A stretch of 47,327 nt of DNA from a virus, in the IMG/VR virus record IMGVR_UViG_3300043821_000003; one strand, written 5' to 3'. This document shows positions 1 to 47,327 of this stretch, in pieces (within the stretch, counting starts at the first letter, position 1; every line of letters begins with the position of its first letter). Under the pieces are notes generated by a model. It was not told the DNA's origin. It was given only the letters and a program-made list of their open reading frames with translations, and did no database searches. Both the position numbers and the translations under genes were made by a program.

Positions 1-476
1 TCAACTCCAAGCAGGTAAGCGTAAAGTGCAGCCTGTAAAGCATAATACTCAGGTACATCTTCCACCCAGTCCTCAGACCTCTTCGTGGTTTTCATTTCCA
101 GTACCGTTTGCGGTTTACCTTCCTTGTCCACGAGCAGATAATCCCACATACCACCGAAGATCGGTGTATCACGGAAGAAATCTCCCCACGTTTTCTTGAA
201 GTAGTCCTCACCGTACACATCCGTAGGTGTAATCAGATTGCTCATGAAGTATGCAGTTTTCATGTACTCTGCCTGCTTCGGCTCAATCGTCTTACCTGCG
301 ATAGTGTAGATCGTGTCCTCAAACGGTTCTTCGTAGGTTCTGGTGATTGCACACCACGCATTGAACGGGCTTGTCCACTTATTCAGACCCATGATTGCTG
401 CAAATCGTGTACCTGTGATCTTCTTCGGTTTCGCAGGTGGTGTAATCGTGATGGTTTTATCGTCATTCCACTTCAT
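1..476 (-). CDS. YqaJ/lambda-exo-like recombination exonuclease, 5' part only (duplicate of 46636-47111, cut by window edge)
   Basis: ATG at 474-476 (MKWNDDKT) preceded by AAGGAGG. The sequence is the same as the full copy at 46062-47111. Confidence 0.7.
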   Translation of the reverse strand, partial: MKWNDDKTITITPPAKPKKITGTRFAAIMGLNKWTSPFNAWCAITRTYEEPFEDTIYTIAGKTIEPKQAEYMKTAYFMSNLITPTDVYGEDYFKKTWGDFFRDTPIFGGMWDYLLVDKEGKPQTVLEMKTTKRSEDWVEDVPEYYALQAALYAYLLGV

Positions 477-492
477 AGAACTGTCCTCCTTC

Positions 493-597
493 TTAAATGT
501 ACTGCTTCCACAGCTTTGCAAAAGTGCTTCTGCCATCCCCGCCCTTCTTATTCAGACGGGTATATCCTGCACGTTTCATATTCGCTCTTGCGATCAT
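493..597 (-). CDS. Possible 34-aa basic peptide (MIARANMKRAGYTRLNKKGGDGRSTFAKLWKQYI)
   Basis: It fills the gap between the DUF3310 gene and the exonuclease gene. The RBS is weak (GAGGAA) and no family was recognised. It is also present at 47128-47232. Confidence 0.25.
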   Translation of the reverse strand: MIARANMKRAGYTRLNKKGGDGRSTFAKLWKQYI

Positions 598-601
598 TCT
601 C

Positions 602-895
602 TTAAATTTCCTCATTACTTCTGCCCTCCATGTAACGGGGTTCGCTTTCCCCGATTGTTCTACAGTCAATCAGTTCCTTAATTTGTCCATCCAACTCTAC
701 GGCTTTATTCAGATACCAGATAGCTTTCTGAATATCTTCCAGACCGTTTTTCCGTCTGTGACGGTAGATGTACTTCAAGGCATTGCACACGCAGAAATCC
801 TTCGTTGCCTGTATACCCTGAGTCTCTACCATCACGTCAATGCACTCAAACTTCCCGGTTTCATAGTGGGATGGATGATTCACATTGTCTGACAT
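602..895 (-). CDS. DUF3310-family phage protein
   Basis: 97 aa with the N-terminal HPSHY motif and the KYIYRHRRK segment typical of DUF3310 (SaV-like) proteins. Confidence 0.7.
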   Translation of the reverse strand: MSDNVNHPSHYETGKFECIDVMVETQGIQATKDFCVCNALKYIYRHRRKNGLEDIQKAIWYLNKAVELDGQIKELIDCRTIGESEPRYMEGRSNEEI

Positions 896-898
896 ACA

Positions 899-1663
899 TT
901 AACCCTCCGTCTTGTAAGCTGCGATCATCTCACCGAGATTCTTGATAAGCTGCTCACACTGAGAACGTGTTACCTGAGTGAAGCCATTGGTTTTCATGGC
1001 AATCTGCTGAACAAAATCCTCCTGATCCGGGTCTTTCTCCATCAGTTCCTTGCAGGCATTTTTCAGTGCTGCGATCTGCAAGTCATCAGCCTGTCCCTCA
1101 GTGTCGGTCAGAGTTTCCTTCGCTTCCTTGCGTTCCGCAGGTGTAGCCGGGGCTTTCGATTTCTTCTGAGACTTCTTCTCGGTCTTTGCTTTCTCAGGGT
1201 TCGGTGCTTCAATCTCCGGTTCTTCCTCTTCCGGTTCAGAACCGAGCGTAGCGTCAATGTCATCCGGTTCAGTGATATCCAGAACTGCCATCCAGAGATA
1301 ACGTCTGAGGTATGTAATGGATGAACCAAGTGCCTGCATCGGATTGGTTACTTCCTTACCCGCATTGCTTACGATAGGCTTAACCTCACGGTACGGTACA
1401 CGGAACTCAATAGGTGCTTCCTCAGAGTTGTCAGTGTTGTACACTCTCATGACAGCACCGTTTTCATCGGTGAAGTCAATGTCAGTGGTAAGTCCCACAC
1501 GGGCAAAGATTCTGATTGCAGGAGGTACAATATCCTCCAACTCAAAATACTTGAACTCCAAGTGCATATTCTTACCGGACTTCTTAACCTTCTGGTTAAG
1601 GAACTGTAATCTTGCCTTTGCAAGTTTCTGTCTCACATTCATACCTTCATAAATATTTGCCAT
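899..1663 (-). CDS. erf: ERF-family single-strand annealing protein
   Basis: 254 aa. The ERF core includes ITYLRRYLWMAVL, followed by an acidic and then basic low-complexity tail. It pairs with the downstream exonuclease. Confidence 0.85.
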   Translation of the reverse strand: MANIYEGMNVRQKLAKARLQFLNQKVKKSGKNMHLEFKYFELEDIVPPAIRIFARVGLTTDIDFTDENGAVMRVYNTDNSEEAPIEFRVPYREVKPIVSNAGKEVTNPMQALGSSITYLRRYLWMAVLDITEPDDIDATLGSEPEEEEPEIEAPNPEKAKTEKKSQKKSKAPATPAERKEAKETLTDTEGQADDLQIAALKNACKELMEKDPDQEDFVQQIAMKTNGFTQVTRSQCEQLIKNLGEMIAAYKTEG

Positions 1664-1678
1664 TGTTATTGATCCTCC

Positions 1679-1909
1679 TTAAAATACTTTTCTCATAAGT
1701 CCCGCAACTACGTCTAAGGACTGTCTCTTACGCAGACTTCCATCTGAACATCTAAGCCATATCCACGGTGTAGGTAAAATGCCGTCCTGCTCAAAACCTA
1801 CAATCTCTCCACCTGTAGCTTTCCAGTCATCATCGTAACAGTCAAACACCACGACATCTCCCGTTTTAAGCTGAATTACTTCATAATCACTTGCTTTAAT
1901 TTTAATCAC
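1679..1909 (-). CDS. Hypothetical protein
   Basis: 76-aa ORF packed tightly in the minus-strand operon, overlapping its neighbour by 8 nt. Confidence 0.5.
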   Translation of the reverse strand: MIKIKASDYEVIQLKTGDVVVFDCYDDDWKATGGEIVGFEQDGILPTPWIWLRCSDGSLRKRQSLDVVAGLMRKVF

Positions 1910-2108
1910 GCTTAATATCCTCCTTGTTTTCTTCGGTTGTACCGAACAGAATCTTTCTTACGTCACTTGCAAAAATCGTACCTGTCAGCGGAATGAGCAG
2001 TTTTCCCATTCCATCCAGTTTTGGATCACTCACCTGATCGTGAATAACCTGCTTTACTGCTGCGTCAAACTCTTCTGCTGTTACCATTTTTTTTGCTGAA
2101 TTTTCCAT
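1902..2108 (-). CDS. Hypothetical protein
   Basis: 68-aa ORF with an AGGAGG-type RBS (GGAGGACAAGAAC ATG). Confidence 0.5.
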   Translation of the reverse strand: MENSAKKMVTAEEFDAAVKQVIHDQVSDPKLDGMGKLLIPLTGTIFASDVRKILFGTTEENKEDIKRD

Positions 2109-2121
2109 GTTCTTGTCCTCC

Positions 2122-4095
2122 TTAATTGAACAACGCTAATGACTTTTTCTTTAGCGAATTTATTTTTCTGGTATTCTTCCGTGGTGCTTTCACACCTAAA
2201 AACTTCCGTATCTGTTCCTTTGCCAGTTTGACATACCATTCTCTGTCCACAACGTCTATGGACAACTCATTATTGTTATCTACTATGCAGTGATCTGGCA
2301 GACTGGGAACTTTTGCGTCCTTTCCGGTAGTGGCGTGGGTCTTGTAAATCTTTCCATAACCTTTGTTCTTGCAGGCGTACACACGATTGACCTTCTGTAC
2401 CGGAACTTTCTCACCACCTATTAACTGGTAGCATCCAGAATATTTACCTCCGACTTTCGCTATCACCTGAAAATCAAGGATATTATTGCTTGCTGCAATG
2501 GTTTCTTCCGGGGGAGTCCCGTTCACAAAATACTCTTTCATTGCTGTAGCCACGATGCAGGCATTGTTATTGATATTCCAAGCACCGCCACTCATGTTGT
2601 CCCATGCAGGTAAGCCCATTGTCGTAAAGTCAATGTTTGCATTGGTTAAGATCCCTCTTACCAGATTGCCACCCTTGACCTTCGGCTTGCCGCCACCTAC
2701 AGGTACTTCTACATAATTGTTTACATCTCTCTGAACGATCTTCTGAATGAAATCTTCTTCCAGTTCAAAGCCTGTTCTGTCCTGCCACTCCTGCGTAATC
2801 TCCTGCCACTTCGCTTCGTCAGACTTGTCAAAACTTACCATAATACCATCCGTGTTAAGCTGAATGATCTTCAAGGTAGGACACTCTGCTACAAGGTGCA
2901 TTGACAGTTCCAGAAGAAGTAGCTGCCCGGTGATACACACTGAACGTCCCATGAGTGGATCATAGAGATCGTTATAGGAAGTTCCGTTTTTACCATTGAG
3001 CATTGCACCATAAGAGGTGTTCGCTACCAGTTTCAGGGCATTTGCAGTTTTCTTGTCCCCGGCTTTCTTCGCTTTCATTCTCTCTTCCAACATATCCACA
3101 AAAATCTGAGGTGACGGTATGTTCCTGCTACAGAATCCATACTGCTGTCCTGCTGAAAGAGGTATAGTCATGAGATGTGGATAGTAACTACCTACATCCT
3201 TGTTTCGGATTGAACGGTTTTCCGTTGCTACCTCTACATAGTTCGGGATTGCTCCATGAATCCCTCCGTAGGCTATAGTGCAAACACAATCACCTATCCT
3301 AAATTCAATGCTTGCACCCTTGATCTTCCTGCCGTATTGATCGTAACCACCAAACAGATCAATGTCCGGTACGTTCGGATCATGCAGACGATCAAAGAAA
3401 TCAAATATCTCTTGCGGAATATACTGCCGAAGCAGCTTATCCGGGTATTGGTAATTCCTTTCATCCGTCCAAGGCTTTTCCGGTTTTTCAGCTTGCAGGT
3501 ACACGCTTGTCAGTTTGGCATTTGTCATATACATTGCCTTACGGTCTGTCAGACCTCTCTTCGCTCCTACAGCAACTTTGTTATCCAGATATCCTTGTCT
3601 CAGTTTCCAGAGAATTTCCGTAGCATCTACGTCATATCGGCAGTAGTATTCAGTCCTTCTTCTCTCACTCTCCGTCAGAGGACGGTCAATGTTAAAGTCA
3701 ACCCCTGTTTCCTCAATCGGTATTCCAAGGTGTGCTTCAATAGCTTTCAGTGAGATTCCGTCCTGACAATCATCTCTCAGGTCAAAGCTGTCAAAGAATA
3801 CTCTGTACTCTTTCAGTAATGGGATATCCCATCCGCTTAACTCTTCCTGAATGATAAGATCATTGACTTTCTTCACCTCTTCCGGTGTAAAACCACACAT
3901 GACTGCCTTTAGTATGAAATTATCGTAGTGCTTATTGTTGAACCCGCCTAAGAACGGGTCACGTTCCATAAATGCTATTACAGCATCGTTGTCATTCCAG
4001 ATGGAGATGTGTTCGCCTGTGACTACATTCTTGAAATCAAATAGCCAGTCGTAAGCAAATACCTCACAGTCGAATATGTATGTTCCCTCAACCAT
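2122..4095 (-). CDS. Family-B DNA polymerase
   Basis: Exonuclease motifs FDCEVF, NNKHYDNFIL and YCRYDVDAT. Polymerase motifs DVGSYYPHL (DxxSLYPS-like), KLVANTSYGAM (KxxxNSxYG) and LNTDGI (DTDS-like). Confidence 0.85.
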   Translation of the reverse strand: MVEGTYIFDCEVFAYDWLFDFKNVVTGEHISIWNDNDAVIAFMERDPFLGGFNNKHYDNFILKAVMCGFTPEEVKKVNDLIIQEELSGWDIPLLKEYRVFFDSFDLRDDCQDGISLKAIEAHLGIPIEETGVDFNIDRPLTESERRRTEYYCRYDVDATEILWKLRQGYLDNKVAVGAKRGLTDRKAMYMTNAKLTSVYLQAEKPEKPWTDERNYQYPDKLLRQYIPQEIFDFFDRLHDPNVPDIDLFGGYDQYGRKIKGASIEFRIGDCVCTIAYGGIHGAIPNYVEVATENRSIRNKDVGSYYPHLMTIPLSAGQQYGFCSRNIPSPQIFVDMLEERMKAKKAGDKKTANALKLVANTSYGAMLNGKNGTSYNDLYDPLMGRSVCITGQLLLLELSMHLVAECPTLKIIQLNTDGIMVSFDKSDEAKWQEITQEWQDRTGFELEEDFIQKIVQRDVNNYVEVPVGGGKPKVKGGNLVRGILTNANIDFTTMGLPAWDNMSGGAWNINNNACIVATAMKEYFVNGTPPEETIAASNNILDFQVIAKVGGKYSGCYQLIGGEKVPVQKVNRVYACKNKGYGKIYKTHATTGKDAKVPSLPDHCIVDNNNELSIDVVDREWYVKLAKEQIRKFLGVKAPRKNTRKINSLKKKSLALFN

Positions 4096-4110
4096 ACTTT
4101 CACCTTTCCT

Positions 4111-5112
4111 TTATGGATACAGTACCTTTTTATAGGTGTAGCGTTGATATTCGTAAAAATCGTTGCTCTTAGCATACACGGCTGTACTGTTAGTCCATCT
4201 TTGCAATCTGCGTAAGATTGGAGAAGCCGATGGTTTGTTATAGATCATTACATAGGGCTGACACTCACATTCTTGAATGACTTTTATTCGTTGCATATCC
4301 TGCTCAAATGTTGTATCGAAGTTTACTAAACAAAATACTTTAGCATTTCTCCAATTCCATTTAGCTTTTATTTCCTTGCAGGCATTTACATATAATCGCA
4401 AACCTTTTCTTACAGCATTTACAGATTCCATACTATCCATTGCAAAATGCGGAGTTTTAAGTTTCATAGCTGCTAATAAGTTTGCCTTTTCCTGTGTGAT
4501 TAGTCTTGCATCAAGACCTTGATTAAATTCTATGGTTGCACCGGACTTTACTAGTTGTGCTAACAAATCTCTCCATTCAGGACAAGCCAGAATGTTTGGA
4601 TCAGATAAACATATATGTCCTTGTCCATGCCAAAACTCTGACAAATCAGCAACCTTCCGGGCACATCTCCCTTCCTTCGGTGCTACATGACAAAAACCGC
4701 AACCTCTAGGGCATCCCCTTGTTAAAAAACCATAAGCGGTCTGTTGTTTTAATGGCTTTCCATATCCTGTATATTCTGGGTAAATTGAGTAATCTGGGTA
4801 GATATATTCAATTTCCGAAGATAACTCAGGGTCGAGTGATTTATCATATATTTCTCTACCATTTTGAGATTTAATGGCATATCCTGTACCACCCTTTCTT
4901 ACCTCTTTAGTATTTAAAGGTTCGGATATTTCAGGAGTATATTCTTCACTGAATACTTTTGACATATAAACAATGTCATACATATCTCTTTCGGAACTAT
5001 ACCATTCCACCAGATCCCCTTTAGATTTATGATAGGCTGATAGTTTCATTAAGCACAGGTTAGGGAAATTATGACCGTCTACATCTATCAATCCTATTTT
5101 TTTTTGTTTCAT
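4111..5112 (-). CDS. Radical-SAM protein of unknown function
   Basis: CPRGCGFC is a CxxxCxxC cluster motif. The N-terminal segment (IGLIDVDGHNFPNLCLMKLSAYHK) looks like a B12-binding/Rossmann-like domain. Confidence 0.8.
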   Translation of the reverse strand: MKQKKIGLIDVDGHNFPNLCLMKLSAYHKSKGDLVEWYSSERDMYDIVYMSKVFSEEYTPEISEPLNTKEVRKGGTGYAIKSQNGREIYDKSLDPELSSEIEYIYPDYSIYPEYTGYGKPLKQQTAYGFLTRGCPRGCGFCHVAPKEGRCARKVADLSEFWHGQGHICLSDPNILACPEWRDLLAQLVKSGATIEFNQGLDARLITQEKANLLAAMKLKTPHFAMDSMESVNAVRKGLRLYVNACKEIKAKWNWRNAKVFCLVNFDTTFEQDMQRIKVIQECECQPYVMIYNKPSASPILRRLQRWTNSTAVYAKSNDFYEYQRYTYKKVLYP

Positions 5113-5285
5113 TCATCCAAACGATCCTCAAACCAATTATTTGCATAGGAGAACAAAGCCAGATAAACTGTGCATATCACACACACAATCGTAGGAATCC
5201 ATGACTCTGAATCAATCGCACACGCTGAGATGATCCAGAGTGTACCAACAATGTAGGCAATAGCTTTCAAAACTTTATTCTTCAT
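5109..5285 (-). CDS. 58-aa small membrane protein
   Basis: MKNKVLKAIAYIVGTLWIISACAIDSESWIPTIVCVICTVYLALFSYANNWFEDRLDE has two hydrophobic segments. Its stop overlaps the radical-SAM start. It is below the ORF-track size cutoff. Confidence 0.5.
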   Translation of the reverse strand: MKNKVLKAIAYIVGTLWIISACAIDSESWIPTIVCVICTVYLALFSYANNWFEDRLDE

Positions 5286-5290
5286 AGCAT

Positions 5291-6682
5291 TTATTCTCCT
5301 TCCAAAATCCTACAGTTACATTTTCGGTAACTGGTGCATCGTTTCTTGAACGACTTTTCCAGTGACCGGATGAAGTCTACATAATCATAAGCAATCGGTT
5401 GTTCCTTCCCTTCAAAGGTTCGTGCGATACGTCCAACACTTTGAACGATCACCGCATAGTCCTTCTGAGGGGTTGTCAGGTATAGCCTGTCCAACCGTGG
5501 GATATCAAGTCCCTCTTTTGCCAGTGAGTACGATGCAAACAAGTATCTTTTCTTACCTGTCCTTATGTCCTCAATAGCCTGCTCACGCTCTGCTTTCTTC
5601 TTCTTAGTTGTCATGCTGCCATCAATGACAGCAGCTTGTGATTTCAAGTTCGGGGGCAATCCTTCAAATAGGAATTTCAGATGATCCACTCTCTCAGATA
5701 GGATCAGGTTGTAATGCTCCCGGTTGCCTACAAGGTCATTCATGATAAGCTGATTCCGGTCTGTATGAGTCGTGAGGTAAGTAATCATTTTGCAATAGTT
5801 GATCGTTCCATCACTGTTCAGAAACGCAGAATCAAGTTTCACGCCTGTACCTTTCGGCTGTACATCTACCGTCATGACTCTGGACTTTACAGCTTCATCC
5901 GGGACTGTGTAGATAACGTGTCCCAACATAGCGTATGTAGCCTTAATCAGTCCGTCTGCCCTGTGGACGGTTGCGGACAATCCGTATTTATGTCTTGCCC
6001 TGAGTGTGTTCAGCACCTTACTGAACTGGGTTACTGCGGTAGGTGTCCCGGCTACCCGGTGACATTCATCTACGATGATGCAGTCCCATGTGTCACGGTA
6101 CTGATCCAAGTCAACCTTGCACATCGTCTGGATGGTTGCAAAGGTCATTGTTTCTCCGATATTGACTTTTCCCTCTGTGATAGTTCCCAGAAGTGACTTG
6201 TCAATATATTGTGCTGCCCTGTTCTTACTCTGGGTCAGCAGGTCTTTTGTATGGGTAAGCCAAAGTGTTTTAAGCTGCATTGCACACGCAAGGGCTATGC
6301 CAATCTGCGTCTTACCTGACCCGGCAGGTGACTGTAAGATTCCGTAATGATTGATAATCATTGCTCCTACAGCTTCCTCCTGATAGTCATACAGCGGTAC
6401 TTTCGCTCCCTTATAATCTACCTTTACCTGTTTGGCAAAGAGTTTCTTCACGCCCCCTTCCAGAAGCGGGAGGATTGATCGTAAGCACCCAAACGGGATA
6501 ATTACTGAGTCACCGTCAACCTCATACATTACAAGGGTTCTGGGTGTATCTCCCAACCAGAGATTCATTCTGGCTTTCTTCTGATATTCCGGGTTCGGTA
6601 TTTCTAAATGCTTTTTACACCAGTCAACCATGTCCGGTGAAGGGTTCGTGATTCGTAATCGTGATCCGATTTCCGTAATCAT
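5291..6682 (-). CDS. Superfamily-2 DEAD/DEAH-box DNA helicase
   Basis: Walker A QSPAGSGKT, motif II IIVDECH, and a C-terminal helicase domain (QSVGRIAR). Confidence 0.85.
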   Translation of the reverse strand: MITEIGSRLRITNPSPDMVDWCKKHLEIPNPEYQKKARMNLWLGDTPRTLVMYEVDGDSVIIPFGCLRSILPLLEGGVKKLFAKQVKVDYKGAKVPLYDYQEEAVGAMIINHYGILQSPAGSGKTQIGIALACAMQLKTLWLTHTKDLLTQSKNRAAQYIDKSLLGTITEGKVNIGETMTFATIQTMCKVDLDQYRDTWDCIIVDECHRVAGTPTAVTQFSKVLNTLRARHKYGLSATVHRADGLIKATYAMLGHVIYTVPDEAVKSRVMTVDVQPKGTGVKLDSAFLNSDGTINYCKMITYLTTHTDRNQLIMNDLVGNREHYNLILSERVDHLKFLFEGLPPNLKSQAAVIDGSMTTKKKKAEREQAIEDIRTGKKRYLFASYSLAKEGLDIPRLDRLYLTTPQKDYAVIVQSVGRIARTFEGKEQPIAYDYVDFIRSLEKSFKKRCTSYRKCNCRILEGE

Positions 6683-7089
6683 TCAAATTCCTCCACCCAC
6701 TGTCGAAAAGTCTTGTACTGTGGAAATTCCTTTTCAGTGATCGTTCCCTCACCGTAAAGCTGTCTCAACATGAGTTCATCGAAGGACACCATGTAAATGC
6801 GTCCGTCTTTCAGCTTCATAGCGAAGTAACAATGCTCATTCCCGGTCTGCTCCCACAGTGTCATTGCTCCTTCCTGATTACCTTCAATCCGGGATAACGG
6901 GAAGCGGTTGGTTTCACATTCCTTGCAGTCAATCAAGACCGGGATACCATTCTTAACCGCAATCACATCTGCGGGCTGTCCTACCTGATTCTGTGCCATG
7001 TTGTGTGCCCAGAAACCATGTAAGGCAAGCAGTTCACAAAACTCTTCTTCAAAGTGGTTTCCATTTTTCTTGTTACTATTGGTGGACAT
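6679..7089 (-). CDS. Holliday-junction resolvase (Hjc/RecU-like PD-(D/E)XK nuclease)
   Basis: 136 aa with the layout GNHFEEEF ... ADVIAV ... LIDCKE, typical of archaeal-type resolvases encoded by phages. Confidence 0.7.
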   Translation of the reverse strand: MSTNSNKKNGNHFEEEFCELLALHGFWAHNMAQNQVGQPADVIAVKNGIPVLIDCKECETNRFPLSRIEGNQEGAMTLWEQTGNEHCYFAMKLKDGRIYMVSFDELMLRQLYGEGTITEKEFPQYKTFRQWVEEFE

Positions 7090-7637
7090 TACGCTTCCAC
7101 CATTTGCACCTGACGGTGCAATTTAAGATTCTTCGGATTGAATACACAAGCCGGGGCAACCCCACCGCCGCCGTACGCATAGTTGCCGCTCAGATAACCG
7201 TCCGTAACCACGACGCGAACGTAGTCACCGCTCCCGGTGTTCGAGATATACCAAGGTGTGCAAGTCCACATCCATTCAGGGAGTAGCGGAACGTGCTTAC
7301 GATACTTTCTGTATTCATCACAACTCAGGATGAAAACTCTATCTGTGACTGTGCCGTAACGGTCATCTCCGTTATCAGCTACCATGTCAACCTCATGAGG
7401 AATAAGATTATCCTCACCCAACACAGGAAGCAGTTCATTGAGCAGCTTTCTACGCAGGCTTGACTTTGCGTAGTTGTTACAGCCGTCATCATCGAAGCTA
7501 TACTCTTCGTTGTTCCAAGCAGATGCCATGATTGCCAGAACACCGCCATCCACGTTGTTGTCAAGGACGATCCATTCAAAACCCTTGAAGCCAAAACGCT
7601 CACCTGCACTTAATACACCAATGTTTTCTTCTTTCAT
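7089..7637 (-). CDS. DGR target protein 2: compact C-type-lectin/FGE-like variable protein (the alternative start at 7652 adds 5 aa)
   Basis: The C-terminus carries VR2. It shares the landmarks FILS..E, W.CTPW, TDG and GGVAPAC with target 1. GGAGGA lies 8 nt before the ATG at 7637. Confidence 0.85.
   Translation of the reverse strand: MKEENIGVLSAGERFGFKGFEWIVLDNNVDGGVLAIMASAWNNEEYSFDDDGCNNYAKSSLRRKLLNELLPVLGEDNLIPHEVDMVADNGDDRYGTVTDRVFILSCDEYRKYRKHVPLLPEWMWTCTPWYISNTGSGDYVRVVVTDGYLSGNYAYGGGGVAPACVFNPKNLKLHRQVQMVEA
7104..7121 (-). promoter_or_regulatory. Hairpin downstream of VR2 (TTGCACC-GTCA-GGTGCAA), candidate DGR target-recognition element
   Basis: Perfect 7-bp stem with a 4-nt loop, 24 nt after the end of TR homology. 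It lies inside the ORF. Confidence 0.6.
7146..7243 (-). repeat. DGR variable repeat VR2
   Basis: It aligns without gaps to the TR. By hand count there are 18 mismatches, all at TR adenines on the coding strand. Two non-A mismatches lie just beyond it at 7244-7246. Confidence 0.9.
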
Positions 7638-7639
7638 GG

Positions 7640-7789
7640 TTAATTCCTCCATTCATAATCCTTGTGGTACTTTGTCTTGTACCATTCTTCAAACTCTTTC
7701 TTGTGTTCCGCTGACTGGAAGTAGTCTTTGACTCTCTCAATCAACTGGGAACACAAAGCACTTTCTTCCATCGTAGGAACTGCCATCAT
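7640..7789 (-). CDS. 49-aa hypothetical protein
   Basis: MMAVPTMEESALCSQLIERVKDYFQSAEHKKEFEEWYKTKYHKDYEWRN. An ATGA overlap joins it to the upstream cro-like gene. Confidence 0.45.
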   Translation of the reverse strand: MMAVPTMEESALCSQLIERVKDYFQSAEHKKEFEEWYKTKYHKDYEWRN

Positions 7790-8010
7790 CACTCCTTAAC
7801 AAGAACAGAACCTTCTTCGTACTTATCAAGAATGTCGTGAGACAATTCGATGATTGCATCTGCCTTACTGCCGCTTCGTGTCCCGGCAAGTACGGAACTC
7901 ATTTCCGTCTTATCAGTAACGATCCCTCTAAGACCTAACTGATTGATAAGCCACACCTGAGTCAACTGGTGCTTTTTGAGTCGGCTACGAATGTCCTCAC
8001 GTTCTGCCAT
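7789..8010 (-). CDS. Cro-like small HTH regulator (73 aa from MAERED)
   Basis: AAGGAGG lies 7 nt upstream of the ATG at 8010. The HTH-like segment is LTQVWLINQLGL. It is transcribed divergently from the cI-like gene. Confidence 0.6.
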   Translation of the reverse strand: MAEREDIRSRLKKHQLTQVWLINQLGLRGIVTDKTEMSSVLAGTRSGSKADAIIELSHDILDKYEEGSVLVKE

Positions 8011-8051
8011 GTCGTGTACCTCCTTTCGTTGATTTTGCTTATCAACTAAAG

Positions 8052-8080
8052 TTGACAAAATACTCTTCAAAGGTTATAAT
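8052..8080 (+). promoter_or_regulatory. Consensus sigma-A-type promoter (TTGACA-17-TATAAT) facing the cI-int operon
   Basis: TTGACA at 8052-8057 and TATAAT at 8075-8080. The -35 box overlaps the palindrome TCAAC-TAAA-GTTGA. Confidence 0.5.
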
Positions 8081-8190
8081 ATGGGTGTCGAACCAATATA
8101 ACCATTGAAAACCGTCAGGGGCAAAATTAAATCCCCGGAGGGCTTGTTTTCTTTACCCTATTTTGTAAACAACTCTTGTTGACAAGACCT

Positions 8191-8219
8191 ATAATAATCC
8201 CTATCTAGGAATTTGTCAA
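8191..8219 (-). promoter_or_regulatory. Promoter (TTGACA-17-TATTAT) facing the cro-like early operon
   Basis: On the minus strand, TTGACA is at 8219-8214 and TATTAT at 8196-8191. The spacer contains TCCCTATCTAGGA, which recurs as TCCCTAGTTAGGA at 8249-8261. Confidence 0.5.
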
Positions 8220-8271
8220 GCGGTTTTAGGAAAAATTTTAAAATTTATTCCCTAGTTAGGAGGATTTAGGC

Positions 8272-8640
8272 ATGAATAATGATTTATTACTAAAACGCAT
8301 TGGTGAATTATGCACCGAAAAAGGAGTGAATAAAACAACTGCTTTTACCGAAAGTCACGTTGGTAAGAACTTCGCCAGTAACCTGAAAACCTCTAACCCT
8401 AGCCAAAAGAACCTTGCTTTATTAGCCCAGTATTTTGATTGCACTGTGGATTACCTCTTAGGTAATTCCGATGACCGGGGAACTGTAACAATCCCTATTC
8501 AGGAATCTATTCAGCTTTCTGAGGAAGAGCGTATTTTGATTTCCGCATTTAGAAGTGCTTCTATAGAAGGACGCATGAGAATCATCCAAGTCTGCATGAA
8601 TGAAAAGGATGCAAAAGGGGAAACTATCATTGCAGGATAA
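8272..8640 (+). CDS. cI-like XRE-family HTH repressor
   Basis: 122 aa. The N-terminal HTH has the DYLLG signature. RBS is AGGAGG. It sits directly upstream of the integrase. Confidence 0.8.
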   Translation: MNNDLLLKRIGELCTEKGVNKTTAFTESHVGKNFASNLKTSNPSQKNLALLAQYFDCTVDYLLGNSDDRGTVTIPIQESIQLSEEERILISAFRSASIEGRMRIIQVCMNEKDAKGETIIAG

Positions 8641-8667
8641 TAAGCATTGAGGAATGGAGGAAAAACC

Positions 8668-10251
8668 ATGTACGAAGAGATTAAGACTGCTTGTCTATAT
8701 CTGCGATATTCAAGCAGCAACCAAACTGAACAGTCCATAGAAGGTCAGATGCACGTCTGCCAAGACTTCTGCAAGAGACACGATATCAGAATTGTAGAGA
8801 TGTACATAGATCGTGCCACCTCTGCCAGTAAGGACATAGAGAAAAGAGTAGAGTTCCTAAAAATGATTAAGGACTCTGAGAAGGGAAACTTTGATGCAGT
8901 CATCGTCTATAAACTTGACCGCTTCGCCCGATCCCGGTATGACTCAGCTACTTACAAGTACCGTCTGAAAAGAAACGGTGTGCAGCTTGTCTCTGCCACT
9001 GAGAACATCACCCAAGACCCGGAAGGAATCATTCTTGAATCCGTTCTTGAAGGTATGGCAGAGTTCTACAGTGCGGAACTCTCACAGAAAATCAATCGTG
9101 GTATGAGGGAGTCAGCTATGAAGCATAACTCCATCGGTGGGGCTATCCCTCTGGGGTACAAGACCGTGGATAAGAAACTGATAGTTGATGAAACCACTGC
9201 TCCTATCGTCCGGGAAGCATTTCAGATGTATGCAGACGGTGAGTCTGTAGCCGAGATATGCAGAACGTTCAACAACCGTGGCTACAAGACTTCCAAGGGA
9301 ACACGTTTCGGCAAGAGCAGCTTCACTAAGATTTTCCGTAATGAGAAATACATCGGAGTCTATAAATACCATGACTACCGGGCAGAAGATGTTATCCCGC
9401 CAATCATTGATAAAGACCTGTGGGACAGAGTGCAGGTGAGAGTCGGTAAGATAAAGAAAGCCCCCGCCAGAAACAAGGCAAGGCATACTTACCTTCTGAC
9501 AGGGAAACTGTTCTGCGGACACTGTGGCAGTGCCATGAACGCTGACGGCAACTCACAGGGCTATTTGTATTATCGGTGTTACGGTAAAAAGAATCTGGAT
9601 AAACAATGTAATAAACGGAACATGGAAAAGAACCTGATTGAAAGACTGGTGGCACAGGACGCAATGTCATTCCTGACCGATGAATATATTGAGAAGATTG
9701 CTACTATTGCCTGTGATCGAAACAAGCAGGAAATTGAGAGTGATTCACCCATTCCTGTGATCCGTGACAGAATCAGGCAGGTTGACGTGTCTCTGAACAA
9801 TTTGCTGAAAGCTATCGAAACCGGGTCTGCCCCGGATATGCTTGTAAAGCGTATGGGAGAACTTGAAACTGAGAAGAAGGACATGGAAGTGCAGCTTAAA
9901 AAGGAAATGGCACACCAAGTCTATATTGATAAAGAGCAGGTAATCTTCTGGTTAGAGAAGTTCCGTGAAGGGGATATCAATGACGAAGAGTTCTGTCAGA
10001 CCGTGATTGATCTGTTCGTAAATTCTGTGACTGTATGGGATGAACCGGACGATAAGTTCAGGATCACCATTGCCTACAATCTTACCTCTATACCGCAAAA
10101 AACCTACCGCCTGTCGAAAGACGGTAGGTTATCGGATTACGCTTCCAATACTCCACCATTGAGTGCAAATCCAATGATATCAGGAAGCATTATGATTCAT
10201 ACCTTTACAGTCACCGTACACCCGCAGAAACGGGGAAGGAAAACCCTGTGA
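8668..10251 (+). CDS. int: Large serine recombinase (integrase)
   Basis: Resolvase catalytic domain (YLRYSSSNQ, VYKLDRFARS), recombinase domain, Cys zinc ribbon (CGHCGS...YYRCYGK) and coiled coil. GGAGGA precedes the ATG at 8668. Confidence 0.9.
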   Translation: MYEEIKTACLYLRYSSSNQTEQSIEGQMHVCQDFCKRHDIRIVEMYIDRATSASKDIEKRVEFLKMIKDSEKGNFDAVIVYKLDRFARSRYDSATYKYRLKRNGVQLVSATENITQDPEGIILESVLEGMAEFYSAELSQKINRGMRESAMKHNSIGGAIPLGYKTVDKKLIVDETTAPIVREAFQMYADGESVAEICRTFNNRGYKTSKGTRFGKSSFTKIFRNEKYIGVYKYHDYRAEDVIPPIIDKDLWDRVQVRVGKIKKAPARNKARHTYLLTGKLFCGHCGSAMNADGNSQGYLYYRCYGKKNLDKQCNKRNMEKNLIERLVAQDAMSFLTDEYIEKIATIACDRNKQEIESDSPIPVIRDRIRQVDVSLNNLLKAIETGSAPDMLVKRMGELETEKKDMEVQLKKEMAHQVYIDKEQVIFWLEKFREGDINDEEFCQTVIDLFVNSVTVWDEPDDKFRITIAYNLTSIPQKTYRLSKDGRLSDYASNTPPLSANPMISGSIMIHTFTVTVHPQKRGRKTL

Positions 10252-11673
10252 TTACAAAAGTCTGTTGACTTCTTTCTGCACAGCAGCATAATCATATCCT
10301 GCGGCAGTCAACTTGTTCTTACGGTCTGCACCATTGCCCCATTTGCCTGCGATAACTTCCTTCGCAATCTGGGTCACAGATTTCTTACTGGAAGTGCTAC
10401 CCTTTGCCAGTTCATTGACTTTTGCCTGAACCTGAGAGTAATTGTACCCGGCAGCTTCCAGTTTCTTCTTACGGTCATCACCGTTGCCCCACTTACCTGC
10501 AAGCACCTCTTTTGCGACTTCGGTAACAGACTTTGTAGGTGTGGTAGTTTTACCGCCCACAAGTCTGTTTACCGCAGTCTGTACCTCAGAGTAGTTATAT
10601 CCTGCGGCAGTGAGAGCGTTCTTTCTGGCATCACCGTTACCCCATGCACCTGCAAGAACTTCCTTTGCTACTTCATCTACAGATTTCTTTGTAGACGGAG
10701 TTACTGTAGAAGTACCACCAGAGAACTTCGGAGTAATGAAGCCACGGATGTATCTGCCATTAACGGCAATGTTTCTGTAGCCTACAGAGTCATTCTTGTT
10801 ACCCTCAATGACCTTGATCGTAGAACCGCTGACGGATACTACAATACCTACATGATCGCTCCATCCGGTACAGTCACCCACGCCGTTATCATCCCAGTCG
10901 TACAGGATCACGTCACCTGTGGACGGAACATAAGCATCATTCTCAACCCAGATTCCTGCTTTCTTCGCAAGGTTAATCATGTTCTCACAGGAACACTCCA
11001 CGCAAGGGAAGATATTGGAAAGTCCGGTTGCAATGAAAGCGGCAGATGCGGATGTAGCACACCAAGCATCGTTGACAGTCATCTTGTATCGTGTACAAAG
11101 TCCAGAGTCATTGAACACTTTCAAAATTGCTTTATGCTCTGCACTACCTTCCTTGATTCCTACATACTGTGCAAGCCAATTAACAGGCTTCTGTCTATCA
11201 CTCATATTAGTTACCCCCTTATCATACTTCGTAAGATTGTACTGTTCAACCAGTTTCATGTTATTAGTCACATAAGTAGAACTTGTGGCATATCCGTCAG
11301 CCTTGATGGTTTCCAGATATTTCTTCGGATCAGTGATTCCTTTAAGGTTCTGATATCGGGCAAGCTGAATAAATTCAAAATAACCCTTGATACCTTCCTC
11401 CATAGAATCATAGACACGGAAGTTGTCTTTGATCGTAGTAAGCGTACCCACGCTGTACTCTTCCTGAGTAGTCATGTTGACACTCTTACCTGTCCACTTC
11501 GTACCACACTTCAAACCAAAATAGTTATGATATCTGGCAGCAAGTTTGGAATTACCCCATCCTGATTCAAGAATTGCCTGTGCGATAATTGCACTATGTA
11601 CCTTAATGCCGTACTGTGCTGCATACTTCTGTACATACTTCGCTACCTGTTCAATAAATTCCTGATTCGTCAT
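10252..11673 (-). CDS. Modular endolysin: GH73 glucosaminidase + CHAP amidase/peptidase + 3 CW_7 (Cpl-7-type) wall-binding repeats
   Basis: AQAILESGWG...YFGLK (GH73). WCATSASA ... HVGIV ... IEGN (CHAP). Three copies of AKEV(L/I)AG.WGNG..RK..L.AAGY.Y..VQ..VN.L. Confidence 0.9.
   Translation of the reverse strand: MTNQEFIEQVAKYVQKYAAQYGIKVHSAIIAQAILESGWGNSKLAARYHNYFGLKCGTKWTGKSVNMTTQEEYSVGTLTTIKDNFRVYDSMEEGIKGYFEFIQLARYQNLKGITDPKKYLETIKADGYATSSTYVTNNMKLVEQYNLTKYDKGVTNMSDRQKPVNWLAQYVGIKEGSAEHKAILKVFNDSGLCTRYKMTVNDAWCATSASAAFIATGLSNIFPCVECSCENMINLAKKAGIWVENDAYVPSTGDVILYDWDDNGVGDCTGWSDHVGIVVSVSGSTIKVIEGNKNDSVGYRNIAVNGRYIRGFITPKFSGGTSTVTPSTKKSVDEVAKEVLAGAWGNGDARKNALTAAGYNYSEVQTAVNRLVGGKTTTPTKSVTEVAKEVLAGKWGNGDDRKKKLEAAGYNYSQVQAKVNELAKGSTSSKKSVTQIAKEVIAGKWGNGADRKNKLTAAGYDYAAVQKEVNRLL
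10255..10700 (-). repeat. Three ~130-150-bp coding repeats (CW_7 modules)
   Basis: The DNA blocks ggcaacggtgatgaccgtaagaag, ggcaatggtgcagaccgtaagaac and ggtaacggtgatgccagaaagaac recur with the protein repeats. Confidence 0.7.
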
Positions 11674-11720
11674 AATGTATCACTCCTTTGTGAAGAGGGG
11701 AGAAGAACTCTCCCCTGTGC

Positions 11721-12155
11721 TTACTGATCTGTGTTATCCGCAGAGTCAGATTTCTTTTTAAGTACCTCAATCGCAGATGTAATTGCCGGGGGAATATTGA
11801 TCCCCATAAGACCTGCATTTTCCACGATGGAAATAGTCTCATTCGCAATAAAAGCAATCACCACTGCATCCCTGATAAAGTTCGTCCCGGTCACAAGGTC
11901 AAGGCGTGTAGCCACCAGAACCATCAGAAGAGTAATGCACTTACGGCACAGTCCCTTCCAACCTGCTCTGGACTCCAAAGCACCGTTTTCTGTCTTACCG
12001 GAATTATGGAACACACCTGCCACAAGCAGACCTGTCACATAATCAATAGCCATGAAAATTACCAGTGTTACCAGTGCGGCATCCCAACCGCCAAACAGAG
12101 AAGCAATCACGCTTCCTACAACTCCAATAGCTGTGCAAATTCCATCCTTCATCAT
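11721..12155 (-). CDS. Holin (phage_holin_4_1 / toxin-secretion holin family)
   Basis: Multiple TM segments with DYVTG ... ANE.ISI.EN ... P. AGGAGG precedes the ATG at 12155 (ORF track start is 12176). Confidence 0.8.
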   Translation of the reverse strand: MMKDGICTAIGVVGSVIASLFGGWDAALVTLVIFMAIDYVTGLLVAGVFHNSGKTENGALESRAGWKGLCRKCITLLMVLVATRLDLVTGTNFIRDAVVIAFIANETISIVENAGLMGINIPPAITSAIEVLKKKSDSADNTDQ

Positions 12156-12159
12156 CTCT

Positions 12160-12315
12160 TTAGTCCTCCTGTTCATCGTAGTCCTCCCCGGTAATCTCTT
12201 TGAAATTCTCCGGGCTGATCCATCCCTTTTCTACTGCATCCCTAACTCTCTTTTCCTTCCAGAGTCCATTGTCATAGAAATTCTTCACCATCTCAAACTT
12301 ACTCTTCTTCGCCAT
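12160..12315 (-). CDS. xkdX: XkdX-family small phage protein (51 aa)
   Basis: MAKKSKFEMVKNFYDNGLWKEKRVRDAVEKGWISPENFKEITGEDYDEQED matches the XkdX pattern (YY..GLW....V...V.KG.IT..EY.EITG). Below the ORF-track cutoff. Confidence 0.7.
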   Translation of the reverse strand: MAKKSKFEMVKNFYDNGLWKEKRVRDAVEKGWISPENFKEITGEDYDEQED

Positions 12316-12478
12316 GATCCTGTACCTCCTGTTCGTCATCTTCCTGCTCCATCTCGATATCTGCCATCATAGCCAGATATTCAATGTCACTGTTTGCCTT
12401 TGCGATCTGTGCCTGCATTGCAGCGTTCTTCTGACGCTCTTTTACAAGCTGTTCTCTTGCACTGATAAATCCAAACAT
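12299..12478 (-). CDS. Hypothetical coiled-coil protein (59 aa from MFGF)
   Basis: GGAGGG lies 7 nt upstream of the ATG at 12478. It has an acidic C-terminus and overlaps the RT 3' end. Confidence 0.5.
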   Translation of the reverse strand: MFGFISAREQLVKERQKNAAMQAQIAKANSDIEYLAMMADIEMEQEDDEQEVQDHGEEE

Positions 12479-13575
12479 TTGCTTTCCCTCCATAAATTCT
12501 TATAATATTGATCCATACAAATAATGAGATTGTGGCAATTTCTCCTTGCCCTCCTACCCGGAGATTTCCTTTTCTTGCTACTCTCATTACCTACATGGGC
12601 TTTCCAACTTTCATAACACCTGTCAACCTCTTCCTTAGTCATGTACCCTTGCTTTGCCCTGTTTACCAACTTCCGCAGTTTCCTACGTTCGTGTGATAAC
12701 TTCTCAGGCAGTAGTGTCATGACTACCTTTCCGGTCTTTGTCAACCGGAAGCGGAAACCCAGAAACTTGATACCCTGAGTCACCTTGAAAAGCTGTGTTT
12801 TCTTCGGACTCAGTTTCAAACCTCTTGAAGATATCCAAGCATCAATCTTTATCAAACACTCCTGCAAATAAGCCTTGTCCTCATGGATGATAATGAAATC
12901 ATCGTTGTACCGGACATAGTGCTTAATGTGAAGTTGCTCTTTTATAAAATGGTCGAAGTCATCTAAGACTGCTAACTGTATAAGCTGTGTCGTTTCTGAA
13001 CCAAGACCCATGCCTACTTCTGGATCATCACCTTGATTGAAGCTGTCAATGATCCGCTTGATTTCTCCGTTCACCCATTCGTCATTGACCCTCTTTGTTA
13101 CCGCTGAGTAAGCCAGTTCATGAGAGGTGCTACCGAAGAAATTCTTCAAGTCTGCTTTGAGTACCCATCCTTCTGTACCGTGTTTCCGGTAATACTTCTG
13201 CAAGTGACAGATCAGCCTTTTCCTTGCGAACTCTGTTCCTCTTCCATCCTGACAAGCACAGTTATCATAGATAAATGATTTTGTCATGGTGTCGTAAAAG
13301 TAGTTGTCGCATAGGCTTCTCTGAAATACCCTGTCCTTGATTCTTGTACTTACAATGTCTCTTTCTTTTGGCTCATACACTTTGAACTGTGTATAAGCAT
13401 CTAACTTATATGTACCATTCTCCACGCTCTCCTTTAGCTTATGAACATTAACCAAACCATTCTTTACATACCCGGCTACACTGTCTTTCCACATGACGTT
13501 GTTCTTGCAATGCTGCATAGCCCGGTACAGATTATCAAAGTCACAGACTTCATCTCTCACTTCGGATTCCATCAT
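12442..13575 (-). CDS. DGR reverse transcriptase
   Basis: RT motifs include LGSETTQ (the DGR-type [ILV]GxxxSQ) and YVRYNDDFIIIH (YxDD). It is located next to the TR and avd. Confidence 0.9.
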   Translation of the reverse strand: MMESEVRDEVCDFDNLYRAMQHCKNNVMWKDSVAGYVKNGLVNVHKLKESVENGTYKLDAYTQFKVYEPKERDIVSTRIKDRVFQRSLCDNYFYDTMTKSFIYDNCACQDGRGTEFARKRLICHLQKYYRKHGTEGWVLKADLKNFFGSTSHELAYSAVTKRVNDEWVNGEIKRIIDSFNQGDDPEVGMGLGSETTQLIQLAVLDDFDHFIKEQLHIKHYVRYNDDFIIIHEDKAYLQECLIKIDAWISSRGLKLSPKKTQLFKVTQGIKFLGFRFRLTKTGKVVMTLLPEKLSHERRKLRKLVNRAKQGYMTKEEVDRCYESWKAHVGNESSKKRKSPGRRARRNCHNLIICMDQYYKNLWRESKCLDLSVQENSL

Positions 13576-13846
13576 GTATATTTCTCCCGTAAATCATTGG
13601 TTGCCGTTTATAGTGATACTGCCGTAAGGACGGCAATCACATCAGCACTCTGTTTTCGCCCTACTATATTCAGGTCAGGATGACGATTCCTTGTGTGAGT
13701 GCATTGATTTCAGCCTGTGCCTACTTTATTACTAGCGTTTCTCACAATCCGGGGCAACCCCATTGCTGTTGTTCGCATTGTTGTTGTTCAGATTACCGTC
13801 CGTATTCACGTTGCGAACGTTGTTACCGTTCCCGGTGTTCGGGGTA
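13576..13846 (-). ncRNA. DGR template RNA (TR plus the 168-nt TR-RT spacer)
   Basis: Non-coding on the sense strand. The spacer contains the hairpin UGCCGU-CCUU-ACGGCA (13620-13635). The RNA extent is inferred, not measured. Confidence 0.55.
13744..13846 (-). repeat. DGR template repeat (TR)
   Basis: In the target frame it reads TPNTGNGNNVRNVNTDGNLNNNNANNSNGVAPDC, with 10 AAC and 4 AAT codons. It is the adenine-containing parent of both VR1 and VR2. Confidence 0.9.
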
Positions 13847-13880
13847 AACACATATCTTACAATCGTCAACCTTATATCAT

Positions 13881-14300
13881 TTACTTGTATCTATTTTCAT
13901 CAGACCTCTTCCAGTTCCGAAGAAGATTCTGGACGCTGACTACAAGTCCTGTCCAGTGATCCATCTTAGAACCTTCGATTCCGAAAGTACGGTAAGCAAT
14001 ATCCATCATGGTAAGCAAGGAATATGTCTGTGCCAAAGCCTGAACTTGATATCCTCTCCGTAATTCCCAGTCGGCTTTCCAATGTTCAGACTCAGGATTC
14101 ACATACACTGAATTTGCCATATTGATAAGTCGGCTGATCTCTACCGCAGCATCTACGATCTTCGCCGTGATGCACCAACGGTATCTCTTCGGGAAGCAAT
14201 TCTCATTACTGCAAATATGGATGGTATGTGTAGCCAACTCATTTGCTTTTGTAATTACTTCCAGTTTGGGTGTACCTCTCTTTGACTTCGGTACTGACAT
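13881..14300 (-). CDS. avd: Avd (accessory variability determinant, four-helix-bundle protein)
   Basis: 139 aa from MSVPKSKRG with RBS GGAGTGAGG. Has the FPK..R...T.KI motif and a basic C-terminus, and lies between the target and the TR. Confidence 0.8.
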   Translation of the reverse strand: MSVPKSKRGTPKLEVITKANELATHTIHICSNENCFPKRYRWCITAKIVDAAVEISRLINMANSVYVNPESEHWKADWELRRGYQVQALAQTYSLLTMMDIAYRTFGIEGSKMDHWTGLVVSVQNLLRNWKRSDENRYK

Positions 14301-14317
14301 TTTCCTCACTCCTTCCC

Positions 14318-14335
14318 CCACCCCTAACGGGGTGG
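14318..14335 (-). promoter_or_regulatory. Hairpin downstream of VR1 (CCACCCC-GTTA-GGGGTGG), candidate DGR target-recognition element
   Basis: Perfect 7-bp GC-rich stem with a 4-nt loop, 22 nt after the end of TR homology. Intergenic. Confidence 0.6.
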
Positions 14336-14345
14336 ATTTCTGATC

Positions 14346-15512
14346 TTAGATCACATTACAAGCCGGGGCAACCCCACCGCTGCTGAGCGCACTGCCGTAG
14401 CCCAGAATACCGTCCGTATACACGCAGCGAACGTAGCTACCGTTCCCGGTGTCCGGGGTACGAAGCCACCACCACTGCGGGCTACCTCCACGGTATTTGA
14501 TACGGTTCTTGTCTGCTCCTGCGTTCGCACTTGTGTAATCAGAATAGTCAGAGTAGAACGGATAAGGCTCACCCTCTGTCACATTACTTACCTCATTACC
14601 CGCAAATACTTCACGTCTGGAAAGCAGGAAAAACTTATCCTTTGTAGTATCAGAACCACCGCCATCAGTAACCGTATTACGACAAGTTACTTTTGTGGTC
14701 TTTCCGATAACTGCCAGAAAGTCTGCATCCAAACCATTCATGAAACCTGCTGTACTTGCGTTCCAAGATGGAGGTCTGTCAAACTTTGTCTGAGGTGTCC
14801 ATACAGACCCGGCAGCTTTATCACTGTTAAGGTACTGTCTCATTGCAGATTCAACCCAGTTATTAGAACCGTATCTAATTCTGTGAGAATGGTTCATGTT
14901 GGTAGTCTTACCATCCGCAGTACCAAGGTTTGTACCACCTGTACCTTCGGTAACGCCTACAGTTTCAATAGCAGCGGTGTCAGTTCTACTCTTATAGGTG
15001 GAAACCTTTGTAGTAGAAGCCTGAGTATTCCAGTTCCAAGGGAAGGTAATCTGACCGCCTGCGGGTACTTCCTTTGTAAGAGTGAACTGGTAAGTCTTGC
15101 CACCGCCATAAGCAGTGTCATAGCCTGCAAGCAGTGTAAAATTATAAGTTCCTGCCGCAAGTGCAGTCTCACAATAAAACAGTGCTTCTGGTGCATCATA
15201 CTGAGTACCCTGTAAACAGTCATGAAGCTGTAAGGTCATGCTGTGAGTGAACTGCTTGTCTGCCGGGGTATCAATGTCAAAACCGATGATATCCCACACC
15301 AGAGTTGTGCTACCTCTCTGGCAGGTCAACTGATCTCCTATAGCAAATACCTTGCTTGCCAGTCCCTTACGGACAAGTGCCTGCACATCACTCCAAGATG
15401 TAGGTTTCAGGCTACCACCCTGTCCGGTTGCAATCGCAGCAAGGAACTGGTTCATAATGTCCATCTTCTCTGCGAACGTATCGTCAGAGAGAAAACCAAA
15501 CTGATTGCTCAT
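14346..15512 (-). CDS. DGR target protein 1: tail-fibre / receptor-binding-type protein with a C-terminal lectin-like variable domain
   Basis: 388 aa ending ...FFLLSRRE...WWWLRTPDTGNGSYVRCVYTDGILGYGSALSSGGVAPACNVI. It is the last gene of the tail module, immediately upstream of avd. Confidence 0.9.
   Translation of the reverse strand: MSNQFGFLSDDTFAEKMDIMNQFLAAIATGQGGSLKPTSWSDVQALVRKGLASKVFAIGDQLTCQRGSTTLVWDIIGFDIDTPADKQFTHSMTLQLHDCLQGTQYDAPEALFYCETALAAGTYNFTLLAGYDTAYGGGKTYQFTLTKEVPAGGQITFPWNWNTQASTTKVSTYKSRTDTAAIETVGVTEGTGGTNLGTADGKTTNMNHSHRIRYGSNNWVESAMRQYLNSDKAAGSVWTPQTKFDRPPSWNASTAGFMNGLDADFLAVIGKTTKVTCRNTVTDGGGSDTTKDKFFLLSRREVFAGNEVSNVTEGEPYPFYSDYSDYTSANAGADKNRIKYRGGSPQWWWLRTPDTGNGSYVRCVYTDGILGYGSALSSGGVAPACNVI
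14358..14460 (-). repeat. DGR variable repeat VR1
   Basis: By hand count there are 18 mismatches to the TR in the 98-nt core, all at TR adenines on the coding strand. Confidence 0.9.
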
Positions 15513-15526
15513 TGTCTTATCCTCCT

Positions 15527-16405
15527 TTATCCTGTAACAACTTCGTCATACTCAAATACGGGCTTACCACCAATCACCTTGATTGCACCCTGATAGGTTT
15601 TCCCGGTATCATCGTTGACGATCATCATAGTAGCTGCTGCTTTCAATGCAGAATCGGTAGCAGTGTTGCAATCTGTGATTGCCTTTGAAGTGTCCTGCTG
15701 ACGTTTTGTCTCAGCCTGTACCCTGCTGTTTTCAGCAGTAACACGGGACTTCTCAGCCTGTACCCTTGCAGACTCAGCGGACACCCTAGACTGCTCCGTC
15801 TGAACTCTTCCACTCTCAGCCTGTACCCTTGCAGACTCAGCGGACACCCTAGACTGCTCCGTCTGAACTCTTCCACTCTCAGCCTGTACCCTTGCAGACT
15901 CAGCGGACACCCTAGACTGCTCCGTCTGAACTCTTCCACTCTCAGCCTGCACACGCTTTGCTTCGGCATCCTTGATAGCCTGCACATCTGCAATTAACTG
16001 AATCAAGATTCCGTAATCGTTATCTTTTTCAATCTCAGAGTCATCTGGTGCAGCCGCTTCCTGAACTTCCAACTCAAAGAGCGTTGTACTCAGTACCGTT
16101 TTTGTTGCTGTGATGATCGAAATATCACACTTCACAGTACCGTCAAGCTGCAACATCCAATAGGTAAGCGGTACAGTCACCGTTCCATCAGAGTTGACAG
16201 TTCCCTCAAAGGTCTTTGCAGTTTCGTCCTCACGTCTTGCATTGATGACTGCGGTAGATGCAGAATCCACATTGATACGCTCACCGCTATCCAGAAGAGT
16301 TACTTTCAGATAACGAGACTGCTTATCGTACTGCTTTGCCACGATTGCAGCAAAACGGTTAAGCTGAGATACATCCACCTCAATCTCTTTAATGATCGTT
16401 GCCAT
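15527..16405 (-). CDS. BppU-N-like baseplate/tail-fibre protein with a coiled-coil repeat stalk
   Basis: The N-terminus (MATIIKEIEVDVSQLNRF...KQYDKQSRYLKVTLLD) resembles the BppU N-domain. The centre holds 21-aa tandem repeats. Confidence 0.6.
   Translation of the reverse strand: MATIIKEIEVDVSQLNRFAAIVAKQYDKQSRYLKVTLLDSGERINVDSASTAVINARREDETAKTFEGTVNSDGTVTVPLTYWMLQLDGTVKCDISIITATKTVLSTTLFELEVQEAAAPDDSEIEKDNDYGILIQLIADVQAIKDAEAKRVQAESGRVQTEQSRVSAESARVQAESGRVQTEQSRVSAESARVQAESGRVQTEQSRVSAESARVQAEKSRVTAENSRVQAETKRQQDTSKAITDCNTATDSALKAAATMMIVNDDTGKTYQGAIKVIGGKPVFEYDEVVTG
15752..15940 (-). repeat. Three perfect 63-bp tandem repeats (21-aa unit AESGRVQTEQSRVSAESARVQ), with degenerate flanking copies
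   Basis: Units start at 15752, 15815 and 15878 and are identical when read by eye. They are in frame. Confidence 0.95.
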
Positions 16406-16420
16406 TCTCCTTCACCTCCC

Positions 16421-17902
16421 TTAAAGTCCAACCTTAGCCAATACATCCCTAAGTGAAACCTGTGTACCATCCTGTTTCGTAATCACCACATCGTCCCGGA
16501 AGAGTGCTTTGAAAGCACAGTCCAGTGTGTTGTCCATTGTGGCTTTCTGTCCGAACGCTACACCCCTTCCACCATGTAGGAAGTGCATTAGATAGATTGC
16601 TGTAGAAACATAATCTATGTAAGTAACCGTACTGAAAGCATCTTTCAGAACGTACCTCACATCATAAGAAAACTCAGTGTCCAATTCCCCACCAAGAACA
16701 TTGCTTCCCGGCTTAATAGTCTTTTTGTTCAACCATTCTGAGGTATCGGTTTTCTTGTACTCTGCTGTGATTGTGATACTGTTAAGTCCGGTACAGGAGG
16801 AATACTCTACTGCACTCTGACTGAGAAAATAAGTTCCGTCATTATCCATCTCACCAGACTTATTGCATCGGTCACTCTCAATCAGTGTGAACTTCGGAAT
16901 ATCATAAGGGAGAACATTCACAGTACAAGTCTTGCTACACGTTCGTCCACGACTATCAGTGATTGTTACCTCACATTCCAGAGAACCACTATTTATGATT
17001 CTGTTGATCTGTGGCAGGCTTGATGCACTGTAGGTCTGCTCCGTATACTGTGTGTCCAGTCTCAGCTTAATACGCTTGACTGTAGCACCTTGACTGGCAG
17101 CACAGGTGATAGCCGATACTCTGATACCACTCTGATTCTGAACAAACACTTTATTCCAACTAGCAGGGACTGATGTGTTTGTTTTATCTGCCAGAGTGAC
17201 ACTGCTGATTGTCGGTAGGAAGGTGTCAGACACAATACAGTTAAAGGTTGTAGAGATTGTCGTATAAACTTTCGTACCATAACTGATCTGGACAGTAACT
17301 TTACCTCCACCATATGCCTGTGAGGAATCACTGATTGCATCAAGCCAAGATACGGGTATGACATAACTTGTGCTATAGACATTCTTCACGGTCTTTGAAT
17401 AGCTGTGATTTCCAAGACTCCATGTAACTTTCAGTGATCCGTCTACGGACTTTGTGCCAAGGTAGTTACTAAACTCTGCGATTGAAGATGCACTACCATC
17501 AATCGTAATTTCATCAGCACTAACCGTAGTTGGTGCATTTTCAATGTCATACATAGAAAAAGTATCTTCGTAGGTTTGTATACCGTTATAAAAAGATAGC
17601 GTGAAAAATGGCTTGCTCACAGTAAATGTGGAAGAAGTTGCTTTTGTCACCATTGTGACTCCTGTACCCGTTTTGTCAGTTTTATTTTTAGTCCATGACA
17701 AATTTAACTGAGAACCGTCTATCTTCACCTTGATCGGACAAGACTCACTGTTGTTCCACCCTGACCATACATACGATCCGGGTTCCGAACCTTTACTTGC
17801 TTCCCAGATAAAATAAATCTTCGTGGTATCACCGCTTACAGAACCTTTTGCAACCACATAGCAACCTATGCTATTTACAAAATCTTTACTTGTTGCACTC
17901 AT
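16421..17902 (-). CDS. Tail/baseplate-associated structural protein (function unresolved)
   Basis: 493-aa ORF between the Tal-like protein and the fibre genes. It is beta-rich and Ser/Thr-rich, and its start overlaps the upstream stop. Confidence 0.5.
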   Translation of the reverse strand: MSATSKDFVNSIGCYVVAKGSVSGDTTKIYFIWEASKGSEPGSYVWSGWNNSESCPIKVKIDGSQLNLSWTKNKTDKTGTGVTMVTKATSSTFTVSKPFFTLSFYNGIQTYEDTFSMYDIENAPTTVSADEITIDGSASSIAEFSNYLGTKSVDGSLKVTWSLGNHSYSKTVKNVYSTSYVIPVSWLDAISDSSQAYGGGKVTVQISYGTKVYTTISTTFNCIVSDTFLPTISSVTLADKTNTSVPASWNKVFVQNQSGIRVSAITCAASQGATVKRIKLRLDTQYTEQTYSASSLPQINRIINSGSLECEVTITDSRGRTCSKTCTVNVLPYDIPKFTLIESDRCNKSGEMDNDGTYFLSQSAVEYSSCTGLNSITITAEYKKTDTSEWLNKKTIKPGSNVLGGELDTEFSYDVRYVLKDAFSTVTYIDYVSTAIYLMHFLHGGRGVAFGQKATMDNTLDCAFKALFRDDVVITKQDGTQVSLRDVLAKVGL

Positions 17903-20073
17903 TCCTCATTCACACCTTCCATTTGAAAAATGTTATCTTCATCTACTACCGGAACATACTTGCTTGCCCTTCGTGGAATTTTCATAACGCTTACAATGCT
18001 TGCATTGTCGGTTTTCTCAACTGCTCTCCATTTCACACCCATTCCATACTCTGTAGAGATGAAATCGAAGTAACCACCATCAGCCGCAGCACCCACGGAC
18101 AATCTGTCCATTGCTTCTACGGCATTGATATGCAGCTTGTTATACTGGATGAAAGCAACCTCAGAACCGTCCTGCAAGAATCCCATCCTCTCATTGTCAA
18201 TATTAATCGAATACTGCTGCTTCTCTCCGTTGACCTTCTTACCAATCTCCAAACCATCCTCACTGAAACCAAAGTAGGTTTGAAGCTGCTCACGGTAACT
18301 ATTCGCCTCGTTACCTTGTTCAGTAACACGATCAGTCAGAGAGTTTACCGACATATTAAAGCCCTTCGATGTTTCTTCCAGTTTGGTGCTATACTCAGTC
18401 GTAATCTCTTGATGTACGCTGTCGGTATAATCTTTTGCCTGAGCCAGTCGATCATCAATCTTTGCATTGGTAGTATCAGTAACGGTCTTGACACTCTCAG
18501 CAACCTCAGTACGGATCGTTCCACCTGTATTTGCGATCAGAGTTTTTGTCTCTTCGGTTGTACTATAATCTGTCAACTTTCCGTCAACGGTTTCTTCCAT
18601 TTCCGTTGTGACACTTTGCTTATACTCAGATGATAACTTCTCAGCGGTAACACACTCTGCATCCAGATATTCAGTAGAAATCTTATAAGCTGCCAACATA
18701 TTGTAGATAGCATTACCATCTTTACTGAATCCGTATTTCCATACAGGGTTTCCATCATTCCAACTCTTTGTCCAAGCAAAACCGTTTGCCTTGAAGGTGT
18801 AAATGATGTTACTGCTTTCAAGAGTCTCACCGTCACAGAAGTAATAAACCTGTGTTCCATCATCCTGCGAAATCGTTACGATGTTCAGACCCAAGCTGTT
18901 GCTCAAAAGTCTGTTCAATTCAAGCTGTGCCTGTTCTTTCGCAGTCATAGCCTTATCCAGATTTTCTCTCAGCTTTTCCAGAATGGTTGCTTGCTGTTTG
19001 GTAAGCCCACCACTCTGAGAGTATTTCTGCTTCTGGGTTGTCTCGCCCTTACCTGCAATACTGGTACTGAGATTCATCCCGAACGTCACATTCGTAATGA
19101 TGGTGTCATGCACCTCACCTTTTGCATCCTCATAATGAATCATGTCCATAGGGTAGATGTATGGTGCAGATTTAATAGTTGCTGTGTATGGTCTATAGGA
19201 AAATCCCTTCAAAGAAACATACAGAGTATCAAGTACCACCTGTACATTATCCTGTAGCAGACCATTACTGGATAAATCCAAACAATAATCGTCCGTCCCG
19301 GCAATGTACTCTGTGTTTGCAGCATCCTTAAAGTAAATACCTGTAATGGCTACATCATTTTCCTGCATATCACTGTTATATCTTTCGGAAGGGCTGATTG
19401 TAAGATCAGTCTGCTCATACCATTTCAATTCCAGATTGCCGTCATAATTCATGAAAGCACACGTTCCGGTCAGTGCCGCACACCACTGTAGCAATGTTCG
19501 GTAGGTCAAGTCCTGACCTTCTGGGTACGCTATAATCTGGTAATCTTTGTTTGGCAACCGGGTAATATCCGTTGCCATTGTCACACCACAAATAGTGCAA
19601 ATCTTATCCAGTAGATCAGCTACCGTCATAGGGAATGACAGTTTACTTGTATCTACGGTCTTATCGAAAAGAATCATTCTGTCTAGTGCTGAGATCGTAA
19701 TAGTGGACAAAGCCCGTGGCGGTTCATCAATCGTAAAGTACCCACATGGAATCCAGTGAATCACTGCATTTTCCCATCGGTGTGCATCCCATTTCTTGAT
19801 ACCGATTTTCACAAATACCTCTGCACCTTCAAAGACGGTATTATCATATTTACCGTCATCGTTTTTCAATTTGAGTGTAAGTTCCGCAGCTACCGCAGAA
19901 CCTACCTCAATTTTTGAGTTCGACACACTGTAGCGGTCTATACTCAAACTTCCCTGAACAATCTCATTCTCAGCAACCGAAAAAGACTCATTCACGCCAT
20001 TTACTGTAATGTCAGCAACCTGTATGTAGTTTTTATTGAAGAGGTTCTTAACCTCCTGTGATACGTTATACAT
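17899..20073 (-). CDS. Tail-associated lysin/Tal-like minor structural protein (prophage tail endopeptidase-type N-terminus)
   Basis: 724 aa, positioned after the Dit-like gene. The N-terminal region resembles the phage minor structural protein N-terminal domain. Confidence 0.65.
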   Translation of the reverse strand: MYNVSQEVKNLFNKNYIQVADITVNGVNESFSVAENEIVQGSLSIDRYSVSNSKIEVGSAVAAELTLKLKNDDGKYDNTVFEGAEVFVKIGIKKWDAHRWENAVIHWIPCGYFTIDEPPRALSTITISALDRMILFDKTVDTSKLSFPMTVADLLDKICTICGVTMATDITRLPNKDYQIIAYPEGQDLTYRTLLQWCAALTGTCAFMNYDGNLELKWYEQTDLTISPSERYNSDMQENDVAITGIYFKDAANTEYIAGTDDYCLDLSSNGLLQDNVQVVLDTLYVSLKGFSYRPYTATIKSAPYIYPMDMIHYEDAKGEVHDTIITNVTFGMNLSTSIAGKGETTQKQKYSQSGGLTKQQATILEKLRENLDKAMTAKEQAQLELNRLLSNSLGLNIVTISQDDGTQVYYFCDGETLESSNIIYTFKANGFAWTKSWNDGNPVWKYGFSKDGNAIYNMLAAYKISTEYLDAECVTAEKLSSEYKQSVTTEMEETVDGKLTDYSTTEETKTLIANTGGTIRTEVAESVKTVTDTTNAKIDDRLAQAKDYTDSVHQEITTEYSTKLEETSKGFNMSVNSLTDRVTEQGNEANSYREQLQTYFGFSEDGLEIGKKVNGEKQQYSINIDNERMGFLQDGSEVAFIQYNKLHINAVEAMDRLSVGAAADGGYFDFISTEYGMGVKWRAVEKTDNASIVSVMKIPRRASKYVPVVDEDNIFQMEGVNEE

Positions 20074-20447
20074 TAGTGCTTACCTGACCTTTCTATGGCA
20101 TTGAATGAAACGCTACTCCATATTCCCTTGCGGGAATTGTAAAGCTGTGCAGGCTTATCACCTGTGTAAAATTCGCTTGTCCTGTATTTACCAAGTCTGG
20201 CATCCAGATAGCAAATCTTCACATACTCAGGATTGAAAGCCTGAATGATAGCGGCAGCATCCTCAATGGACACATTCTGCCATTCCATCTCCAACTTCAC
20301 ACACTGACCGATTCGTTTCTTATCCATGTTCGTATCTTCGGTTCGTCCTGCATCACTGGCTGAAATATCGTTCAGTGAATATTTATAACCGGAAGGGCAT
20401 TTAATAGCCTTACCGTCCACGGATCGTATTGGATTGTAGTCAGCCAT
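20073..20447 (-). CDS. Putative small distal-tail (Dit-position) protein
   Basis: 124-aa ORF directly after the tape measure gene. The call rests on position only. Confidence 0.4.
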   Translation of the reverse strand: MADYNPIRSVDGKAIKCPSGYKYSLNDISASDAGRTEDTNMDKKRIGQCVKLEMEWQNVSIEDAAAIIQAFNPEYVKICYLDARLGKYRTSEFYTGDKPAQLYNSRKGIWSSVSFNAIERSGKH

Positions 20448-20459
20448 AATATCCCTCCT

Positions 20460-21965
20460 TTACGTTGTTACCGGGATGATGGTTTTACCATCCCTCTGAT
20501 TTTTACGGTTCATAGCTTTTGTGAAAGAGTCCGTAGTGATCTCAGCAGTGAAATCCTTACTTGCGATCTGCCGTAACAGTTCGTTTTGCTCTTTCAGAAG
20601 TTCATTCTGACGGGCAGTAGCGTCATACATACCCTCACGAACTCCATCAGCAATAGAATCCTGACTTCCACCTGTAAGCCCTGCTCTCACCTTGTAAGCC
20701 AGAGTGTCCATCCACTCCGTATGATTCTCCAAAGGAAGAACTGCTTCACGTCCTGCTTCACCGCCGCCTAGCATGGTGTTACCCATCATGCCGAACAACT
20801 GTGCCCCTTCCAAGATACCTCCGGTCTTATACCAAGACACAGAGAAGTGAGGGATGGATGGTGGGTTCAAACTAAAGTTACCGTAGATACTAAAGTGCGG
20901 AAGTTTGATAGAAGGTAAACTCCAATGGAAATTGAAGAAAGACTTCATACGGTCAATGCCATCCTTGACGGCATTTTTCGCACTGTTGATCTTATCGGAA
21001 ATCGTAGTCTTAATATTCTGGAAGCTACTGCTTGCATTGCTTTTCAAGGTACTCCAAGAACTTCTCAGGCTGCTGTTCAGCGTACTCCATGTAGAACTTG
21101 TATTGCTCTTAATCTCATTCCACTTCGTAGAAATGGTAGATTTCAGAGTAGACCAAGTAGAACTTGCCGTACTCTTCACACCAGACCATGTAGTACCCAG
21201 ACTTGACTTGATTCCAGACCATACAGTAGAGGTGTTCGTTTTCACGTTGCCCCAAGCTGTAGAAATGGTAGACTTCAAATTCGTCCAAGTAGTTCCTGCG
21301 GTAGTTTTCACGTTCGTCCAAGTGGTACTCAGGTTGGACTTGATATTGCTCCAAACTGTAGAAGTATTAGACTTCACGTTAGACCATGCAGTGCTGATAG
21401 ACGTTTTGATGTTCGTCCAAGTGGTACTTGCCGTGGTCTTAACATTCTGCCAAGTATTCCCCAGAGTGGTCTTGATGTTCTCCCAAGTCTGACTTGTGTT
21501 TGTCTTGATCTCACTCCATTTCTGAGAAATGGTAGTTTTCAATCCCGACCAAGTTTCAGAAGCTTTAGTCTTAATACCGCCCCAGATTCCAGAGATTGTA
21601 GAGGAAATTTTACCCCAGATATCCCCGGCAGTGGTTTTGATATTCTCCCAAGCACCAGAGAGAACGGACTTGATCTGACCCCATTTTTCAGAAGCCGTAG
21701 ACTTGATCTTGTCCCAAGCATCAGAAATCTTATCTTTGATTCCGATAAGGAAATCTCCGATAAAGGAAAGAACATTTCCAATGCCATCCTTGATACCCTT
21801 TAGTAAGCCCTCTACGATATATCCACCCTGCTCAGCCATAACGGTTGAAGGACTGTGAATACCAAACGCAGACTTGAAGCCATCAATGAACGGCTTGAAT
21901 ACATTGTCATAAATCCAAGTGCCAATACTCTTGACACCTTCAACGATACCCTTTACAGATACCCT
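20460..21965 (-). CDS. Tape measure protein, C-terminal segment (frame open from 21965; first ATG at 21839)
   Basis: The in-frame upstream sequence reads [44 protein letters not shown], which runs through the annotated ATG. It also has an 11-residue Trp-periodic repeat block. Confidence 0.8.
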
Positions 21966-24039
21966 TTACCCAGTCGATACCCGTTTTCTTCGTACCGTCA
22001 TCATTCGTGAGGTACTTCTGGAAATATCCGGTGATATCCTTCCAGATATCAGATACGATAGTAGCAATAAAACTTACTGCTGCACCCATAGCAGTACCAA
22101 GTAGTTTGAAGAAAGACTGTGCCAGAGAAGCAAAGTCAATACCTGCAATACAATCCTTAGTGTTCTGCCACAGTGCGTGTGCTGCACCACTCCAATCAAT
22201 CCCGGCAATCCATTCCTGCATCTCATTGAAAGCACCCCGGAGGAAATCTCCGAAACTCTTTCCAACCAGTTTCCAATTCAGACCTCCAAGTGCCCCTCTC
22301 AGGAAATCCAGACCCGCTGTAAATCCCCGGACAAGCAATCGTCCGACAAAGGTAAAATCTATCTCACTCAATGCTGAATTAAGGAACTCAGCTACATGAT
22401 TACCTAGATTCTTAAAGTCAGCCGTTTTCAAGAACCAGTATGCTGTCTGCACAGCACCGTTGATTCCATATCCAACCTTCTTACCGAAGCCCGCCCAGTC
22501 AATGCTATCCACGATCTCATTGAATTTATTTCCAAGGATCGTACCAAGTTCTTTCCAGTTACCTGCTTCAAATGCTTCTTTCAGCTTGTCAGCAAATTCG
22601 CTGATAGAGTTGTCAATCGGAAGTTCCTCAAACATCGAACCGTAGTCCGGTGCAGAAGCACCGCCGCCACCTCCACCGCCACCACTACCAGAACTATCCT
22701 TATTCTTGTCACCAAGAATGTTCAGTTCATCAAAACCAAGGGTGTATCTCTTGATTTCATCAGCGGCTTTCTTTGCTGCTTTAGAAGCTGTGCCTGCGGC
22801 ATCCTTTGCTGCACCACCGTAGGTAGCTGCAACTTTCTTAGCTGCCGTGTAGGTCTTAGAACCTGTGAGTCTTGCAAACAACTGATTCAGAATGTTGAAC
22901 AGTGCTACAACCTTACCGATCACAAAATCAATCGCAGGTGCAAGAGCGTTAATTAGAGGTGCTGCCATAGCACCCATGCTGTTCTTCAAATACTGTGCGT
23001 TCGTAGCAAGAGAGTTCATGCTATTCGCAAAAGTACCGCCCATCAAAGCACTGTAGTTGTACAGATTATTGATACCGTCCTTAAAGCACTGCGTAAGCTG
23101 AGACATTGCGAAACGGATCATTCTGTATAATGCAATACGCTTGATAGAAGAAAGGAAACTTCCTAAAGCACTTGTCGCATTGTGTACCTTAGAAGTAAAG
23201 GCGTTCCCAAGGGAAGAAGTTACTTGCTTCATTCCTGCCGCCAGTTTAGAACCAAGGGTTGTTGCAACCGCTTTGATAGTTCTTCCAAAAGCACCCAGAA
23301 CACCGCCAGACTTCTTGAACTCTGAGTACATCGTCCTTAGACTTCCGAGTGCCTGTCCAATCTTATGAGGTATGCTTCCGATCTGCTGACCTACATAAGA
23401 TATACCTGTCAGACCACCGATCTCACCGATGACCTTCTTGACACCAGACAGTGCCGTTCGTGCCATACCTGCGGATCGTGTAACTTCCTGTAGCTGACTG
23501 TCTGCATGACTCATACCATTATCAGCACCGCCAGTATTGTTTACATCCTCAATCTGTGTACCACTGTGGGACGTTGATCTTCCAGACGAAGCAGGCTCAG
23601 TGTTAATGTCTGCCGGGTTCGGTGTTCCCGATCCTGTACCGCCTGTATTTACCTGCGGAACACGGACATTCTGTAGCCCCTGCATACCCTGTAATGCTCT
23701 GCTCATACTTTCCATGCGATCTATGTCAGACTGACTGATACTCTTCATTGCATTTCCGATTTCAGAAATTCTCTTCGGTACAGATGTAGGAATCCTGATT
23801 TTTCCTGCTTTACCAAGAGACTCCATTGCCCTGCCAAGACCTTCCAATTTGTCTGTGTGTAGTCCACTCAACGACTGATTCAGTTTTTCAAGCTGCTTAA
23901 TAGAACCGTTCAGATTCGCACCGCCCTTGATAGCACTTTTCAGGTTCTTAAAGCTGTTCGCCAGTTTATCAATCCCGTCAGCACCCTTGTCAGATTTTGC
24001 TTCTACTTGAAACTCAAGACCTTCGATCTCAACACTCAT
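21940..24039 (-). CDS. Tape measure protein, N-terminal segment (ends at a stop created by the frame shift at 21945-21970)
   Basis: 699 aa, helical and Gly/Ala-rich, with a GGGGGGG tract. It lies downstream of the G/GT chaperones. Confidence 0.8.
21945..21970 (-). repeat. 13-bp tandem duplication (GTAAAGGGTATCT GTAAAGGGTATCG on the minus strand) interrupting the tape-measure frame
   Basis: The 12-nt core gataccctttac occurs at 21945-21956 and 21958-21969. Removing one unit joins the two TMP ORFs in frame. Confidence 0.9.
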
Positions 24040-24526
24040 TGTTTATTTCCCCTCCTTCCCTCTGTTTTTCTTCAAATCGTTTATTAAATTCAACCATCCA
24101 TGCTCTCATAGCATCCTTACCGTTCTTCATCTTCTGCTGATTCTGACGTTCCTCAGTTTCCTTAATAGCTTCCATCGTGATAGGTATAGGCTCTTTCATG
24201 TAAGGGAACGGCTCATGTCTTTCACTCAGCGGATTGAATACCGGAGAAGCATCAACCAGTGCTTCATAGATGTACATACCCTGCATCCAGTGGTTGAAGT
24301 TCTGTCTGTCTAAATCTCTTTTGTGCTTATCCCGGTAGAACTTAACCATTGCTGCGTCCCCATCCCAGTAATCGTGATAGGTCATGCCGATGGATAAGTA
24401 ATACCCGCACTCTTCCTCAAATCTTTCCGTGTAACGAAAAGAGGACGGACGGTTGTTATCACGCCCGTCCCCGTCATTGTCGGTGGACTCCCCCGTTACC
24501 ACGAAGTCACCCACTCCACGTTTCCC
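24029..24526 (-). CDS. Tail assembly chaperone T-frame extension (made as a G-T fusion by -1 frameshift)
   Basis: The -1 frame is open from just upstream of the slippery site and runs on to overlap the TMP start. This is the classic gpG/gpGT arrangement. Confidence 0.7.
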   Translation of the reverse strand, partial: GKRGVGDFVVTGESTDNDGDGRDNNRPSSFRYTERFEEECGYYLSIGMTYHDYWDGDAAMVKFYRDKHKRDLDRQNFNHWMQGMYIYEALVDASPVFNPLSERHEPFPYMKEPIPITMEAIKETEERQNQQKMKNGKDAMRAWMVEFNKRFEEKQREGGEINNEC

Positions 24527-24825
24527 GTCTTTTCATCCGGTTCGTCCATCAGAGACATAATCGGTTCGTTGTACATCTCTGCAAGTTTACCGATAAGACT
24601 CTCTTTGTCAGGCATACCCGCAAAAATCTTATCAATATCCTCCTGCTTCACGAACCTGTGATGTGCCTTAAAAGCACCTGCAAACAAAGCAGGAAGAAGA
24701 GTCATCGGACGCTTTTCAATGTCATCCGCAACAAACCCTTCCGCTTCCATCTGCTGAATAGTACGTCTGGTGTATTCCAGTGTGTAGTCCTTACCTTCGT
24801 AGGAAAAAATAATCTGTTTAGCCAT
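24496..24825 (-). CDS. Tail assembly chaperone (gpG-like)
   Basis: 109 aa, lying between the major tail protein and the TMP. The slippery heptamer is near its 3' end. Confidence 0.75.
   Translation of the reverse strand: MAKQIIFSYEGKDYTLEYTRRTIQQMEAEGFVADDIEKRPMTLLPALFAGAFKAHHRFVKQEDIDKIFAGMPDKESLIGKLAEMYNEPIMSLMDEPDEKTGNVEWVTSW
24520..24526 (-). promoter_or_regulatory. Programmed -1 frameshift site G GGA AAC
   Basis: The zero-frame codons acG GGA AAC form a canonical X XXY YYZ heptamer, and the -1 frame is open downstream. Confidence 0.7.
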
Positions 24826-24862
24826 TGCTCTTATCTCCTTTAATTCTTAAAATTAACTGTTC

Positions 24863-25234
24863 TTACTCTTCCTTGATGACCGTAGACGGTGCGATCGTGA
24901 TAGACATACCGACTACCTCATTGACCTTACCGCCAGTCACATGAACGGAAAGCTGACCGTCAAAGGAAAACTTACCGTCAGTACCGGTAGGAGTCACAGT
25001 ACCGTCCTCATTGTCAGTACCACCAAACCATACAGCATAACCGTCAGTCTTACCTTCCAGTTCCTTTAACGCCTTGTACGCTGTATAATCGTAGTTCGCC
25101 GGGAACTTCAAACCTTCGTTTCCAAGAATACCAAGGATGTAGGTTTTCATACGATCAGAAGTTGTGGTTGTTTCCAGAAGTTCCGGGTCAGAACCCAGAT
25201 CAGGGAACTCCGTAATGTCCACAAGTTTTCTCAT
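24863..25234 (-). CDS. Major tail protein (conservative start MRKLVDI; probably begins at 25289 in another frame, see findings)
   Basis: LVDITEFPDLGSDPELLETTTTSDRMKTYILGI...FPANYD matches the siphovirus major tail pattern. Confidence 0.7.
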   Translation of the reverse strand: MRKLVDITEFPDLGSDPELLETTTTSDRMKTYILGILGNEGLKFPANYDYTAYKALKELEGKTDGYAVWFGGTDNEDGTVTPTGTDGKFSFDGQLSVHVTGGKVNEVVGMSITIAPSTVIKEE

Positions 25235-25295
25235 AGGTAGACACTTCCTTTTTGTGCATAAGGAAGGTCTTAAATGTACTAATAGCCATTGCTCT

Positions 25296-25697
25296 TTACC
25301 TCCTGTAAAAATTTTCACCGTCCGTTGCTGCTGAGTAACGGGCAATGATTCTGTATATGGTTGCGTCCTCCAAGTTCGGGACTGGTGTAAATGCCAACCG
25401 CCTGAAATTCATGGAGAACATCTTTTCATCAATAGCTTTTGCTATGGATTTACATTCCGTTTTCTTACCCTCAGACTTGTTTGAGTACACATTGATCTCA
25501 AACATTACAAGGGACATAGCTTCCTTACCGCTTGTGTCCTGCTTGTCAGCAATCGTGCTGTTATCACTCTGAGTAATACTCACATGAGGGAAAGAAGAAG
25601 GGGTCTTTGTATATTCGCCCGCTACGTTAATTCCCGGAAACTCTTCACGAAGCATCCTAACAATACGGGTATAGACCTCATTTTCGCAATCAATCAT
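25296..25697 (-). CDS. Tail terminator / tail-completion protein
   Basis: 133 aa, immediately upstream of the major tail gene. Its pattern (VYTRIV...FPHVSITQSDN...) is typical of tail-completion proteins. Confidence 0.5.
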   Translation of the reverse strand: MIDCENEVYTRIVRMLREEFPGINVAGEYTKTPSSFPHVSITQSDNSTIADKQDTSGKEAMSLVMFEINVYSNKSEGKKTECKSIAKAIDEKMFSMNFRRLAFTPVPNLEDATIYRIIARYSAATDGENFYRR

Positions 25698-26227
25698 CTT
25701 CGATACACCCTCCTTGCTATTTCCTCAAACTTTTCTTCTAGTTCACGAACTGTATAATACATACTCATGTTTGCAGGATTACCATAGGTATGAATTTCTC
25801 CTGCGTGTTTCCCGGTGGCTATCACCTCACCGTTTGTACCGGGATCACCCTGATATCTCCATCCTTTTTCAAGCCGTCCTAAGTGATGCCCGTAACCGCC
25901 ATGCTCAAAACCGAACTTCCCTGCTTCCGGGTGGGAATCAGGATATTTCACACCTGTACCGAACTCAATGAAAAGAACGGAACTGCCTATAGCCACTACA
26001 GCAGCTTTATTCTCTCCCCTGCTTTCAACCGATACCGAAACGTCATTCGTACCATCGTAGGTAGCTGACTGAAACTTTGCTCTTGAAATCTGCATCCCTT
26101 CATCGGCAAGGGCTTTTACAAATTCCTGCGTCTTTTCTTTCAGCCACTTCTTATAGTTCTCTAATTCCTTTATCGCATTGTCTATGCTCTGTTCGGTAAG
26201 CTGAACTTTGATAACCTTGTTACTCAT
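25694..26227 (-). CDS. HK97-gp10-like neck/head-tail joining protein
   Basis: 177 aa with the FIEFGTG motif, in the expected position. Confidence 0.6.
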   Translation of the reverse strand: MSNKVIKVQLTEQSIDNAIKELENYKKWLKEKTQEFVKALADEGMQISRAKFQSATYDGTNDVSVSVESRGENKAAVVAIGSSVLFIEFGTGVKYPDSHPEAGKFGFEHGGYGHHLGRLEKGWRYQGDPGTNGEVIATGKHAGEIHTYGNPANMSMYYTVRELEEKFEEIARRVYRR

Positions 26228-26595
26228 GAGACTTTCACCTTCGATACTGCATAAGAGATCGTGTTAAGAGACTTCGCAACCCGTTTTACGGTATAGTCGA
26301 AAGCAGGCTTACCCTGCCGATAACCCGGCTTACTGTCCACAAACAGGACTGTGTTTTCGTCTATCGGACAACTCATGTCATCCGTAATCAGAACCTTGTC
26401 ATAACTGTCCAAGTTACCGAACATATTCACCTGTGCATACCCTGTAGCGTGTGACACACTGCACATCAGCTTCACAGGTCTTTCATACAGAATCCGGTAT
26501 TCACTTGTCTCATTCCCATCTTCATCAAGAAGAGGTTCTTTTCCCTTATACAGACAGTAGTAGATTGCCGTCTGATTCCGTTTCATCAGTCTCAT
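26224..26595 (-). CDS. Head closure / head-tail adaptor protein
   Basis: 123-aa ORF in the connector cluster. The call rests on position only. Confidence 0.45.
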   Translation of the reverse strand: MRLMKRNQTAIYYCLYKGKEPLLDEDGNETSEYRILYERPVKLMCSVSHATGYAQVNMFGNLDSYDKVLITDDMSCPIDENTVLFVDSKPGYRQGKPAFDYTVKRVAKSLNTISYAVSKVKVS

Positions 26596-26912
26596 TACAG
26601 CACCCCCGCTACTGGTGTAATTGCTCTAAGAAGAGAAGGTGGGATATCTCCGTCCTCATAGGTACGGGACACTCCGTTCTCACTGTGGCTTACTTCACCC
26701 TCTGCTCCACGTTTATTTATCATGTACGCTGCAATCTCTACATGGACTGCATCGTATTTTATCGGTACTTCACTGACATTCTCATACGGATATGCTCTTT
26801 GCAGTACCACTTTCTCAGCAAGACTGAGATAAGTGGACAGTACGTCTTTGTCCTCTTCGTCAGTCATACTTTTCAGCATCTTCAACTTCATGTCGGTAGT
26901 CATACCGCCCAC
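26595..26912 (-). CDS. gp6-like head-tail connector (DNA-packaging QLRG-type) protein
   Basis: 105 aa containing ...DEEDKDVLSTYLSLAEKVVLQRAYPY..., located directly after the capsid gene. Confidence 0.55.
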   Translation of the reverse strand: MGGMTTDMKLKMLKSMTDEEDKDVLSTYLSLAEKVVLQRAYPYENVSEVPIKYDAVHVEIAAYMINKRGAEGEVSHSENGVSRTYEDGDIPPSLLRAITPVAGVL

Positions 26913-26931
26913 CTCCTTTACTCTTTACTGA

Positions 26932-27948
26932 TTAAGCAGTTTCCTTTCCGATATCCGCAGCGTTAGCCACATAAACAGAACGGCTGTATGCAGGCTTCTC
27001 AAAGGTAGTAGAGATACCTGTGAACTTACCGTGATACCATTCAGGACCATGATCCAGACCGATCTGACCGAAAAGCTGATACTTCTCACCCGCACCAGTC
27101 TTAGCAAGCGGTTCAAGGAAGAAGTTACCCTTACCCGGAACAGGCTGATATACAGGTGCAAGTACATCAAGGTTCAGAAGCATTGCAGTACCCGCAGTTA
27201 AACACTCACCCAGATAGAGGTAAACCACTCCGATAGGAGTTACCACACTGGAAAGAGAGATACCGTTGATCTCACGGGCAGCAGGTACAACAGTAAGACC
27301 ATTCTGAACGGCATCAGCGTTGATCTGGAACAGAGTCACAGCATCACACCAGAGAACCAGTCCATCAGTCGGAGCGTTTGCTCCGTAAATCTTCTTAACC
27401 ATGTCGGCAATATCCCAGAGTCCCAAAGGTTTCTTACCCATTGCCATAGTGTTAGAAGTGATAGCGGAAACCAGACCACGGGTCTTATTGGCTTCACCAT
27501 CCTGAGTTGCCTTATTATACTGACCGTTGATGAAAGTGTACTCAATGTCACGGTTCACCTTCTGAATTTTAGCTGCAACCTGAAAATCCAGTTCGGAAAG
27601 CGGATTCGCCTGCTGATTCGCAATGTTGACACCGGAAAGAGTACCCATGTTACTCTGTTTTGCATAAGAGATACCAACGGACTCCATGAAAATCTGAGTT
27701 ACGTTAGTTTTCTGCTCACGGGTGATAACAGATGCGTCCGGTGCAGTCAGAGATGCAGTCTCAGAAATCTCAGGCTGAGAACCAGTGCCACCAGAAGTGT
27801 ACTCCTGACCTGTCACGAACTCTACATGATTGGTAGTTTTGGCTTTAGAGCCAATAATAGAACTAAGCGGGGTTCTAGTGTTACCCTTGTTAAAAAGCAT
27901 ACCGGAGTAGTTCAGGACTCCGAAGCTAGTTGCAAATACGTCTGCCAT
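26932..27948 (-). CDS. Major capsid protein (HK97-fold type)
   Basis: 338 aa, preceded by the scaffold gene. Abundant-protein codon and RBS context (AAGGAGTGAATGAACA ATG). Confidence 0.75.
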   Translation of the reverse strand: MADVFATSFGVLNYSGMLFNKGNTRTPLSSIIGSKAKTTNHVEFVTGQEYTSGGTGSQPEISETASLTAPDASVITREQKTNVTQIFMESVGISYAKQSNMGTLSGVNIANQQANPLSELDFQVAAKIQKVNRDIEYTFINGQYNKATQDGEANKTRGLVSAITSNTMAMGKKPLGLWDIADMVKKIYGANAPTDGLVLWCDAVTLFQINADAVQNGLTVVPAAREINGISLSSVVTPIGVVYLYLGECLTAGTAMLLNLDVLAPVYQPVPGKGNFFLEPLAKTGAGEKYQLFGQIGLDHGPEWYHGKFTGISTTFEKPAYSRSVYVANAADIGKETA

Positions 27949-27966
27949 TGTTCATTCACTCCTTTA

Positions 27967-28557
27967 TTATTCTGTCTGATCGGCAGCGTCCTGTGCTGCC
28001 AGACGTGTATAGTAGGCAACTGCGGTCAAATCTCCGCTTGCCTGTGCTTCTTCGATTTTCTTCTGATAGTCCATGCCACCAGTATTCTCAGAACCCGCAG
28101 CAGGTCTGGGAGTACCCTTCATCTTTTTGGCAAGAATATCTTTCTCACGGGCTTCAAGGTATTTAGTCTGATTTGCCATAACTTTATCCATGTCACCGTC
28201 TACCATTGCTGTAGCAGTGTCATCAGCAAGTTTTTCATCATAGCCCATAGCCAAAAGTTTTGCTTTCTTCTCTGACAGTGCCATAGAACGTTTGAGGTCT
28301 GCGTTCTCCTGTGTCAGCTTGTCCATCGTTGCTTTCTGTTCAGCGGCAGCAGCTTCATCCTCACTCTGCTTACCTCTCAACTGTTTCTTGTAGTCAGCAG
28401 CTTCCGAATTGGCTTTAGAAAGCTGTGCTTTCAGGCGGTTCACTTCCGCTTCATTGTCTTTCGCTCCTGCACCCGCACTCTGCAATGCAGTGGAAATCTC
28501 TTCCTCAGTCATACCTTCCTTATAGGCATCCCCAAGCAAATCACTTAAATAACTCAT
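27967..28557 (-). CDS. Scaffolding protein
   Basis: 196 aa with charged coiled-coil composition (DUF4355-like), located upstream of the capsid gene. Confidence 0.7.
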   Translation of the reverse strand: MSYLSDLLGDAYKEGMTEEEISTALQSAGAGAKDNEAEVNRLKAQLSKANSEAADYKKQLRGKQSEDEAAAAEQKATMDKLTQENADLKRSMALSEKKAKLLAMGYDEKLADDTATAMVDGDMDKVMANQTKYLEAREKDILAKKMKGTPRPAAGSENTGGMDYQKKIEEAQASGDLTAVAYYTRLAAQDAADQTE

Positions 28558-28568
28558 AATAGTCCTCC

Positions 28569-28652
28569 TTGCGTTTATAGGTGTTCCCTCACCATGATTT
28601 CCGTTTTATCCTCTTGTCTGAGTTTGCGTTTTGTAGGTGTTCCCTCACCATG
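28569..28652. repeat. Two direct copies of a 28-29-nt element (core taggtgttccctcaccatg, 19/19) spaced 55 bp apart
   Basis: Copies at 28569-28596 and 28624-28652, in the intergenic leader of the scaffold gene. Confidence 0.9.
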
Positions 28653-28669
28653 TATGTAAAGGAAGCAGA

Positions 28670-29275
28670 TCACTCTTCCTCTGCATCAATGTGTAGTTCC
28701 ACGGTGCATCGGCAGTTCACATTGTTCTCAGCTTTTGTAAACCCTCCGGGGTAAGCTGCATGATCTCCGTCAAATGTCCAGAACTCTTCGTCCAGAGACA
28801 CCGAAGCACCTTCCAGATAACGATGCGTTTCCCGCACCTTGTCATCCATAACCGTGTACCAATTCTTTGTCACCCCATATCCAACACTGGATTGGTACTG
28901 GTGTCCTCCATCCAGAACCGCAGCGTTGTATACTCTGTGAAATTCAGATTCAGCAAGAGTCTGTAGCCCCTGTAAATCTCCTGAGAGGACATGATCTGCA
29001 ACCCTGTCCTCAAATGTCTTACCGTCAATCACCAAGTAGATGACTTCATCCATGCTTCTCACATCCACGGTCAGATCATAAGCAAGCATCTCCGAAGCGG
29101 CTTGTACGCCCTTGCGGTAGGCATTTATGAGCAGTGACAAAATGTCATCTGCTATTTGACTGACCTGTACGGTCTGATCCTCTGTAGTTTCGGAAGCGGT
29201 GTTATAACTGACATCGGTAAGGGCATTGATTTCATCAAACGCCAGAATGTAATTTGAAAGTGTCTTTTTATTCAT
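28670..29275 (-). CDS. Head morphogenesis protein (SPP1 gp7 / Mu F-like)
   Basis: The C-terminal signature is KVRETHRYLEG...NCRCTV. No clear RBS precedes the annotated ATG. Confidence 0.7.
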   Translation of the reverse strand: MNKKTLSNYILAFDEINALTDVSYNTASETTEDQTVQVSQIADDILSLLINAYRKGVQAASEMLAYDLTVDVRSMDEVIYLVIDGKTFEDRVADHVLSGDLQGLQTLAESEFHRVYNAAVLDGGHQYQSSVGYGVTKNWYTVMDDKVRETHRYLEGASVSLDEEFWTFDGDHAAYPGGFTKAENNVNCRCTVELHIDAEEE

Positions 29276-29278
29276 GAC

Positions 29279-29318
29279 AAAATAAAAAGGGACTATAAGT
29301 TGTTACACTCACAGTCCC
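29279..29318 (-). terminator. Weak intrinsic-terminator-like hairpin plus T-run between the portal and head-morphogenesis genes
   Basis: Minus strand reads GGGACT-18 nt-AGTCCC followed by TTTTTATTTT. The T-run ends 3 nt before the ATG at 29275. Confidence 0.35.
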
Positions 29319-29403
29319 ATTGAACTCACCAGAACCTTTGTCCCGGCGTTACTCTTTCATCTTCATTTTTCGTTTGATTTCTACAATGGTGATCTTACCC
29401 TGC

Positions 29404-30900
29404 TCAATCAGTATTTCCACTCTGCTCCCGTGTTTCAGCAGACTTTCCATCTGCTCCACCATTTCCTTCGTTATTACCGGAGTCATCGTCATTTCCCTCC
29501 TGTTTCATTCTTTGCTGTTGCTCAAACAACTCTTGTGCCTTTTGCTCCTGTTCCTCTGCATACTCAGCACTTAATGTGTATGCAAGGTCAGAATCTACAA
29601 ACAATCCACAATGCTCAAAAGCAAGACGTGGATGAATTTTGTTATTTTTCAGCATCAGATCAAGCACCTGTGCCTTTTGAAGAATGTTTTCGTAGTTCCT
29701 TCGTGTGAACCGGATTTCTACGTTGCACACCTTCAAGTCCATATCAGCAAGAGTACGGCAGATGTTCAGAACCACCTTCAAGAAAATTCTCTCAGACTTC
29801 TTAAACATCAACTCACTGTCTTTTGCTCTGGCTTCGGCAGCAGACCAACCATCACGCATGATGACGGCAGAACCAGTATCGGATGTAGAAGAACCGCCAT
29901 TACGGTTCGGCATACCACAGATGGTAAGCACTGTCTGATACATATGGTCTACCAAGGTCTGAGTCTCACCCTGATTGAGATTACTTACAAGGTAGTTGAT
30001 CTCTGCTTTCAACTGGGGATCAATGTCTTTGAACTTGATTGCCCCTCTTTCCCGGAGTTCGTCAAAATCTTCGGAACTGATATCTACGTTGTGGAATAAC
30101 ATCAATGCCTGAATGAACTGCTCCACTCCATCCAAACGGTTACTGTCCGTCAAGTTTATTGCATCCAGAAGTGGGATAACCAGTTCAAAAGCACCGATCC
30201 TTGCCATATTCAACGGATATTCGATAATCGGAATCTCACCCAGAATATGTGTGTCGTAGGAAACAACCTTCGACTCCACAATCTCAAAATACTCATGATC
30301 GGAATAGCAACTGTAATGTACCACTCCGTTTTCATCCACCACATACTTAACACCCAGAATTGGCTTGTTGCCTAAACCGTTGTTATAGACCACGAATGTA
30401 TTTCTAGGATCAAGGGTGTAGATTTCAAACGGGGATTCATCGTCCTCTCCTGCCATTTCATCCGGGAGTACCATACGGAAGGAAGTTCCGCAGATATGAA
30501 ACCAGTCGGCAAGTTCTTTGTCCTTCGCAGGCTTTTCCTCTGCAAATACGAACTCATTAAGCTGATTGATTGCATCGGCAATGTTCTCAGCGTTTCCTCT
30601 GGAAACATACTGTAGCGGCTCACCCATGAGGTAGCCAGACTTGAATGAGACAATCTCATTCGCACGATTCTCAACGATCTTGTTTGTGATCTCAGGTCTT
30701 ACTTCCTTCACACGGTTAAGAATCGGCTGTCTGCCCTTGTAGTAAGACCACAGATAACTGATCTCACTTCGGTTCTTCCAGTGGTAAGGTAATGCTTTTC
30801 GCAAAATCTGAACCACGTTACCAATATTCACTTCGGTTTCATCTGTCAAGATCATCCTTCGTCCGTTCAGATGTAAATAGGGTTCTACCACTGGTGACAC
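29404..30900 (-). CDS. Portal protein (SPP1 gp6 family)
   Basis: 498 aa with N-terminal YLWSYYKGRQPILNR and ENRANEIVSFKSGYLMGEP motifs and an acidic tail. Start codon uncertain (GTG at 30900 or 30891). Confidence 0.85.
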   Translation of the reverse strand: MSPVVEPYLHLNGRRMILTDETEVNIGNVVQILRKALPYHWKNRSEISYLWSYYKGRQPILNRVKEVRPEITNKIVENRANEIVSFKSGYLMGEPLQYVSRGNAENIADAINQLNEFVFAEEKPAKDKELADWFHICGTSFRMVLPDEMAGEDDESPFEIYTLDPRNTFVVYNNGLGNKPILGVKYVVDENGVVHYSCYSDHEYFEIVESKVVSYDTHILGEIPIIEYPLNMARIGAFELVIPLLDAINLTDSNRLDGVEQFIQALMLFHNVDISSEDFDELRERGAIKFKDIDPQLKAEINYLVSNLNQGETQTLVDHMYQTVLTICGMPNRNGGSSTSDTGSAVIMRDGWSAAEARAKDSELMFKKSERIFLKVVLNICRTLADMDLKVCNVEIRFTRRNYENILQKAQVLDLMLKNNKIHPRLAFEHCGLFVDSDLAYTLSAEYAEEQEQKAQELFEQQQRMKQEGNDDDSGNNEGNGGADGKSAETREQSGNTD

Positions 30901-30930
30901 CTCCTTCTTAATAATCTTTCTCTATGGTTT

Positions 30931-30959
30931 ATTATAGCACTCTTCAATGGTTATTTCAA
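30931..30959 (-). promoter_or_regulatory. Sigma-A-type promoter TTGAAA-17-TATAAT upstream of the portal gene
   Basis: On the minus strand, TTGAAA is at 30959-30954 and TATAAT at 30936-30931. Confidence 0.45.
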
Positions 30960-30999
30960 GTAATATTTAAGCATAAGCATTGGAAACTTTTTAGGAAAA

Positions 31000-32667
31000 T
31001 TAAATCCTTCTGTCCATAATCTCAACCGTATTTCCGATCAGTCCTCTCAGTTCATTTTCAAGCAATGCAAGGGAGTCTGGTGCGTCATCATGTGGCACTT
31101 TGCCGGATCGGGTATAAGTAGTCACCTGCTTCAAGAAAGCTGCATACTGACTGTTCCTTGCGTACAAGGACGGGTCTTTGAAATAGAACTTCTTCAAGAT
31201 GTTGTCCGATGCAAATTCAATACGGGTCTGCTTGTTACTGATCGTCTGCTTCGTTCGGATATTGCACACATACTTCCTGTCAGTCAAAATCTGCTGCACA
31301 TCACGGGCAAAATACTTACCTGCATTATTCGACTCAAAGGTACTGGCTACCACTTTGTTATCAATGAGTGCTTTCGCACATTCCGGTTTGGTTACTTCCG
31401 GTACAGAGTCATCAAAGACTACATCTACAATATAGACCTCACTTCCATATACCGCAGCAATCGGCATAGCACAGAAGTCATCTCCGGTGTCCGCAGTATC
31501 ACAGACAGCAATGATACTGTCAGGATCACGGTCAATCGGCAGTTCAAAGTATCTGTTAAGACTCTTCTCCGGGAAGAGGATTCCTTTTGCTTCAAATGGC
31601 TGCTGCTGAAACTCAGACTCAAACTGTTCCTCAGAAAGCATCTCACGCTGATCCCTGAAATACTGAGTGGTAAAAACCTTCCTGCCCTCACGCATATACT
31701 CAAAGTTACTTTCATCTGTCACCGGATCAAGAGCAGGTGTCTCAATGATCTTGCATCGTTTTCCCTGCTTCTGCATCTCTTCCTGCAAGTGACCGATAGG
31801 ATCATACAGAGAGTATCGTGTACCGCAGATGACGATAGGCGTACCCTCAATGGCACGTCCGATAATATCACCGGAAATGACCTCCCACTTGTCATCGAGT
31901 CTCTGACGGTTCTTTGCTTCCTCACGTCCTTCCACACAGTCATCAAGGTACAGAAGGTTGGTTGCTTCGGAAAGACCTACCTGACGGGCATCAATGGATC
32001 GACACATGACCGTAGGGAATCGGGATTTATGCAAAAGGTTGATGATCTTCGTATCGGCATTGGTCTGGACAAGTTTGCTCTCCGGGAAGATATCATAAAA
32101 ATGATAGTCACTGGGAAGAGTCAGGTATTCCAGACATCCCAGATAGAACGACTTAACAAGGTCATCACCTGTACCTTCCATAAGAGTTGCTCTGTCCGGG
32201 TGCTTACCGGAAAGCATATTCGTGAAGTTGATACCTAACTGGGACTTCCCGGCTCTCTTCGGCATGGAGATGGATAGGAAGTCCAGTTTCCCGTCAAGAA
32301 TCTCCTGATATGCGTCTACATATCTTCTCAGATAATGACGGCGGGGCTGATAGAACTTCTTGTCAAGTGGCTTGCCGTACTCTACCGCTTGTAAGTAATC
32401 ATCGAAGAAATGCTGTGCCCCGAAAAGAAGTGACCTGAACATCAGATCATCAAACTCTCTGGCTTCATCGAATTTCTGACTACATACCGTCACACGCAGT
32501 CCCCATGAGATACGATTACGCAGTTCATGATTCCATGCGTGTGCTGTCTGGAAGTCAATCTTCTCATACTCCCGGCAGACAGCAAACATTTCTTCGTAAG
32601 CCGACCTGTCAAGCGGATTCCTTTCTATAGCTTCATAAATCTTCTGTTTTAATTTCAAATAATTCAT
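31000..32667 (-). CDS. terL: Terminase large subunit
   Basis: ATPase motifs MPKRAGKS and LLYLDDCVEG, and nuclease-domain motif VPHDDAPDS. AGGAGG precedes the ATG at 32667 (ORF track start is 32733). Confidence 0.85.
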   Translation of the reverse strand: MNYLKLKQKIYEAIERNPLDRSAYEEMFAVCREYEKIDFQTAHAWNHELRNRISWGLRVTVCSQKFDEAREFDDLMFRSLLFGAQHFFDDYLQAVEYGKPLDKKFYQPRRHYLRRYVDAYQEILDGKLDFLSISMPKRAGKSQLGINFTNMLSGKHPDRATLMEGTGDDLVKSFYLGCLEYLTLPSDYHFYDIFPESKLVQTNADTKIINLLHKSRFPTVMCRSIDARQVGLSEATNLLYLDDCVEGREEAKNRQRLDDKWEVISGDIIGRAIEGTPIVICGTRYSLYDPIGHLQEEMQKQGKRCKIIETPALDPVTDESNFEYMREGRKVFTTQYFRDQREMLSEEQFESEFQQQPFEAKGILFPEKSLNRYFELPIDRDPDSIIAVCDTADTGDDFCAMPIAAVYGSEVYIVDVVFDDSVPEVTKPECAKALIDNKVVASTFESNNAGKYFARDVQQILTDRKYVCNIRTKQTISNKQTRIEFASDNILKKFYFKDPSLYARNSQYAAFLKQVTTYTRSGKVPHDDAPDSLALLENELRGLIGNTVEIMDRRI

Positions 32668-32684
32668 AATAACCTCCTGAGAAT

Positions 32685-32713
32685 AAAAAAAAGGACTGTC
32701 AAAACGACAGTCC
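32685..32713 (-). terminator. Strong intrinsic terminator (GGACTGTC-GTTTT-GACAGTCC + T8)
   Basis: Perfect 8-bp stem followed by eight T on the minus strand. It ends 18 nt before the terL start. Confidence 0.75.
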
Positions 32714-32741
32714 CATTGGACAAACTGTAGCACCTCTACAG

Positions 32742-32888
32742 CTATTTACATATTAACTTGAATGGCAGTGTAATCACCCAGACCATAGGGCGTACTACCA
32801 GATTTATTGTTACCCACCAACATAGTGAGAAGAACAGCTTAATACACCACCATGTAAACCACAGTAGTCCGATCACTAGATATCCCAT
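32742..32888 (-). CDS. 48-aa Trp-rich hydrophobic peptide
   Basis: MGYLVIGLLWFTWWCIKLFFSLCWWVTINLVVRPMVWVITLPFKLICK. AGGAGGG lies 7 nt upstream. Below the ORF-track cutoff. Confidence 0.5.
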   Translation of the reverse strand: MGYLVIGLLWFTWWCIKLFFSLCWWVTINLVVRPMVWVITLPFKLICK

Positions 32889-32944
32889 CTTACGCCCTCC
32901 TTTCGTCCGGGGTAGAGAAGGTAGAGTATTTTCTAATTTTGTTC

Positions 32945-32984
32945 ATACTTTTTATAATATAGTCCCTACTAGAAGAAGTTATAG
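32945..32984 (-). promoter_or_regulatory. Copy A of a repeated ~40-48-nt element (CTATAACTTCT...CTAGTAGGGA...ATTATA.AAGTAT)
   Basis: It shares four ordered blocks with copy B at 36427-36474 and lies about 60 nt upstream of the 48-aa peptide ORF. Confidence 0.5.
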
Positions 32985-33010
32985 CAAAATCGTGTTTTGC
33001 TCTACTTACT

Positions 33011-33385
33011 CTACCTCATTTCACGGTTTACACCATCCACAAATGCTGACGCATTTCTCATATTCTTGAAAGTGTACTGACCTGTGATTGCATTTATGCG
33101 AATTGTGTTGAAGCACAAGAAGTGCTTGTACTCACAATACTGAATCTTCGATACCGGGGAGGACAACCGCTGCTTCTTAATCAGTCCGGTGCGTCCCGTG
33201 ATTAAACCATCCTTCACTTCAAGCGAAGTGGTAAGCCAGTTCAGCCCACACCATGCAACGATAACCAATGCCGTAACAACCATTGCTGTACCTGCATCGT
33301 CCTTCTCTCCAATTCCTCCTACGAAGCAAAGCAACGCCAGAAATAAAGGAATGGTGTAACCTATTATGTTCTTTCTAATCTTCAT
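33011..33385 (-). CDS. Membrane protein with a bacterial PH-like (bPH_2/YdbT-type) C-terminal domain
   Basis: Two N-terminal TM helices, then SLEVKDGLITGRTGLIKKQRLSSPVSKI. Translationally coupled to the upstream HTH gene. Confidence 0.5.
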   Translation of the reverse strand: MKIRKNIIGYTIPLFLALLCFVGGIGEKDDAGTAMVVTALVIVAWCGLNWLTTSLEVKDGLITGRTGLIKKQRLSSPVSKIQYCEYKHFLCFNTIRINAITGQYTFKNMRNASAFVDGVNREMR

Positions 33386-33633
33386 GATAAGTCCTCTCTT
33401 TCATTTTCGACTTTGTACCCATCTTCCGGTACAGGCGTGTCTTTAGGGACAACCATGATCTTGTACCCCATTGCTGAAAGCATTTGCTCCAAGTTATCTA
33501 CTCTCATGCTGCTTCCACGATTCAGAATACCTGTTACATTGGATTGACTTTTGAATCCTGCCAGTTCAGCCAGTTTGGATTGACTCAGCTTTTTTAGAGT
33601 CATGATTTCTTTTACAACATCTTTTGCTGTCAT
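33382..33633 (-). CDS. XRE-family HTH regulator (83 aa from MTAKDV)
   Basis: LSQSKLAELAGFKSQSNVTGILN is an HTH. AAGGAGG precedes the ATG at 33633. Confidence 0.75.
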   Translation of the reverse strand: MTAKDVVKEIMTLKKLSQSKLAELAGFKSQSNVTGILNRGSSMRVDNLEQMLSAMGYKIMVVPKDTPVPEDGYKVENEREDLS

Positions 33634-33655
33634 ATCGCACCTCCTTGTTGACTGT

Positions 33656-33684
33656 ATTGTAGCAAATACATTTTTGTATGTCAA
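33656..33684 (-). promoter_or_regulatory. Consensus promoter TTGACA-17-TACAAT for the HTH gene, with an operator palindrome in the spacer
   Basis: -35 at 33684-33679 and -10 at 33661-33656. The operator ATACAAAAATGTAT (read on the minus strand) is at 33666-33679. Confidence 0.65.
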
Positions 33685-33738
33685 TACCTTTATGTATTAA
33701 AAGTGACTTTTTAATTTTTGCGGAACTTTCGCACCTCA

Positions 33739-33779
33739 CCCGCCCCGGCGGGCGGGGGTCTGTTTCCCCCCTCCGGGGG
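33739..33779. other. Two adjacent GC-rich hairpins (CCCGCCC-CGGC-GGGCGGG; CCCCC-CTCC-GGGGG)
   Basis: Read directly at 33739-33756 and 33766-33779. They lie in the divergent intergenic region of the island. Confidence 0.6.
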
Positions 33780-33851
33780 TATGCTGTCCCGGTGCTGTCA
33801 TCCTGTCACCAGATCACCAGAAAATAATTTTAAAATAAATACAAAAATGTA

Positions 33852-33880
33852 TTGACAAATACAAAAATGTATTATATACT
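33852..33880 (+). promoter_or_regulatory. Promoter TTGACA-17-TATACT for the plus-strand cassette, flanked by and overlapping operator palindromes
   Basis: -35 at 33852-33857 and -10 at 33875-33880. ATACAAAAATGTAT occurs at 33839-33852 and 33859-33872, and the variant ATACAAAAAGGTAT at 33892-33905. Confidence 0.65.
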
Positions 33881-34013
33881 ATACTCAACAAATACAAAAA
33901 GGTATTTGATAGCCAACAAATAATTATAGGCTGTCAATGCTGCTGTACAGCAGGCAAGCCGCCCGGTGTACAGATTGCACAAATTGATAATTGAATATAG
34001 GAGGTCAAGTATT

Positions 34014-34391
34014 ATGAGAGAATACGCAGAGATCAAGGAAACATTAGAAACTAGAAAAGACCGCAGTGCATGGGATAAAGGCGTTACAATATACTCCCTT
34101 GAATTATTAGAAGAATATGCAGAGCGGGCAGCGTATGAGGGCAGACAGGCAGCCAACACCGCAGAGTTTAAAGAGTGGCTAAAGAATGGGGCTTCTGACT
34201 GGGATCAATACAGTTGGGGCGGTTCATCCCTTATTTATAACTCAGACATTGCAGAGCGGCTCTGCTGCCCGTCAGAACTCAAAAAGACCCGCAACGGTGA
34301 ACGCAGACCTAACAGCCGTGAGGAATGGTTAGACACTCAGGCAAGAGCATTGCGTCAGGCTGCGGGCAGGCTCACAAGAGCCGCTTTCTAA
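34014..34391 (+). CDS. Hypothetical protein (125 aa), a family seen by me on Firmicutes mobile elements
   Basis: RBS is AGGAGG. Motifs SAWDKGV...YSWGGSSLIYNSDIAERLC.PSELKKTRNGERRPN..EEWLDTQARAL. Function unknown. Confidence 0.6.
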   Translation: MREYAEIKETLETRKDRSAWDKGVTIYSLELLEEYAERAAYEGRQAANTAEFKEWLKNGASDWDQYSWGGSSLIYNSDIAERLCCPSELKKTRNGERRPNSREEWLDTQARALRQAAGRLTRAAF

Positions 34392-34492
34392 CCCGTGTGG
34401 GCGGGTATAAATAGCCAGTTAAGCCCACAGCGTCCCGGCTCTGCCGGGGGTCTGGAAACAGTACATAATTGAATAATTGGAGGTATAGAACA

Positions 34493-34729
34493 ATGACAGC
34501 TAAAGAATATTGTTTAACACATGATAGTGTAGCCTATGCAAGTATGTTGGGCGGTGTAGAGATCAAGGGTATTGAATACGGCATAACAGACAGCATTTAT
34601 TGTGTATGTGGTGCGTGGTGTAGTGAAAAGAGTTATCATCATGTAAAAATACACTACACAGCCCACGGCATCCCGTTCTTTATTGTACACGGTCAACGGG
34701 TTTACATGGGTGAATGTATCAGGATGTAA
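34493..34729 (+). CDS. Hypothetical protein (78 aa)
   Basis: RBS is GGAGG. Its leader ATAATTGAATA resembles the leader of the preceding gene. Confidence 0.5.
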   Translation: MTAKEYCLTHDSVAYASMLGGVEIKGIEYGITDSIYCVCGAWCSEKSYHHVKIHYTAHGIPFFIVHGQRVYMGECIRM

Positions 34730-34802
34730 CCAACAACAGCCCCGGCAGCAGTCCGGGGCATTGGTTTATAATGCAGCCATAGGCGGTCACAAGCCCGCAT
34801 AA

Positions 34803-35570
34803 ATGCAGAGTGTAAACCGATATAGAAAAGGACGTGATAGAGTGAAAAGAGTTTGGAGAACGCCAGAACTTGACTATTACAACCTTTACGCCGATATGCT
34901 ACAACAGCCCCATTTACTAATTGCAGGTGCTACGGGCAGCGGTAAAAGCGTTGTAATAAATGGCATGATGACAACAGCACTAAAGGACAGCCCCGCCGCT
35001 GTACAGTTTATATTGATCGACCCTAAACGGGTTGAACTGGTGGACTATAAAGAACTACCCCACACGCTGCGTTATAGCAGTGAACCGGGTGAAATGGTAC
35101 AGGCATTACAGGAAGCTATAACGATAACAGACAACCGTTATAGAGACATGGCACGGCAGCACGTCAAGAAATACGGCGGCGGTGCTGTGTATGTGGTTAT
35201 TGATGAACTAGCCGACCTGATGACAACCAACAAAAAGCAAGTGCAACCGATATTGCAACGGCTTTGTCAGATCGGCAGGGCGGCAAATGTCCACGTTGTA
35301 GCCGCTACACAGTGCCCGTTGTCTGCTGTGATCCCTACACCTATAAAAGTAAACTTTGATAGCCGTGTAGCACTCAGAACCCGCAGCGGACAGGACAGCA
35401 GAAACATTTTAGGCGTGACAGGTTGCGAACTCTTACCCCGGTACGGTCAAGGCTATTACATGACCCCGGAGGGTTGCAAGCTGTATAATATCCCGATGTA
35501 TGAGGATGAAACCCCGGACATAATAGAATATTGGAGGAAACAGAAACCCCGGATTGTATGGAATGGATAG
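34803..35570 (+). CDS. FtsK/SpoIIIE (HerA-related) family P-loop ATPase, motor domain only
   Basis: Walker A IAGATGSGKS, Walker B VYVVIDELADL, plus GRAANVHVVAATQ. No TM or gamma domain. Start uncertain (ATG 34803 or GTG 34842). Confidence 0.8.
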   Translation: MQSVNRYRKGRDRVKRVWRTPELDYYNLYADMLQQPHLLIAGATGSGKSVVINGMMTTALKDSPAAVQFILIDPKRVELVDYKELPHTLRYSSEPGEMVQALQEAITITDNRYRDMARQHVKKYGGGAVYVVIDELADLMTTNKKQVQPILQRLCQIGRAANVHVVAATQCPLSAVIPTPIKVNFDSRVALRTRSGQDSRNILGVTGCELLPRYGQGYYMTPEGCKLYNIPMYEDETPDIIEYWRKQKPRIVWNG

Positions 35571-35577
35571 AACGCCC

Positions 35578-35604
35578 GCCCCGTATGATCCGGGGCTTTC
35601 TTTA
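35578..35604 (+). terminator. Intrinsic terminator after the FtsK-like gene (GCCCCG-7 nt-CGGGGC + TTTCTTT)
   Basis: Stem at 35578-35583 and 35591-35596, followed by a T-rich tract. Confidence 0.55.
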
Positions 35605-35622
35605 TGCCCTCAGAACGCACAC

Positions 35623-35658
35623 ACGCCCCGGCAGCAGGTCTTTCCTACACCGGGGCGT
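35623..35658. other. 9-bp GC-rich hairpin (ACGCCCCGG-18 nt-CCGGGGCGT) 12 nt beyond the terS stop
   Basis: It shares GCCCCGGCAGCAG with the hairpin at 34739-34759. Confidence 0.55.
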
Positions 35659-35669
35659 ATTTCATCAGC

Positions 35670-36323
35670 TTATTTGATTTTAGGGCTTTCTGCCCCTTCT
35701 GCGACTTCTGAGATTTCACCTTCTGGCACGTCTACAATGTCGGCATTGTCAAGATACTTTCTTGCAAGGGCTTCTGTGTCGGCACTGTCACCCAACGGAT
35801 TGTTAGGAGTCAGAACCATTTCTGTCTGATCCTTCATACCGTCATAGTTCTTCTGCCAGAATATGCCAGTGACAGGGTTGACCTTGCCATCCTGCATAAG
35901 TCCCTCACGGTATAAAGCACACACTTTCTGCACCTTTTTGATAAAGTCGGTGCGGGCGGGGTTCGTTGTACAACGGTTGACCCACTCCCATGCAATACCC
36001 TTATCTATTCCTATTGCAGCATACGCAGCTTGATTGCCTATCTTCATATCGTACTTTGCACACGTTTCCAGATAGTGCATGAACCGTCTTTCCATCTCTT
36101 CTATGTCGTTATAGTCCAACTTCTCAGACGGCATGATCTCCATAGTGAACTGAATCATCCGGGAGTTATACCCTTCTGGCAGATCAGGATTGTGACCCTG
36201 TACAATCGGGCTATTTTCTCTTGCTTTTTCCAAGTTCGCAGGGCTACTCTTCTGATACCCCTCTGTCTTTCTGGGCTTTCTGTCCTTCCCTCTCGTTCTG
36301 GGCTTCTTCTGTTCTTCTGCCAT
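35670..36323 (-). CDS. terS: Terminase small subunit
   Basis: 217 aa with a basic N-terminus and the C-terminal pattern NPVTGIFWQKNYDGMKDQ typical of terS proteins. RBS is AAAGGAG. Confidence 0.7.
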   Translation of the reverse strand: MAEEQKKPRTRGKDRKPRKTEGYQKSSPANLEKARENSPIVQGHNPDLPEGYNSRMIQFTMEIMPSEKLDYNDIEEMERRFMHYLETCAKYDMKIGNQAAYAAIGIDKGIAWEWVNRCTTNPARTDFIKKVQKVCALYREGLMQDGKVNPVTGIFWQKNYDGMKDQTEMVLTPNNPLGDSADTEALARKYLDNADIVDVPEGEISEVAEGAESPKIK

Positions 36324-36426
36324 TCTTACCTACTCCTTTCTGTTCCTTCTCTTTCTGCTCTCTTTTCCATCTCTCTACATAACTTTCCATAGTTCTGCTC
36401 CTTTCTGCGACTCTTCAAATTGAAGA

Positions 36427-36474
36427 ATACTTGTATAATTTTCCCTAGTAGTCGTATACTAAGAGAAGTTATAG
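36427..36474 (-). promoter_or_regulatory. Copy B of the repeated element, ~105 nt upstream of terS
   Basis: CTATAACTTCT-12 nt-CTACTAGGGA-AA-ATTATA-C-AAGTAT on the minus strand. Next to it is the palindrome TCTTCAA-A-TTGAAGA (36412-36426). Confidence 0.5.
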
Positions 36475-36502
36475 AGTAATTCTTCAATCTGAGGAATAAG
36501 TG

Positions 36503-36745
36503 TTAATATTCATCACTCTCACCGTCAAAAAGATACTCGTCACCTGTCTCACCATTACTAAGCAAGACCTGATAACCAAGGCTTTCTGCCAGTTCTACAA
36601 ATTTCCTGACAGTCATTCCCATTCCGTTATCTCTTGACAGCAGAGTATAAAGCGTTTTCTCATTGATCCCGGTACGTTCTGCAATTACGCTTTTCGGAAT
36701 CTCTTCTTCATCTGTAATCATATCAATGAAGTCTTTTACATCCAT
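36503..36745 (-). CDS. Small HTH DNA-binding protein (80 aa)
   Basis: SVIAERTGINEKTLYTLLS is HTH-like. It is the last gene before the terS upstream region, making it a candidate late regulator. Confidence 0.55.
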   Translation of the reverse strand: MDVKDFIDMITDEEEIPKSVIAERTGINEKTLYTLLSRDNGMGMTVRKFVELAESLGYQVLLSNGETGDEYLFDGESDEY

Positions 36746-36748
36746 AGC

Positions 36749-38227
36749 TTACCCCTCCCTTCTCTTAATGCCACGGTACACGGTCACGCCTTTCATGAGT
36801 GACTTTTCTGTATACCATTCCGGGTGCATGGTAAGTTCTGCATTGAATTTCTTCATACTGCATACATAATAACCATTGCTCTTGCACCAGACTTTGTAGT
36901 TATCGAAGAGAGTCTTTGCTTTTGTAACTGATTCATCGTCACGCTCACATTTCTCTTCAAGGTACTGCAATACAAGATCGTTGTCTTTCTCATATTGCTT
37001 GACTACCTTCTGCATATTTGCTGACATTTTCAGACCAAACCTTCTGTACTTGAAGTACCCTGCAACCAACCATGTGAAGATACCACGCATTGCTTCCGGT
37101 GACTCAAAGTAGTCCTTCAAGCCTTTGTCCTGTTCGTCATCGTTGAAGTGCCTGTTAAATTCAATGACACGCACACGATCAGAAGCAAACAGGGACTTAT
37201 CTTTTACCGCAGGCAGGTCATTACAGGACAGCCACATGGTAAACTGCGGCTTGAATGTAATTGCTGTCTGGTACAACTCACGGGCGGTGATCTCTTCTCC
37301 ACCAGTAAGCTGCTTGATAACTGATTCATCCAACTTCCCGGCGGTGTCTGACTCACTCATAGTAACCATACGCTTACCTTTCAGCTTTGCCAGTACCGGG
37401 CTTGCTGCTTCTGCGTTCTTTGCTCTGTCACCACGGCAGATCAGTTCTACAGGTGTGACCGTAGAGTAATCACCAAGCAAGTGCTGAATAGCATCAAGCA
37501 TGGTGGACTTTCCGTTTCTGGTGGTCTTACCATGCAGGATAAACATACACTCTTCCTTAGATGTTCCAAGGATGGAATAACCCAAGGCACGTTGCAGGTA
37601 GTCCGCTTTGTCCTTGTCGTTCTGCGTTACTTCCTTGATAAACTGTTCCCATCTGGCACACTTCTCTTTCTTCACACCGTATTCAAAATTGGTCTGCATT
37701 GTCAAGAAGTCATCCCATTTATGCTCACGGAATGTCAGTGATTCCAGATCATAAGTACCATTCTTACAGTTAATCAGGAATGGGTGCGTATCAAACTCTG
37801 CTGCCGCAATCTTTAAGTTGTCGGCTGCGTCCTTCATGAGTCGGTCACGGAAACGCCTGTCACCCATCTTACCAACAAAAGCCATGTACTGCTTACGCTT
37901 ATCTTCGTCTGGGATTTCTCCGCAATAAAGAGCCATGATCCTGACAAACTCTTTGATTTTGTTGGACACAAGCAATGATCCTACATCCTTCTGCCACTTG
38001 CCACCGTCATAGGTGTACCACGACTTTGCTTCCGGGCAGTATCGGGTGTCGTGATCGTAACACTCTGAAAAAAGGTCAGCCATTCCCGCTTCATCCCACG
38101 AATACCCTGTAGAATCTTCCTGATAGGAAGTCTCAGGGTGATGTTCTTTGATATATGTCAGCTTTTCTGAAATCTCTACCGATGTTACATAGCGTCCGTT
38201 GGACAACTGAAATAATTCATCTTCCAT
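36749..38227 (-). CDS. D5/P4-family primase-helicase (SF3 NTPase, primase C-terminal domain)
   Basis: YLQRALGYSILG...FILHGKTTRNGKST (Walker A), with a D5_N-like upstream region. Confidence 0.85.
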   Translation of the reverse strand: MEDELFQLSNGRYVTSVEISEKLTYIKEHHPETSYQEDSTGYSWDEAGMADLFSECYDHDTRYCPEAKSWYTYDGGKWQKDVGSLLVSNKIKEFVRIMALYCGEIPDEDKRKQYMAFVGKMGDRRFRDRLMKDAADNLKIAAAEFDTHPFLINCKNGTYDLESLTFREHKWDDFLTMQTNFEYGVKKEKCARWEQFIKEVTQNDKDKADYLQRALGYSILGTSKEECMFILHGKTTRNGKSTMLDAIQHLLGDYSTVTPVELICRGDRAKNAEAASPVLAKLKGKRMVTMSESDTAGKLDESVIKQLTGGEEITARELYQTAITFKPQFTMWLSCNDLPAVKDKSLFASDRVRVIEFNRHFNDDEQDKGLKDYFESPEAMRGIFTWLVAGYFKYRRFGLKMSANMQKVVKQYEKDNDLVLQYLEEKCERDDESVTKAKTLFDNYKVWCKSNGYYVCSMKKFNAELTMHPEWYTEKSLMKGVTVYRGIKRREG

Positions 38228-38486
38228 TGTTCTTTCTCACCTCCTTCTGCTGATAATCTTTACACTTCGGGGTACACTCATAGCACAGATCGTATTTGAT
38301 CTTACAGCAGAGTCCCCAGTCACCGCCACCTATGAAGTTTTCACAGGTGACGCAAGTATCTGTAGGTTGCTTGAAATCTTCCTCTCTGGGGTTGCTCAGT
38401 CCACAAGCGTACCATTCTTCGCCGGGAGGACAAGTACAACCATAATCAGGATCGTTGAAATCACAACCGTAACATTCTTTCTCCAT
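38217..38486 (-). CDS. Cys-rich small protein (89 aa, putative zinc-binding)
   Basis: About 18 Cys in CxxC or CxC pairs. AGGAGG precedes the ATG at 38486. Confidence 0.55.
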   Translation of the reverse strand: MEKECYGCDFNDPDYGCTCPPGEEWYACGLSNPREEDFKQPTDTCVTCENFIGGGDWGLCCKIKYDLCYECTPKCKDYQQKEVRKNNGR

Positions 38487-38488
38487 AG

Positions 38489-39271
38489 TTACCTCCTGTA
38501 TCTGCTTATGCTTTCTGCAATAATCTGTAGTTCTCTGTCTGGAAGCGGCGGCTTGCACACCTCTTCATTGACTCTCTGCAATTCCTGATAAATCTGCATC
38601 GGAGTGTACCCGGTATTGTGCAATGCACCTGCCAGACTGGTGAGAGAAATGTTTCTGCCACCGTCCGGGATTTCCGGGTAGTCCGGTCTGACAAAGATTC
38701 TCCCACCCGCAGGCTTCGGAAACTTAGGAGAATAGATACGCTGTACCATGCTTGAATTGCTCCCGGTCTTTTCTGTCTCTTTGAAATACTTCTCCACTAC
38801 ATAGTCAATAGCTTCCTGATTATCAATGATCTCTGGGAAGATCAGCACCTTCCCAGTCATAATAAAGAACCGTCTTGCCTGATAGATTTCTACGCCTGCA
38901 AGATTGTTCTTACCTGAGAACGGCAGCTTGCCACGCATGAGGATATGTACTCCACGTCCACTCCGGGACTTCTCTGTGTATGAGTGGCAGGCTTGCATAA
39001 TATCTGCACACAGCGGGGTCATAAGACCGTCCTCAAAGCCTGCATCAATGTCAATGCCTACAATGTTCTGATCGGCAAAGACATAACCTATGTGATCGTA
39101 GTGTCCGTTCTCCACCGCCCACTCAGCCTGCTCAAAGGTAGACCAAGTTTCCGGGGCAGTGGATGAAGCGGCTTTTCGCTCAAATGCTCTCATGGGAACT
39201 TTTGAACCGTCCCAAGCACACACCCACTGATTCTGATTCTTTAATTCTTTTGGTATTCTGGAATAGTCCAT
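38489..39271 (-). CDS. Bifunctional primase-polymerase (AEP PrimPol N-terminal domain protein)
   Basis: GIDIDAGF (DxD) and SRSGRGVHIL (sGxGxH) motifs. Confidence 0.8.
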   Translation of the reverse strand: MDYSRIPKELKNQNQWVCAWDGSKVPMRAFERKAASSTAPETWSTFEQAEWAVENGHYDHIGYVFADQNIVGIDIDAGFEDGLMTPLCADIMQACHSYTEKSRSGRGVHILMRGKLPFSGKNNLAGVEIYQARRFFIMTGKVLIFPEIIDNQEAIDYVVEKYFKETEKTGSNSSMVQRIYSPKFPKPAGGRIFVRPDYPEIPDGGRNISLTSLAGALHNTGYTPMQIYQELQRVNEEVCKPPLPDRELQIIAESISRYRR

Positions 39272-39286
39272 CTGTTCCCACGCTCC

Positions 39287-39967
39287 TTACTCTGTAATTA
39301 ATTCGCTGTGTGGTAGTGATTCGATGAAATGGCAGAACGTATGCCATTCATCAAGTTTATGGTTTCTTCGTGCATGATAGATGTTTTTCAACACCGCATA
39401 ATTAAGCTGCACGGTACGCTTCTGGTTATAAGATGACGGCAAAAGCTGAATCATCTGCCACCAGTCACGCTTGTCCTTCTGTCCAAGGAAATCAAGTCTT
39501 GCGTTGTTCAGTGCATCCACCACCATCTTCATGATGATAAGATTAGTCTGAGACAGGTGATCCGTGGAGAAATCTTCCAAGGTAAACTCTTTTGCCTGAA
39601 TCTTGTGCATTGTGCTACACGAATTTGCGACTGTACCCACCTTGTAGGTGTCAAATTCTTTCCACCAATAGAGAGGTGCTTCCAAGTCCACTGTGACGTT
39701 AATCATTCTCAGGAACTTCCCGTGATCGTTACCTGCTGCCGCAAGTTTCTTCATGAGAGAGAGGTCATTTTCTCCTACTGCATAACAAGCAAATTCTGAA
39801 CAATCATGTTCTTTCGGATGACAAATGCCTTCACGATCAATAATCCCACATTTTCCACAATCTACAGCAGGATAACTGTCTGATTTATCCCATGAGTTCA
39901 TAGGATTTCTCATACCTCTAATTGCAGCTTCCCATCCGTAGGTTTCTGCCTTTGAAATTCTAATCAT
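39287..39967 (-). CDS. ThyX-fold (flavin-dependent thymidylate synthase-like) protein with a divergent active-site motif
   Basis: Colinear with ThyX (H..F...I.V.V.L.AP......; LP....T....N...L.N....R...H...E), but the RHRxxSxxxxSxRY segment reads DTYKVGTVANSCSTMH. Confidence 0.6.
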   Translation of the reverse strand: MIRISKAETYGWEAAIRGMRNPMNSWDKSDSYPAVDCGKCGIIDREGICHPKEHDCSEFACYAVGENDLSLMKKLAAAGNDHGKFLRMINVTVDLEAPLYWWKEFDTYKVGTVANSCSTMHKIQAKEFTLEDFSTDHLSQTNLIIMKMVVDALNNARLDFLGQKDKRDWWQMIQLLPSSYNQKRTVQLNYAVLKNIYHARRNHKLDEWHTFCHFIESLPHSELITE

Positions 39968-40154
39968 GATTCATACCATCCCTTCTGCGAACTCTCATGT
40001 AGTCTTTGTAGTCCAGACCATTCATCTTCGCTGCTGTATGCAACGCTCTCTTCTTTGTGCCGTATGTGCCGGGGATAGGCTCTTTACAGCCTACCTCCGT
40101 GACATACCATCTACTGCTACCATGTTCTTTGTGTACTTCGTACTTCATAACCAT
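39960..40154 (-). CDS. Hypothetical protein (64 aa from MVMKYEV); its frame stays open upstream to 40250
   Basis: RBS is GGAAAGGAAAG. See the finding on the possible fusion with 40145-40366. Confidence 0.4.
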   Translation of the reverse strand: MVMKYEVHKEHGSSRWYVTEVGCKEPIPGTYGTKKRALHTAAKMNGLDYKDYMRVRRRDGMNHD

Positions 40155-40366
40155 AGTCTTTGCTTTCCTTTCCAATCGGTTGATAACCTGTTCAGGATCA
40201 AGGTCACAGAGAGAGAATGAAACCACTGTGACCGGAAGAACCTTCTGCACTCGCCCACGTTGCAGTCTGTAGTCGGTGACTTAAAGCCTGCCAATAAGTC
40301 AACGTAGTCAATCGCAGCTTGCTCTATGATCCCGAACCTGAGATTGTCCAATCCTTTATCTGTCAT
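40145..40366 (-). CDS. Hypothetical small protein (IIEQAAIDYV...ECRRFFRSQWF family)
   Basis: 73-aa ORF overlapping the next ORF by 106 nt in another frame. Confidence 0.45.
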   Translation of the reverse strand: MTDKGLDNLRFGIIEQAAIDYVDLLAGFKSPTTDCNVGECRRFFRSQWFHSLSVTLILNRLSTDWKGKQRLWL

Positions 40367-40380
40367 ACCTTAACCCTCCA

Positions 40381-42507
40381 TCACATTGACTTCCTTTCGG
40401 CAATCTCAGCCATTTTTGCAGCGTTCAGGCGGGTATCACCATGAACTCTGCTGTATGACAGGTAGCCATTCATTCTGTCAATCTTCGTGAGGTTGGTACT
40501 GCCACATACCGGGCAAACATCCATCTCCAACTCTTCATGACCGCAATCATCACAGTATGCCAGAGACAGGTTGACTCCTTCGTAATAGCCTAACTCCATT
40601 GCTCTGCATACCAGAGTCTTGACGGCGTTCCGGTTGTAGCTGATCGGATATCTCACATACTGAATCTTGCCACCGTTGCAGAGATTCCAGAAACGCCCCT
40701 CCAAGTCCTGCTTCTGGATCGGTGTGATATCTTCCGTGACATGACAGTGAAAGCTATTGCTTACATACGGTCTGTCCGATACATTCTTAATCACTCCGTA
40801 CTTCTTTCTGAACTGCTCCACCTGCAAACCACAAAGGCTCTCAGCAGGTGTGCCGTAGATTGCATACAGCCATCCGTCAGCTTCCTTGTATTCATTGACC
40901 TTATCGTTGATGTGCTGCATAACTTCCAGTGCAAATGCACCGTCCTCTGCAATGGACTTGCCGTTGTAGAGTTCCTGCAACTCATTAAGTGCCGTGATAC
41001 CAAAGGATGCAGTCATAGGTTTGAGAAGTGGTTTGATCTTGTCCGAAGGTTTCAAATGACCTCCATAGAAACCACCCTCGCAATAGGCAATCGGGTTGGT
41101 ACTGGCTCTCATTTCTCCAAGGTACTCATAGGTACGCTTATGAATGTTACGGATCATTTCAAGGTAGAAGTCCAAGACCTCATAGAAGTCCTTGCCCTCT
41201 TCTCTTGCTTTTGCAAGAATCATCGGCAGATGCAGGCTGACTGCACCGATGTTAAAACGTCCTTCAAAGATAGGCTTATCATCTTCGTCTGCCGGGTGCA
41301 TACCGCCACGCTCATACCACGGACTGAGGAAAGCACGACACCCCATAGGGCTTACCACTCTGCCATATTTCTTGTACATCTCAGCCACATAGCCGTCACC
41401 CGTAAGAGACAGCCAGTCAGGGTACATTGTCTTGCAGCTACAGTCAATCCCGGCTTCAAATACATCTTCGTTGATACAGCCTTCACCATGAAGATTCTTG
41501 TCATATAGGAATACCAGTTTAGGGAAAAGGACTGGCTTCTTATTTCCCGGCTTACCCTCACCTGTCATGTGAACACGCAAGAAAGTCTTGCTTGCCATTT
41601 TACCGAAACGATCCGTAGCCAGACCGAAGGTCATAGTGATAAATGGATAGTCACCACGGGATGATCCCACAGTGTTCAGCTTCATTTCAATTCCTTGAAA
41701 TCCCTGTTCAAAATCTCTTTCTACCTTCTGCATAGCCCATTCATGAACTTCCTGCGTGAAGGTCTGCTGATTGCGAATTTCCATGTATTCATCCACATAC
41801 TTCTTATAAGATTTCTCAGCGTAAGGTGCTGCCAACTTGTCAACTTCCGGTACTGTAAATCCTCCGTACTGCTGACTTGCGGTTGCGAGGATGATATCAC
41901 CCAGTACATCAAAGAACACATCAAGCGTTTTCGGTTCGTTGTACCAGATATTCCCCATCTCAAAGCCACCCTTCATAACCTCATTGACTCTGAACAGGCA
42001 ACAGTTCATAGTGTCCAGTCTTGCGGACTGATCGTGAATGTAAATGTAACCGTCCCGGCAAGCCTGCAACTCTTCCTGAGTCATGAAGAACTTACGGTAC
42101 AGACGCTTATTCAGTTCGTTGAAGATCAAGCAACGCTTTGTAGCCACCAGTGCTGAGTCCGTGTTTGCGTTCTCTTTATCTCCCTGAAATCTAACAACCT
42201 GCGATTTCTGGAATACCCTGTCTAACACATGAACAAAGTCCTGCTTATAGTTTCTGTAGTTACGATAGGATGTAGCAATCCGTGGATCGTACTTATCAAG
42301 TACCTGTTCCACAATATTGTGCATCACGGCAACCGGGATATCAGTAAGTCCTTTTTCTTCGATCACTTCCAGTACCGAACCAACGATTTCATGAAATGCT
42401 GTATCATCCAGTGTAATCATGACTCTGGAAGCAGACTTGTTGACAGCGTTTACGATCTTTTCACCGTCAAACTCTTCCAGTGTTCCGTCTTTCTTAATTA
42501 CTTTCAT
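40381..42507 (-). CDS. nrdD: Anaerobic ribonucleoside-triphosphate reductase
   Basis: N-terminal ATP cone (MKVIKKDGTLEEFD..KI), C-terminal zinc ribbon CDDCGHE...CPVCGS, and glycyl-radical tail RMNGYLS. RBS is AAGGAGAAG. Confidence 0.9.
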   Translation of the reverse strand: MKVIKKDGTLEEFDGEKIVNAVNKSASRVMITLDDTAFHEIVGSVLEVIEEKGLTDIPVAVMHNIVEQVLDKYDPRIATSYRNYRNYKQDFVHVLDRVFQKSQVVRFQGDKENANTDSALVATKRCLIFNELNKRLYRKFFMTQEELQACRDGYIYIHDQSARLDTMNCCLFRVNEVMKGGFEMGNIWYNEPKTLDVFFDVLGDIILATASQQYGGFTVPEVDKLAAPYAEKSYKKYVDEYMEIRNQQTFTQEVHEWAMQKVERDFEQGFQGIEMKLNTVGSSRGDYPFITMTFGLATDRFGKMASKTFLRVHMTGEGKPGNKKPVLFPKLVFLYDKNLHGEGCINEDVFEAGIDCSCKTMYPDWLSLTGDGYVAEMYKKYGRVVSPMGCRAFLSPWYERGGMHPADEDDKPIFEGRFNIGAVSLHLPMILAKAREEGKDFYEVLDFYLEMIRNIHKRTYEYLGEMRASTNPIAYCEGGFYGGHLKPSDKIKPLLKPMTASFGITALNELQELYNGKSIAEDGAFALEVMQHINDKVNEYKEADGWLYAIYGTPAESLCGLQVEQFRKKYGVIKNVSDRPYVSNSFHCHVTEDITPIQKQDLEGRFWNLCNGGKIQYVRYPISYNRNAVKTLVCRAMELGYYEGVNLSLAYCDDCGHEELEMDVCPVCGSTNLTKIDRMNGYLSYSRVHGDTRLNAAKMAEIAERKSM

Positions 42508-43000
42508 GTAAGACCACTTCTCCTTTCTGTAATGATTTTTGTACGTCAATCACTCTCTGATTGGTACTGCCCGCCCAGTGATAATTGACATCCTTCAACT
42601 CTTCTTCAAAGCGTCCATCCACCAGTACGTCTGCATATTTGACTACTGCAAGCAGATATTTGTTTGCAAGAATCTGTTCCCATGTGTACCCAGTGTAGAC
42701 CCATATTGTTTTCTTCGGAAATCTCTTCTGTACTGCTTTCATGATGGAGAATACTGCTCCACGGTTCTGCGGGTGCAGCGGATCACCACCTGAGAAAGTA
42801 ATACCTGCCACATACGGTTTTTCCAGTGCTTTCATGATTTCATTAAATGCTCTCTTGTCAAACACTAAACCGTCATCAGGATTCCATGTGACAGGATTCT
42901 GACACCCTTTGCAATGGTGTTCACATCCTGCAACCCAGAGGACTACCCGGAGTCCGTCACCGTTGTTCATGTCATCCTGAGTAATGTTGTGATATCTCAT
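42494..43000 (-). CDS. nrdG: Anaerobic RNR activating enzyme (radical SAM)
   Basis: GCEHHCKGCQNP cluster motif, about 168 aa, upstream of and overlapping nrdD. Confidence 0.9.
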   Translation of the reverse strand: MRYHNITQDDMNNGDGLRVVLWVAGCEHHCKGCQNPVTWNPDDGLVFDKRAFNEIMKALEKPYVAGITFSGGDPLHPQNRGAVFSIMKAVQKRFPKKTIWVYTGYTWEQILANKYLLAVVKYADVLVDGRFEEELKDVNYHWAGSTNQRVIDVQKSLQKGEVVLHESN

Positions 43001-43335
43001 TAGATATCTCCCGGCTTACGATGCAGTGAATTTTCTACTGTAAACCCTTCCGGGTAACGGGCTTTCAGCTTTTCAATGTTCATCTGCATGACTGTATCAA
43101 TGTCCGTTCCCAGTGCATTACACGCTTCTGCGATCATCCAGAGACAGTCACCAAGTTCCTTTTCCATGTGTTCAAGGTTCACTTCATGTCCCTGATATTT
43201 CTTTTGCAGGATTCCTGCAACCTCTCCTGCTTCACTGTTCAAACCAAAAACGGCATGAAACAGTCTATCTTCTTTCTGATCGTAAGGAATACTGCAAGTT
43301 CTGATTGCAAGTTCCTGATATTCTTTGCCTGTCAT
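43000..43335 (-). CDS. MazG-like nucleotide pyrophosphohydrolase
   Basis: GLNSEAGEVAGILQK...ELGDCLWMIA carries the EExxE/D-type MazG motifs. Confidence 0.8.
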   Translation of the reverse strand: MTGKEYQELAIRTCSIPYDQKEDRLFHAVFGLNSEAGEVAGILQKKYQGHEVNLEHMEKELGDCLWMIAEACNALGTDIDTVMQMNIEKLKARYPEGFTVENSLHRKPGDI

Positions 43336-43338
43336 GAT

Positions 43339-43470
43339 TTAGTCCTCCTGTTTCCACTCTTCTTTAGTCGGTGCTTCCTTATCTTCTCTGCCTGCACCAA
43401 TAACTGCTACACAGATCAGGAAAATCTGACCTGCAATAAAACCTCCGATAAATCCAAGTAATGCTCCCAT
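43339..43470 (-). CDS. 43-aa single-pass membrane peptide
   Basis: MGALLGFIGGFIAGQIFLICVAVIGAGREDKEAPTKEEWKQED. RBS is AAGGAG. Below the ORF-track cutoff. Confidence 0.5.
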   Translation of the reverse strand: MGALLGFIGGFIAGQIFLICVAVIGAGREDKEAPTKEEWKQED

Positions 43471-43482
43471 AGTAATTTCTCC

Positions 43483-43866
43483 TTAATCGTTGTGAGTAAC
43501 TTTGACACCGTATTCAGGAAGGAAGTTGATTTCATAATGGTACTTGTCAACATTTGCACCGGAAATATCTTCCACTACATACATCGTGTCATCGTTCAGA
43601 TATACAAAATGTTTCTGATACTTGCCATCTCCAACCTCACAGATAACTTCCAGTTCGTTATCTGAATTGTTGCTGAGAGAAAATGTACCTTCCATTTCAA
43701 GTAAGATCGTATCGGTTCTGGCATTGATTACGGTCAGTTTACGGGTTACATTGAAGTTGTCAGCTTCCTTACCGATGTTATACGAAACCTGCTCAGATTC
43801 CGTACATCCGGTCATAAGCACTGCCACCATAAGTGTAGCAATCACTACAGCAACTACTTTCTTCAT
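43483..43866 (-). CDS. Lipoprotein (127 aa)
   Basis: Signal peptide MKKVVAVVIATLMVAVLMTG|C with a lipobox-like LMTGC. RBS is AAGGAGG. Confidence 0.7.
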   Translation of the reverse strand: MKKVVAVVIATLMVAVLMTGCTESEQVSYNIGKEADNFNVTRKLTVINARTDTILLEMEGTFSLSNNSDNELEVICEVGDGKYQKHFVYLNDDTMYVVEDISGANVDKYHYEINFLPEYGVKVTHND

Positions 43867-43878
43867 AGTGCTTCCTCC

Positions 43879-44418
43879 TTAAATACCTTTGATTCTGGCA
43901 GCCATCATGTCTGCCGTGTGAGTCCACAGGACGTTAGGAAATTTCTCAATAGCCTTTCCGTATTTGTCCCAGTTTTCCTTGTCATCAAACGCTCCCATGT
44001 GCCATCTGATACACGCTTTCTCTTCCTCAGTCACACCAATGTCGTTCGCTTTCAGAAGTACCAATGACTTCTCAGCATGACCGGGAATAGTGACATTCGG
44101 ATTGTAGCTGTACGTTCCATCTCCGTTGTGAATGTAGTTGTCACACTTGCAGAGATCATGGAACATCCCGACAAAATAAGGACTCTTCCTGCTGTTCCAG
44201 TGAAGTTTCAGGTGTTTGGTAAGATGCAGCAGACTCTTAGTCACTTCAAGGGAATGATCGAACAAACCACCTTCATAATTGCCGTGATACTTCGTGGAAG
44301 CAGGGGCAGTGAAATAACCCATCCGTCTGAGAATAGCTACAAGGTAGTCCACCTCTTCCTTGCTGAACGCCTGACCCATCAGGGACTTGAAAATCTTAAT
44401 TCTTTCGTTTGTGTTCAT
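43879..44418 (-). CDS. HD-domain phosphohydrolase
   Basis: H...HD motif (KYHGNYEGGLFDHSLEV ... GMFHDLCK). GGAGGA precedes the ATG at 44418. Confidence 0.75.
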   Translation of the reverse strand: MNTNERIKIFKSLMGQAFSKEEVDYLVAILRRMGYFTAPASTKYHGNYEGGLFDHSLEVTKSLLHLTKHLKLHWNSRKSPYFVGMFHDLCKCDNYIHNGDGTYSYNPNVTIPGHAEKSLVLLKANDIGVTEEEKACIRWHMGAFDDKENWDKYGKAIEKFPNVLWTHTADMMAARIKGI

Positions 44419-44506
44419 CTTCAATCCTCCATTTTGAGAATATTTTGATATAACCATTGGAGAGTTTGAGACAACATCTCTCCCTCTCCGCAGGTCACTT
44501 ACTTAC

Positions 44507-45001
44507 TTAACCAAGCAGACTGCCAAGGTCAAATGCCGCAGGTTTCTTAGTTTCCTGCTTTGCAGGTTCAGCCTGTGCAAGTTTACTCTGCTTCGGTGCA
44601 GCCGGGGCAGTTTCCTCTTCGTCAAATCCGTCAGCAGCTTCCTTGTCACCCAGTCTCACGAATTTGAGCATCTTGCCCGGTGTCTTGTTGCTTTCGACTT
44701 CCTCATGCTCGACTTCACAGCGGATGAAGTGTCCAACCAACTCCTGATCGTCAATGTCCTTCACAGTGAAGTCATCCAGTGCGGTTTTCGCAAAATAGCT
44801 GAACGCATTAAGTCCACCCTGATTCGGTTCACCATCTTTGTTCAGGAGAGAAAATCTCTCGATATGCTTCTGACCCTTTGCGGTCTGCATAACCACTTCC
44901 ATCTTACCGAAGTCCTCTTTGTAGTTGACCTCAGTGATCTTGAAAACATGAGTTCCTTCCGGGATCAGTGTAAATCCCTCTGTAAGTCCAATTTTTGCCA
45001 T
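44507..45001 (-). CDS. DUF669-like putative ssDNA-binding protein
   Basis: 164 aa with an N-terminal OB-like region and a low-complexity acidic/Pro-Ala tail. It lies in the recombination module. Confidence 0.45.
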   Translation of the reverse strand: MAKIGLTEGFTLIPEGTHVFKITEVNYKEDFGKMEVVMQTAKGQKHIERFSLLNKDGEPNQGGLNAFSYFAKTALDDFTVKDIDDQELVGHFIRCEVEHEEVESNKTPGKMLKFVRLGDKEAADGFDEEETAPAAPKQSKLAQAEPAKQETKKPAAFDLGSLLG

Positions 45002-45038
45002 TTTAATAGTCCTCCTTAAATGTAATATCTATATCAAA

Positions 45039-45488
45039 TTAGTATTTGATATCCATGTTGCCATGTTGGTTGATCCAGTCTATAACATCCTTATATCCCA
45101 ACCCGCCCTCTTCTATGGGCTTCATGATATATGCGTACTGTTTCGGGTGAGTTTTCTTCATCTGTTCAAATCGGGTAGGTGATTTTTCAAGATGACAACC
45201 ATATCCACAGAACATACATCCTGTCCTACTGCATCCTGTAGTTTGGAGAAGTGGTCTGTCTTTATCGAAAATCTCACTATCTTCTGTAAACTCATAATCA
45301 CTGTCCGAAGGATCGGTCACAATATCTCCATAAACGGAACATATCTGCAAATCATGTAGTTTTATATAAAGAAGTACATCCTGCTCTGTCCAAAAACTCA
45401 TAGGGTTGGAAATAGGTCTTTTCTTGTTGAACCCATTACATCCGTTTTCAAGCCATTGTCTTGTGCGGACTGCACTTTCAGAAGCCAT
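45039..45488 (-). CDS. PAPS-reductase-like protein, C-terminal segment (Fe-S Cys cluster)
   Basis: It begins in mid-domain (MASESAVRTRQW matches the G..A.ES..R motif) and carries GCSRTGCMFCGYGC. Its frame is open upstream through the A9 run. Confidence 0.7.
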   Translation of the reverse strand: MASESAVRTRQWLENGCNGFNKKRPISNPMSFWTEQDVLLYIKLHDLQICSVYGDIVTDPSDSDYEFTEDSEIFDKDRPLLQTTGCSRTGCMFCGYGCHLEKSPTRFEQMKKTHPKQYAYIMKPIEEGGLGYKDVIDWINQHGNMDIKY

Positions 45489-45496
45489 CTGTGCAG

Positions 45497-46060
45497 TTAT
45501 TCCAACTCTATGTGAATCCCTTTCATATTTTTTTTTACGGGATTTTTCTTCATGACATTACAGCAATTCGCTCCTACTTTGAAAGGTGCTTCAAAGAAAA
45601 ATTTCCATTTACTGTAGTCATATCTATGTCCATATCTCTGTACCTTTTCACTGTCAGGACTGAAACATTGTGTTGCAGCATATCCGTCAGGTTTATTTCT
45701 GGCTTCATATATTTTTCCTGAAACCTCTTTGGATATAAACGGATAACCAAACTCCGTAATAACCTGCTTGAAGTTTTTCTTCGGTTTGAGCCATACCACA
45801 TTACCGAAAGTTTTGACAAACTCTCTAATTTCAGGGTATTCCAGACCTGTATCTACAAACACCGCCGTCACATTCGGGTACATCTGACGTACCAAGTCCA
45901 ACAGAACTGTACTGTCTTTTCCACCGGAAAAGCTGACATATACGCCATCCTCTCCGTAATACTCAACCCACTGACGTATTCTGTATTTAGTCATCTGAAT
46001 TTTAGCTTTCAGAGGAAGTGACTGCATTTGCCATAAATCACTGATAACGTGTTTTCCCAT
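45497..46060 (-). CDS. PAPS-reductase/PP-loop ATP-pyrophosphatase family protein, N-terminal segment
   Basis: PP-loop motif VSFSGGKDS. The ORF ends 7 codons after an A9 run, in mid-domain (…CCNVMKKNPVKK). Confidence 0.75.
   Translation of the reverse strand: MGKHVISDLWQMQSLPLKAKIQMTKYRIRQWVEYYGEDGVYVSFSGGKDSTVLLDLVRQMYPNVTAVFVDTGLEYPEIREFVKTFGNVVWLKPKKNFKQVITEFGYPFISKEVSGKIYEARNKPDGYAATQCFSPDSEKVQRYGHRYDYSKWKFFFEAPFKVGANCCNVMKKNPVKKNMKGIHIELE
45528..45536 (-). promoter_or_regulatory. A9 homopolymer (T9 on the plus strand): the junction between the two PAPS-reductase-like frames; candidate slippage site or indel error
   Basis: A -1 shift on A AAA AAA joins ...PVKKK to YERDSHRVGITAQMASES... 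Confidence 0.6.
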
Positions 46061-46061
46061 A

Positions 46062-47111
46062 TCAATCCTTCCTCTTCTTCGGAGTGAAACGGTACTCAGG
46101 CTTTTCAGTCTCAGTCATGTACTTATCAAGCACACCGTCCTTCTCCATTGCTTCTGTATCAAAATCCTGTTTCTTCTTCATGCTGACGGTAGTGACAAAA
46201 TCATAGCTGCCACCTGTGATCGTAACAGTCTTATCACCCGGCTTGAACTGGCTCATACTTGCTTCTTTAATCAGTTCTTTCAGCTTTTCCAGACGCTTTT
46301 CATCGTCAGCTACAGTTGCATTGACCTCTTCGATGTGAAGCATAAGCCCTTCGGCTTCCTTCACCATTGCGTCCAGATCGGAGTCAGGGGAGAGGTTGTT
46401 ATCTCTCAGCACTTTCAGAATGTCAGCGTCAGCCTTTTCATCATACTTCGGAGATACACCGCCCTCTACATGAGTTTTCCACCATTTTTTAACCTGCGTG
46501 ATCGTTTTCTTCATGTTCGGATATCTCTCAGACACCTTAAACGGACGAACGAAAGTATTCTCAGCCTTACACTCATAAGCTGCCGGGTCATCGTAGTCCT
46601 TCTCACCCAGAACCGAACACACCATGATTACGTCATCAACTCCAAGCAGGTAAGCGTAAAGTGCAGCCTGTAAAGCATAATACTCAGGTACATCTTCCAC
46701 CCAGTCCTCAGACCTCTTCGTGGTTTTCATTTCCAGTACCGTTTGCGGTTTACCTTCCTTGTCCACGAGCAGATAATCCCACATACCACCGAAGATCGGT
46801 GTATCACGGAAGAAATCTCCCCACGTTTTCTTGAAGTAGTCCTCACCGTACACATCCGTAGGTGTAATCAGATTGCTCATGAAGTATGCAGTTTTCATGT
46901 ACTCTGCCTGCTTCGGCTCAATCGTCTTACCTGCGATAGTGTAGATCGTGTCCTCAAACGGTTCTTCGTAGGTTCTGGTGATTGCACACCACGCATTGAA
47001 CGGGCTTGTCCACTTATTCAGACCCATGATTGCTGCAAATCGTGTACCTGTGATCTTCTTCGGTTTCGCAGGTGGTGTAATCGTGATGGTTTTATCGTCA
47101 TTCCACTTCAT
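46062..47111 (-). CDS. YqaJ/lambda-exonuclease-like recombination exonuclease (PD-(D/E)XK)
   Basis: 349 aa from MKWNDDKT with RBS AAGGAGG. Motifs GTRFAAIMG, LEMKTTK, EYYALQAALYAYLL. Partner of the ERF protein. Confidence 0.75.
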   Translation of the reverse strand: MKWNDDKTITITPPAKPKKITGTRFAAIMGLNKWTSPFNAWCAITRTYEEPFEDTIYTIAGKTIEPKQAEYMKTAYFMSNLITPTDVYGEDYFKKTWGDFFRDTPIFGGMWDYLLVDKEGKPQTVLEMKTTKRSEDWVEDVPEYYALQAALYAYLLGVDDVIMVCSVLGEKDYDDPAAYECKAENTFVRPFKVSERYPNMKKTITQVKKWWKTHVEGGVSPKYDEKADADILKVLRDNNLSPDSDLDAMVKEAEGLMLHIEEVNATVADDEKRLEKLKELIKEASMSQFKPGDKTVTITGGSYDFVTTVSMKKKQDFDTEAMEKDGVLDKYMTETEKPEYRFTPKKRKD

Positions 47112-47327
47112 AGAACTGTCCTCCTTCTTAAATGTACTGCTTCCACAGCTTTGCAAAAGTGCTTCTGCCATCCCCGCCCTTCTTATTCAGACGGGTATAT
47201 CCTGCACGTTTCATATTCGCTCTTGCGATCATTCTCTTAAATTTCCTCATTACTTCTGCCCTCCATGTAACGGGGTTCGCTTTCCCCGATTGTTCTACAG
47301 TCAATCAGTTCCTTAATTTGTCCATCC
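46636..47327. repeat. Wrap-around copy (same sequence as 1-692)
   Basis: See the 1-692 entry. This is consistent with a circular or circularly permuted assembly, or with a terminal redundancy. Confidence 0.95.

Follow-up and report, generated by a model that had tools for sequence, protein, structure and literature searches.

In the textbook case, a phage uses its diversity-generating retroelement (DGR) to diversify the tip with which the virion binds its receptor. The genome analysed here raises the question of what else such a system may act on: apart from a variable repeat (VR1) in a large target beside the cassette, its single template repeat (TR) is matched by a second variable repeat (VR2) in a small gene 6.5 kb away (or ~40 kb the other way round the genome), among genes that appear to form an early operon. 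Is VR2 active, is its gene truly sited among early genes, and what might the product do? A recurring second target at the head of an early operon suggests that phages may also diversify a protein acting before virions exist.

One template and two variable repeats in a complete phage genome

The window, by which we mean the whole stretch of 47,327 nucleotides that was analysed, corresponds to a complete phage genome of 46,635 bp, because its first 692 nucleotides (1-692) are repeated at its end (46636-47327). The minus strand carries almost every gene; on the plus strand are a repressor-like gene (8272-8640) and a serine integrase (8647-10251), which mark the phage as temperate. We infer a siphovirus morphology and a host among the gut Clostridia. 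Host assignments based on MAGs were to Clostridia only (Coprococcus, Blautia and Acutalibacteraceae) and are a weak indication. No cultured close relative of this phage exists, and a megablast search with positions 5000-9000 against GenBank phages gave zero matches.

Structural genes extend down to a BppU-like baseplate gene (15527-16405), which is followed on the minus strand by a complete DGR and then by a holin and endolysin, placing the RT, Avd and TR at the end of the late operon. The TR (13744-13846, minus strand) is the sole template of both VRs. Related loci differ in VR1 and VR2 and keep the TR conserved; the lineage holds at least two TR alleles. The adjoining minus-strand genes are predicted to encode a DGR-type reverse transcriptase of 377 aa (12442-13575; Pfam RVT_1, E = 4.4e-20), with a YNDD catalytic motif and LGSETTQ, a variant of the DGR motif, and the accessory protein Avd of 146 aa (13881-14321; phrog_3206 'Avd protein of DGR', E = 6e-17). 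The large, cassette-proximal target (388 aa; 14346-15512, minus strand) has DUF6273 at its C-terminus and adjoins the baseplate gene. It contains VR1 (14358-14460, minus strand), which has 19 mismatches to the TR, all at T on the plus strand, and is followed after 22 nt by a hairpin (14318-14335, minus strand). Similarity between the large and small targets is limited to the TR-templated segment.

VR2 has the mismatch pattern and cis elements of a DGR target

An ungapped software alignment matched VR2 (7146-7243, minus strand; 98 nt, encoding residues 137-169 of the small target) to TR positions 13744-13841, at an offset of -6598. An earlier note on this DNA had aligned the same stretch by hand without gaps; its VR2 boundaries held, and the TR end that it gave, 13846, applies to VR1 only, VR2-TR homology ending at 13841 with G mismatches at 13842 and 13844. 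The hand count of 18 mismatches rises to 19 by software. All of them fall on TR adenines, as had been claimed (19/19 at plus-strand T, equivalent to coding-strand A; hypergeometric P = 9.5e-12 for 33 T among 98 positions), with no mismatch at any non-adenine position. Eighteen lie inside the mutagenised body. The remaining one, at TR 13748, where the TR has A and both VRs have C, belongs to the boundary of the homing sequence and is no mutagenised site. VR1 and VR2 have different bases at 21 adenine sites and an identical substitution at 5 (counted from the alignment table), which bears out the proposal that the two diversified independently from one template.

The 3' end of VR2 consists of an IMH-like homing sequence (7146-7163, minus strand; coding strand GGGGTTGCCCCGGCTTGT) that ends both VRs identically and is distinct from the IMH* of the TR, whose counterpart differs by one base (...GGATTGT). 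Position 7150 holds the marker C in place of the A of the TR, and this C was invariant in all 20 homologous VR2 copies (20/20). DGR target sites also require a hairpin or cruciform, as is known from work on BPP-1. Such an element lies 24 nt downstream of VR2, within the 3' end of the gene (7104-7121, minus strand), and has a 7-bp stem and 4-nt loop (TTGCACC GTCA GGTGCAA); no downstream hairpin of the VR type follows the TR. The stem reads TTGCACC/GGTGCAA in the window, TTGCGCC/GGCGCAA in relative L033 and CTGCCGC/GCGGCAG in relative L078, compensatory changes preserving it across lineages and target families.

VR2 is rewritten from the template of its own genome

Heterogeneity specific to adenine sites, which the earlier note had named as a check on VR2, was found across assembled genomes in which the TR is conserved. 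Among 20 related genomes, per-site variability in VR2 was 0.39 at TR-A sites; the remaining VR sites had 0.055, and the small target gene outside VR2 had 0.01-0.06. Near-identical genomes, with flanks 95-97.5% identical, were polymorphic at 32 of the 33 TR-A sites. At the protein level (121 proteins of 81-100% identity), entropy was 1.68 bits in residues 137-166 versus 0.21 outside this segment, peaked at the TR Asn codons and showed the N/S/G/Y/D/H spectrum expected from AAY mutagenesis. The small target falls into >120 separate clusters at 90% identity that differ mainly in the VR.

VR2 was also compared with two TR alleles of the lineage. It had fewer non-adenine mismatches to the TR allele of its own genome than to the other allele in the window (0 versus 6) and in relatives L006 (1 versus 8), L019 (1 versus 7) and L033 (2 versus 11). 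Because VR2 agrees at non-adenine positions with the TR allele carried by its own genome, it is rewritten from that genome's TR and is no fossil but active. Taken with the position of the gene described below, it is very probably an active remote DGR target of a known small-DUF6273 class, sited in the early operon.

A TR was absent within 10 kb of VR2 in most of 80 related loci, which we attribute to contigs in the prophage state or with a different permutation and do not regard as a sign that the DGR is missing; on contig 3300045988_072292 (L019 and L100), the TR lies ~38 kb from VR2. In the variability analysis, the group of small targets at 70% identity was heterogeneous in itself.

The small target is a stand-alone lectin-like domain

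The small target gene (7089-7652, minus strand) was originally delimited as an open reading frame of 187 aa. That frame is present, and its likely start is the second ATG, at 7637, which gives a protein of 182 aa, matching the length of most homologues; GGAGG lies ~8 nt upstream of this ATG and the stop codon of the preceding 50-aa ORF is at 7640-7642. The product is a stand-alone C-type-lectin-like domain assigned to phrog_9958 (E = 9.5e-44) and to Pfam DUF6273, the latter just above threshold (26.1 bits; cut-off, 23.5). Searches by tblastn recovered its published homologues in nd4, nd12, Lelie and Toutatis.

An AlphaFold2 model built from a 97-sequence alignment (pLDDT 94.2) predicts one globular domain with the VR at the C-terminus and no other domain. 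This agrees with the description of the protein as a compact version of the lectin-like module of the large target; the landmarks FILSCDE, WTCTP, TDG and GGVAPAC are common to both. The earlier note had seen neither a tail-attachment N-terminus nor a signal peptide, and none was found here: the model shows no anchor domain, maximum hydropathy is 1.05, with no hydrophobic or membrane segment, and no signal peptide was evident by hydropathy and visual inspection. Approximately 13 TR-encoded Asn codons map to a predicted C-terminal beta-strand region (residues 141-163), and published models of the family lead us to infer that these positions would form a variable ligand-binding surface.

At 50% identity the family splits into 1035 clusters, and its members mostly measure 170-300 aa. 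Among 97 diverse members, the short extensions vary between helical, acidic and zinc-ribbon-like types, with one match to Lar and no match to a Pfam virion-attachment domain. A tblastn search with a divergent member (P0220) retrieved the same uncultured or Faecalibacterium phages only, and Cornuault 2018 contains no virion proteomics or expression data on homologues.

Foldseek matches among viral predicted structures were DUF6273 phage proteins. [quoted passage not shown] Unlike the small target, this domain is part of a secreted multidomain protease, is dispensable for catalysis and is no DGR target.

The gene lies among early genes in this phage and elsewhere

The minus-strand early operon contains, in order, genes for a cro-like regulator, the 50-aa ORF (p50), the small target, a RecU/Hjc-like Holliday-junction resolvase, an SF2 helicase, a radical-SAM protein, DNA polymerase and ERF. 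The cro-like gene (93 aa; 7789-8070, minus strand; phrog_1468 transcriptional repressor, with a weak E of 3e-4) comes first and is divergent from the repressor-like and integrase genes. It is followed by p50 (7640-7792, minus strand), conserved in relatives with or without the small target. The small target is tightly packed between cro/p50 and the resolvase gene (6679-7089, minus strand; Pfam RecU, 27.3 bits; Hjc, 20.5 bits), neighbouring genes overlapping or abutting. The TAATG that had been read as coupling target and resolvase is present at 7087-7091, where the stop of the former overlaps the start of the latter. The helicase gene (5291-6682, minus strand; Pfam ResIII and Helicase_C) is next.

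Upstream of the cro-like gene, a consensus scan identified a promoter-like site, TTGACA-17-TATTAT (8191-8219, minus strand), which is probably the early lytic promoter that drives the operon including the small target; the same scan gave no candidate promoter or terminator in the interval from cro to the small target. Judged from gene order, early co-transcription of the small target is likely. Early transcription is compatible with later incorporation into virions or with action after lysis.

Siting in an early or replication operon, first proposed for this genome, is shared by many relatives and also by phage backbones unrelated to this one. A synteny survey of relatives showed that the order int/rep | cro-p50-target-RecU-helicase is kept down to 42% target identity, and unrelated backbones likewise contain targets, of 62-91% identity. 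In one of these the target is found among SSB, GIY-YIG, C5 methylase and G39P genes and in another among CCA-adding-enzyme-like, radical-SAM and RNA-ligase genes, while PHROG annotation of the neighbours in other backbones was mostly 'unknown function'. Toutatis gp24 lies among early/regulatory genes and nd4 tgt2 beside replication genes. Overall, in at least five independent backbones (this phage and at least four others) the small target has early or nucleic-acid-metabolism genes as its surroundings, and it never adjoins tail genes.

Exchangeable target families fill the same slot

A helicase-anchored survey of 80 relatives revealed varied contents in the slot between p50 and RecU: the small DUF6273 target, no gene at all or a member of another family. 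One alternative occupant is a 195-aa protein with the C-terminus GVRPAFKI, and another is a protein of 268-277 aa with ~100 extra N-terminal residues and the C-terminus GVSFGFC(I/V). Both are remote DGR targets too, with a TR 6.7-8.4 kb away, the one-base end marker and a downstream hairpin of their own; their mismatches fell on TR adenines in every case in relatives L200, L264 and L266 and in 8/9 in L189. The 195-aa type also occurs directly after the helicase in relatives whose slot is empty. At least three sequence-distinct families of small lectin-like proteins thus fill the early position in relatives, each matched to its own TR. From this survey we conclude that an early operon with a small, diversified protein of lectin-like type is a conserved design of the lineage, and that the families providing this protein are exchangeable.

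Comparison with known DGR targets

The prototype DGR target is Mtd of Bordetella phage BPP-1, a protein of C-lec fold whose VR is C-terminal and is accompanied by IMH and hairpin elements in cis. Mtd also has N-terminal beta-prism and beta-sandwich domains, forms a trimer on the tail fibres and is encoded immediately beside its cassette. The small target, as modelled, has no N-terminal domain of the kind expected of an Mtd-like tail-fibre receptor-binding protein, and Mtd was absent from its Foldseek and sequence matches. Nor does it resemble a tentaclin: the 187-aa protein ends 18 residues past the VR and has no Ig domain.

The arrangement itself, which the earlier note had put forward as a departure from known DGR use, is not new. 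Small distal DUF6273 DGR targets are an already known class, described in nd4 and nd12 (Baykov et al. 2023, PMC10743442), in Lelie and CP11 (Gulyaeva et al. 2024, PMC11792537) and in Toutatisvirus (Egorov and Atkinson 2024, bioRxiv 10.1101/2024.10.15.618418), and counter-defence neighbours have been reported as well (Nature 2025, PMC12629997).

A close parallel is in Faecalibacterium phage Lelie and the candidate prophage CP11, both of which have large and small DUF6273 targets and show adenine-specific variation at both VRs across cognate genomes (PMC11792537). As here, one TR serves two C-terminal VRs, with the large DUF6273 target near the cassette and the small one distant. Lelie orf58, which contains the published VR2 coordinates, is a direct homologue of the small target (30.9% identity). 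In contrast to this phage, Lelie has a Toutatis-like backbone, the TR-VR spacing of CP11 is different, and the siting of the small target among early genes is not discussed in that study (PMC11792537).

In Toutatisvirus, the second VR gene lies 17,480 nt from the TR (bioRxiv 10.1101/2024.10.15.618418). Its product, gp24, is a DUF6273 homologue (29.5% identity) and likewise a remote second target encoded among non-structural genes. The Toutatisvirus gene belongs to the core genome, being present in 98.8% of 173 genomes, and is retained where the DGR is absent; its counterpart in the present lineage is cargo that can be exchanged within a variable slot. The large targets differ as well: a Hoc-like tentaclin in Toutatisvirus and a baseplate-adjacent protein here.

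The tgt2 protein of nd4 and nd12 was modelled as one globular C-lec domain of the DUF6273 type, its VR folded into a beta-hairpin at the surface, with VR1 and VR2 diversifying independently (PMC10743442). The nd4 protein (WRQ08026, 234 aa) belongs to the same family as the small target (34% identity). These phages differ in being small myoviruses; the second of their targets, a tentaclin, carries its VR at the N-terminus, and tgt2 was classed as part of the cassette and as Mtd-like (PMC10743442). Stabilising disulfides have been suggested by Baykov et al. in related domains (PMC10743442) and would fit an extracellular role.

Distal second VRs near counter-defence genes have been noted in induced gut prophages (PMC12629997), a report that carries the same counter-defence idea as the earlier note, in a brief statement without protein-family analysis, and in which DGR-carrying phages are mostly those of Bacteroidota. 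What the present data add is the breadth of the early-operon association, proof by allele tracking that the remote site is active, and the swapping of families within one slot: one more well-documented example, and a clearer positional argument, on a question raised by at least four papers.

Possible roles of the small target

Following the established DGR mechanism, TR RNA would be reverse-transcribed with errors at adenines and the cDNA would replace any sequence bearing a matching 3' homing sequence and a nearby hairpin. Two sites have these features, VR1 in the baseplate-adjacent large target and VR2 in the small target gene. Gene order suggests that the latter would be transcribed from the early lytic promoter together with cro, the RecU-like resolvase, the helicase and DNA polymerase; because of this early transcription, each progeny genome would carry a new allele expressed at the start of the next infection. 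We tentatively favour a role as a soluble binder in the infected cell, acting in counter-defence or host take-over, with a polymorphic host factor as its target. Were this confirmed, the phage side of the arms race would have its first hypervariable intracellular binder, which would also offer binder engineering a natural scaffold. The broader proposition, that DGRs of gut Clostridia phages routinely diversify a small cytoplasmic early lectin-like binder against polymorphic host defence or take-over targets, is speculative and to our minds doubtful; if true, it would amount to a phage-side, antibody-like counter-immunity system in which progeny genomes each encode a different intracellular binder variant. 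The evidence touching on anti-defence or take-over is positional, together with the one Lar-like fusion in a distant member.

Alternatively, the small target could be a receptor-binding protein, attached to the virion or extracellular, whose gene happens to lie apart from the structural module. It might be, for instance, an Mtd-like accessory adhesin or a soluble lectin released at lysis, and its diversification would widen host or mucus binding as that of VR1 does. A receptor-binding role is favoured by the authors of three earlier descriptions (PMC10743442; PMC11792537; bioRxiv 10.1101/2024.10.15.618418), the same TR-encoded loop serves the baseplate-adjacent large target, DUF6273 is found in tentaclins, Hoc-like proteins and receptor-binding proteins (PMC10743442), and the sole solved relative comes from a protease that is secreted and anchored to the cell wall. 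We nevertheless consider this slightly less likely than the intracellular reading for a protein that is predicted to be one globular domain without an N- or C-terminal attachment domain, whose diverse relatives match known Pfam virion-anchoring domains in 0/97 cases and whose gene, packed between cro/p50 and RecU, keeps to early or nucleic-acid-metabolism surroundings across independent backbones and away from tail genes.

Much less probable is a factor for lysogenic conversion or superinfection exclusion that is expressed from the prophage and active in the lysogen. Such a factor might well be accessory cargo near the immunity region, as this gene is, the p50-RecU slot being empty or otherwise filled in many relatives; but the gene is on the lytic strand downstream of cro, overlaps the start of RecU and has no promoter-like site of its own in the consensus scan, and its product lacks the signal peptide or membrane segment that a surface-exclusion factor usually needs. 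That VR2 is an inactive fossil, or owes its sequence to ordinary recombination with VR1 or the TR or to gene conversion by either, was rejected: the VRs of Lelie and CP11 were without read-level heterogeneity in single cultures (Gulyaeva et al., PMC11792537), but here the reading is effectively refuted by population data, with polymorphism at nearly every TR-A site among near-identical genomes, non-adenine positions that follow the genome's own TR allele and separate clusters that differ mainly in the VR, as well as by an intact IMH and hairpin and zero non-adenine mismatches to the TR of the same genome.

Apparent mobility of the small target, and its gene neighbourhood

The small target gene (window 7089-7652, minus strand), which encodes a lectin-like DUF6273 protein with the remote variable repeat VR2, appears to move between phage backbones. 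In the related loci L010-L018 and L020, a small target lies at about 10001-10560 and is 86-91% identical to that of the window, while the surrounding backbones have no neighbouring genes in common with it. At non-adenine positions, the variable repeats of these targets agree with a template repeat (TR) allele of the lineage, either the window allele or allele B, and the DGR presumably travels along with the small target.

In the early region of the window, a gene for a radical-SAM protein and one for a PAPS-reductase/QueC-like protein (4111-5112 and 45497-46060) may together form a DNA-modification (anti-restriction) module. In an unrelated backbone, too, the small target is flanked by radical-SAM genes (L011:12537-14503). 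Where a 268-277-aa target occupies the early-operon slot between the 50-aa ORF and RecU in relatives, the gene directly upstream of it encodes a small protein predicted to cross the membrane twice (L163:3409-3636, L165:2868-3167, L168:2652-2921 and L173:2679-2885). L162 has this membrane protein but not the target.

Some distant members of the small-target family carry zinc-ribbon segments fused to the lectin-like domain (P0251, P0148 and P0179), and one of these, P0251 (228 aa), matches the Pfam family Lar_restr_allev (restriction alleviation). A DUF3310-like N-terminus was reported for nd12_tgt2, a published small DUF6273 DGR target (Baykov et al. 2023, PMC10743442); in the window, DUF3310 occurs as a protein of its own, encoded at 602-895.

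Reverse transcriptase, template repeat and genome organization

DGR reverse transcriptases usually carry the motif [I/L/V]GxxxSQ, which is tied to adenine mutagenesis. The enzyme encoded in the window (12442-13575) has LGSETTQ at residues about 189-197, a Thr-for-Ser variant of this motif. One related locus has a repeat (L099:10645-10747) with a TR-type end marker but approximately ten additional adenine-site substitutions, and it could be a copy of the TR that has itself been mutagenized, or a chimera created when TR and VR reads were assembled together; ten related loci have an identical TR at the matching position.

Because the first and last 692 nt of the window are identical (1-692 and 46636-47327), the phage genome is complete at 46,635 bp, with either a direct terminal repeat or a circular assembly. 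At 10249-10254, the plus-strand serine integrase gene and the minus-strand endolysin gene converge, and their stop codons adjoin with zero bases between them; attP therefore lies outside any obvious intergenic gap; its position sets the distance between VR2 and the TR in the prophage. Lastly, two near-consensus promoter-like sites (scoring 12/12 for one and 11/12 for the other) point apart between the cro-like and repressor-like genes, at 8052-8080 (plus strand) and 8191-8219 (minus strand), in a layout that resembles a classical genetic switch.

Follow-up and report, generated by a model that had tools for sequence, protein, structure and literature searches.

A complete and apparently active diversity-generating retroelement with a single template for two target genes in a temperate phage infecting a Coprococcus-like gut bacterium

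INTRODUCTION

Gut phages are the richest known source of diversity-generating retroelements (DGRs). An original prediction, made from the sequence alone, placed a complete DGR at positions 12442 to 15512 of a 47,327-nucleotide viral sequence (IMG/VR record IMGVR_UViG_3300043821_000003; the whole stretch is here called the window). This raises the questions of whether the parts at this locus make up a working element and which proteins it diversifies. The analyses below identified a complete and apparently active DGR in a temperate phage whose host is a Coprococcus-like gut bacterium. We hold with high confidence that it is a canonical phage DGR, currently or recently active, in which one template serves two targets.

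RESULTS AND DISCUSSION

Organization of the element

The minus strand reads, in order, the target gene T1, a hairpin, avd, the template repeat (TR), a 168-nt spacer (13743..13576) and the reverse transcriptase (RT) gene. Open reading frame calls located T1, avd and the RT gene exactly where they had been placed, and domain annotation of the neighboring genes bore out the position at the tail-lysis junction. The predicted extent of 12442 to 15512 holds for the cassette, but a second variable repeat, VR2, and the T2 gene that carries it (7652..7089) fall outside it. The principal features are as follows.

14346..15512, minus strand: T1, 388 aa, last gene of the tail module; C-terminal half DUF6273, ending in VR1
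13881..14300, minus strand: avd, 139 aa from an ATG with AAGGAG 8 nt upstream
13744..13846, minus strand: TR, 103 nt with 34 A; 10 AAC and 4 AAT codons in the target frame
12442..13575, minus strand: RT, 377 aa, with LGSETTQ and YNDD motifs
7089..7652, minus strand: T2, 187 aa, a single DUF6273 domain; second gene of the early operon

A megablast search of the deposited phage collection using the cassette and 24 kb of structural genes returned no match, and the phage itself is therefore not a described one. A promoter scan of the cassette performed no better than one of shuffled sequence.

Template and variable repeats

BLAST analysis of 13700-13900 against the whole window identified exactly two other copies, at 14460..14358 and 7251..7145 of the minus strand; this search with the TR region revealed no third VR anywhere in the window. 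The TR is noncoding and lies between avd and RT, and both VRs are situated at the 3′ end of protein-coding targets.

14358..14460, minus strand: VR1, 103 nt; 19 differences from TR, each at a TR adenine; ends 9 nt short of the T1 stop codon
7145..7243, minus strand: VR2; 19 differences from TR, each at a TR adenine; a C-terminal tail of 18 residues follows

In an ungapped alignment over 103 nt, the mismatches between TR and VR1 comprised 11 A>G, 6 A>T and 2 A>C. The homology of VR2 to TR begins 5 nt later than that of VR1, at TR position 13841, and the three non-A differences of VR2 (at 13847, 13844 and 13842) lie just beyond this boundary. Within the 98-nt core, in which the predicted number of 33 TR adenines was recovered, VR1 and VR2 each carried 19 mismatches, all at A, and neither alignment contained an indel. 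The original prediction had counted 18 differences in VR1; the total became 19 with inclusion of the CCGGATTGT/CCGGCTTGT position, while the restriction to adenines stood. Pooled across both VRs, 38/38 differences were at TR adenines, and the probability that 19 mismatches would all fall by chance on the 33 A of 98 positions is 9e−12 per VR. The Asn-rich composition of the TR in the target frame was as predicted, and the sequences encoding TDG and GVAP, described as invariant, were kept in TR, VR1 and VR2.

Candidate IMH and IMH* sequences and associated hairpins

No position 3′ of TR 13763 is variable; variation stops immediately before a GC-rich segment, GGGGTTGCCCCGG, which is followed by C in the VRs and by A in the TR.

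14358..14375, minus strand: candidate IMH of VR1, GGGGTTGCCCCGGCTTGT; the GC-rich segment, then the fixed C
13744..13761, minus strand: candidate IMH* of TR, GGGGTTGCCCCGGATTGT; one base off the IMH (A13748), with no hairpin after it
14318..14335, minus strand: VR1 hairpin/cruciform CCACCCC-GTTA-GGGGTGG; starts 22 nt after VR1, between the T1 stop codon and the avd ribosome-binding site
7104..7121, minus strand: VR2 hairpin TTGCACC-GTCA-GGTGCAA; starts 24 nt past the end of VR2 and lies within the T2 coding sequence

The single-base difference had been put forward as a candidate IMH versus IMH* distinction, and comparison with related phages strengthened the case. A13748 was fixed in 13/13 related TRs and the C in all 16 VRs aligned to their own TR, whereas other TR-A positions showed two to four different bases among VRs; in addition, the VR2 copies of all 19 close relatives read GGCTTGT. 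A fixed difference of this kind fits IMH* versus IMH. Alternatively, the C could be kept by selection for the Ala codon of GVAPAC, since apparently non-diversified T2 paralogues likewise end in PAC.

The two VR hairpins share a 7-bp stem and a 4-nt GTYA loop, 22 to 24 nt downstream of the repeat, and no hairpin followed any TR copy examined in this genome and its relatives. The DNA fold of the hairpin after VR1 was −10.5 kcal/mol (z, −3.7), compared with a z of −0.3 for the TR flank. Compensatory changes were identified in both stems: relative L013 carries the VR1 hairpin variant CCGCCCC-GTCA-GGGGCGG, and VR2 hairpins in relatives include TTGCGCC/GGCGCAA and TGTGCC/GGCACA, despite the amino acid changes that these bring. 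A role for the T1 hairpin as a terminator was rejected, as the coding strand has no T-run. GC-rich inverted repeats downstream of the IMH are found in about a third of DGRs. The hairpin features seen here match the requirements defined in Bordetella phage BPP-1 (PMC3240598).

Turnover of variable repeats among related phages

One assembly can give no proof of current activity, and the DGR of this genome could in principle be a fossil, its VRs recording past mutagenesis by an element that no longer works. Activity was inferred from differences between separate assemblies, with a TR/VR comparison set made up of this genome and 12 related loci (RTs 95 to 99% identical in 11 of the 12). Related metagenomic phages with RTs 79 to 99% identical differed in VR1 or VR2 from copy to copy, almost without exception. 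All 13 VR1 sequences in the set were distinct, as were all 16 VRs compared across the 13 elements, whereas 9 of the 13 related TRs read had one and the same sequence. Each related VR1 differed from its own TR at 11 to 20 positions, nearly all of them TR adenines. The exception was L001, in which the TR looks eroded, having lost 11 to 12 adenines. TR variants differed from one another at non-adenine positions, and each VR carried the bases of its own TR there. Among 19 close T2 loci, 15 distinct VR2 sequences were identified, and the VR2 segment was ∼10 times more variable than the remainder of the gene. VR turnover, together with VRs that track their own TR at non-adenine positions, indicates that the element is active in the population.

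Decay does occur in the group, as the L001 TR illustrates. Groups of T2 paralogues exist with a fixed VR-like segment and no hairpin, and only two VR2 variants, one base apart, occur among seven related loci (L033 to L035, L037, L038, L041 and a seventh). In the genome analyzed here, however, the parts are all intact, from the full-length RT with its YNDD motif and avd to the adenine-rich TR, both IMHs and both hairpins. Neither VR has a non-adenine mismatch in the core, although an abandoned VR would be expected to gather such mismatches, and phages with RTs 98 to 99% identical each have a different VR. That the element is a fossil is therefore quite improbable.

Target proteins

T1 matched Pfam DUF6273 (6e−27; residues 208 to 387) and phrog_19280 (4e−64), and it is preceded by BppU_N-like and DUF859 siphovirus tail genes; it is probably a receptor-binding or adhesion protein. 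T2, which matched phrog_9958 (1e−43), begins at Met6 in the gene calls of most relatives, giving a protein of 182 aa. The T2 gene follows a cro-like gene; the next gene, encoding a RecU-like resolvase, overlaps the T2 stop codon with its start, and helicase and polymerase genes lie further downstream. A DGR variable protein would be expected to present its VR on a C-type lectin (or Ig) fold. Searches of PDB sequences using T1 and the T2 profile returned no match that could confirm a C-type lectin fold, and an AlphaFold2 model of T2 built with 36 close homologues had a mean pLDDT of 37, too low to be usable. The fold of T2 orthologues has reportedly been published.

The T2 and RT genes are 5.3 kb apart and belong to different functional modules, and the apparently non-diversified T2 paralogues described above make it conceivable that VR2 is no real second target, T2 being a paralogous remnant that shares ancestry with VR1. 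Several observations make this highly improbable. All 19 differences between VR2 and TR are at adenines; VR2 is equipped with a separate IMH and a separate hairpin, the latter showing compensatory substitutions; the segment is hypervariable between close relatives in an otherwise conserved gene; and, at non-adenine positions, VR2 follows the TR variant that the same genome carries. Moreover, small proteins orthologous to T2 are published DGR targets (PMC10743442, PMC11792537).

With T2 taken as a genuine second target, its location raises a further possibility. It has no signal peptide and no attachment domain, and its orthologues (nd4_tgt2 and the small targets of phages Lelie and Toutatis) lie among replication or other non-structural genes and not in tail modules. 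T2 might be an early, non-structural hypervariable binding protein rather than a virion receptor-binding protein, a reading that we consider unlikely. Such a protein may target variable host factors, for example, defence proteins or superinfection determinants, either inside the cell or once released. The consistent placement of the small second target among early or replication genes poses the question of whether a DGR diversifies a non-virion protein.

Reverse transcriptase, Avd and spacer RNA

The RT matched Pfam RVT_1 (4e−20) and phrog_1423 (2e−87). Its closest PDB match was 8ub7, BPP-1 bRT (9e−26; residues 8 to 328), the identity of the chain being settled by a 100% match to the BPP-1 brt gene; matches to group II intron, retron and Cas-associated RTs in PDB were partial and no stronger than 8e−10, the value for a group II maturase. 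Both predicted motifs are present in the RT and align to bRT as LGSETTQ to IGSLTSQ and YNDD to YMDD, with Thr in place of Ser giving GxxxTQ in place of the usual GxxxSQ. The top phage matches (nd12, nd4, Shimadzu, Toutatis, Lelie and a Bordetella phage) are RTs from phages with described or annotated DGRs or from BPP-1 relatives. On full-length similarity to bRT and the motif pair, the RT is assigned to the DGR RTs. That it is instead the RT of a retron, group II intron or defence system, with the repeats coincidental, has a negligible probability: NCBIfam returned no DGR RT family and a group II intron RT/maturase model (group_II_RT_mat) as the best match, with Drt3a and retron St85 weaker, but all three scored far under their curated cut-offs (105 versus 300, 63 versus 200 and 43 versus 235 bits, respectively), on which the retron and group II intron readings were rejected, Rfam identified no intron or retron RNA in 12000-16000, and the adenine-only TR/VR spectrum would be left without explanation.

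Avd matched phrog_3206, annotated as the Avd protein of DGRs (6e−17), and, in a full-length comparison, shared 23% identity with Avd as annotated in Roseburia phage Shimadzu (E value, 1e−9). Matches to the curated models NCBIfam DivGenRetAVD and Pfam bAvd were weak and sub-threshold (15.2 and 13.6 bits, respectively), and a sequence search of PDB with Avd returned no match. An alternative GTG start at 14321 would fall within the hairpin.

The spacer between TR and RT resembles a known RNA motif.

13579..13740, minus strand: spacer RNA, a shortened relative of Rfam RT-2 RNA (RF03077); 34.5 bits, E value 1e−5 to 1e−6

This score is below the RT-2 gathering score of 40, the full model being matched without two internal stem-loops. 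Relatives L106 and L013 scored 39.5 and 33.7 bits, respectively, and some compensatory pairs were seen. In Shimadzu, RT-2 RNA is likewise found between TR and RT, immediately preceding the RT (144.9 bits). Judged from these matches, the spacer is best called a diverged, shortened relative of RT-2 RNA. In BPP-1, both Avd binding and the priming of cDNA synthesis depend on a noncoding segment downstream of the TR (PMC6182149), and by analogy the spacer presumably serves these two functions in the DGR RNA. The orphan Rfam motif RT-2 is assignable to the TR-RT spacer of Lachnospiraceae-phage DGRs.

Proposed mechanism

By analogy with BPP-1, we infer an RNA intermediate, its priming, a role for the hairpins, and ligands for T1 and T2. 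An RNA spanning the TR and the structured RT-2-like spacer would be bound by an RT-Avd complex, which would prime cDNA from the spacer and misincorporate opposite template adenines. The cDNA would then replace a homologous VR, with the recipient site marked by the GC-rich IMH (GGGGTTGCCCCGG, then C) and the hairpin 22 to 24 nt downstream. The TR would be spared through its IMH*, with A and not C, and its lack of a hairpin. In both T1 and T2, ∼30 codons, mostly AAC/AAT in the template, would be randomised on the fixed scaffold T.G.G..VR.V.TDG.L....A....GVAPAC.

Comparison with known DGRs

This is a well-known kind of system. The prototype, mtd-avd-TR-brt of BPP-1, has in common with the element described here the gene order of target, hairpin, avd, TR, spacer and RT, an RT homologous over its full length, and TR/VR differences at adenines only. 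The BPP-1 IMH is GC-rich and precedes an inverted repeat whose loop is 4 nt long and which the TR lacks (PMC3240598, PMC5758913), and the arrangement here is alike. However, the RT is only about 29% identical to BPP-1-type RTs, the IMH and IMH* differ by a single base, and there are two targets and not one, both DUF6273 proteins without detectable sequence similarity to Mtd. The spacer belongs with the RT-2 rather than the RT-10 RNA family, and the host is a Gram-positive anaerobe of the gut.

Roseburia phage Shimadzu (LR596903) shares the host family, Lachnospiraceae, and carries its cassette in the same place, with a tail fibre target, Avd, TR and RT-2 RNA, and RT followed by lysis genes. 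The RTs are 33% identical, compared with the 23% given above for Avd, and the target proteins are barely similar. Shimadzu has no T2 homologue by tblastn, and the RT-2 RNA found in the window lacks two internal stem-loops.

The two-target layout has its counterparts in nd4 and nd12 (tentaclin DGRs) and in Faecalibacterium phages Lelie and Toutatis, in which the second target is a small DUF6273-only protein with the VR at its 3′ end. T2 is 29 to 35% identical to the small targets of this group (the nd4 match being the 234-aa nd4_tgt2), and the RTs are 33 to 36% identical to that of the window. The small targets are located among non-structural genes, at least 10 kb away from the RT, whereas T2 is directly between cro-like and RecU-like genes. 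The first target differs from T1, consisting of tentaclins with an N-terminal VR and Ig domains in nd4 and nd12 and of a large target in Lelie; nd4 and nd12 are also myoviruses, and the hosts are different Clostridia.

As a DGR, the element is ordinary, and its layout, including the small second DUF6273 target, has been published before for phages of gut Firmicutes. It is of value as a clean and complete example from an uncultured temperate phage of Coprococcus type with no close relative in the deposited collection searched, accompanied by about a hundred natural relatives that document VR turnover, TR-VR co-variation, the one-base IMH/IMH* difference and compensatory changes in both hairpins.

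Cassette organization and distribution of TR-VR differences

The ORF calls returned the same minus-strand coordinates for T1, avd, and RT as the original prediction of a diversity-generating retroelement (DGR). The alignment it proposed, of positions 13700-13900 against the whole window, was run with BLAST and gave exactly two more copies of the template repeat (TR) region, both on the minus strand. One is variable repeat VR1 in the tail-module target gene T1, and the other contains VR2 and lies in a small second target gene, T2. The predicted element was therefore recovered, except that VR2 and T2 lie beyond the region to which it had been assigned.

Features of the DGR and associated genes (window coordinates)
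15512..14346, minus strand: T1, ORF, 388 aa
14460..14358, minus strand: VR1, BLAST copy of the TR region
14335..14318, minus strand: hairpin after VR1, CCACCCC-GTTA-GGGGTGG
14300..13881, minus strand: avd, ORF, 139 aa, from ATG with AAGGAG 8 nt upstream
13846..13744, minus strand: TR, 103 nt, 34 A
13740..13579, minus strand: spacer RNA, match to the full model of Rfam RT-2 RNA (RF03077), 34.5 bits
13575..12442, minus strand: RT, ORF, 377 aa
8647..10251: serine integrase ORF, with a similarity break ∼100 nt inside its 3′ end
8070..7789: cro-like gene, first gene of the early operon
7652..7089, minus strand: T2, 187-aa ORF, DUF6273 domain alone, contains VR2
7251..7145, minus strand: VR2-containing BLAST copy of the TR region
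7121..7104, minus strand: hairpin after VR2, TTGCACC-GTCA-GGTGCAA

An alternative avd start (GTG at 14321) would fall within the hairpin. Ungapped alignment of TR with VR1 over 103 nt gave 19 differences, all at TR adenines (11 A>G, 6 A>T, and 2 A>C). Adenine-only mismatches had been claimed, with a count of 18; the one at CCGGATTGT/CCGGCTTGT completes the 19. The 98-nt core shared by TR and VR2 also showed 19 differences without gaps, 19/19 at TR adenines, and hence the mismatches of both VRs were restricted to adenines in computational alignment. The chance of 19 differences all falling on the 33 A among 98 positions is ∼9e−12. Homology of VR2 to TR starts 5 nt later than that of VR1, and the three non-adenine TR/VR2 differences (13847, 13844, and 13842) are located just beyond this boundary. 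Read in the target frame, TR encodes T P N T G N G N N V R N V N T D G N L N N N N A N N S N G V A P D C, and the Asn-rich composition claimed for it (10 AAC and 4 AAT codons) was obtained with identical counts.

Reverse transcriptase and Avd

HMM searches of the two cassette proteins had been recommended. RT carries Pfam RVT_1 and matched phrog_1423 (2e−87). Its best solved relative was 8ub7_A (9e−26, aligned across residues 8-328), the product of brt, the RT gene of Bordetella phage BPP-1 (100% match to the phage gene), whereas matches to group II intron maturases, retron RTs, and one Cas-associated RT were at 8e−10 or worse and covered the palm region only. The DGR-type motifs LGSETTQ and YNDD were both found as predicted and align with IGSLTSQ and YMDD of the BPP-1 protein (bRT). 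No DGR RT model was among the matches of an NCBIfam search with RT. NCBIfam models for group II intron, Drt, or retron RTs scored far below their cut-offs and bRT was the best match; RT thus did not class as a retron or group II intron enzyme. The nearest RTs in the phage collection were ≤59% identical, the annotated ones being from phages nd12 and nd4, Roseburia phage Shimadzu, Faecalibacterium phages Toutatis and Lelie, and a Bordetella phage, all phages with described or annotated DGRs or relatives of BPP-1. Avd matched phrog_3206, "Avd protein of DGR" (6e−17), and the annotated Avd of Shimadzu across its full length; matches to the curated Pfam and NCBIfam Avd models were sub-threshold.

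IMH, IMH*, and hairpins

Across all VRs, variability ends at the position corresponding to TR 13763. Next come GGGGTTGCCCCGG and a base that is A in 13/13 TRs and C in 16/16 VRs aligned to their own TR; 19 of 19 close VR2 copies read GGCTTGT. Other TR-A positions are occupied by two to four bases in the VRs, with A>C the least frequent substitution, which argues that the C is fixed and was not generated by mutagenesis. The proposed distinction between IMH, the recipient-site motif at the VR 3′ end, and IMH*, its TR counterpart, agrees with this A/C difference and with the lack of variable positions 3′ of TR 13763, and fits the situation in BPP-1, where transfer extends no further 3′ than IMH (PMC5758913). 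Undiversified T2 paralogues likewise end in PAC, and therefore selection for the Ala codon would also keep the C.

Each VR is followed, 22 to 24 nt downstream, by a hairpin with a 7-bp stem and a 4-nt loop. Compensatory changes were identified in relatives (CCGCCCC/GGGGCGG, TTGCGCC/GGCGCAA, and TGTGCC/GGCACA), and those in the VR2 hairpin arise despite changing the protein sequence. No hairpin follows any of the TR copies examined, in the window or in relatives. These arrangements match BPP-1, which needs a structure-dependent hairpin/cruciform downstream of IMH and in which hairpin and IMH suffice as a target (PMC3240598).

An RT-2-like RNA in the TR-RT spacer

The spacer matched RF03077 with an E value of 1e−5 to 1e−6, its 34.5 bits being less than the gathering score of 40, and does not have two internal stem-loops of the model. 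Equivalent spacers matched in L013, a related locus (33.7 bits), and in MT835664 (39.5 bits). In Shimadzu (L107 2179-2402; LR596903 ∼19715-19938) the match reached 144.9 bits and sits directly between Avd/TR and the annotated DGR RT. Weinberg et al. described motifs RT-1 to RT-19 near RT genes, of which only RT-10 was assigned to a DGR, that of BPP-1, with speculation that further motifs would join it (PMC5737381). Given the position of the Shimadzu match, the orphan RT-2 motif is now assignable to the TR-RT spacer of a DGR. Some compensatory pairs were present in an alignment of four spacer sequences. The noncoding segment after TR in BPP-1 binds Avd and supplies the priming site (PMC6182149); by analogy, the window spacer would do the same.

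Turnover among relatives

In IMG/VR, 15 loci with a related RT were identified, and both TR and VR1 were readable in 12 (RTs 79 to 99% identical). Each VR1 differed from its own TR at 11 to 20 positions, almost exclusively TR adenines (e.g., 15/15, 14/14, 18/18, 17/17, and 20/20); the exception was L001, in which TR itself is altered. All 16 VR sequences compared were distinct. A few TR variants occur, distinguished by non-adenine positions, and at every locus the VR bears the bases of its own TR there, which would be the exact signature expected of continued TR-to-VR copying.

The L001 TR (9727-9833, IMGVR_UViG_3300010283_000028) has 22 adenines in place of the usual 33 or 34, and six of its eight non-adenine differences from its own VR1 are G in TR and A in VR. 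It looks as if this TR was adenine-mutagenized itself, by self-homing or VR-to-TR conversion; an assembly chimera is another possible origin.

T2 had 86 related loci. In the 19 closest of these, diversity per column was ∼0.22 to 0.24 in the VR2 segment versus 0.01 to 0.05 elsewhere in the gene, and 15 VR2 sequences were distinct. A protein search gave 1,484 homologues, the best 120 at 81 to 94% identity; in 35 of these that were aligned, variation was almost wholly in residues 136 to 164. From these sequence comparisons, both T1 and T2 appear to be diversified in nature, and we infer the same for the window's own genome.

T1 and the tail region

The C-terminal domain of T1 is DUF6273 (6e−27). 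Since T1 follows the BppU_N-like and DUF859 tail genes and precedes XkdX, holin, and endolysin, the tail-lysis junction named in the original prediction is an apt description. Window positions 14826-15213, in the center of T1, were missing from megablast alignments with relatives 93 to 96% identical on either side; this points to DGR-independent mosaicism of the N-terminal or middle domain. Around the BppU_N-like gene (15527..16405), similarity to related loci is interrupted. A perfect 63-nt tandem repeat within this gene (15751-15949; 3.2 copies, 100% identity) encodes repeated AESARVQAESGRVQTEQSRVS units, and its copy number may differ among relatives.

T2 in the early operon

T2 matched phrog_9958 (1e−43). 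The early operon comprises, in this order, the cro-like gene, T2, and genes for a RecU-like resolvase, a helicase, a radical SAM protein, and a DNA polymerase; genes for a cI-like repressor and the serine integrase diverge from it. The start of the resolvase gene overlaps the T2 stop in TAATG. Placement of a small target gene in an early replication operon, in translational coupling with the resolvase gene, is the least ordinary aspect of the element. The radical SAM protein (4111-5112; phrog_9298, 8e−87) and a PAPS-reductase/QueC-like protein (45497-46060; phrog_424, 3e−30), both in the replication/recombination module, may form a DNA-modification function.

T2 is 29 to 35% identical to small proteins of nd4, nd12, Lelie, and Toutatis. 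The nd4 match, nd4_tgt2 (234 aa), has been described as a DGR target that consists of a C-type lectin alone (PMC10743442), and those of Lelie and Toutatis are "small DGR target proteins" (PMC11792537). T2 orthologues in other phages are placed likewise: in these genomes, the small-target gene is also ≥10 kb from RT, amid non-structural genes, for example those for a methyltransferase, a polymerase subunit, and a replication initiator. The function of the small target is left open in the literature (PMC10743442, PMC11792537); its gene position makes a non-virion role for T2 possible.

In prophage loci with T2 paralogues (L046-L092; 62 to 70% amino acid identity), the VR2-equivalent segment is fixed within groups (L057-L074 have ∼20 identical copies), bears no resemblance to a TR in one group, and has no hairpin downstream. 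The T2 family thus also appears to include forms that are not, or are no longer, diversified.

Genome and integration

Positions 1-692 and 46636-47327 of the window are identical, giving its two ends an overlap of 692 bp. The window thus contains one complete genome, assembled as a circle of 46,635 bp. Its GC content is 44.5%, and nearly all genes are on the minus strand. A Coprococcus sp. MAG bears the element, with an RT 98% identical. Similarity to this MAG (L016) and three other integrated relatives (L004, L009, and L012) ends at ∼10145-10153, ∼100 nt inside the integrase ORF 3′ end and ∼100 nt beyond the endolysin stop, and the attP core is therefore probably located there. Integration at this point would alter the integrase C terminus. 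The prophage would then carry the cassette and T2 close to opposite ends, ∼40 kb apart, compared with 5.3 kb in the circular form.

L012 (IMGVR_UViG_3300045988_175579) lacks the equivalent of window 14828-40592, the whole structural module, and keeps T2, replication genes, the T1 3′ part with VR1, avd, TR, RT, and lysis genes; either a deletion or a misassembly gave rise to it. In L106 (MT835664), a phage contig with a related DGR (RT 59% identical), a tmRNA 3′ fragment at the contig end (5401-5524) suggests integration at ssrA.

Comparison with known DGRs

Apart from the target fold, every DGR-defining feature examined was found, and by analogy the element appears to work like the BPP-1 DGR. 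Targets that do not adjoin the cassette within one prophage are a known DGR feature (PMC5758913). The cassette layout is the same as that of Shimadzu, and the two-target design is shared with nd4, nd12, Lelie, and Toutatis; both were thus already known from these phages.

What the first reader, a model, noticed from the sequence alone, without database searches (positions are those of the whole stretch)
32715..35669. ~3-kb self-regulated accessory island between terS and terL
terS (36323 to 35670) and terL (32667 to 31000) are normally adjacent or overlapping in tailed phages. Here 3.0 kb lie between them. The region contains three plus-strand genes, antisense to the late operon, driven by their own near-consensus promoter. 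It also holds a divergent pair made of an HTH regulator and a membrane PH-like protein, and a repeated upstream element followed by a 48-aa Trp-rich hydrophobic peptide and a strong terminator. By eye the region is richer in GC than the rest of the genome. It is punctuated by CCCCGG/CCGGGG-type hairpins that are rare elsewhere, and its genes end in their own terminators. The layout looks like an acquired moron or island with an autonomous on/off switch, placed where it interrupts the packaging operon. Candidate roles are prophage-encoded defence or superinfection exclusion, packaging interference, or a hitch-hiking mobile cassette.
Basis: partly seen in the sequence, partly recalled or inferred. 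Interest (0 to 1): 0.7.

Follow-up and report, generated by a model that had tools for sequence, protein, structure and literature searches.

The report
Repressor-gated, ribozyme-cut operon between terminases
The 3-kb gap between the two DNA-packaging genes of this gut-bacterium virus is not a recent insertion but a fixed feature of its whole lineage. It is a small repressor-controlled two-way switch driving swappable accessory genes, and one arm is an operon that two predicted self-cleaving RNAs should cut into single-gene messages and that ends in a conserved FtsK-like motor gene.

Summary
The gene layout is real, but "acquired island" is the wrong reading.

- **Conserved position.** All 46 related phage contigs that hold both terS and terL (terL 71-99% identical) carry an antisense FtsK-like ATPase gene between them. 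The gap is 2.6-4.7 kb.
- **What varies.** Only the other genes swap: small soluble, often acidic proteins on the FtsK strand, and mostly membrane proteins on the terL strand.
- **The switch.** An 83-aa Xre-type HTH gene faces the antisense operon across two back-to-back promoters, each matching 11 of 12 consensus positions. Five copies of a 16-bp palindrome lie here and nowhere else in the genome. The palindrome sequence changes with the HTH allele in relatives.
The operon contains a Pistol ribozyme (34391-34455; 65 bits against a threshold of 34.5) and a twister-like ribozyme (34765-34816; E 1e-11). Covariation in relatives supports both. 38 of 50 distinct relatives carry at least one.
- **Composition.** GC is not elevated overall (0.451 vs 0.444). 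The CCCCGG/CCGGGG enrichment is real and comes partly from ribozyme stems, hairpins and one conserved G/C-rich element.
- **Most likely function (inferred).** A repressor-gated burst operon for entry-time accessory genes plus a lysogen-expressed moron bay.

Each component is known; this combination was not found in the literature I could search. The role of the FtsK-like protein is unknown.

The parts
31000..32667 (-). terL (large terminase, 555 aa); first gene of the structural block
   Evidence: phrog_38 E 1.5e-48 and Terminase-T7_RNaseH-like. JGI gene call of 555 aa.
32692..32714 (-). Strong intrinsic terminator (10-bp stem plus T8) ending ~25 nt before the terL start codon
   Evidence: Terminator scan. 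The 74-nt stretch before terL gives blastn matches in 51 loci. There is no room for a promoter between it and the terL ribosome-binding site, as read from the sequence.
32742..32888 (-). p48: 48-aa Trp-rich hydrophobic peptide (one predicted membrane segment); swappable cargo
   Evidence: ORF list. Homologues at 54-100% identity in 19 relatives only. Hydropathy. No family match.
32912..33011 (.). Outer inverted boxes CTCTAC-N3-CTCTAC flank a core containing TGCTATAAC.
   Evidence: Pattern search gives 2 hits against 0.01 expected. An nhmmer profile finds it in 59 sources. In loci that hold both regions there are usually two copies, one upstream of terS and one next to the HTH gene. The RNA fold of the window copy is not significant (z -0.76).
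33011..33385 (-). mem124: 124-aa protein with two predicted membrane segments and a weak bacterial PH-like C-terminus; swappable cargo; start overlaps the HTH stop by 4 nt
   Evidence: ORF list. bPH_2 E 0.021, 15.5 bits, below the threshold of 22. Hydropathy. Present in only 3 relatives.
33382..33633 (-). HTH: 83-aa Xre-family regulator, the inferred repressor of both switch promoters
   Evidence: HTH_3 E 1.5e-5, 25.3 bits, above the threshold of 23. JGI gene call of 83 aa. Alleles at 31-100% identity sit at the same position in 59 relatives. Paralogue of p80 at 36503-36745.
33656..33684 (-). P-minus: promoter TTGACA-17-TACAAT with an extended -10 TG, driving HTH-mem124-p48
   Evidence: 11 of 12 consensus positions.
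33664..33698 (.). Operators O4 (33664-33679, one mismatch) and O5 (33683-33698). They lie in the spacer of P-minus and over or just upstream of its -35.
   Evidence: Inverted-repeat analysis. Pattern AATAC-N6-GTATT.
33707..33783 (.). Conserved G/C-rich intergenic element ending in GAAAGTTCCGCAAAAATTAAAAAG (as read on the minus strand); function unexplained
   Evidence: blastn matches in 61 loci whatever the HTH allele. Unique in the genome. No conserved RNA structure or covariation on the minus-strand reading; the plus-strand reading was not folded. No Rfam match on either strand.
33838..33906 (.). Operators O1 (33838-33853), O2 (33858-33873) and O3 (33891-33906). They cover the -35, the spacer and the start region of P-plus.
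   Evidence: Three direct copies and their reverse-complement matches at P-minus. Exact pattern matches number 4 against 0.06 expected, all inside the switch.
33852..33880 (+). P-plus: promoter TTGACA-17-TATACT, driving the antisense operon
   Evidence: 11 of 12 consensus positions.
34014..34391 (+). p141 (125 aa from the ATG at 34014): acidic soluble orphan protein, first cassette of the operon
   Evidence: 4782 homologues, all unnamed or 'hypothetical', most of 125 aa. No Pfam, PHROG or PADLOC match. AlphaFold model mean pLDDT 70, helical, no PDB fold match. In relatives the same slot holds other acidic proteins, for example cluster c4 with charge -29.
34391..34455 (+). Pistol self-cleaving ribozyme; its first base is the last base of the p141 stop codon. 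Predicted cleavage between G34450 and U34451.
   Evidence: Rfam RF02679: 65.2 bits against a gathering score of 34.5, E 1e-9, full model length. My own covariance model finds 42 copies, in the window and 40 relatives, all on the strand of the FtsK-like operon. 14 of 15 pairs show compensatory changes and 97.8% of cells are paired. The pseudoknot loops co-vary, as read from the alignment. The cleavage position comes from the family consensus (established knowledge; for the substrate strand).
34493..34729 (+). p86 (78 aa from the ATG at 34493): small orphan protein, second cassette
   Evidence: phrog_17101 (unknown function) E 4e-9. JGI gene call of 78 aa. Present in 7 relatives.
34739..34759 (+). 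GC-rich hairpin GCCCCGG-N7-CCGGGGC with a weak T-tail. A terminator-like hairpin of this type lies just upstream of the FtsK-like gene in nearly all relatives.
   Evidence: Terminator scan. Upstream regions of the FtsK-like gene in about 50 relatives.
34765..34816 (+). Twister-like (type P1, minimal) self-cleaving ribozyme. Predicted cleavage between U34769 and A34770. The ATG at 34803 lies inside its P2 stem.
   Evidence: Rfam RF03160: 58.2 bits, below the gathering score of 67.2, but E 1e-11 over the full model length. Similar copies in relatives score 59.2 and 50.5 bits. On 12 sequences, 6 of 11 pairs show compensatory changes and 96% of cells are paired, while slid controls give 20-49%.
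34842..35570 (+). FtsK/SpoIIIE-like ATPase (242 aa from the GTG at 34842; an alternative ATG at 34803 gives 255 aa). RecA-like motor domain only, basic (pI 9.8). It is the conserved core gene of the module.
   Evidence: PF01580 E 4e-33. Aligns with residues 208-465 of the P. aeruginosa FtsK chain 2IUU, E 2e-33. Most homologues are 242 aa. Walker A GATGSGKS and Walker B DE are invariant even in a 42%-identical relative. Present and antisense in 46 of 46 relatives.
35578..35655 (+). Terminator-like hairpin of the antisense operon (35578-35596, tail TTTCTTTATG) and a second GC hairpin (35625-35655) in the 99-nt convergent gap with terS
   Evidence: Terminator scan; sequence.
35670..36323 (-). Probable terS (217 aa), convergent with the FtsK-like gene
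   Evidence: phrog_606 matched by 19 of 20 orthologues. One homologue is named terminase small subunit. The model shows short helices, a long helix and a beta-hairpin, with core pLDDT 80-94. No significant PDB match by sequence or fold.

Best explanation
WHAT IT IS (shown)
- A lineage-wide regulatory and accessory module sits at the junction between the replication genes plus terS and the structural genes of a temperate Lachnospiraceae phage. A 98-99%-identical prophage lies in a Mediterraneibacter faecis genome.
- Two back-to-back promoters with near-consensus sigma-70-type hexamers carry five copies of one 16-bp palindrome.
- One promoter drives HTH, then a membrane PH-like protein, then a 48-aa membrane peptide. 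That operon stops at a strong terminator just before terL.
- The other promoter drives, antisense to the phage's other genes here, p141 - Pistol ribozyme - p86 - hairpin - twister-like ribozyme - FtsK-like ATPase. That operon ends convergent with terS.

HOW IT MOST LIKELY WORKS (inferred)
- The 83-aa HTH protein binds the palindromes as a dimer. It represses its own promoter (2 sites) and, more tightly, the antisense promoter (3 sites, including one past the start point).
- When phage DNA enters a cell that has no HTH protein, both promoters fire. The antisense operon gives a short burst and is then shut off.
- In a lysogen the HTH operon idles at its autoregulated level and supplies the membrane cargo, as superinfection-exclusion or conversion genes. 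The antisense operon stays off.
- The burst transcript cuts itself at the two ribozymes into three mRNAs.
  - The Pistol abuts the stop codon of the upstream gene and stays on it as a structured 3' end.
  - The twister stays on the 5' end of the FtsK-like mRNA.
  - Each swappable cassette is thereby expressed independently of its neighbours.
- The hairpin before the FtsK-like gene lowers its expression relative to the small proteins.
- The small acidic soluble cassettes are probably entry-time counter-defence or host-takeover proteins.
- The conserved FtsK-like motor is a fixed early function acting on DNA. Its target is unknown.
For: Architecture
- ORFs, promoters, terminators and repeats.
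- Conservation of the backbone: 46 of 46 relatives, with gaps of 2.6-4.7 kb. A prophage copy is in a bacterial genome.

Switch
- AATAC-N6-GTATT occurs 4 times exactly plus once with one mismatch, only at the two promoters (0.06 expected).
- In relatives with other HTH alleles the same positions hold other palindromes:
  - ATCATG-N4-CATGAT
  - TCAAG-N6-CTTGA
  - AAAGA-N6-TCTTT
  - ATCGTG..CACGAT
- Near-identical phages (terL 99%) carry different HTH and operator alleles.
- The candidate operator of the main CI/Cro switch, TCCCTA-N2-TAGGA, is absent from the module.

Ribozymes
- Rfam scores.
- Covariation.
- 38 of 50 distinct relatives have at least one.
- The Pistol starts 0-5 nt after the stop codon of unrelated upstream genes. 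Its sequence identity is somewhat higher when the upstream gene is shared than when the downstream gene is shared.

Cargo dichotomy
- Antisense cargo has no predicted membrane segments, and the first-slot proteins are acidic (charge -4 to -29).
- Cargo on the terL strand is mostly membrane proteins: a TM2-domain protein, a membrane-anchored Mrr_cat nuclease, and also Bro-N/Ant-like proteins.

Hairpin
- A hairpin lies before the FtsK-like gene in nearly all relatives.

Precedent
- Clustered self-cleaving ribozymes flank single genes in prophages, including the anti-restriction gene ardA (PMC3088659).
Against: - No expression data. The timing (entry burst versus lysogen) rests only on operator positions.
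- HTH binding to the palindromes is inferred from co-variation, not measured.
- Ribozyme activity is predicted. The twister-like element scores below Rfam's curated threshold and lacks the optional stems.
- 12 of 50 relatives have no detectable known ribozyme, so self-cleavage is not essential to the module.
- None of the small proteins matches any known anti-defence, defence or other family. The p141 model has no fold match.
- A universally conserved FtsK-like gene fits poorly with a purely 'counter-defence' label.
- A transcript from terS could read through the whole module on the minus strand, because no good terminator follows terS. The antisense operon might therefore serve mainly in transcriptional interference.
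Confidence: 0.5

Rival explanations
1. One reading: a recently acquired, self-regulated moron or defence island that interrupts the packaging operon and is expressed from the prophage to exclude other phages.
For: - It has its own promoters and terminators.
- Cargo differs between near-identical phages.
- The cargo on the terL strand is of the membrane-protein and nuclease kind typical of prophage exclusion genes.
- The FtsK/HerA-type domain also occurs in the defence proteins SspH and mad8.
Against: - The backbone (FtsK-like gene plus switch) is present in 46 of 46 relatives, down to 71% terL identity.
- Overall GC equals the genome's.
- The PADLOC matches are domain-level only and the partner genes are absent.
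- Three operators on P-plus argue that the FtsK operon is off whenever HTH is present, that is, in lysogens.
Confidence: 0.12
2. A second immunity region, analogous to immI of phage P22. The HTH/operator pair would be a heteroimmunity determinant. A resident prophage's HTH would shut off an essential early function of an incoming homoimmune phage: the FtsK-like operon or, in some relatives, an antirepressor.
For: - HTH and operator alleles are swapped between phages that are 99% identical elsewhere, the classical signature of immunity specificity.
- The FtsK-like gene is core.
- Some relatives carry Bro-N/Ant-like genes downstream of HTH.
- A separate canonical CI/Cro/integrase switch exists at 7789-10251.
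Against: - It is not shown that the FtsK-like operon is essential.
- The window has no antirepressor gene.
- Allele swapping could equally reflect ordinary cassette recombination in a hot spot.
Confidence: 0.2
3. The FtsK-like ATPase is an accessory of DNA packaging, replication or concatemer handling. It would sit next to terS for functional reasons, and the small genes would simply ride along.
For: - It is invariably adjacent to and convergent with terS.
- It is basic, which would fit DNA binding, and its catalytic motifs are intact.
- FtsK-like identity and terS identity fall together across relatives.
Against: - It is on the opposite strand from all packaging genes and under an early-type host promoter with a dedicated repressor.
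- The phage already has a complete terS/terL/portal set.
- It lacks the alpha and gamma domains of true FtsK.
Confidence: 0.1
4. The antisense operon matters mainly as RNA. Convergent transcription against terS and late read-through, plus ribozyme processing, would tune the switch from early to late gene expression. The encoded small proteins would be secondary.
For: - No convincing terminator follows terS on the minus strand.
- A strong terminator precedes terL in 51 loci, so late transcription needs read-through.
- Palindromic PAL elements lie on both sides of the module, one upstream of terS and one beside the HTH gene.
Against: - The FtsK-like protein is under clear purifying selection, with invariant catalytic residues.
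- The cassettes are intact ORFs with ribosome-binding sites.
Confidence: 0.08

Closest known systems
Clustered self-cleaving ribozymes flanking genes in prophages (hammerhead clusters of Perreault et al. 2011, PMC3088659; twister, Pistol and related gene associations reviewed in PMC6765202 and PMC4604425)
   Same: - Small self-cleaving ribozymes sit in intergenic spaces of a short prophage operon.
- The flanked genes are small, variable and mostly of unknown function.
- Different ribozyme classes (Pistol, twister, a hammerhead II candidate in L075) occupy equivalent places.
- Firmicutes and gut context.
   Different: - Here the operon has a defined promoter, a dedicated divergent repressor with operators, a fixed last gene (FtsK-like) and a fixed genomic address between terS and terL across a large lineage.
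- I found no description of that context in the papers I could search.
- The original lists of 'ribozyme-associated genes' (Roth 2014; Weinberg 2015) could not be read, so overlap with them is unknown.
Anti-CRISPR (acr) operons with an autoregulatory HTH 'aca' gene
   Same: - A strong promoter carries inverted repeats and is bound by a small HTH repressor encoded in the locus.
- The small genes are variable and the regulator is conserved.
- The locus can sit inside the structural region of a phage.
- The logic is burst, then shut-off.
   Different: - The HTH is divergent, not the last gene of the same operon.
- No homology to known Acr or Aca families was found.
- The operon ends in an ATPase.
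- Ribozymes are present.
immI secondary immunity region of Salmonella phage P22 (from my own knowledge)
   Same: - A second small-repressor-controlled switch lies away from the main CI/Cro region, among late genes.
- Allele specificity differs between related phages.
- Some relatives carry antirepressor-like (Bro-N) genes.
   Different: - No sequence relation to Mnt, Arc or Ant was seen in the family searches of the window proteins.
- The window has no antirepressor.
- The controlled operon encodes an FtsK-like ATPase.
Phage 'FtsK-like DNA translocase' genes (PHROG 1358; Mycobacterium cluster-J-type phages, many Bacillus phages)
   Same: - Same motor domain: phrog_1358 E 3e-58, and 28-43% identity to annotated phage genes.
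- Function is likewise uncharacterised in the papers found.
   Different: - Those genes lie in other genomic contexts and are not known to be repressor-gated or preceded by ribozymes.
- This one is a minimal 242-aa motor domain.
Bacterial FtsK/SpoIIIE
   Same: RecA-like beta domain with Walker A and B motifs; E 2e-33 to the P. aeruginosa FtsK structure.
   Different: There is no membrane anchor, no alpha domain, and no gamma (KOPS/SRS-reading) domain. The protein aligns only with residues 208-465 of the crystallised fragment.
Synthetic ribozyme insulators (RiboJ-type; from my own knowledge)
   Same: A self-cleaving ribozyme between promoter or upstream RNA and a coding sequence makes expression independent of context. 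The twister stays on the 5' end of the downstream mRNA, as RiboJ does.
   Different: This is natural, not engineered. The Pistol copies travel with the upstream gene as 3'-end formers.

Membership tests
Pistol ribozyme (Rfam RF02679) | Score at or above the curated gathering threshold over the full model | tested here: met
   65.2 bits against 34.5; model positions 1-68 of 68.
Pistol ribozyme (Rfam RF02679) | Stems P1, P2 and P3 supported by compensatory changes | tested here: met
   42 copies, 24 distinct. 14 of 15 pairs have changes on both sides and 97.8% of cells are paired. No shuffle out of 500 reaches this, and slid controls give 26-58%. Caveat: the alignment was fitted to the model.
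Pistol ribozyme (Rfam RF02679) | Pseudoknot between the P1 loop and the P2/P3 junction | tested here: met
   By inspection of alignment A2: GUGGGC/GCCCAC in the window, UGCGCC/GGCGCA in L034, UUGCAAC/GUUGCAA in L011.
Pistol ribozyme (Rfam RF02679) | Self-cleavage at the G-U step | not testable with these tools
   The G-U junction is present at 34450/34451. Activity needs in vitro transcription.
Twister ribozyme, type P1 (Rfam RF03160) | Score at or above the curated gathering threshold | tested here: not met
   58.2 bits against 67.2 (E 1e-11, full model length). The optional stem is replaced by a 5-nt loop. It is therefore called 'twister-like'.
Twister ribozyme, type P1 (Rfam RF03160) | Stems P1, P2 and P4 supported by compensatory changes; conserved core nucleotides | tested here: met
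   12 sequences: 6 of 11 pairs have changes on both sides and 96.2% of cells are paired, against 20-49% when slid. The core matches the consensus except one C-to-A change (GGUCACAAGCCCG).
Twister ribozyme, type P1 (Rfam RF03160) | Self-cleavage activity | not testable with these tools
   Needs experiment.
FtsK/SpoIIIE DNA translocases | RecA-like motor (beta) domain with Walker A and Walker B motifs | tested here: met
   PF01580 E 4e-33. Alignment to 2IUU. GATGSGKS and DE are invariant.
FtsK/SpoIIIE DNA translocases | Alpha domain, gamma (sequence-reading) domain and membrane anchor of bona fide FtsK | tested here: not met
   The 242-aa protein covers only residues 208-465 of the FtsK fragment and has no predicted membrane segment. 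It is FtsK-like, not an FtsK orthologue.
Small terminase (TerS) | Match to a TerS sequence family | tested here: inconclusive
   19 of 20 orthologues match phrog_606 (best E 6.6e-11), but the window protein itself does not. No Pfam match. No PDB sequence match even with a profile.
Small terminase (TerS) | TerS fold (N-terminal DNA-binding helices, oligomerisation helix, beta-barrel) | tested here: inconclusive
   The model has the expected order of elements with core pLDDT 80-94. Foldseek finds nothing better than E 2. The putative TerS-like entry 2AO9 appears only at E ~5.
Small terminase (TerS) | Gene next to terL | tested here: not met
   It is separated from terL by 2.6-4.7 kb in every relative. 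It is the last gene before the module, after primase.
Xre-type autoregulatory repressor with operators | HTH_3 domain above threshold | tested here: met
   25.3 bits against 23.
Xre-type autoregulatory repressor with operators | Palindromic sites overlapping its own promoter and the divergent one, specific to the locus | tested here: met
   Five sites. The site sequence changes with the HTH allele.
Xre-type autoregulatory repressor with operators | Binding and repression | not testable with these tools
   Needs EMSA or reporter assays.
Moron (autonomous accessory gene in a prophage) | Present in some and absent from other closely related phages | tested here: met
   Met for the cargo. Counts of the 80 relative loci with a homologue covering at least 60% of the query: p141 22, p86 7, mem124 3, p48 19. 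Replacement genes differ.
Moron (autonomous accessory gene in a prophage) | The same criterion applied to the FtsK-like gene and the switch | tested here: not met
   Present in 46 of 46 relatives that hold both terS and terL.
Known anti-phage defence systems (PADLOC) | Full set of system genes | tested here: not met
   Only domain-level matches of the ATPase to SspH, mad8 and HerA. Matches of the other proteins are weak (E at or above 0.017).
acr-aca type anti-defence operon | Known Acr or Aca homologue, with the HTH as last gene of the same operon | tested here: not met
   The HTH is divergent. No family match for the small proteins. No dedicated anti-defence library was available.

The most novel reading that the evidence does not exclude
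The module is a phage 'cassette platform', comparable in logic to an integron.
- It has a fixed promoter, a repressor and a terminal FtsK-like effector.
- In between sit exchangeable single-gene cassettes that bring their own self-cleaving ribozyme as a 3'-end or insulator unit.
- It fires once, at DNA entry, to deliver counter-defence proteins.

If true, this would give the long-unexplained association of Pistol, twister and hammerhead ribozymes with prophage genes a concrete function. It would also provide a defined, testable system.
Probability: 0.2. Interest if true: 0.8.

Novelty: new variant of a known kind. Interest (0 to 1): 0.55.

Why it matters
- **Open question.** Bacterial self-cleaving ribozymes have been known for over a decade to cluster near prophage genes, but the reason 'has not yet been determined' (PMC6765202).
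- **A complete, bounded system.** This locus has a promoter, a candidate repressor with operators, two ribozymes of different classes, three ORFs and a terminator. Dozens of natural variants differ in which cassettes and ribozymes are present, and a prophage lies in a named gut bacterial species (Mediterraneibacter faecis).
- **What it makes testable.**
  - Whether ribozymes act as cassette insulators or 3'-end formers.
  - Whether the small acidic proteins are counter-defence factors.
  - What a minimal phage FtsK-like motor does.
- **Annotation.** In this abundant human-gut phage lineage terS and terL are never adjacent. A 3-kb gap there should not be read as an insertion.

Tried and rejected
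- **Near-identical cultured phages.** None by megablast. The terS protein finds only unannotated faecal contigs.
- **p141 function.** No Pfam, PHROG or PADLOC match. 4782 homologues are all unnamed. The AlphaFold model (pLDDT 70) has no PDB fold match.
- **terS fold.** The Foldseek search was not significant.
- **Conserved G/C-rich intergenic element (33707-33783).**
  - Tested as a structured RNA on the minus-strand reading: no conserved structure or covariation.
  - No Rfam match.
  - Not repeated elsewhere in the genome.
  - It is not consistently a hairpin, because in some relatives the C-runs are replaced by G-runs.
  - A link to FtsK-type recognition sequences is pure speculation, because the protein lacks a gamma domain.
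- **PAL element as an RNA hairpin.** The window copy does not fold better than shuffles. In one variant the outer boxes are direct rather than inverted repeats. This favours protein-binding boxes around a TGCTATAAC core over an RNA stem, but it is unresolved.
- **New ribozyme class in relatives without Pistol or twister.** The gap before the FtsK-like gene is filled by an ordinary terminator-like hairpin. Rfam finds nothing in five such loci.
- **Genome-collection scan with the FtsK-like profile.** It mostly returned host FtsK genes. Only three loci were closer than 50%. The 54% hit (L088) sits in an unrelated context without ribozymes.
- **'GC-rich acquired DNA'.** Rejected.

Full report
**1. 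The genome**

The window carries a 692-bp terminal direct repeat, so it reads as a complete, circularly closed 46,635-bp phage genome. It is identical to a JGI metagenome contig.

Almost everything is on the minus strand. The order is:
- a CI-like/Cro-like switch with a large serine recombinase (7789-10251);
- early and replication genes, including ERF, helicase, NrdD/NrdG, MazG, PriCT and a D5-type primase;
- a small HTH protein (p80);
- the 217-aa candidate terS;
- the region in question;
- terL, an SPP1-type portal, MuF, an SU10-type capsid protein, tail genes and lysis genes.

A 98-99%-identical copy lies integrated in a 168-kb contig of a Mediterraneibacter faecis assembly. The phage is therefore temperate and infects a human-gut Lachnospiraceae host.

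**2. Checking the observation**

- The island holds six ORFs:
  - p48 (32742-32888, minus strand);
  - mem124 (33011-33385, minus strand);
  - HTH (33382-33633, minus strand);
  - p141 (34014-34391, plus strand, 125 aa);
  - p86 (34493-34729, plus strand, 78 aa);
  - an FtsK-like gene (34842-35570, plus strand, 242 aa).
- HTH and mem124 are tandem and overlap by 4 nt. They are not divergent.
- GC content is 0.451 inside against 0.444 outside. Only the plus-strand half is mildly high (0.472).
- CCCCGG/CCGGGG motifs are truly enriched: 14 of 34 copies, against 2.1 expected (P 6e-9).
- The promoter-like sites at 33852-33880 (plus strand) and 33656-33684 (minus strand) each match 11 of 12 consensus positions.

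**3. terS**

- The window protein matches no family on its own.
- 19 of 20 orthologues from relatives match phrog_606, 'terminase small subunit' (best E 6.6e-11).
- One public homologue carries that name.
- The AlphaFold model has a confident core (pLDDT 80-94). It shows short helices where a DNA-binding domain would be expected, then a long helix and a beta-hairpin. Foldseek gives no significant match.
- I treat it as a probable terS, with a probability of about 0.8.

**4. Not an island**

A scan of IMG/VR with terL returned 80 related contigs at 71-99% identity.

- In all 46 that contain both terS and terL, an FtsK-like gene lies between them on the opposite strand.
- The order is always primase - terS - FtsK-like (antisense) - variable - HTH - variable - terL - portal.
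- The gap is 2.6-4.7 kb, with a median of 3.2 kb.
- The FtsK-like protein is 41-98% identical across relatives. Its Walker A and B residues are invariant even in the most distant copy.
- The other genes come and go. Among the 80 relative loci, p141 is found in 22, p86 in 7, mem124 in 3 and p48 in 19.
- Phages with 99% identical terL, such as L002, have a different HTH allele (33% identity) and different cargo.

The backbone is therefore ancestral to the lineage, and only the cassettes are accessory.

**5. The switch**

- The palindrome AATACAAAAATGTATT and close variants occur five times, all inside the switch and nowhere else in the genome:
  - three times at P-plus, over the -35, in the spacer, and just past the start;
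  - twice at P-minus.
- Four copies match exactly, against 0.06 expected.
- In relatives the same positions are occupied by other palindromes that go with other HTH alleles:
  - ATCATG-N4-CATGAT in L002 and L029;
  - TCAAG-N6-CTTGA in L034;
  - AAAGA-N6-TCTTT in L081;
  - ATCGTG..CACGAT in L062.
- L011 has an HTH 75% identical to the window's and keeps the window-type site.
- This co-variation is the evidence that the HTH protein binds these sites. Binding itself is inferred.
- The likely operator of the main CI/Cro switch, TCCCTA-N2-TAGGA, is not found in the module.

**6.

*Pistol*
- Rfam finds a full-length Pistol ribozyme at 34391-34455 (plus strand), with 65.2 bits against a threshold of 34.5. 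It begins on the last base of the p141 stop codon.
- A covariance model built from nine copies finds 42 Pistols, in the window and 40 relatives, all on the strand of the FtsK-like operon.
- 14 of 15 base pairs show compensatory changes.
- The pseudoknot also co-varies.

*Twister-like*
- Rfam finds a twister-P1-like element at 34765-34816 (plus strand). It scores 58.2 bits, E 1e-11, below the curated 67.2 because an optional stem is missing.
- Its three stems are supported in 12 sequences: 96% of cells are paired and 6 of 11 pairs are compensatory, while slid controls are poor.

*Distribution and placement*
- One relative has a borderline type II hammerhead.
- Of 50 distinct variable regions, 38 have at least one Pistol or twister. 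Five loci without any gave no Rfam match.
- Pistols start 0-5 nt after the stop codon of unrelated upstream genes. They are somewhat more similar when the upstream gene is shared than when it is not.
- Twisters sit 33-46 nt after the upstream gene, behind a hairpin. In the window, and in most relatives where the twister is the last element before the FtsK-like gene, it directly abuts the start of that gene.
- By the family consensus, cleavage should fall at G34450/U34451 and U34769/A34770. That would give three monocistronic RNAs. This is a prediction.
- Nearly all relatives have a GCCCCG...CGGGGC hairpin with a short T-run immediately before the ribosome-binding site of the FtsK-like gene. 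This suggests attenuated expression of that gene.

**7. Cargo**

- Cargo of the antisense operon has no predicted membrane segment. The first-slot proteins are acidic: p141-type charge -4, c14 charge -7, c4 charge -29 in 125 aa.
- Cargo downstream of HTH is mostly membrane proteins:
  - mem124, with a weak bPH_2 match;
  - p48;
  - a TM2-domain protein;
  - a membrane-anchored Mrr_cat nuclease.
- Bro-N/Ant-like proteins and serine-recombinase-like ORFs also occur there.
- None of the small soluble proteins matches a known family. The p141 model has no fold match.

**8. Other conserved non-coding features**

(a) A G/C-rich ~77-nt element between the two promoters (33707-33783).
- It is conserved in 61 loci whatever the HTH allele.
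- It shows no RNA covariation on the strand tested and remains unexplained.

(b) A ~100-bp palindromic element (PAL, window 32912-33011).
- It was found in 59 sources. Loci that hold both regions usually have two copies, one 100-250 bp upstream of terS and one beside the HTH gene.
- Its core carries a TGCTATAAC extended -10-like motif, and its outer boxes vary between phages.
- The window has a degenerate variant upstream of terS.
- It may be a regulated promoter that restarts transcription on either side of the module, but this was not tested.

(c) A strong terminator ~25 nt before the terL start, in a stretch conserved in 51 loci. terL transcription must read through it.

**9. Interpretation**

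*Shown*
- The module is a conserved, self-contained bidirectional unit with two cargo bays.
- It contains predicted self-cleaving ribozymes and a core FtsK-like ATPase gene.

*Inferred from operator positions*
- HTH represses itself and, more strongly, the antisense operon.
- The antisense operon therefore fires only when HTH is absent, that is, when DNA enters a naive cell.
- The HTH operon idles in lysogens.

*Inferred from cargo type and from precedent*
- Hammerhead clusters flank the anti-restriction gene ardA in prophages (PMC3088659).
- On that basis the burst bay holds entry-time counter-defence or takeover proteins, and the steady bay holds exclusion or conversion genes.

*Open*
- The role of the FtsK-like motor.
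- The main rivals are:
  - a P22 immI-like second immunity region;
  - a packaging or replication accessory;
  - a lysogen-expressed defence;
  - an RNA-level role in early/late switching.

**10. Novelty**

- Ribozyme clusters in prophages, autoregulated HTH-gated accessory loci and phage FtsK-like genes are each known.
- The review literature states that the reason for the ribozyme-gene association is undetermined.
- The combination found here was not described in the papers I could search. It comprises a fixed address between terS and terL, a divergent repressor with allele-specific operators, ribozyme-delimited swappable cassettes and a fixed FtsK-like terminal gene.
- The two key source papers could not be read.
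- I rate it a new variant of a known kind and of moderate interest, mainly as a tractable system for an old question.

Noticed in passing
window 1-692 and 46636-47327: A 692-bp exact terminal direct repeat. The window is a complete circularly closed (or terminally redundant) 46,635-bp genome.
   Followed up: yes
window 12442-13575 (-): A 377-aa reverse transcriptase (RVT_1) lies between the tail genes and the lysis genes. It may be part of a diversity-generating retroelement. Template and variable repeats were not searched for.
   Followed up: no
window 32912-33011; 36436-36476; relatives (e.g. L012 3726-3826 and 7216-7314): A ~100-bp palindromic element family (PAL) has a conserved TGCTATAAC core and phage-specific outer boxes. 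Loci holding both regions usually have two copies, one upstream of terS and one next to the HTH gene. It may be a regulated promoter or a processing site.
   Followed up: partly
window 33707-33783: A G/C-rich element ending in GAAAGTTCCGCAAAAATTAAAAAG (minus-strand reading) lies between the divergent promoters. It is conserved in 61 loci whatever the HTH allele. It has no covarying RNA structure on the strand tested and no Rfam match, and it is unique in the genome.
   Followed up: partly
window 32692-32714 (-): A strong intrinsic terminator lies ~25 nt before the terL start codon, in a stretch conserved in 51 loci. Late transcription into terL must read through it, which suggests antitermination control.
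   Followed up: partly
window 36503-36745 (-): p80, just upstream of terS, is a paralogue of the island's HTH (25% identity, E 2e-5). L002-type relatives carry a second such gene inside the variable region.
   Followed up: partly
window 7789-10251: The canonical lysogeny module: a Cro-like 93-aa gene (minus strand), a CI-like 122-aa gene (plus strand) and a ~500-aa large serine recombinase (plus strand). A candidate operator, TCCCTA-N2-TAGGA, occurs at 8198 and 8249, and with one mismatch at 8492.
   Followed up: partly
window 36244-36390 (-): A 48-aa Lys/Glu-rich ORF (MESYVERWK...) overlaps the 5' end of the 217-aa terS reading frame. JGI called it as a gene and started terS 30 codons later. 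Its start sequence also follows the PAL element in relatives.
   Followed up: no
relatives L002, L005, L036 etc. (cluster c4): At the p141 slot some relatives encode a 125-aa protein with net charge -29 (pI 4.1). This resembles DNA-mimic anti-restriction proteins in composition only; it has no family match.
   Followed up: partly
relatives L034, L044 (cluster c24): The cargo downstream of HTH is a 177-aa protein with two membrane segments fused to an Mrr_cat restriction-endonuclease domain (E 3e-26). It is a candidate prophage defence gene.
   Followed up: no
window 38489-47171 (-): Auxiliary nucleotide-metabolism genes typical of phages of anaerobes: anaerobic ribonucleotide reductase NrdD with its radical-SAM activase, MazG, and PAPS-reductase-like genes.
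   Followed up: no
L088 2229-7714: A 54%-identical FtsK-like gene in a Clostridia MAG directly follows a 1575-aa ORF. The context is unrelated, with no terminase genes and no ribozymes.
   Followed up: partly
L075 4416-4484 (-): A borderline type II hammerhead (36.0 bits against a threshold of 37, E 0.0014) lies in the antisense operon of a relative that has neither Pistol nor twister.
   Followed up: no

Follow-up and report, generated by a model that had tools for sequence, protein, structure and literature searches.

Genes flanked by self-cleaving ribozymes have been known in prophages since 2011, when clustered hammerhead ribozymes were described (Perreault et al., 2011; PMC3088659). The prophage ribozymes flank single genes, including the anti-restriction gene ardA, and long transcripts are cleaved in vitro (PMC3088659). 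Pistol ribozymes are often close to phage genes in Firmicutes (PMC4604425), and ribozyme-associated phage genes were used in the discovery of the twister, pistol, hatchet, and twister-sister classes (PMC4604425; PMC10085705). Processing of polycistronic transcripts has been proposed for gene-associated ribozymes, and why pistol, twister, and hammerhead ribozymes sit near the same genes has been asked since 2011-2015 (PMC6765202; PMC10085705). The locus described here is a clean new example of ribozyme-flanked prophage genes, with a conserved ATPase as its anchor.

The locus lies in a 47,327-nucleotide stretch of viral DNA, referred to as the window, which is a complete genome of 46.6 kb with an exact terminal repeat of 692 bp. 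The window encodes a serine integrase, an endolysin, TerL, and a D5 primase. Relatives occur as prophages in Oribacterium, Moryella, Mediterraneibacter, and other Clostridia. Such prophages are present in the sequenced Moryella indoligenes type strain, DSM 19659, as well as in genome assemblies classified as Oribacterium sp. and Mediterraneibacter faecis. A nucleotide-level search found no match to the cassette among the genomes of isolated phages. As originally predicted, the cassette has three ORFs, at 34014-34391 (gene 1, 125 aa), 34493-34729 (gene 2, 78 aa), and 34803-35570 (255 aa), the last encoding an ATPase that is antisense and located between a TerS-like gene and TerL. The cassette genes run antisense to the late genes and are convergent with the TerS-like gene. 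The cassette is probably one arm, the rightward one, of an accessory island that separates the TerS-like gene from TerL in a lineage of temperate gut phages of Lachnospiraceae/Clostridia, and it probably works as a ribozyme-cut operon.

On the basis of family models and covariation, we annotate the two intergenic regions of the cassette as ribozymes instead of terminators, and both are predicted to self-cleave. The first is a pistol ribozyme at 34391..34455 on the plus strand, whose first base is the final base of the gene 1 stop codon. It matches Rfam RF02679 with 65.2 bits against a cut-off of 34.5, covering positions 1-68 of the 68-position model. Stems P1, P2, and P3 and the pseudoknot between the P1 loop and the junction are present and supported by covariation. 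In the alignment, 98.5% of cells are paired, 15 of 22 pairs have changed on both sides in a compensatory manner, and covariation is found in all four helices including the pseudoknot, at values reached by none of 500 shuffles. The secondary structure and conserved nucleotides are shared with RF02679, and so is the expected G/U cut site after P3, which is predicted to lie between G34450 and U34451. Cut sites of both ribozymes were placed via alignment to the family consensus. A hairpin at 34397-34428, overlooked in the original prediction, forms this single pistol ribozyme together with the hairpin at 34434-34448 and a copy of CGGGGGTCTG.

The second ribozyme is a twister of type P1 at 34765..34816 on the plus strand, which matches the full RF03160 model with 58.2 bits (E 5.6e-12). 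Unlike most twisters of this family, it does not have the optional P3 hairpin, and its score therefore falls below the curated Rfam cut-off of 67.2. P3 is present in 78% of twisters and absent from 22% (PMC5408937). The essential stems P1, P2, and P4 are all there, and the secondary structure, the conserved nucleotides, and the U/A site between P1 and P2 are the same as in type P1 members of RF03160; the cut is predicted between U34769 and A34770. Across 15 distinct relatives the core is invariant, P1 and P4 covary, and 97% of cells are paired. A TATAAT at 34767-34772 was considered as an internal promoter and rejected, as it belongs to the twister core. Five nucleotides upstream of the twister, a GC-rich hairpin occupies 34739..34759 on the plus strand, and relatives have equivalent hairpins ahead of their twisters. 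Hairpin and twister directly precede the ribosome-binding site of the ATPase gene. Twister ribozymes can have an optional stem termed P0 (PMC5408937); the hairpin may be such a P0 stem, a cap for the 3' end of the gene-2 message, or both.

The original prediction had described four related GC-rich hairpins as bracketing the genes. All four fold as claimed, with energies of -16.7 kcal/mol for 34434-34448, -16.3 for 34739-34759, -12.1 for 35578-35596, and -21.8 for 35623-35658 (z -4.5). Two copies each of GCCCCGGCAGCAG (34739 and 35625) and CGGGGGTCTG (33753 and 34445) are present where about 0 are expected for each, and 6 of the window's 13 perfect GC-rich hairpins fall in 33739-35657. The intergenic hairpins stand as related, non-random elements, but not as generic gene brackets, since Rfam and covariation make them parts of the pistol and twister ribozymes. 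The leader ATAATTGAATA followed by GGAGG does precede both gene 1 and gene 2. ATAATTGAATA is kept in the closest relatives only and so does not mark the lineage as a whole. The interval 35578..35658, where the ATPase and TerS-like genes converge, contains two GC-rich hairpins, 35578-35596 followed by a T-run and then 35623-35658. Its minus-strand fold has an energy of -49.4 kcal/mol (z -4.4), and the hairpin pair is likely a two-way terminator.

The relatives' sequences searched for ribozymes amount to 986 kb. The 50 pistol hits and the 23 twister hits, the latter found with our own model R2, are all on the ATPase strand and no more than about 1.7 kb upstream of the ATPase. In distant relatives (L059-L061, L065, L072, L103, and L163), the same slot is taken by a hammerhead II ribozyme. 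Related phages thus have pistol, twister, or hammerhead II at these positions, and the ORFs between them differ. Ribozymes are not obligatory for the operon, as none is detectable in L022, L024, L027, and L075-L080. It is very improbable that the GC-rich elements are mere intrinsic terminators, mRNA stabilisers, or integron-attC-like sites with Rfam matches arising by chance. Several of them are detected by a terminator scan, and ORF-plus-hairpin units behind one promoter recall an integron array, but the pistol match is full-length at about twice the cut-off with compensatory changes in four helices including the pseudoknot, the twister core is invariant with covarying P1 and P4, three ribozyme classes alternate within one slot, and most hairpins have no T-run. 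Integron-type cassettes were rejected because the inter-ORF elements are ribozymes and no integron-type tyrosine integrase (IntI) is adjacent; the attC-like and plain-terminator readings were dropped because Rfam and covariation identified ribozymes.

A predicted near-consensus rightward promoter for the cassette (TTGACA-17-TATACT, 11 of 12 matches) is at 33852..33880 on the plus strand. All three cassette genes lie downstream of it, and it faces a divergent HTH gene. The HTH operon has its own predicted leftward sigma-70-type promoter at 33656..33684 on the minus strand (TTGACA-17-TACAAT, 11 of 12 matches, with TG), and the spacer of this promoter contains an operator palindrome. The 14-bp palindrome, ATACAAAAATGTAT, has five copies in 33666..33905, three exact and two variant, compared with 0.69 expected, and five were reached in 0 of 100 shuffles. 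Copies overlap both divergent promoters, those at 33839-33852 and 33859-33872 overlapping the cassette promoter. The palindromes are putative operators for the HTH protein, and together with the divergent HTH gene they point to repressor control. Upstream of the cassette promoter, a GC-rich element at 33716..33830 on the plus strand is kept in about 50 distinct relatives. It includes the hairpin 33739-33756 and one copy of CGGGGGTCTG, and matches no Rfam family. The leftward arm of the island (32742..33684, minus strand) encodes the HTH regulator (33382-33684, 100 aa, Pfam HTH_3 1.5e-5), a bPH-like protein with two TM segments (33011-33385, weak bPH_2 match of 0.021), and a 48-aa peptide (32742-32888). 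Relatives have exchanged this arm as well, and homology to L003 breaks over 32743-33706. In some relatives it has an Mrr-type nuclease domain, and in some it has small serine recombinases.

The first cargo slot of the cassette is occupied by gene 1 (34014..34391, plus strand), which encodes an all-helical protein of a family with 1087 clusters at 50% identity. Its AlphaFold2 model has a pLDDT of 97.2. A profile search of gene 1 against PDB sequences gave nothing meaningful, a Foldseek search of its fold against PDB and BFVD gave only E values of 0.4 or above, and the best Z of 5.9 in a VIA wide search is within helical noise. Some gene-1 relatives are fused to DUF3849. Gene 2 (34493..34729, plus strand) fills the second slot; it belongs to phrog_17101, is rare (5 clusters), and has relatives in Enterocloster phages at 30-34% identity. 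The ESM Atlas gave nothing usable for either gene, and a Pfam search on ten cargo representatives gave 0 hits. Compared with phages of about 95% identity, homology is retained at 33707-34016, 34400-34484, and from 34738 onward, and is absent at 34017-34399 and 34485-34737, which are the two cargo ORFs. Homology thus resumes at the ribozyme/leader linkers, and in these phages the gene 1 slot holds unrelated replacement genes. The 80 ATPase-anchored viral loci hold 70 cargo clusters in combinatorial arrangement, with gene 1 in about 25 of the loci and gene 2 in 7; across about 170 related loci, gene 1 has a share of about one third and gene 2 of less than one tenth. The three genes had been predicted to be a fixed system; the neighbourhood survey for their co-occurrence found all three together only in L001, L022, L024, and L027, so the trio is not conserved as a unit. 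As judged from these comparisons, genes 1 and 2 are swappable cargo, and the sole fixed cassette gene in the lineage is the FtsK-like ATPase. By analogy, the cargo, comprising gene 1, gene 2, and their alternatives, probably consists of host-takeover or anti-defence genes. Aside from this analogy, the anti-defence hint comes from one acidic family, the slot-1 alternative C1, which has a pI of 4.05 and a net charge of -28.

These data bear on the idea that the three genes are one system, namely a new prophage-expressed anti-phage or superinfection-exclusion module around a HerA/FtsK-type ATPase. We regard this as quite unlikely. The cassette is built like a moron, being encoded opposite the lytic genes with a promoter and terminators of its own, and the possible Mrr-type nuclease domain in the relatives' leftward arm would also fit. 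PADLOC matched the ATPase to FtsK-like parts of SspH (7e-27), mad8 (3.5e-26), and HerA models, which would agree with the same idea. These matches, however, span only the shared ATPase fold; SspH and mad8 partner genes are absent, and PADLOC gave no match for gene 1, gene 2, the HTH protein, or the membrane protein, so no defence system is shown. Also against a single system, only 4 of 80 loci have the trio, genes 1 and 2 have each been exchanged separately, also between phages of about 95% identity, and the ATPase shows the conservation of a core phage gene, being retained down to 39% identity.

The conserved anchor is a beta-domain-only ATPase of the FtsK/SpoIIIE type at 34842..35570 on the plus strand. 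Its gene had been placed at 34803-35570; the assignment stands except for the 255-aa start, as GTG 34842 is the most likely start codon (242 aa), given that homologs have 242-244 aa and ATG 34803 is inside the twister. Walker A (GATGSGKS) and Walker B (VVIDELADL) are present as predicted. The protein is also a soluble, motor-only ATPase as predicted, with a match to PF01580 FtsK_SpoIIIE at 4e-33 (115 bits against a Pfam cut-off of 24) and no gamma-domain or membrane-domain hit. The proposed FtsK/HerA label holds for FtsK/SpoIIIE but not for HerA, which gives only a marginal match (PF01935, 4e-4), and no Pfam domain other than these FtsK/HerA-type matches was found. It matches phrog_1358 at 3e-58 and the FtsK motor 2iuu at 1.4e-33, aligning with the beta domain only (positions 208-465 of the 491-residue chain). 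With no membrane anchor, alpha domain, or gamma domain, it is not a canonical FtsK/SpoIIIE chromosome translocase. Invariant positions are G29, G32, G34, K35, S36, E122-L126, and R146, together with the IDPK motif, and D121 is almost invariant. R146 aligns with the FtsK residue that we take to be the arginine finger.

The ATPase is found in all loci with room among about 170 related loci seeded by the ATPase or the TerS-like gene, where its gene runs against the late genes and converges with a TerS-like gene. Its homologs in the protein collection number at least 7,992. It is probably an oligomeric, ATP-driven dsDNA translocase that acts on phage or host DNA, with ring formation and DNA translocation remaining predictions because the FtsK alpha and gamma domains are absent. 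In literature searches, neither a functional study of FtsK-like proteins from phages nor a paper connecting FtsK with ribozymes was found. We hold it to be highly unlikely that the ATPase is instead a conjugation coupling protein (TcpA/TraB/VirD4-like) or a type VII secretion ATPase (EssC-like) that exports the element or small proteins. There are weak matches to TcpA (6o1x, 6e-8), plasmid TraB (2.4e-7), and EccC/EssC domains (1e-13 to 1e-20), the small upstream proteins are reminiscent of secretion substrates, and the DUF3849 fusions point the same way. Yet the bona fide FtsK motor is far ahead as the best match, the ATPase has no membrane anchor, the small proteins are not conserved partners, and relaxase, type IV, and type VII secretion genes were not found in the 46.6-kb genome.

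The neighbour of the ATPase gene, at 35670..36323 on the minus strand, encodes a TerS-like protein of 217 aa. This protein had no Pfam, PHROG, NCBIfam, or PDB-sequence hit, and a PDB profile search and Pfam on 12 family members gave nothing. In a helical model with a mean pLDDT of 62.7, the core (residues 49-161) aligns with the P22 small terminase gp3 (3p9a) with a Z of 9.0 and an rmsd of 3.5 over 102 residues, the runner-up scoring 6.8. Foldseek gave nothing significant, with the phBC6A51 phage protein 2ao9 at E 2.3. The island separates the TerS-like gene from TerL and the portal gene, which follow downstream, and the pairing of the TerS-like gene with the ATPase gene persists down to 49% identity for the TerS-like protein and 39% for the ATPase. 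The ATPase could be a packaging- or genome-end-linked factor that acts with the TerS-like protein, for instance at the pac site, with its position being functional. We consider this rather unlikely. It would fit that the convergent pair is held wherever there is room, even in loci without TerL/D5 query matches (L103 and L163-L167), that in Bacillus phages TerS is fused to an FtsK gamma domain (PMC8190038), and that phrog_2666, labelled terminase large subunit, matches the ATPase at 1e-13. In contrast, the genome has a TerL of the usual kind, nuclease domain included, the ATPase gene shares with variable cargo an operon of its own that is opposite in orientation and under putative repressor control, L075-L080 have the ATPase (63-65% identity) without a TerS-like homolog, and L168 and L171 have the TerS-like gene without the ATPase.

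With self-cleavage, transcript ends, and promoter use all read from the sequence, a ribozyme-cut operon would work as follows. A single transcript from the promoter at 33852-33880 would run through gene 1, gene 2, and the ATPase gene. The HTH protein would repress both divergent promoters, so that the operon would fire on DNA entry into a repressor-free cell and later be shut off, the timing being a guess. Cutting itself at G34450/U34451 and U34769/A34770, the transcript would fall into three messages of one gene each. At the 3' ends of the upstream messages, the cap would be the folded pistol or the P0-like hairpin; the ATPase message would be capped at its 5' end by the twister fold and a 5'-OH. 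Expression of each gene would thereby become independent of its neighbours, and the conserved ribozyme/leader linkers would supply homology for exchange of cargo ORFs by recombination. A bolder extension, which we offer tentatively and with clear doubt, is that the array is a plug-and-play immediate-early anti-defence operon. Its ribozymes would be insulators and cargo-trading junctions. The ATPase, whose gene invariably comes last and next to the TerS-like gene, would be a phage motor of a new kind that pumps DNA or strips off proteins and is required at genome entry or at the packaging end. If true, such an operon would explain why several unrelated ribozyme classes cluster at the same phage genes. 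With a single regulated promoter, a pair of ribozymes, two exchangeable ORFs, and a conserved ATPase, the locus is a compact testable case, and natural variants in an abundant human-gut phage lineage already reveal which parts can be swapped.

Compared with FtsK/SpoIIIE translocases (2iuu and 2ius; PF01580), the ATPase shares the RecA-like beta domain, Walker A, Walker B, the presumed arginine finger, and the ATQ sensor motif, but has only about 242 aa and no membrane anchor, alpha domain, or KOPS-reading gamma domain. It also resembles the phage FtsK-like DNA translocases of phrog_1358, which are found in cluster J mycobacteriophages and many Bacillus phages; with the mycobacteriophage members its identity is 41-43% across 77-80% of the length. 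PHROGs places phage FtsK-like proteins in the category of morons/host takeover. Anti-CRISPR/Aca operons and the anti-defence genes in leading regions of conjugative plasmids share with the locus the pattern of a strong promoter under tight control of a small HTH repressor, which is putative here, and of small fast-swapping genes without a recognised fold. In the locus, however, the HTH gene is divergent and outside the operon, and none of the cargo genes can be assigned to a known anti-defence family. With the T4-type PeSL promoter/stem-loop shuffling cassettes (PMC2839356; PMC4122927), the locus has in common short conserved regulatory elements around variable ORFs, and in both the elements coincide with gene-replacement breakpoints between close relatives. 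Here, however, the junctions are ribozymes and ribosome-binding-site leaders within one operon instead of promoter-terminator pairs, and the phage and host groups are unrelated. With the ribozyme-flanked prophage operons, it shares different ribozyme classes between single genes, non-constant flanked genes, hosts that include Clostridia, and anti-restriction-like cargo, which is ardA there and an acidic family here. It differs from them in that the array has a conserved FtsK-like ATPase gene as its last member, lies antisense between the TerS-like and TerL genes, has a divergent switch of HTH gene and putative operators, and shows, between near-identical phages, ORF exchange exactly at the ribozyme/leader linkers.

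The GC-rich hairpins between the genes of the cassette belong to two known families of ribozymes, pistol and twister. The three plus-strand ORFs (gene 1, 34014-34391, 125 aa; gene 2, 34493-34729, 78 aa; and the FtsK-like ATPase, ORF 34803-35570), the Walker A and B motifs, the common leader, and the hairpins of the original prediction were all found in the sequence. The hairpins are indeed related to each other, and both common motifs occur twice each versus approximately zero expected. Of the 13 perfect GC-rich hairpins in the window, six lie within 33739-35657, and among 80 relatives such hairpins are 10-30 times denser in the interval from -1500 to +1000 relative to the start of the ATPase than outside it. 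The hairpins are real and located where predicted, but their reading as mere brackets around genes gives way to that of ribozyme parts, a ribozyme-adjoining stem, and terminator-like elements. Tabulation of hairpins revealed that the linker after slot 1, the cargo position filled here by gene 1, has a conserved loop between covarying arms in many loci. This linker contains a full-length pistol ribozyme (34391-34455, +) scoring 65.2 bits against the curated Rfam cut-off of 34.5, and pistol is the only family matched at curated threshold in the whole window. Hairpin 34434-34448 is the pistol stem P3, and CGGGGGTCTG spans the P3 3' arm and the cleavage dinucleotide and extends into the first part of P2. 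The consensus alignment places the predicted cut between G34450 and U34451. The second linker contains a full-length type P1 twister (34765-34816, +; 58.2 bits, E 5.6e-12), which scores below its cut-off of 67.2 because the optional P3 hairpin is absent. The essential stems of twister are P1, P2, and P4; 78% of twisters also have P3 (PMC5408937). The twister is predicted to be cut between U34769 and A34770, at the U-A step that separates P1 from P2. Hairpin 34739-34759, located 5 nt 5' of the twister, may be P0, which is an optional stem, or may cap the 3' end of the upstream message. Where the ATPase and TerS-like genes converge, the space between them holds two more hairpins, 35578-35596 with a T-run after it and 35623-35658, which look like a two-way terminator.

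We then inspected both ribozymes in the relatives. Pistol was present in all eight relatives tested, each time inside the cassette. In an alignment of 12 pistol copies, 98.5% of cells are paired and compensatory changes occur at 15 of 22 pairs, including the pseudoknot; in that of 15 twister copies, 97% of cells are paired, P1 and P4 covary, and the core is invariant. Covariance models built from these alignments were used to search both strands of 986 kb of relatives, giving 50 pistols from 46 sources and 23 twisters, all on the ATPase strand and no more than ca. 1.7 kb upstream of the ATPase. Type II hammerhead ribozymes replace pistol or twister at the same place in five loci (L059-L061, L065, and L072). 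The most distant lineage has three type II hammerheads ca. 345 nt apart in L103 (7839-8596, -) and one in L163 (9760-9827, -), which punctuate genes upstream of the ATPase. Its ATPase has 374-390 aa with an extra N-terminal region and is 39% identical, and is still convergent with the TerS-like gene.

The comparison covered 80 viral and 12 bacterial-genome loci fetched via the ATPase, and 79 loci fetched via the TerS-like gene. The ATPase is present in every ATPase-fetched locus and always convergent with the gene for the 217-aa TerS-like protein; in most loci it lies between this gene and TerL. Each TerS-like-seeded locus with room downstream also has the ATPase, even at identities of 49% (TerS-like) and 39% (ATPase), the sole exceptions being the two most distant loci, which do not have the antisense island. 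Gene 1 occurs in ca. 25 and gene 2 in seven of the 80 loci. The original prediction took the trio as a candidate system and set co-occurrence elsewhere as a test of it; all three genes are together in only four of 80 loci, and by this measure the three-gene system is refuted. Clustering of the upstream ORFs gave 70 families in the 80 loci, combined in varying arrangements, with three main families alternating in slot 1 and many families in slot 2.

The clearest evidence on where homology breaks comes from phages ca. 95% identical elsewhere, against which the breakpoints were mapped. Homology is kept at 33707-34016 (from the promoter region through the leader to the start codon of gene 1), lost at 34017-34399, back at 34400-34484, lost at 34485-34737, and back from 34738 onward. 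Hence, single ORFs are swapped between conserved linkers. The leftward arm (32743-33706, -) is likewise swapped among near-identical phages. In the window it encodes an HTH protein, a bPH-like membrane protein, and a 48-aa peptide; the alternatives at L003:3745-4768, L062:3568-4853, and L066:2201-3049 include a TM2-domain protein with two HTH proteins, and an Mrr_cat nuclease domain with a small serine recombinase. Resolvase-like recombinases occur in this arm in about 14 loci.

The gene-1 family has 4,782 proteins by word-based search and 1,087 clusters at 50% identity, and its domain is often the C-terminal part of 200-400 aa proteins. An N-terminal DUF3849 was found in three of ten relatives tested (P0243, P0265, and P0292); none of the papers searched mentions this family. 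The predicted gene-1 structure has seven helices (pLDDT 97) and no match above noise among solved and viral predicted folds. Gene 2 is rare (phrog_17101), occurring in a few Enterocloster phages and five clusters. The slot-1 alternative C1 (L003:5106-5480, +, and 18 other loci) is a protein of ca. 125 aa with a pI of 4.05, a net charge of -28, and no Pfam match. Its acidity is reminiscent of DNA-mimic anti-restriction proteins, which is only a hint.

The ATPase belongs to the FtsK/SpoIIIE family (PF01580, 4e-33; phrog_1358, 3e-58) and aligns with only the β (RecA-like) domain of the FtsK motor (2iuu, 1.4e-33), having no α domain, γ domain, or membrane anchor. Conjugative coupling proteins and type VII secretion ATPases match it much less well than FtsK does. 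Given homologs of 242-244 aa, translation most likely starts at GTG 34842; the location of ATG 34803 inside the twister supports this independently. Down to 34% identity, Walker A, IDPK, Walker B, R146, and the ATQ sensor show little or no variation. R146 is aligned, in our own mapping on 2iuu, with what we take to be the arginine finger of FtsK; such a trans-acting arginine would imply an oligomeric, active enzyme. In a genome bin of high-GC Clostridiales, a lone homolog of 61% identity (L088:7998-8732, +; Walker A GAPGSGKS) adjoins a recF-like gene, with no phage genes within 8 kb, and may be a remnant or domesticated copy. The convergent 217-aa protein (35670-36323, -) has no family match. 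The helical core of its model, which is the confident part, matches the small terminase of P22 at Z 9.0 and the next structure at 6.8; together with the gene position, this makes TerS the best, though not firm, label.

Near-consensus divergent promoters are located at 33684-33656 (leftward) and 33852-33880 (rightward). Each overlaps copies of a palindrome, ATACAAAAATGTAT, which occurs five times versus 0.7 expected. The leftward promoter reads into the gene for a 100-aa HTH_3 protein. In the simplest reading, this protein would act as a repressor of the two promoters; on DNA entry into a repressor-free cell, the rightward operon would be switched on, and later be shut down. We infer this timing, as we do ribozyme cleavage and transcript structure. 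Directly upstream of the cassette promoter is a GC-rich element (33716-33830, +) conserved in about 50 distinct relatives, with the pattern TTTTGCGGAAyTTTC ... TCACCCGCCCC ... GGGGGT ... TCCCCC, overlapping alternative hairpins, and no Rfam match. In some relatives, the upstream GC-rich element has a second TTTTGCGGA copy followed by AACTTCTCTTAGAAG. Another palindrome, CTGCTGTACAGCAG, is at 33939-33953 (+) inside the ca. 127-nt gene-1 leader.

The window ends with an exact 692-bp copy of its start (1-692 = 46636-47327), and hence is a complete 46.6-kb phage genome, as a circular assembly or terminally redundant. Nearly all genes are on the minus strand, including those for TerL, a D5-type primase-helicase, an anaerobic ribonucleotide reductase, a reverse transcriptase, and an endolysin. 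A large serine recombinase gene on the plus strand indicates a temperate phage. The reverse transcriptase gene (12442-13575, -; RVT_1, 4e-20) lies among tail-region genes, which suggests a diversity-generating retroelement. The relatives are prophages or viral contigs of gut and rumen Clostridia, with Oribacterium, Moryella indoligenes DSM 19659, Mediterraneibacter, and Butyricicoccus as named hosts.

A ribozyme-punctuated phage operon is an already known kind of arrangement. Already in 2011, prophage arrays were described in which multiple hammerheads flank either one gene or a short block of genes; these genes vary, one array surrounds ardA, and ca. 2-kb transcripts, including for Clostridium scindens, were cleaved in vitro (PMC3088659). 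Pistol, a common ribozyme in Firmicutes, was discovered by a search near phage genes associated with ribozymes (PMC4604425). According to reviews, it is unknown why ribozymes and such genes associate, and a suggested role is to process polycistronic transcripts (PMC6765202, PMC10085705). To this our analysis adds an FtsK-like ATPase that is conserved and always stands last in the array, a fixed antisense position between the TerS-like and TerL genes, and a promoter under operator control. Furthermore, near-identical genomes directly show ORF exchange exactly at the ribozyme/leader linkers, which is analogous to PeSL shuffling in T4-type phages (PMC2839356).
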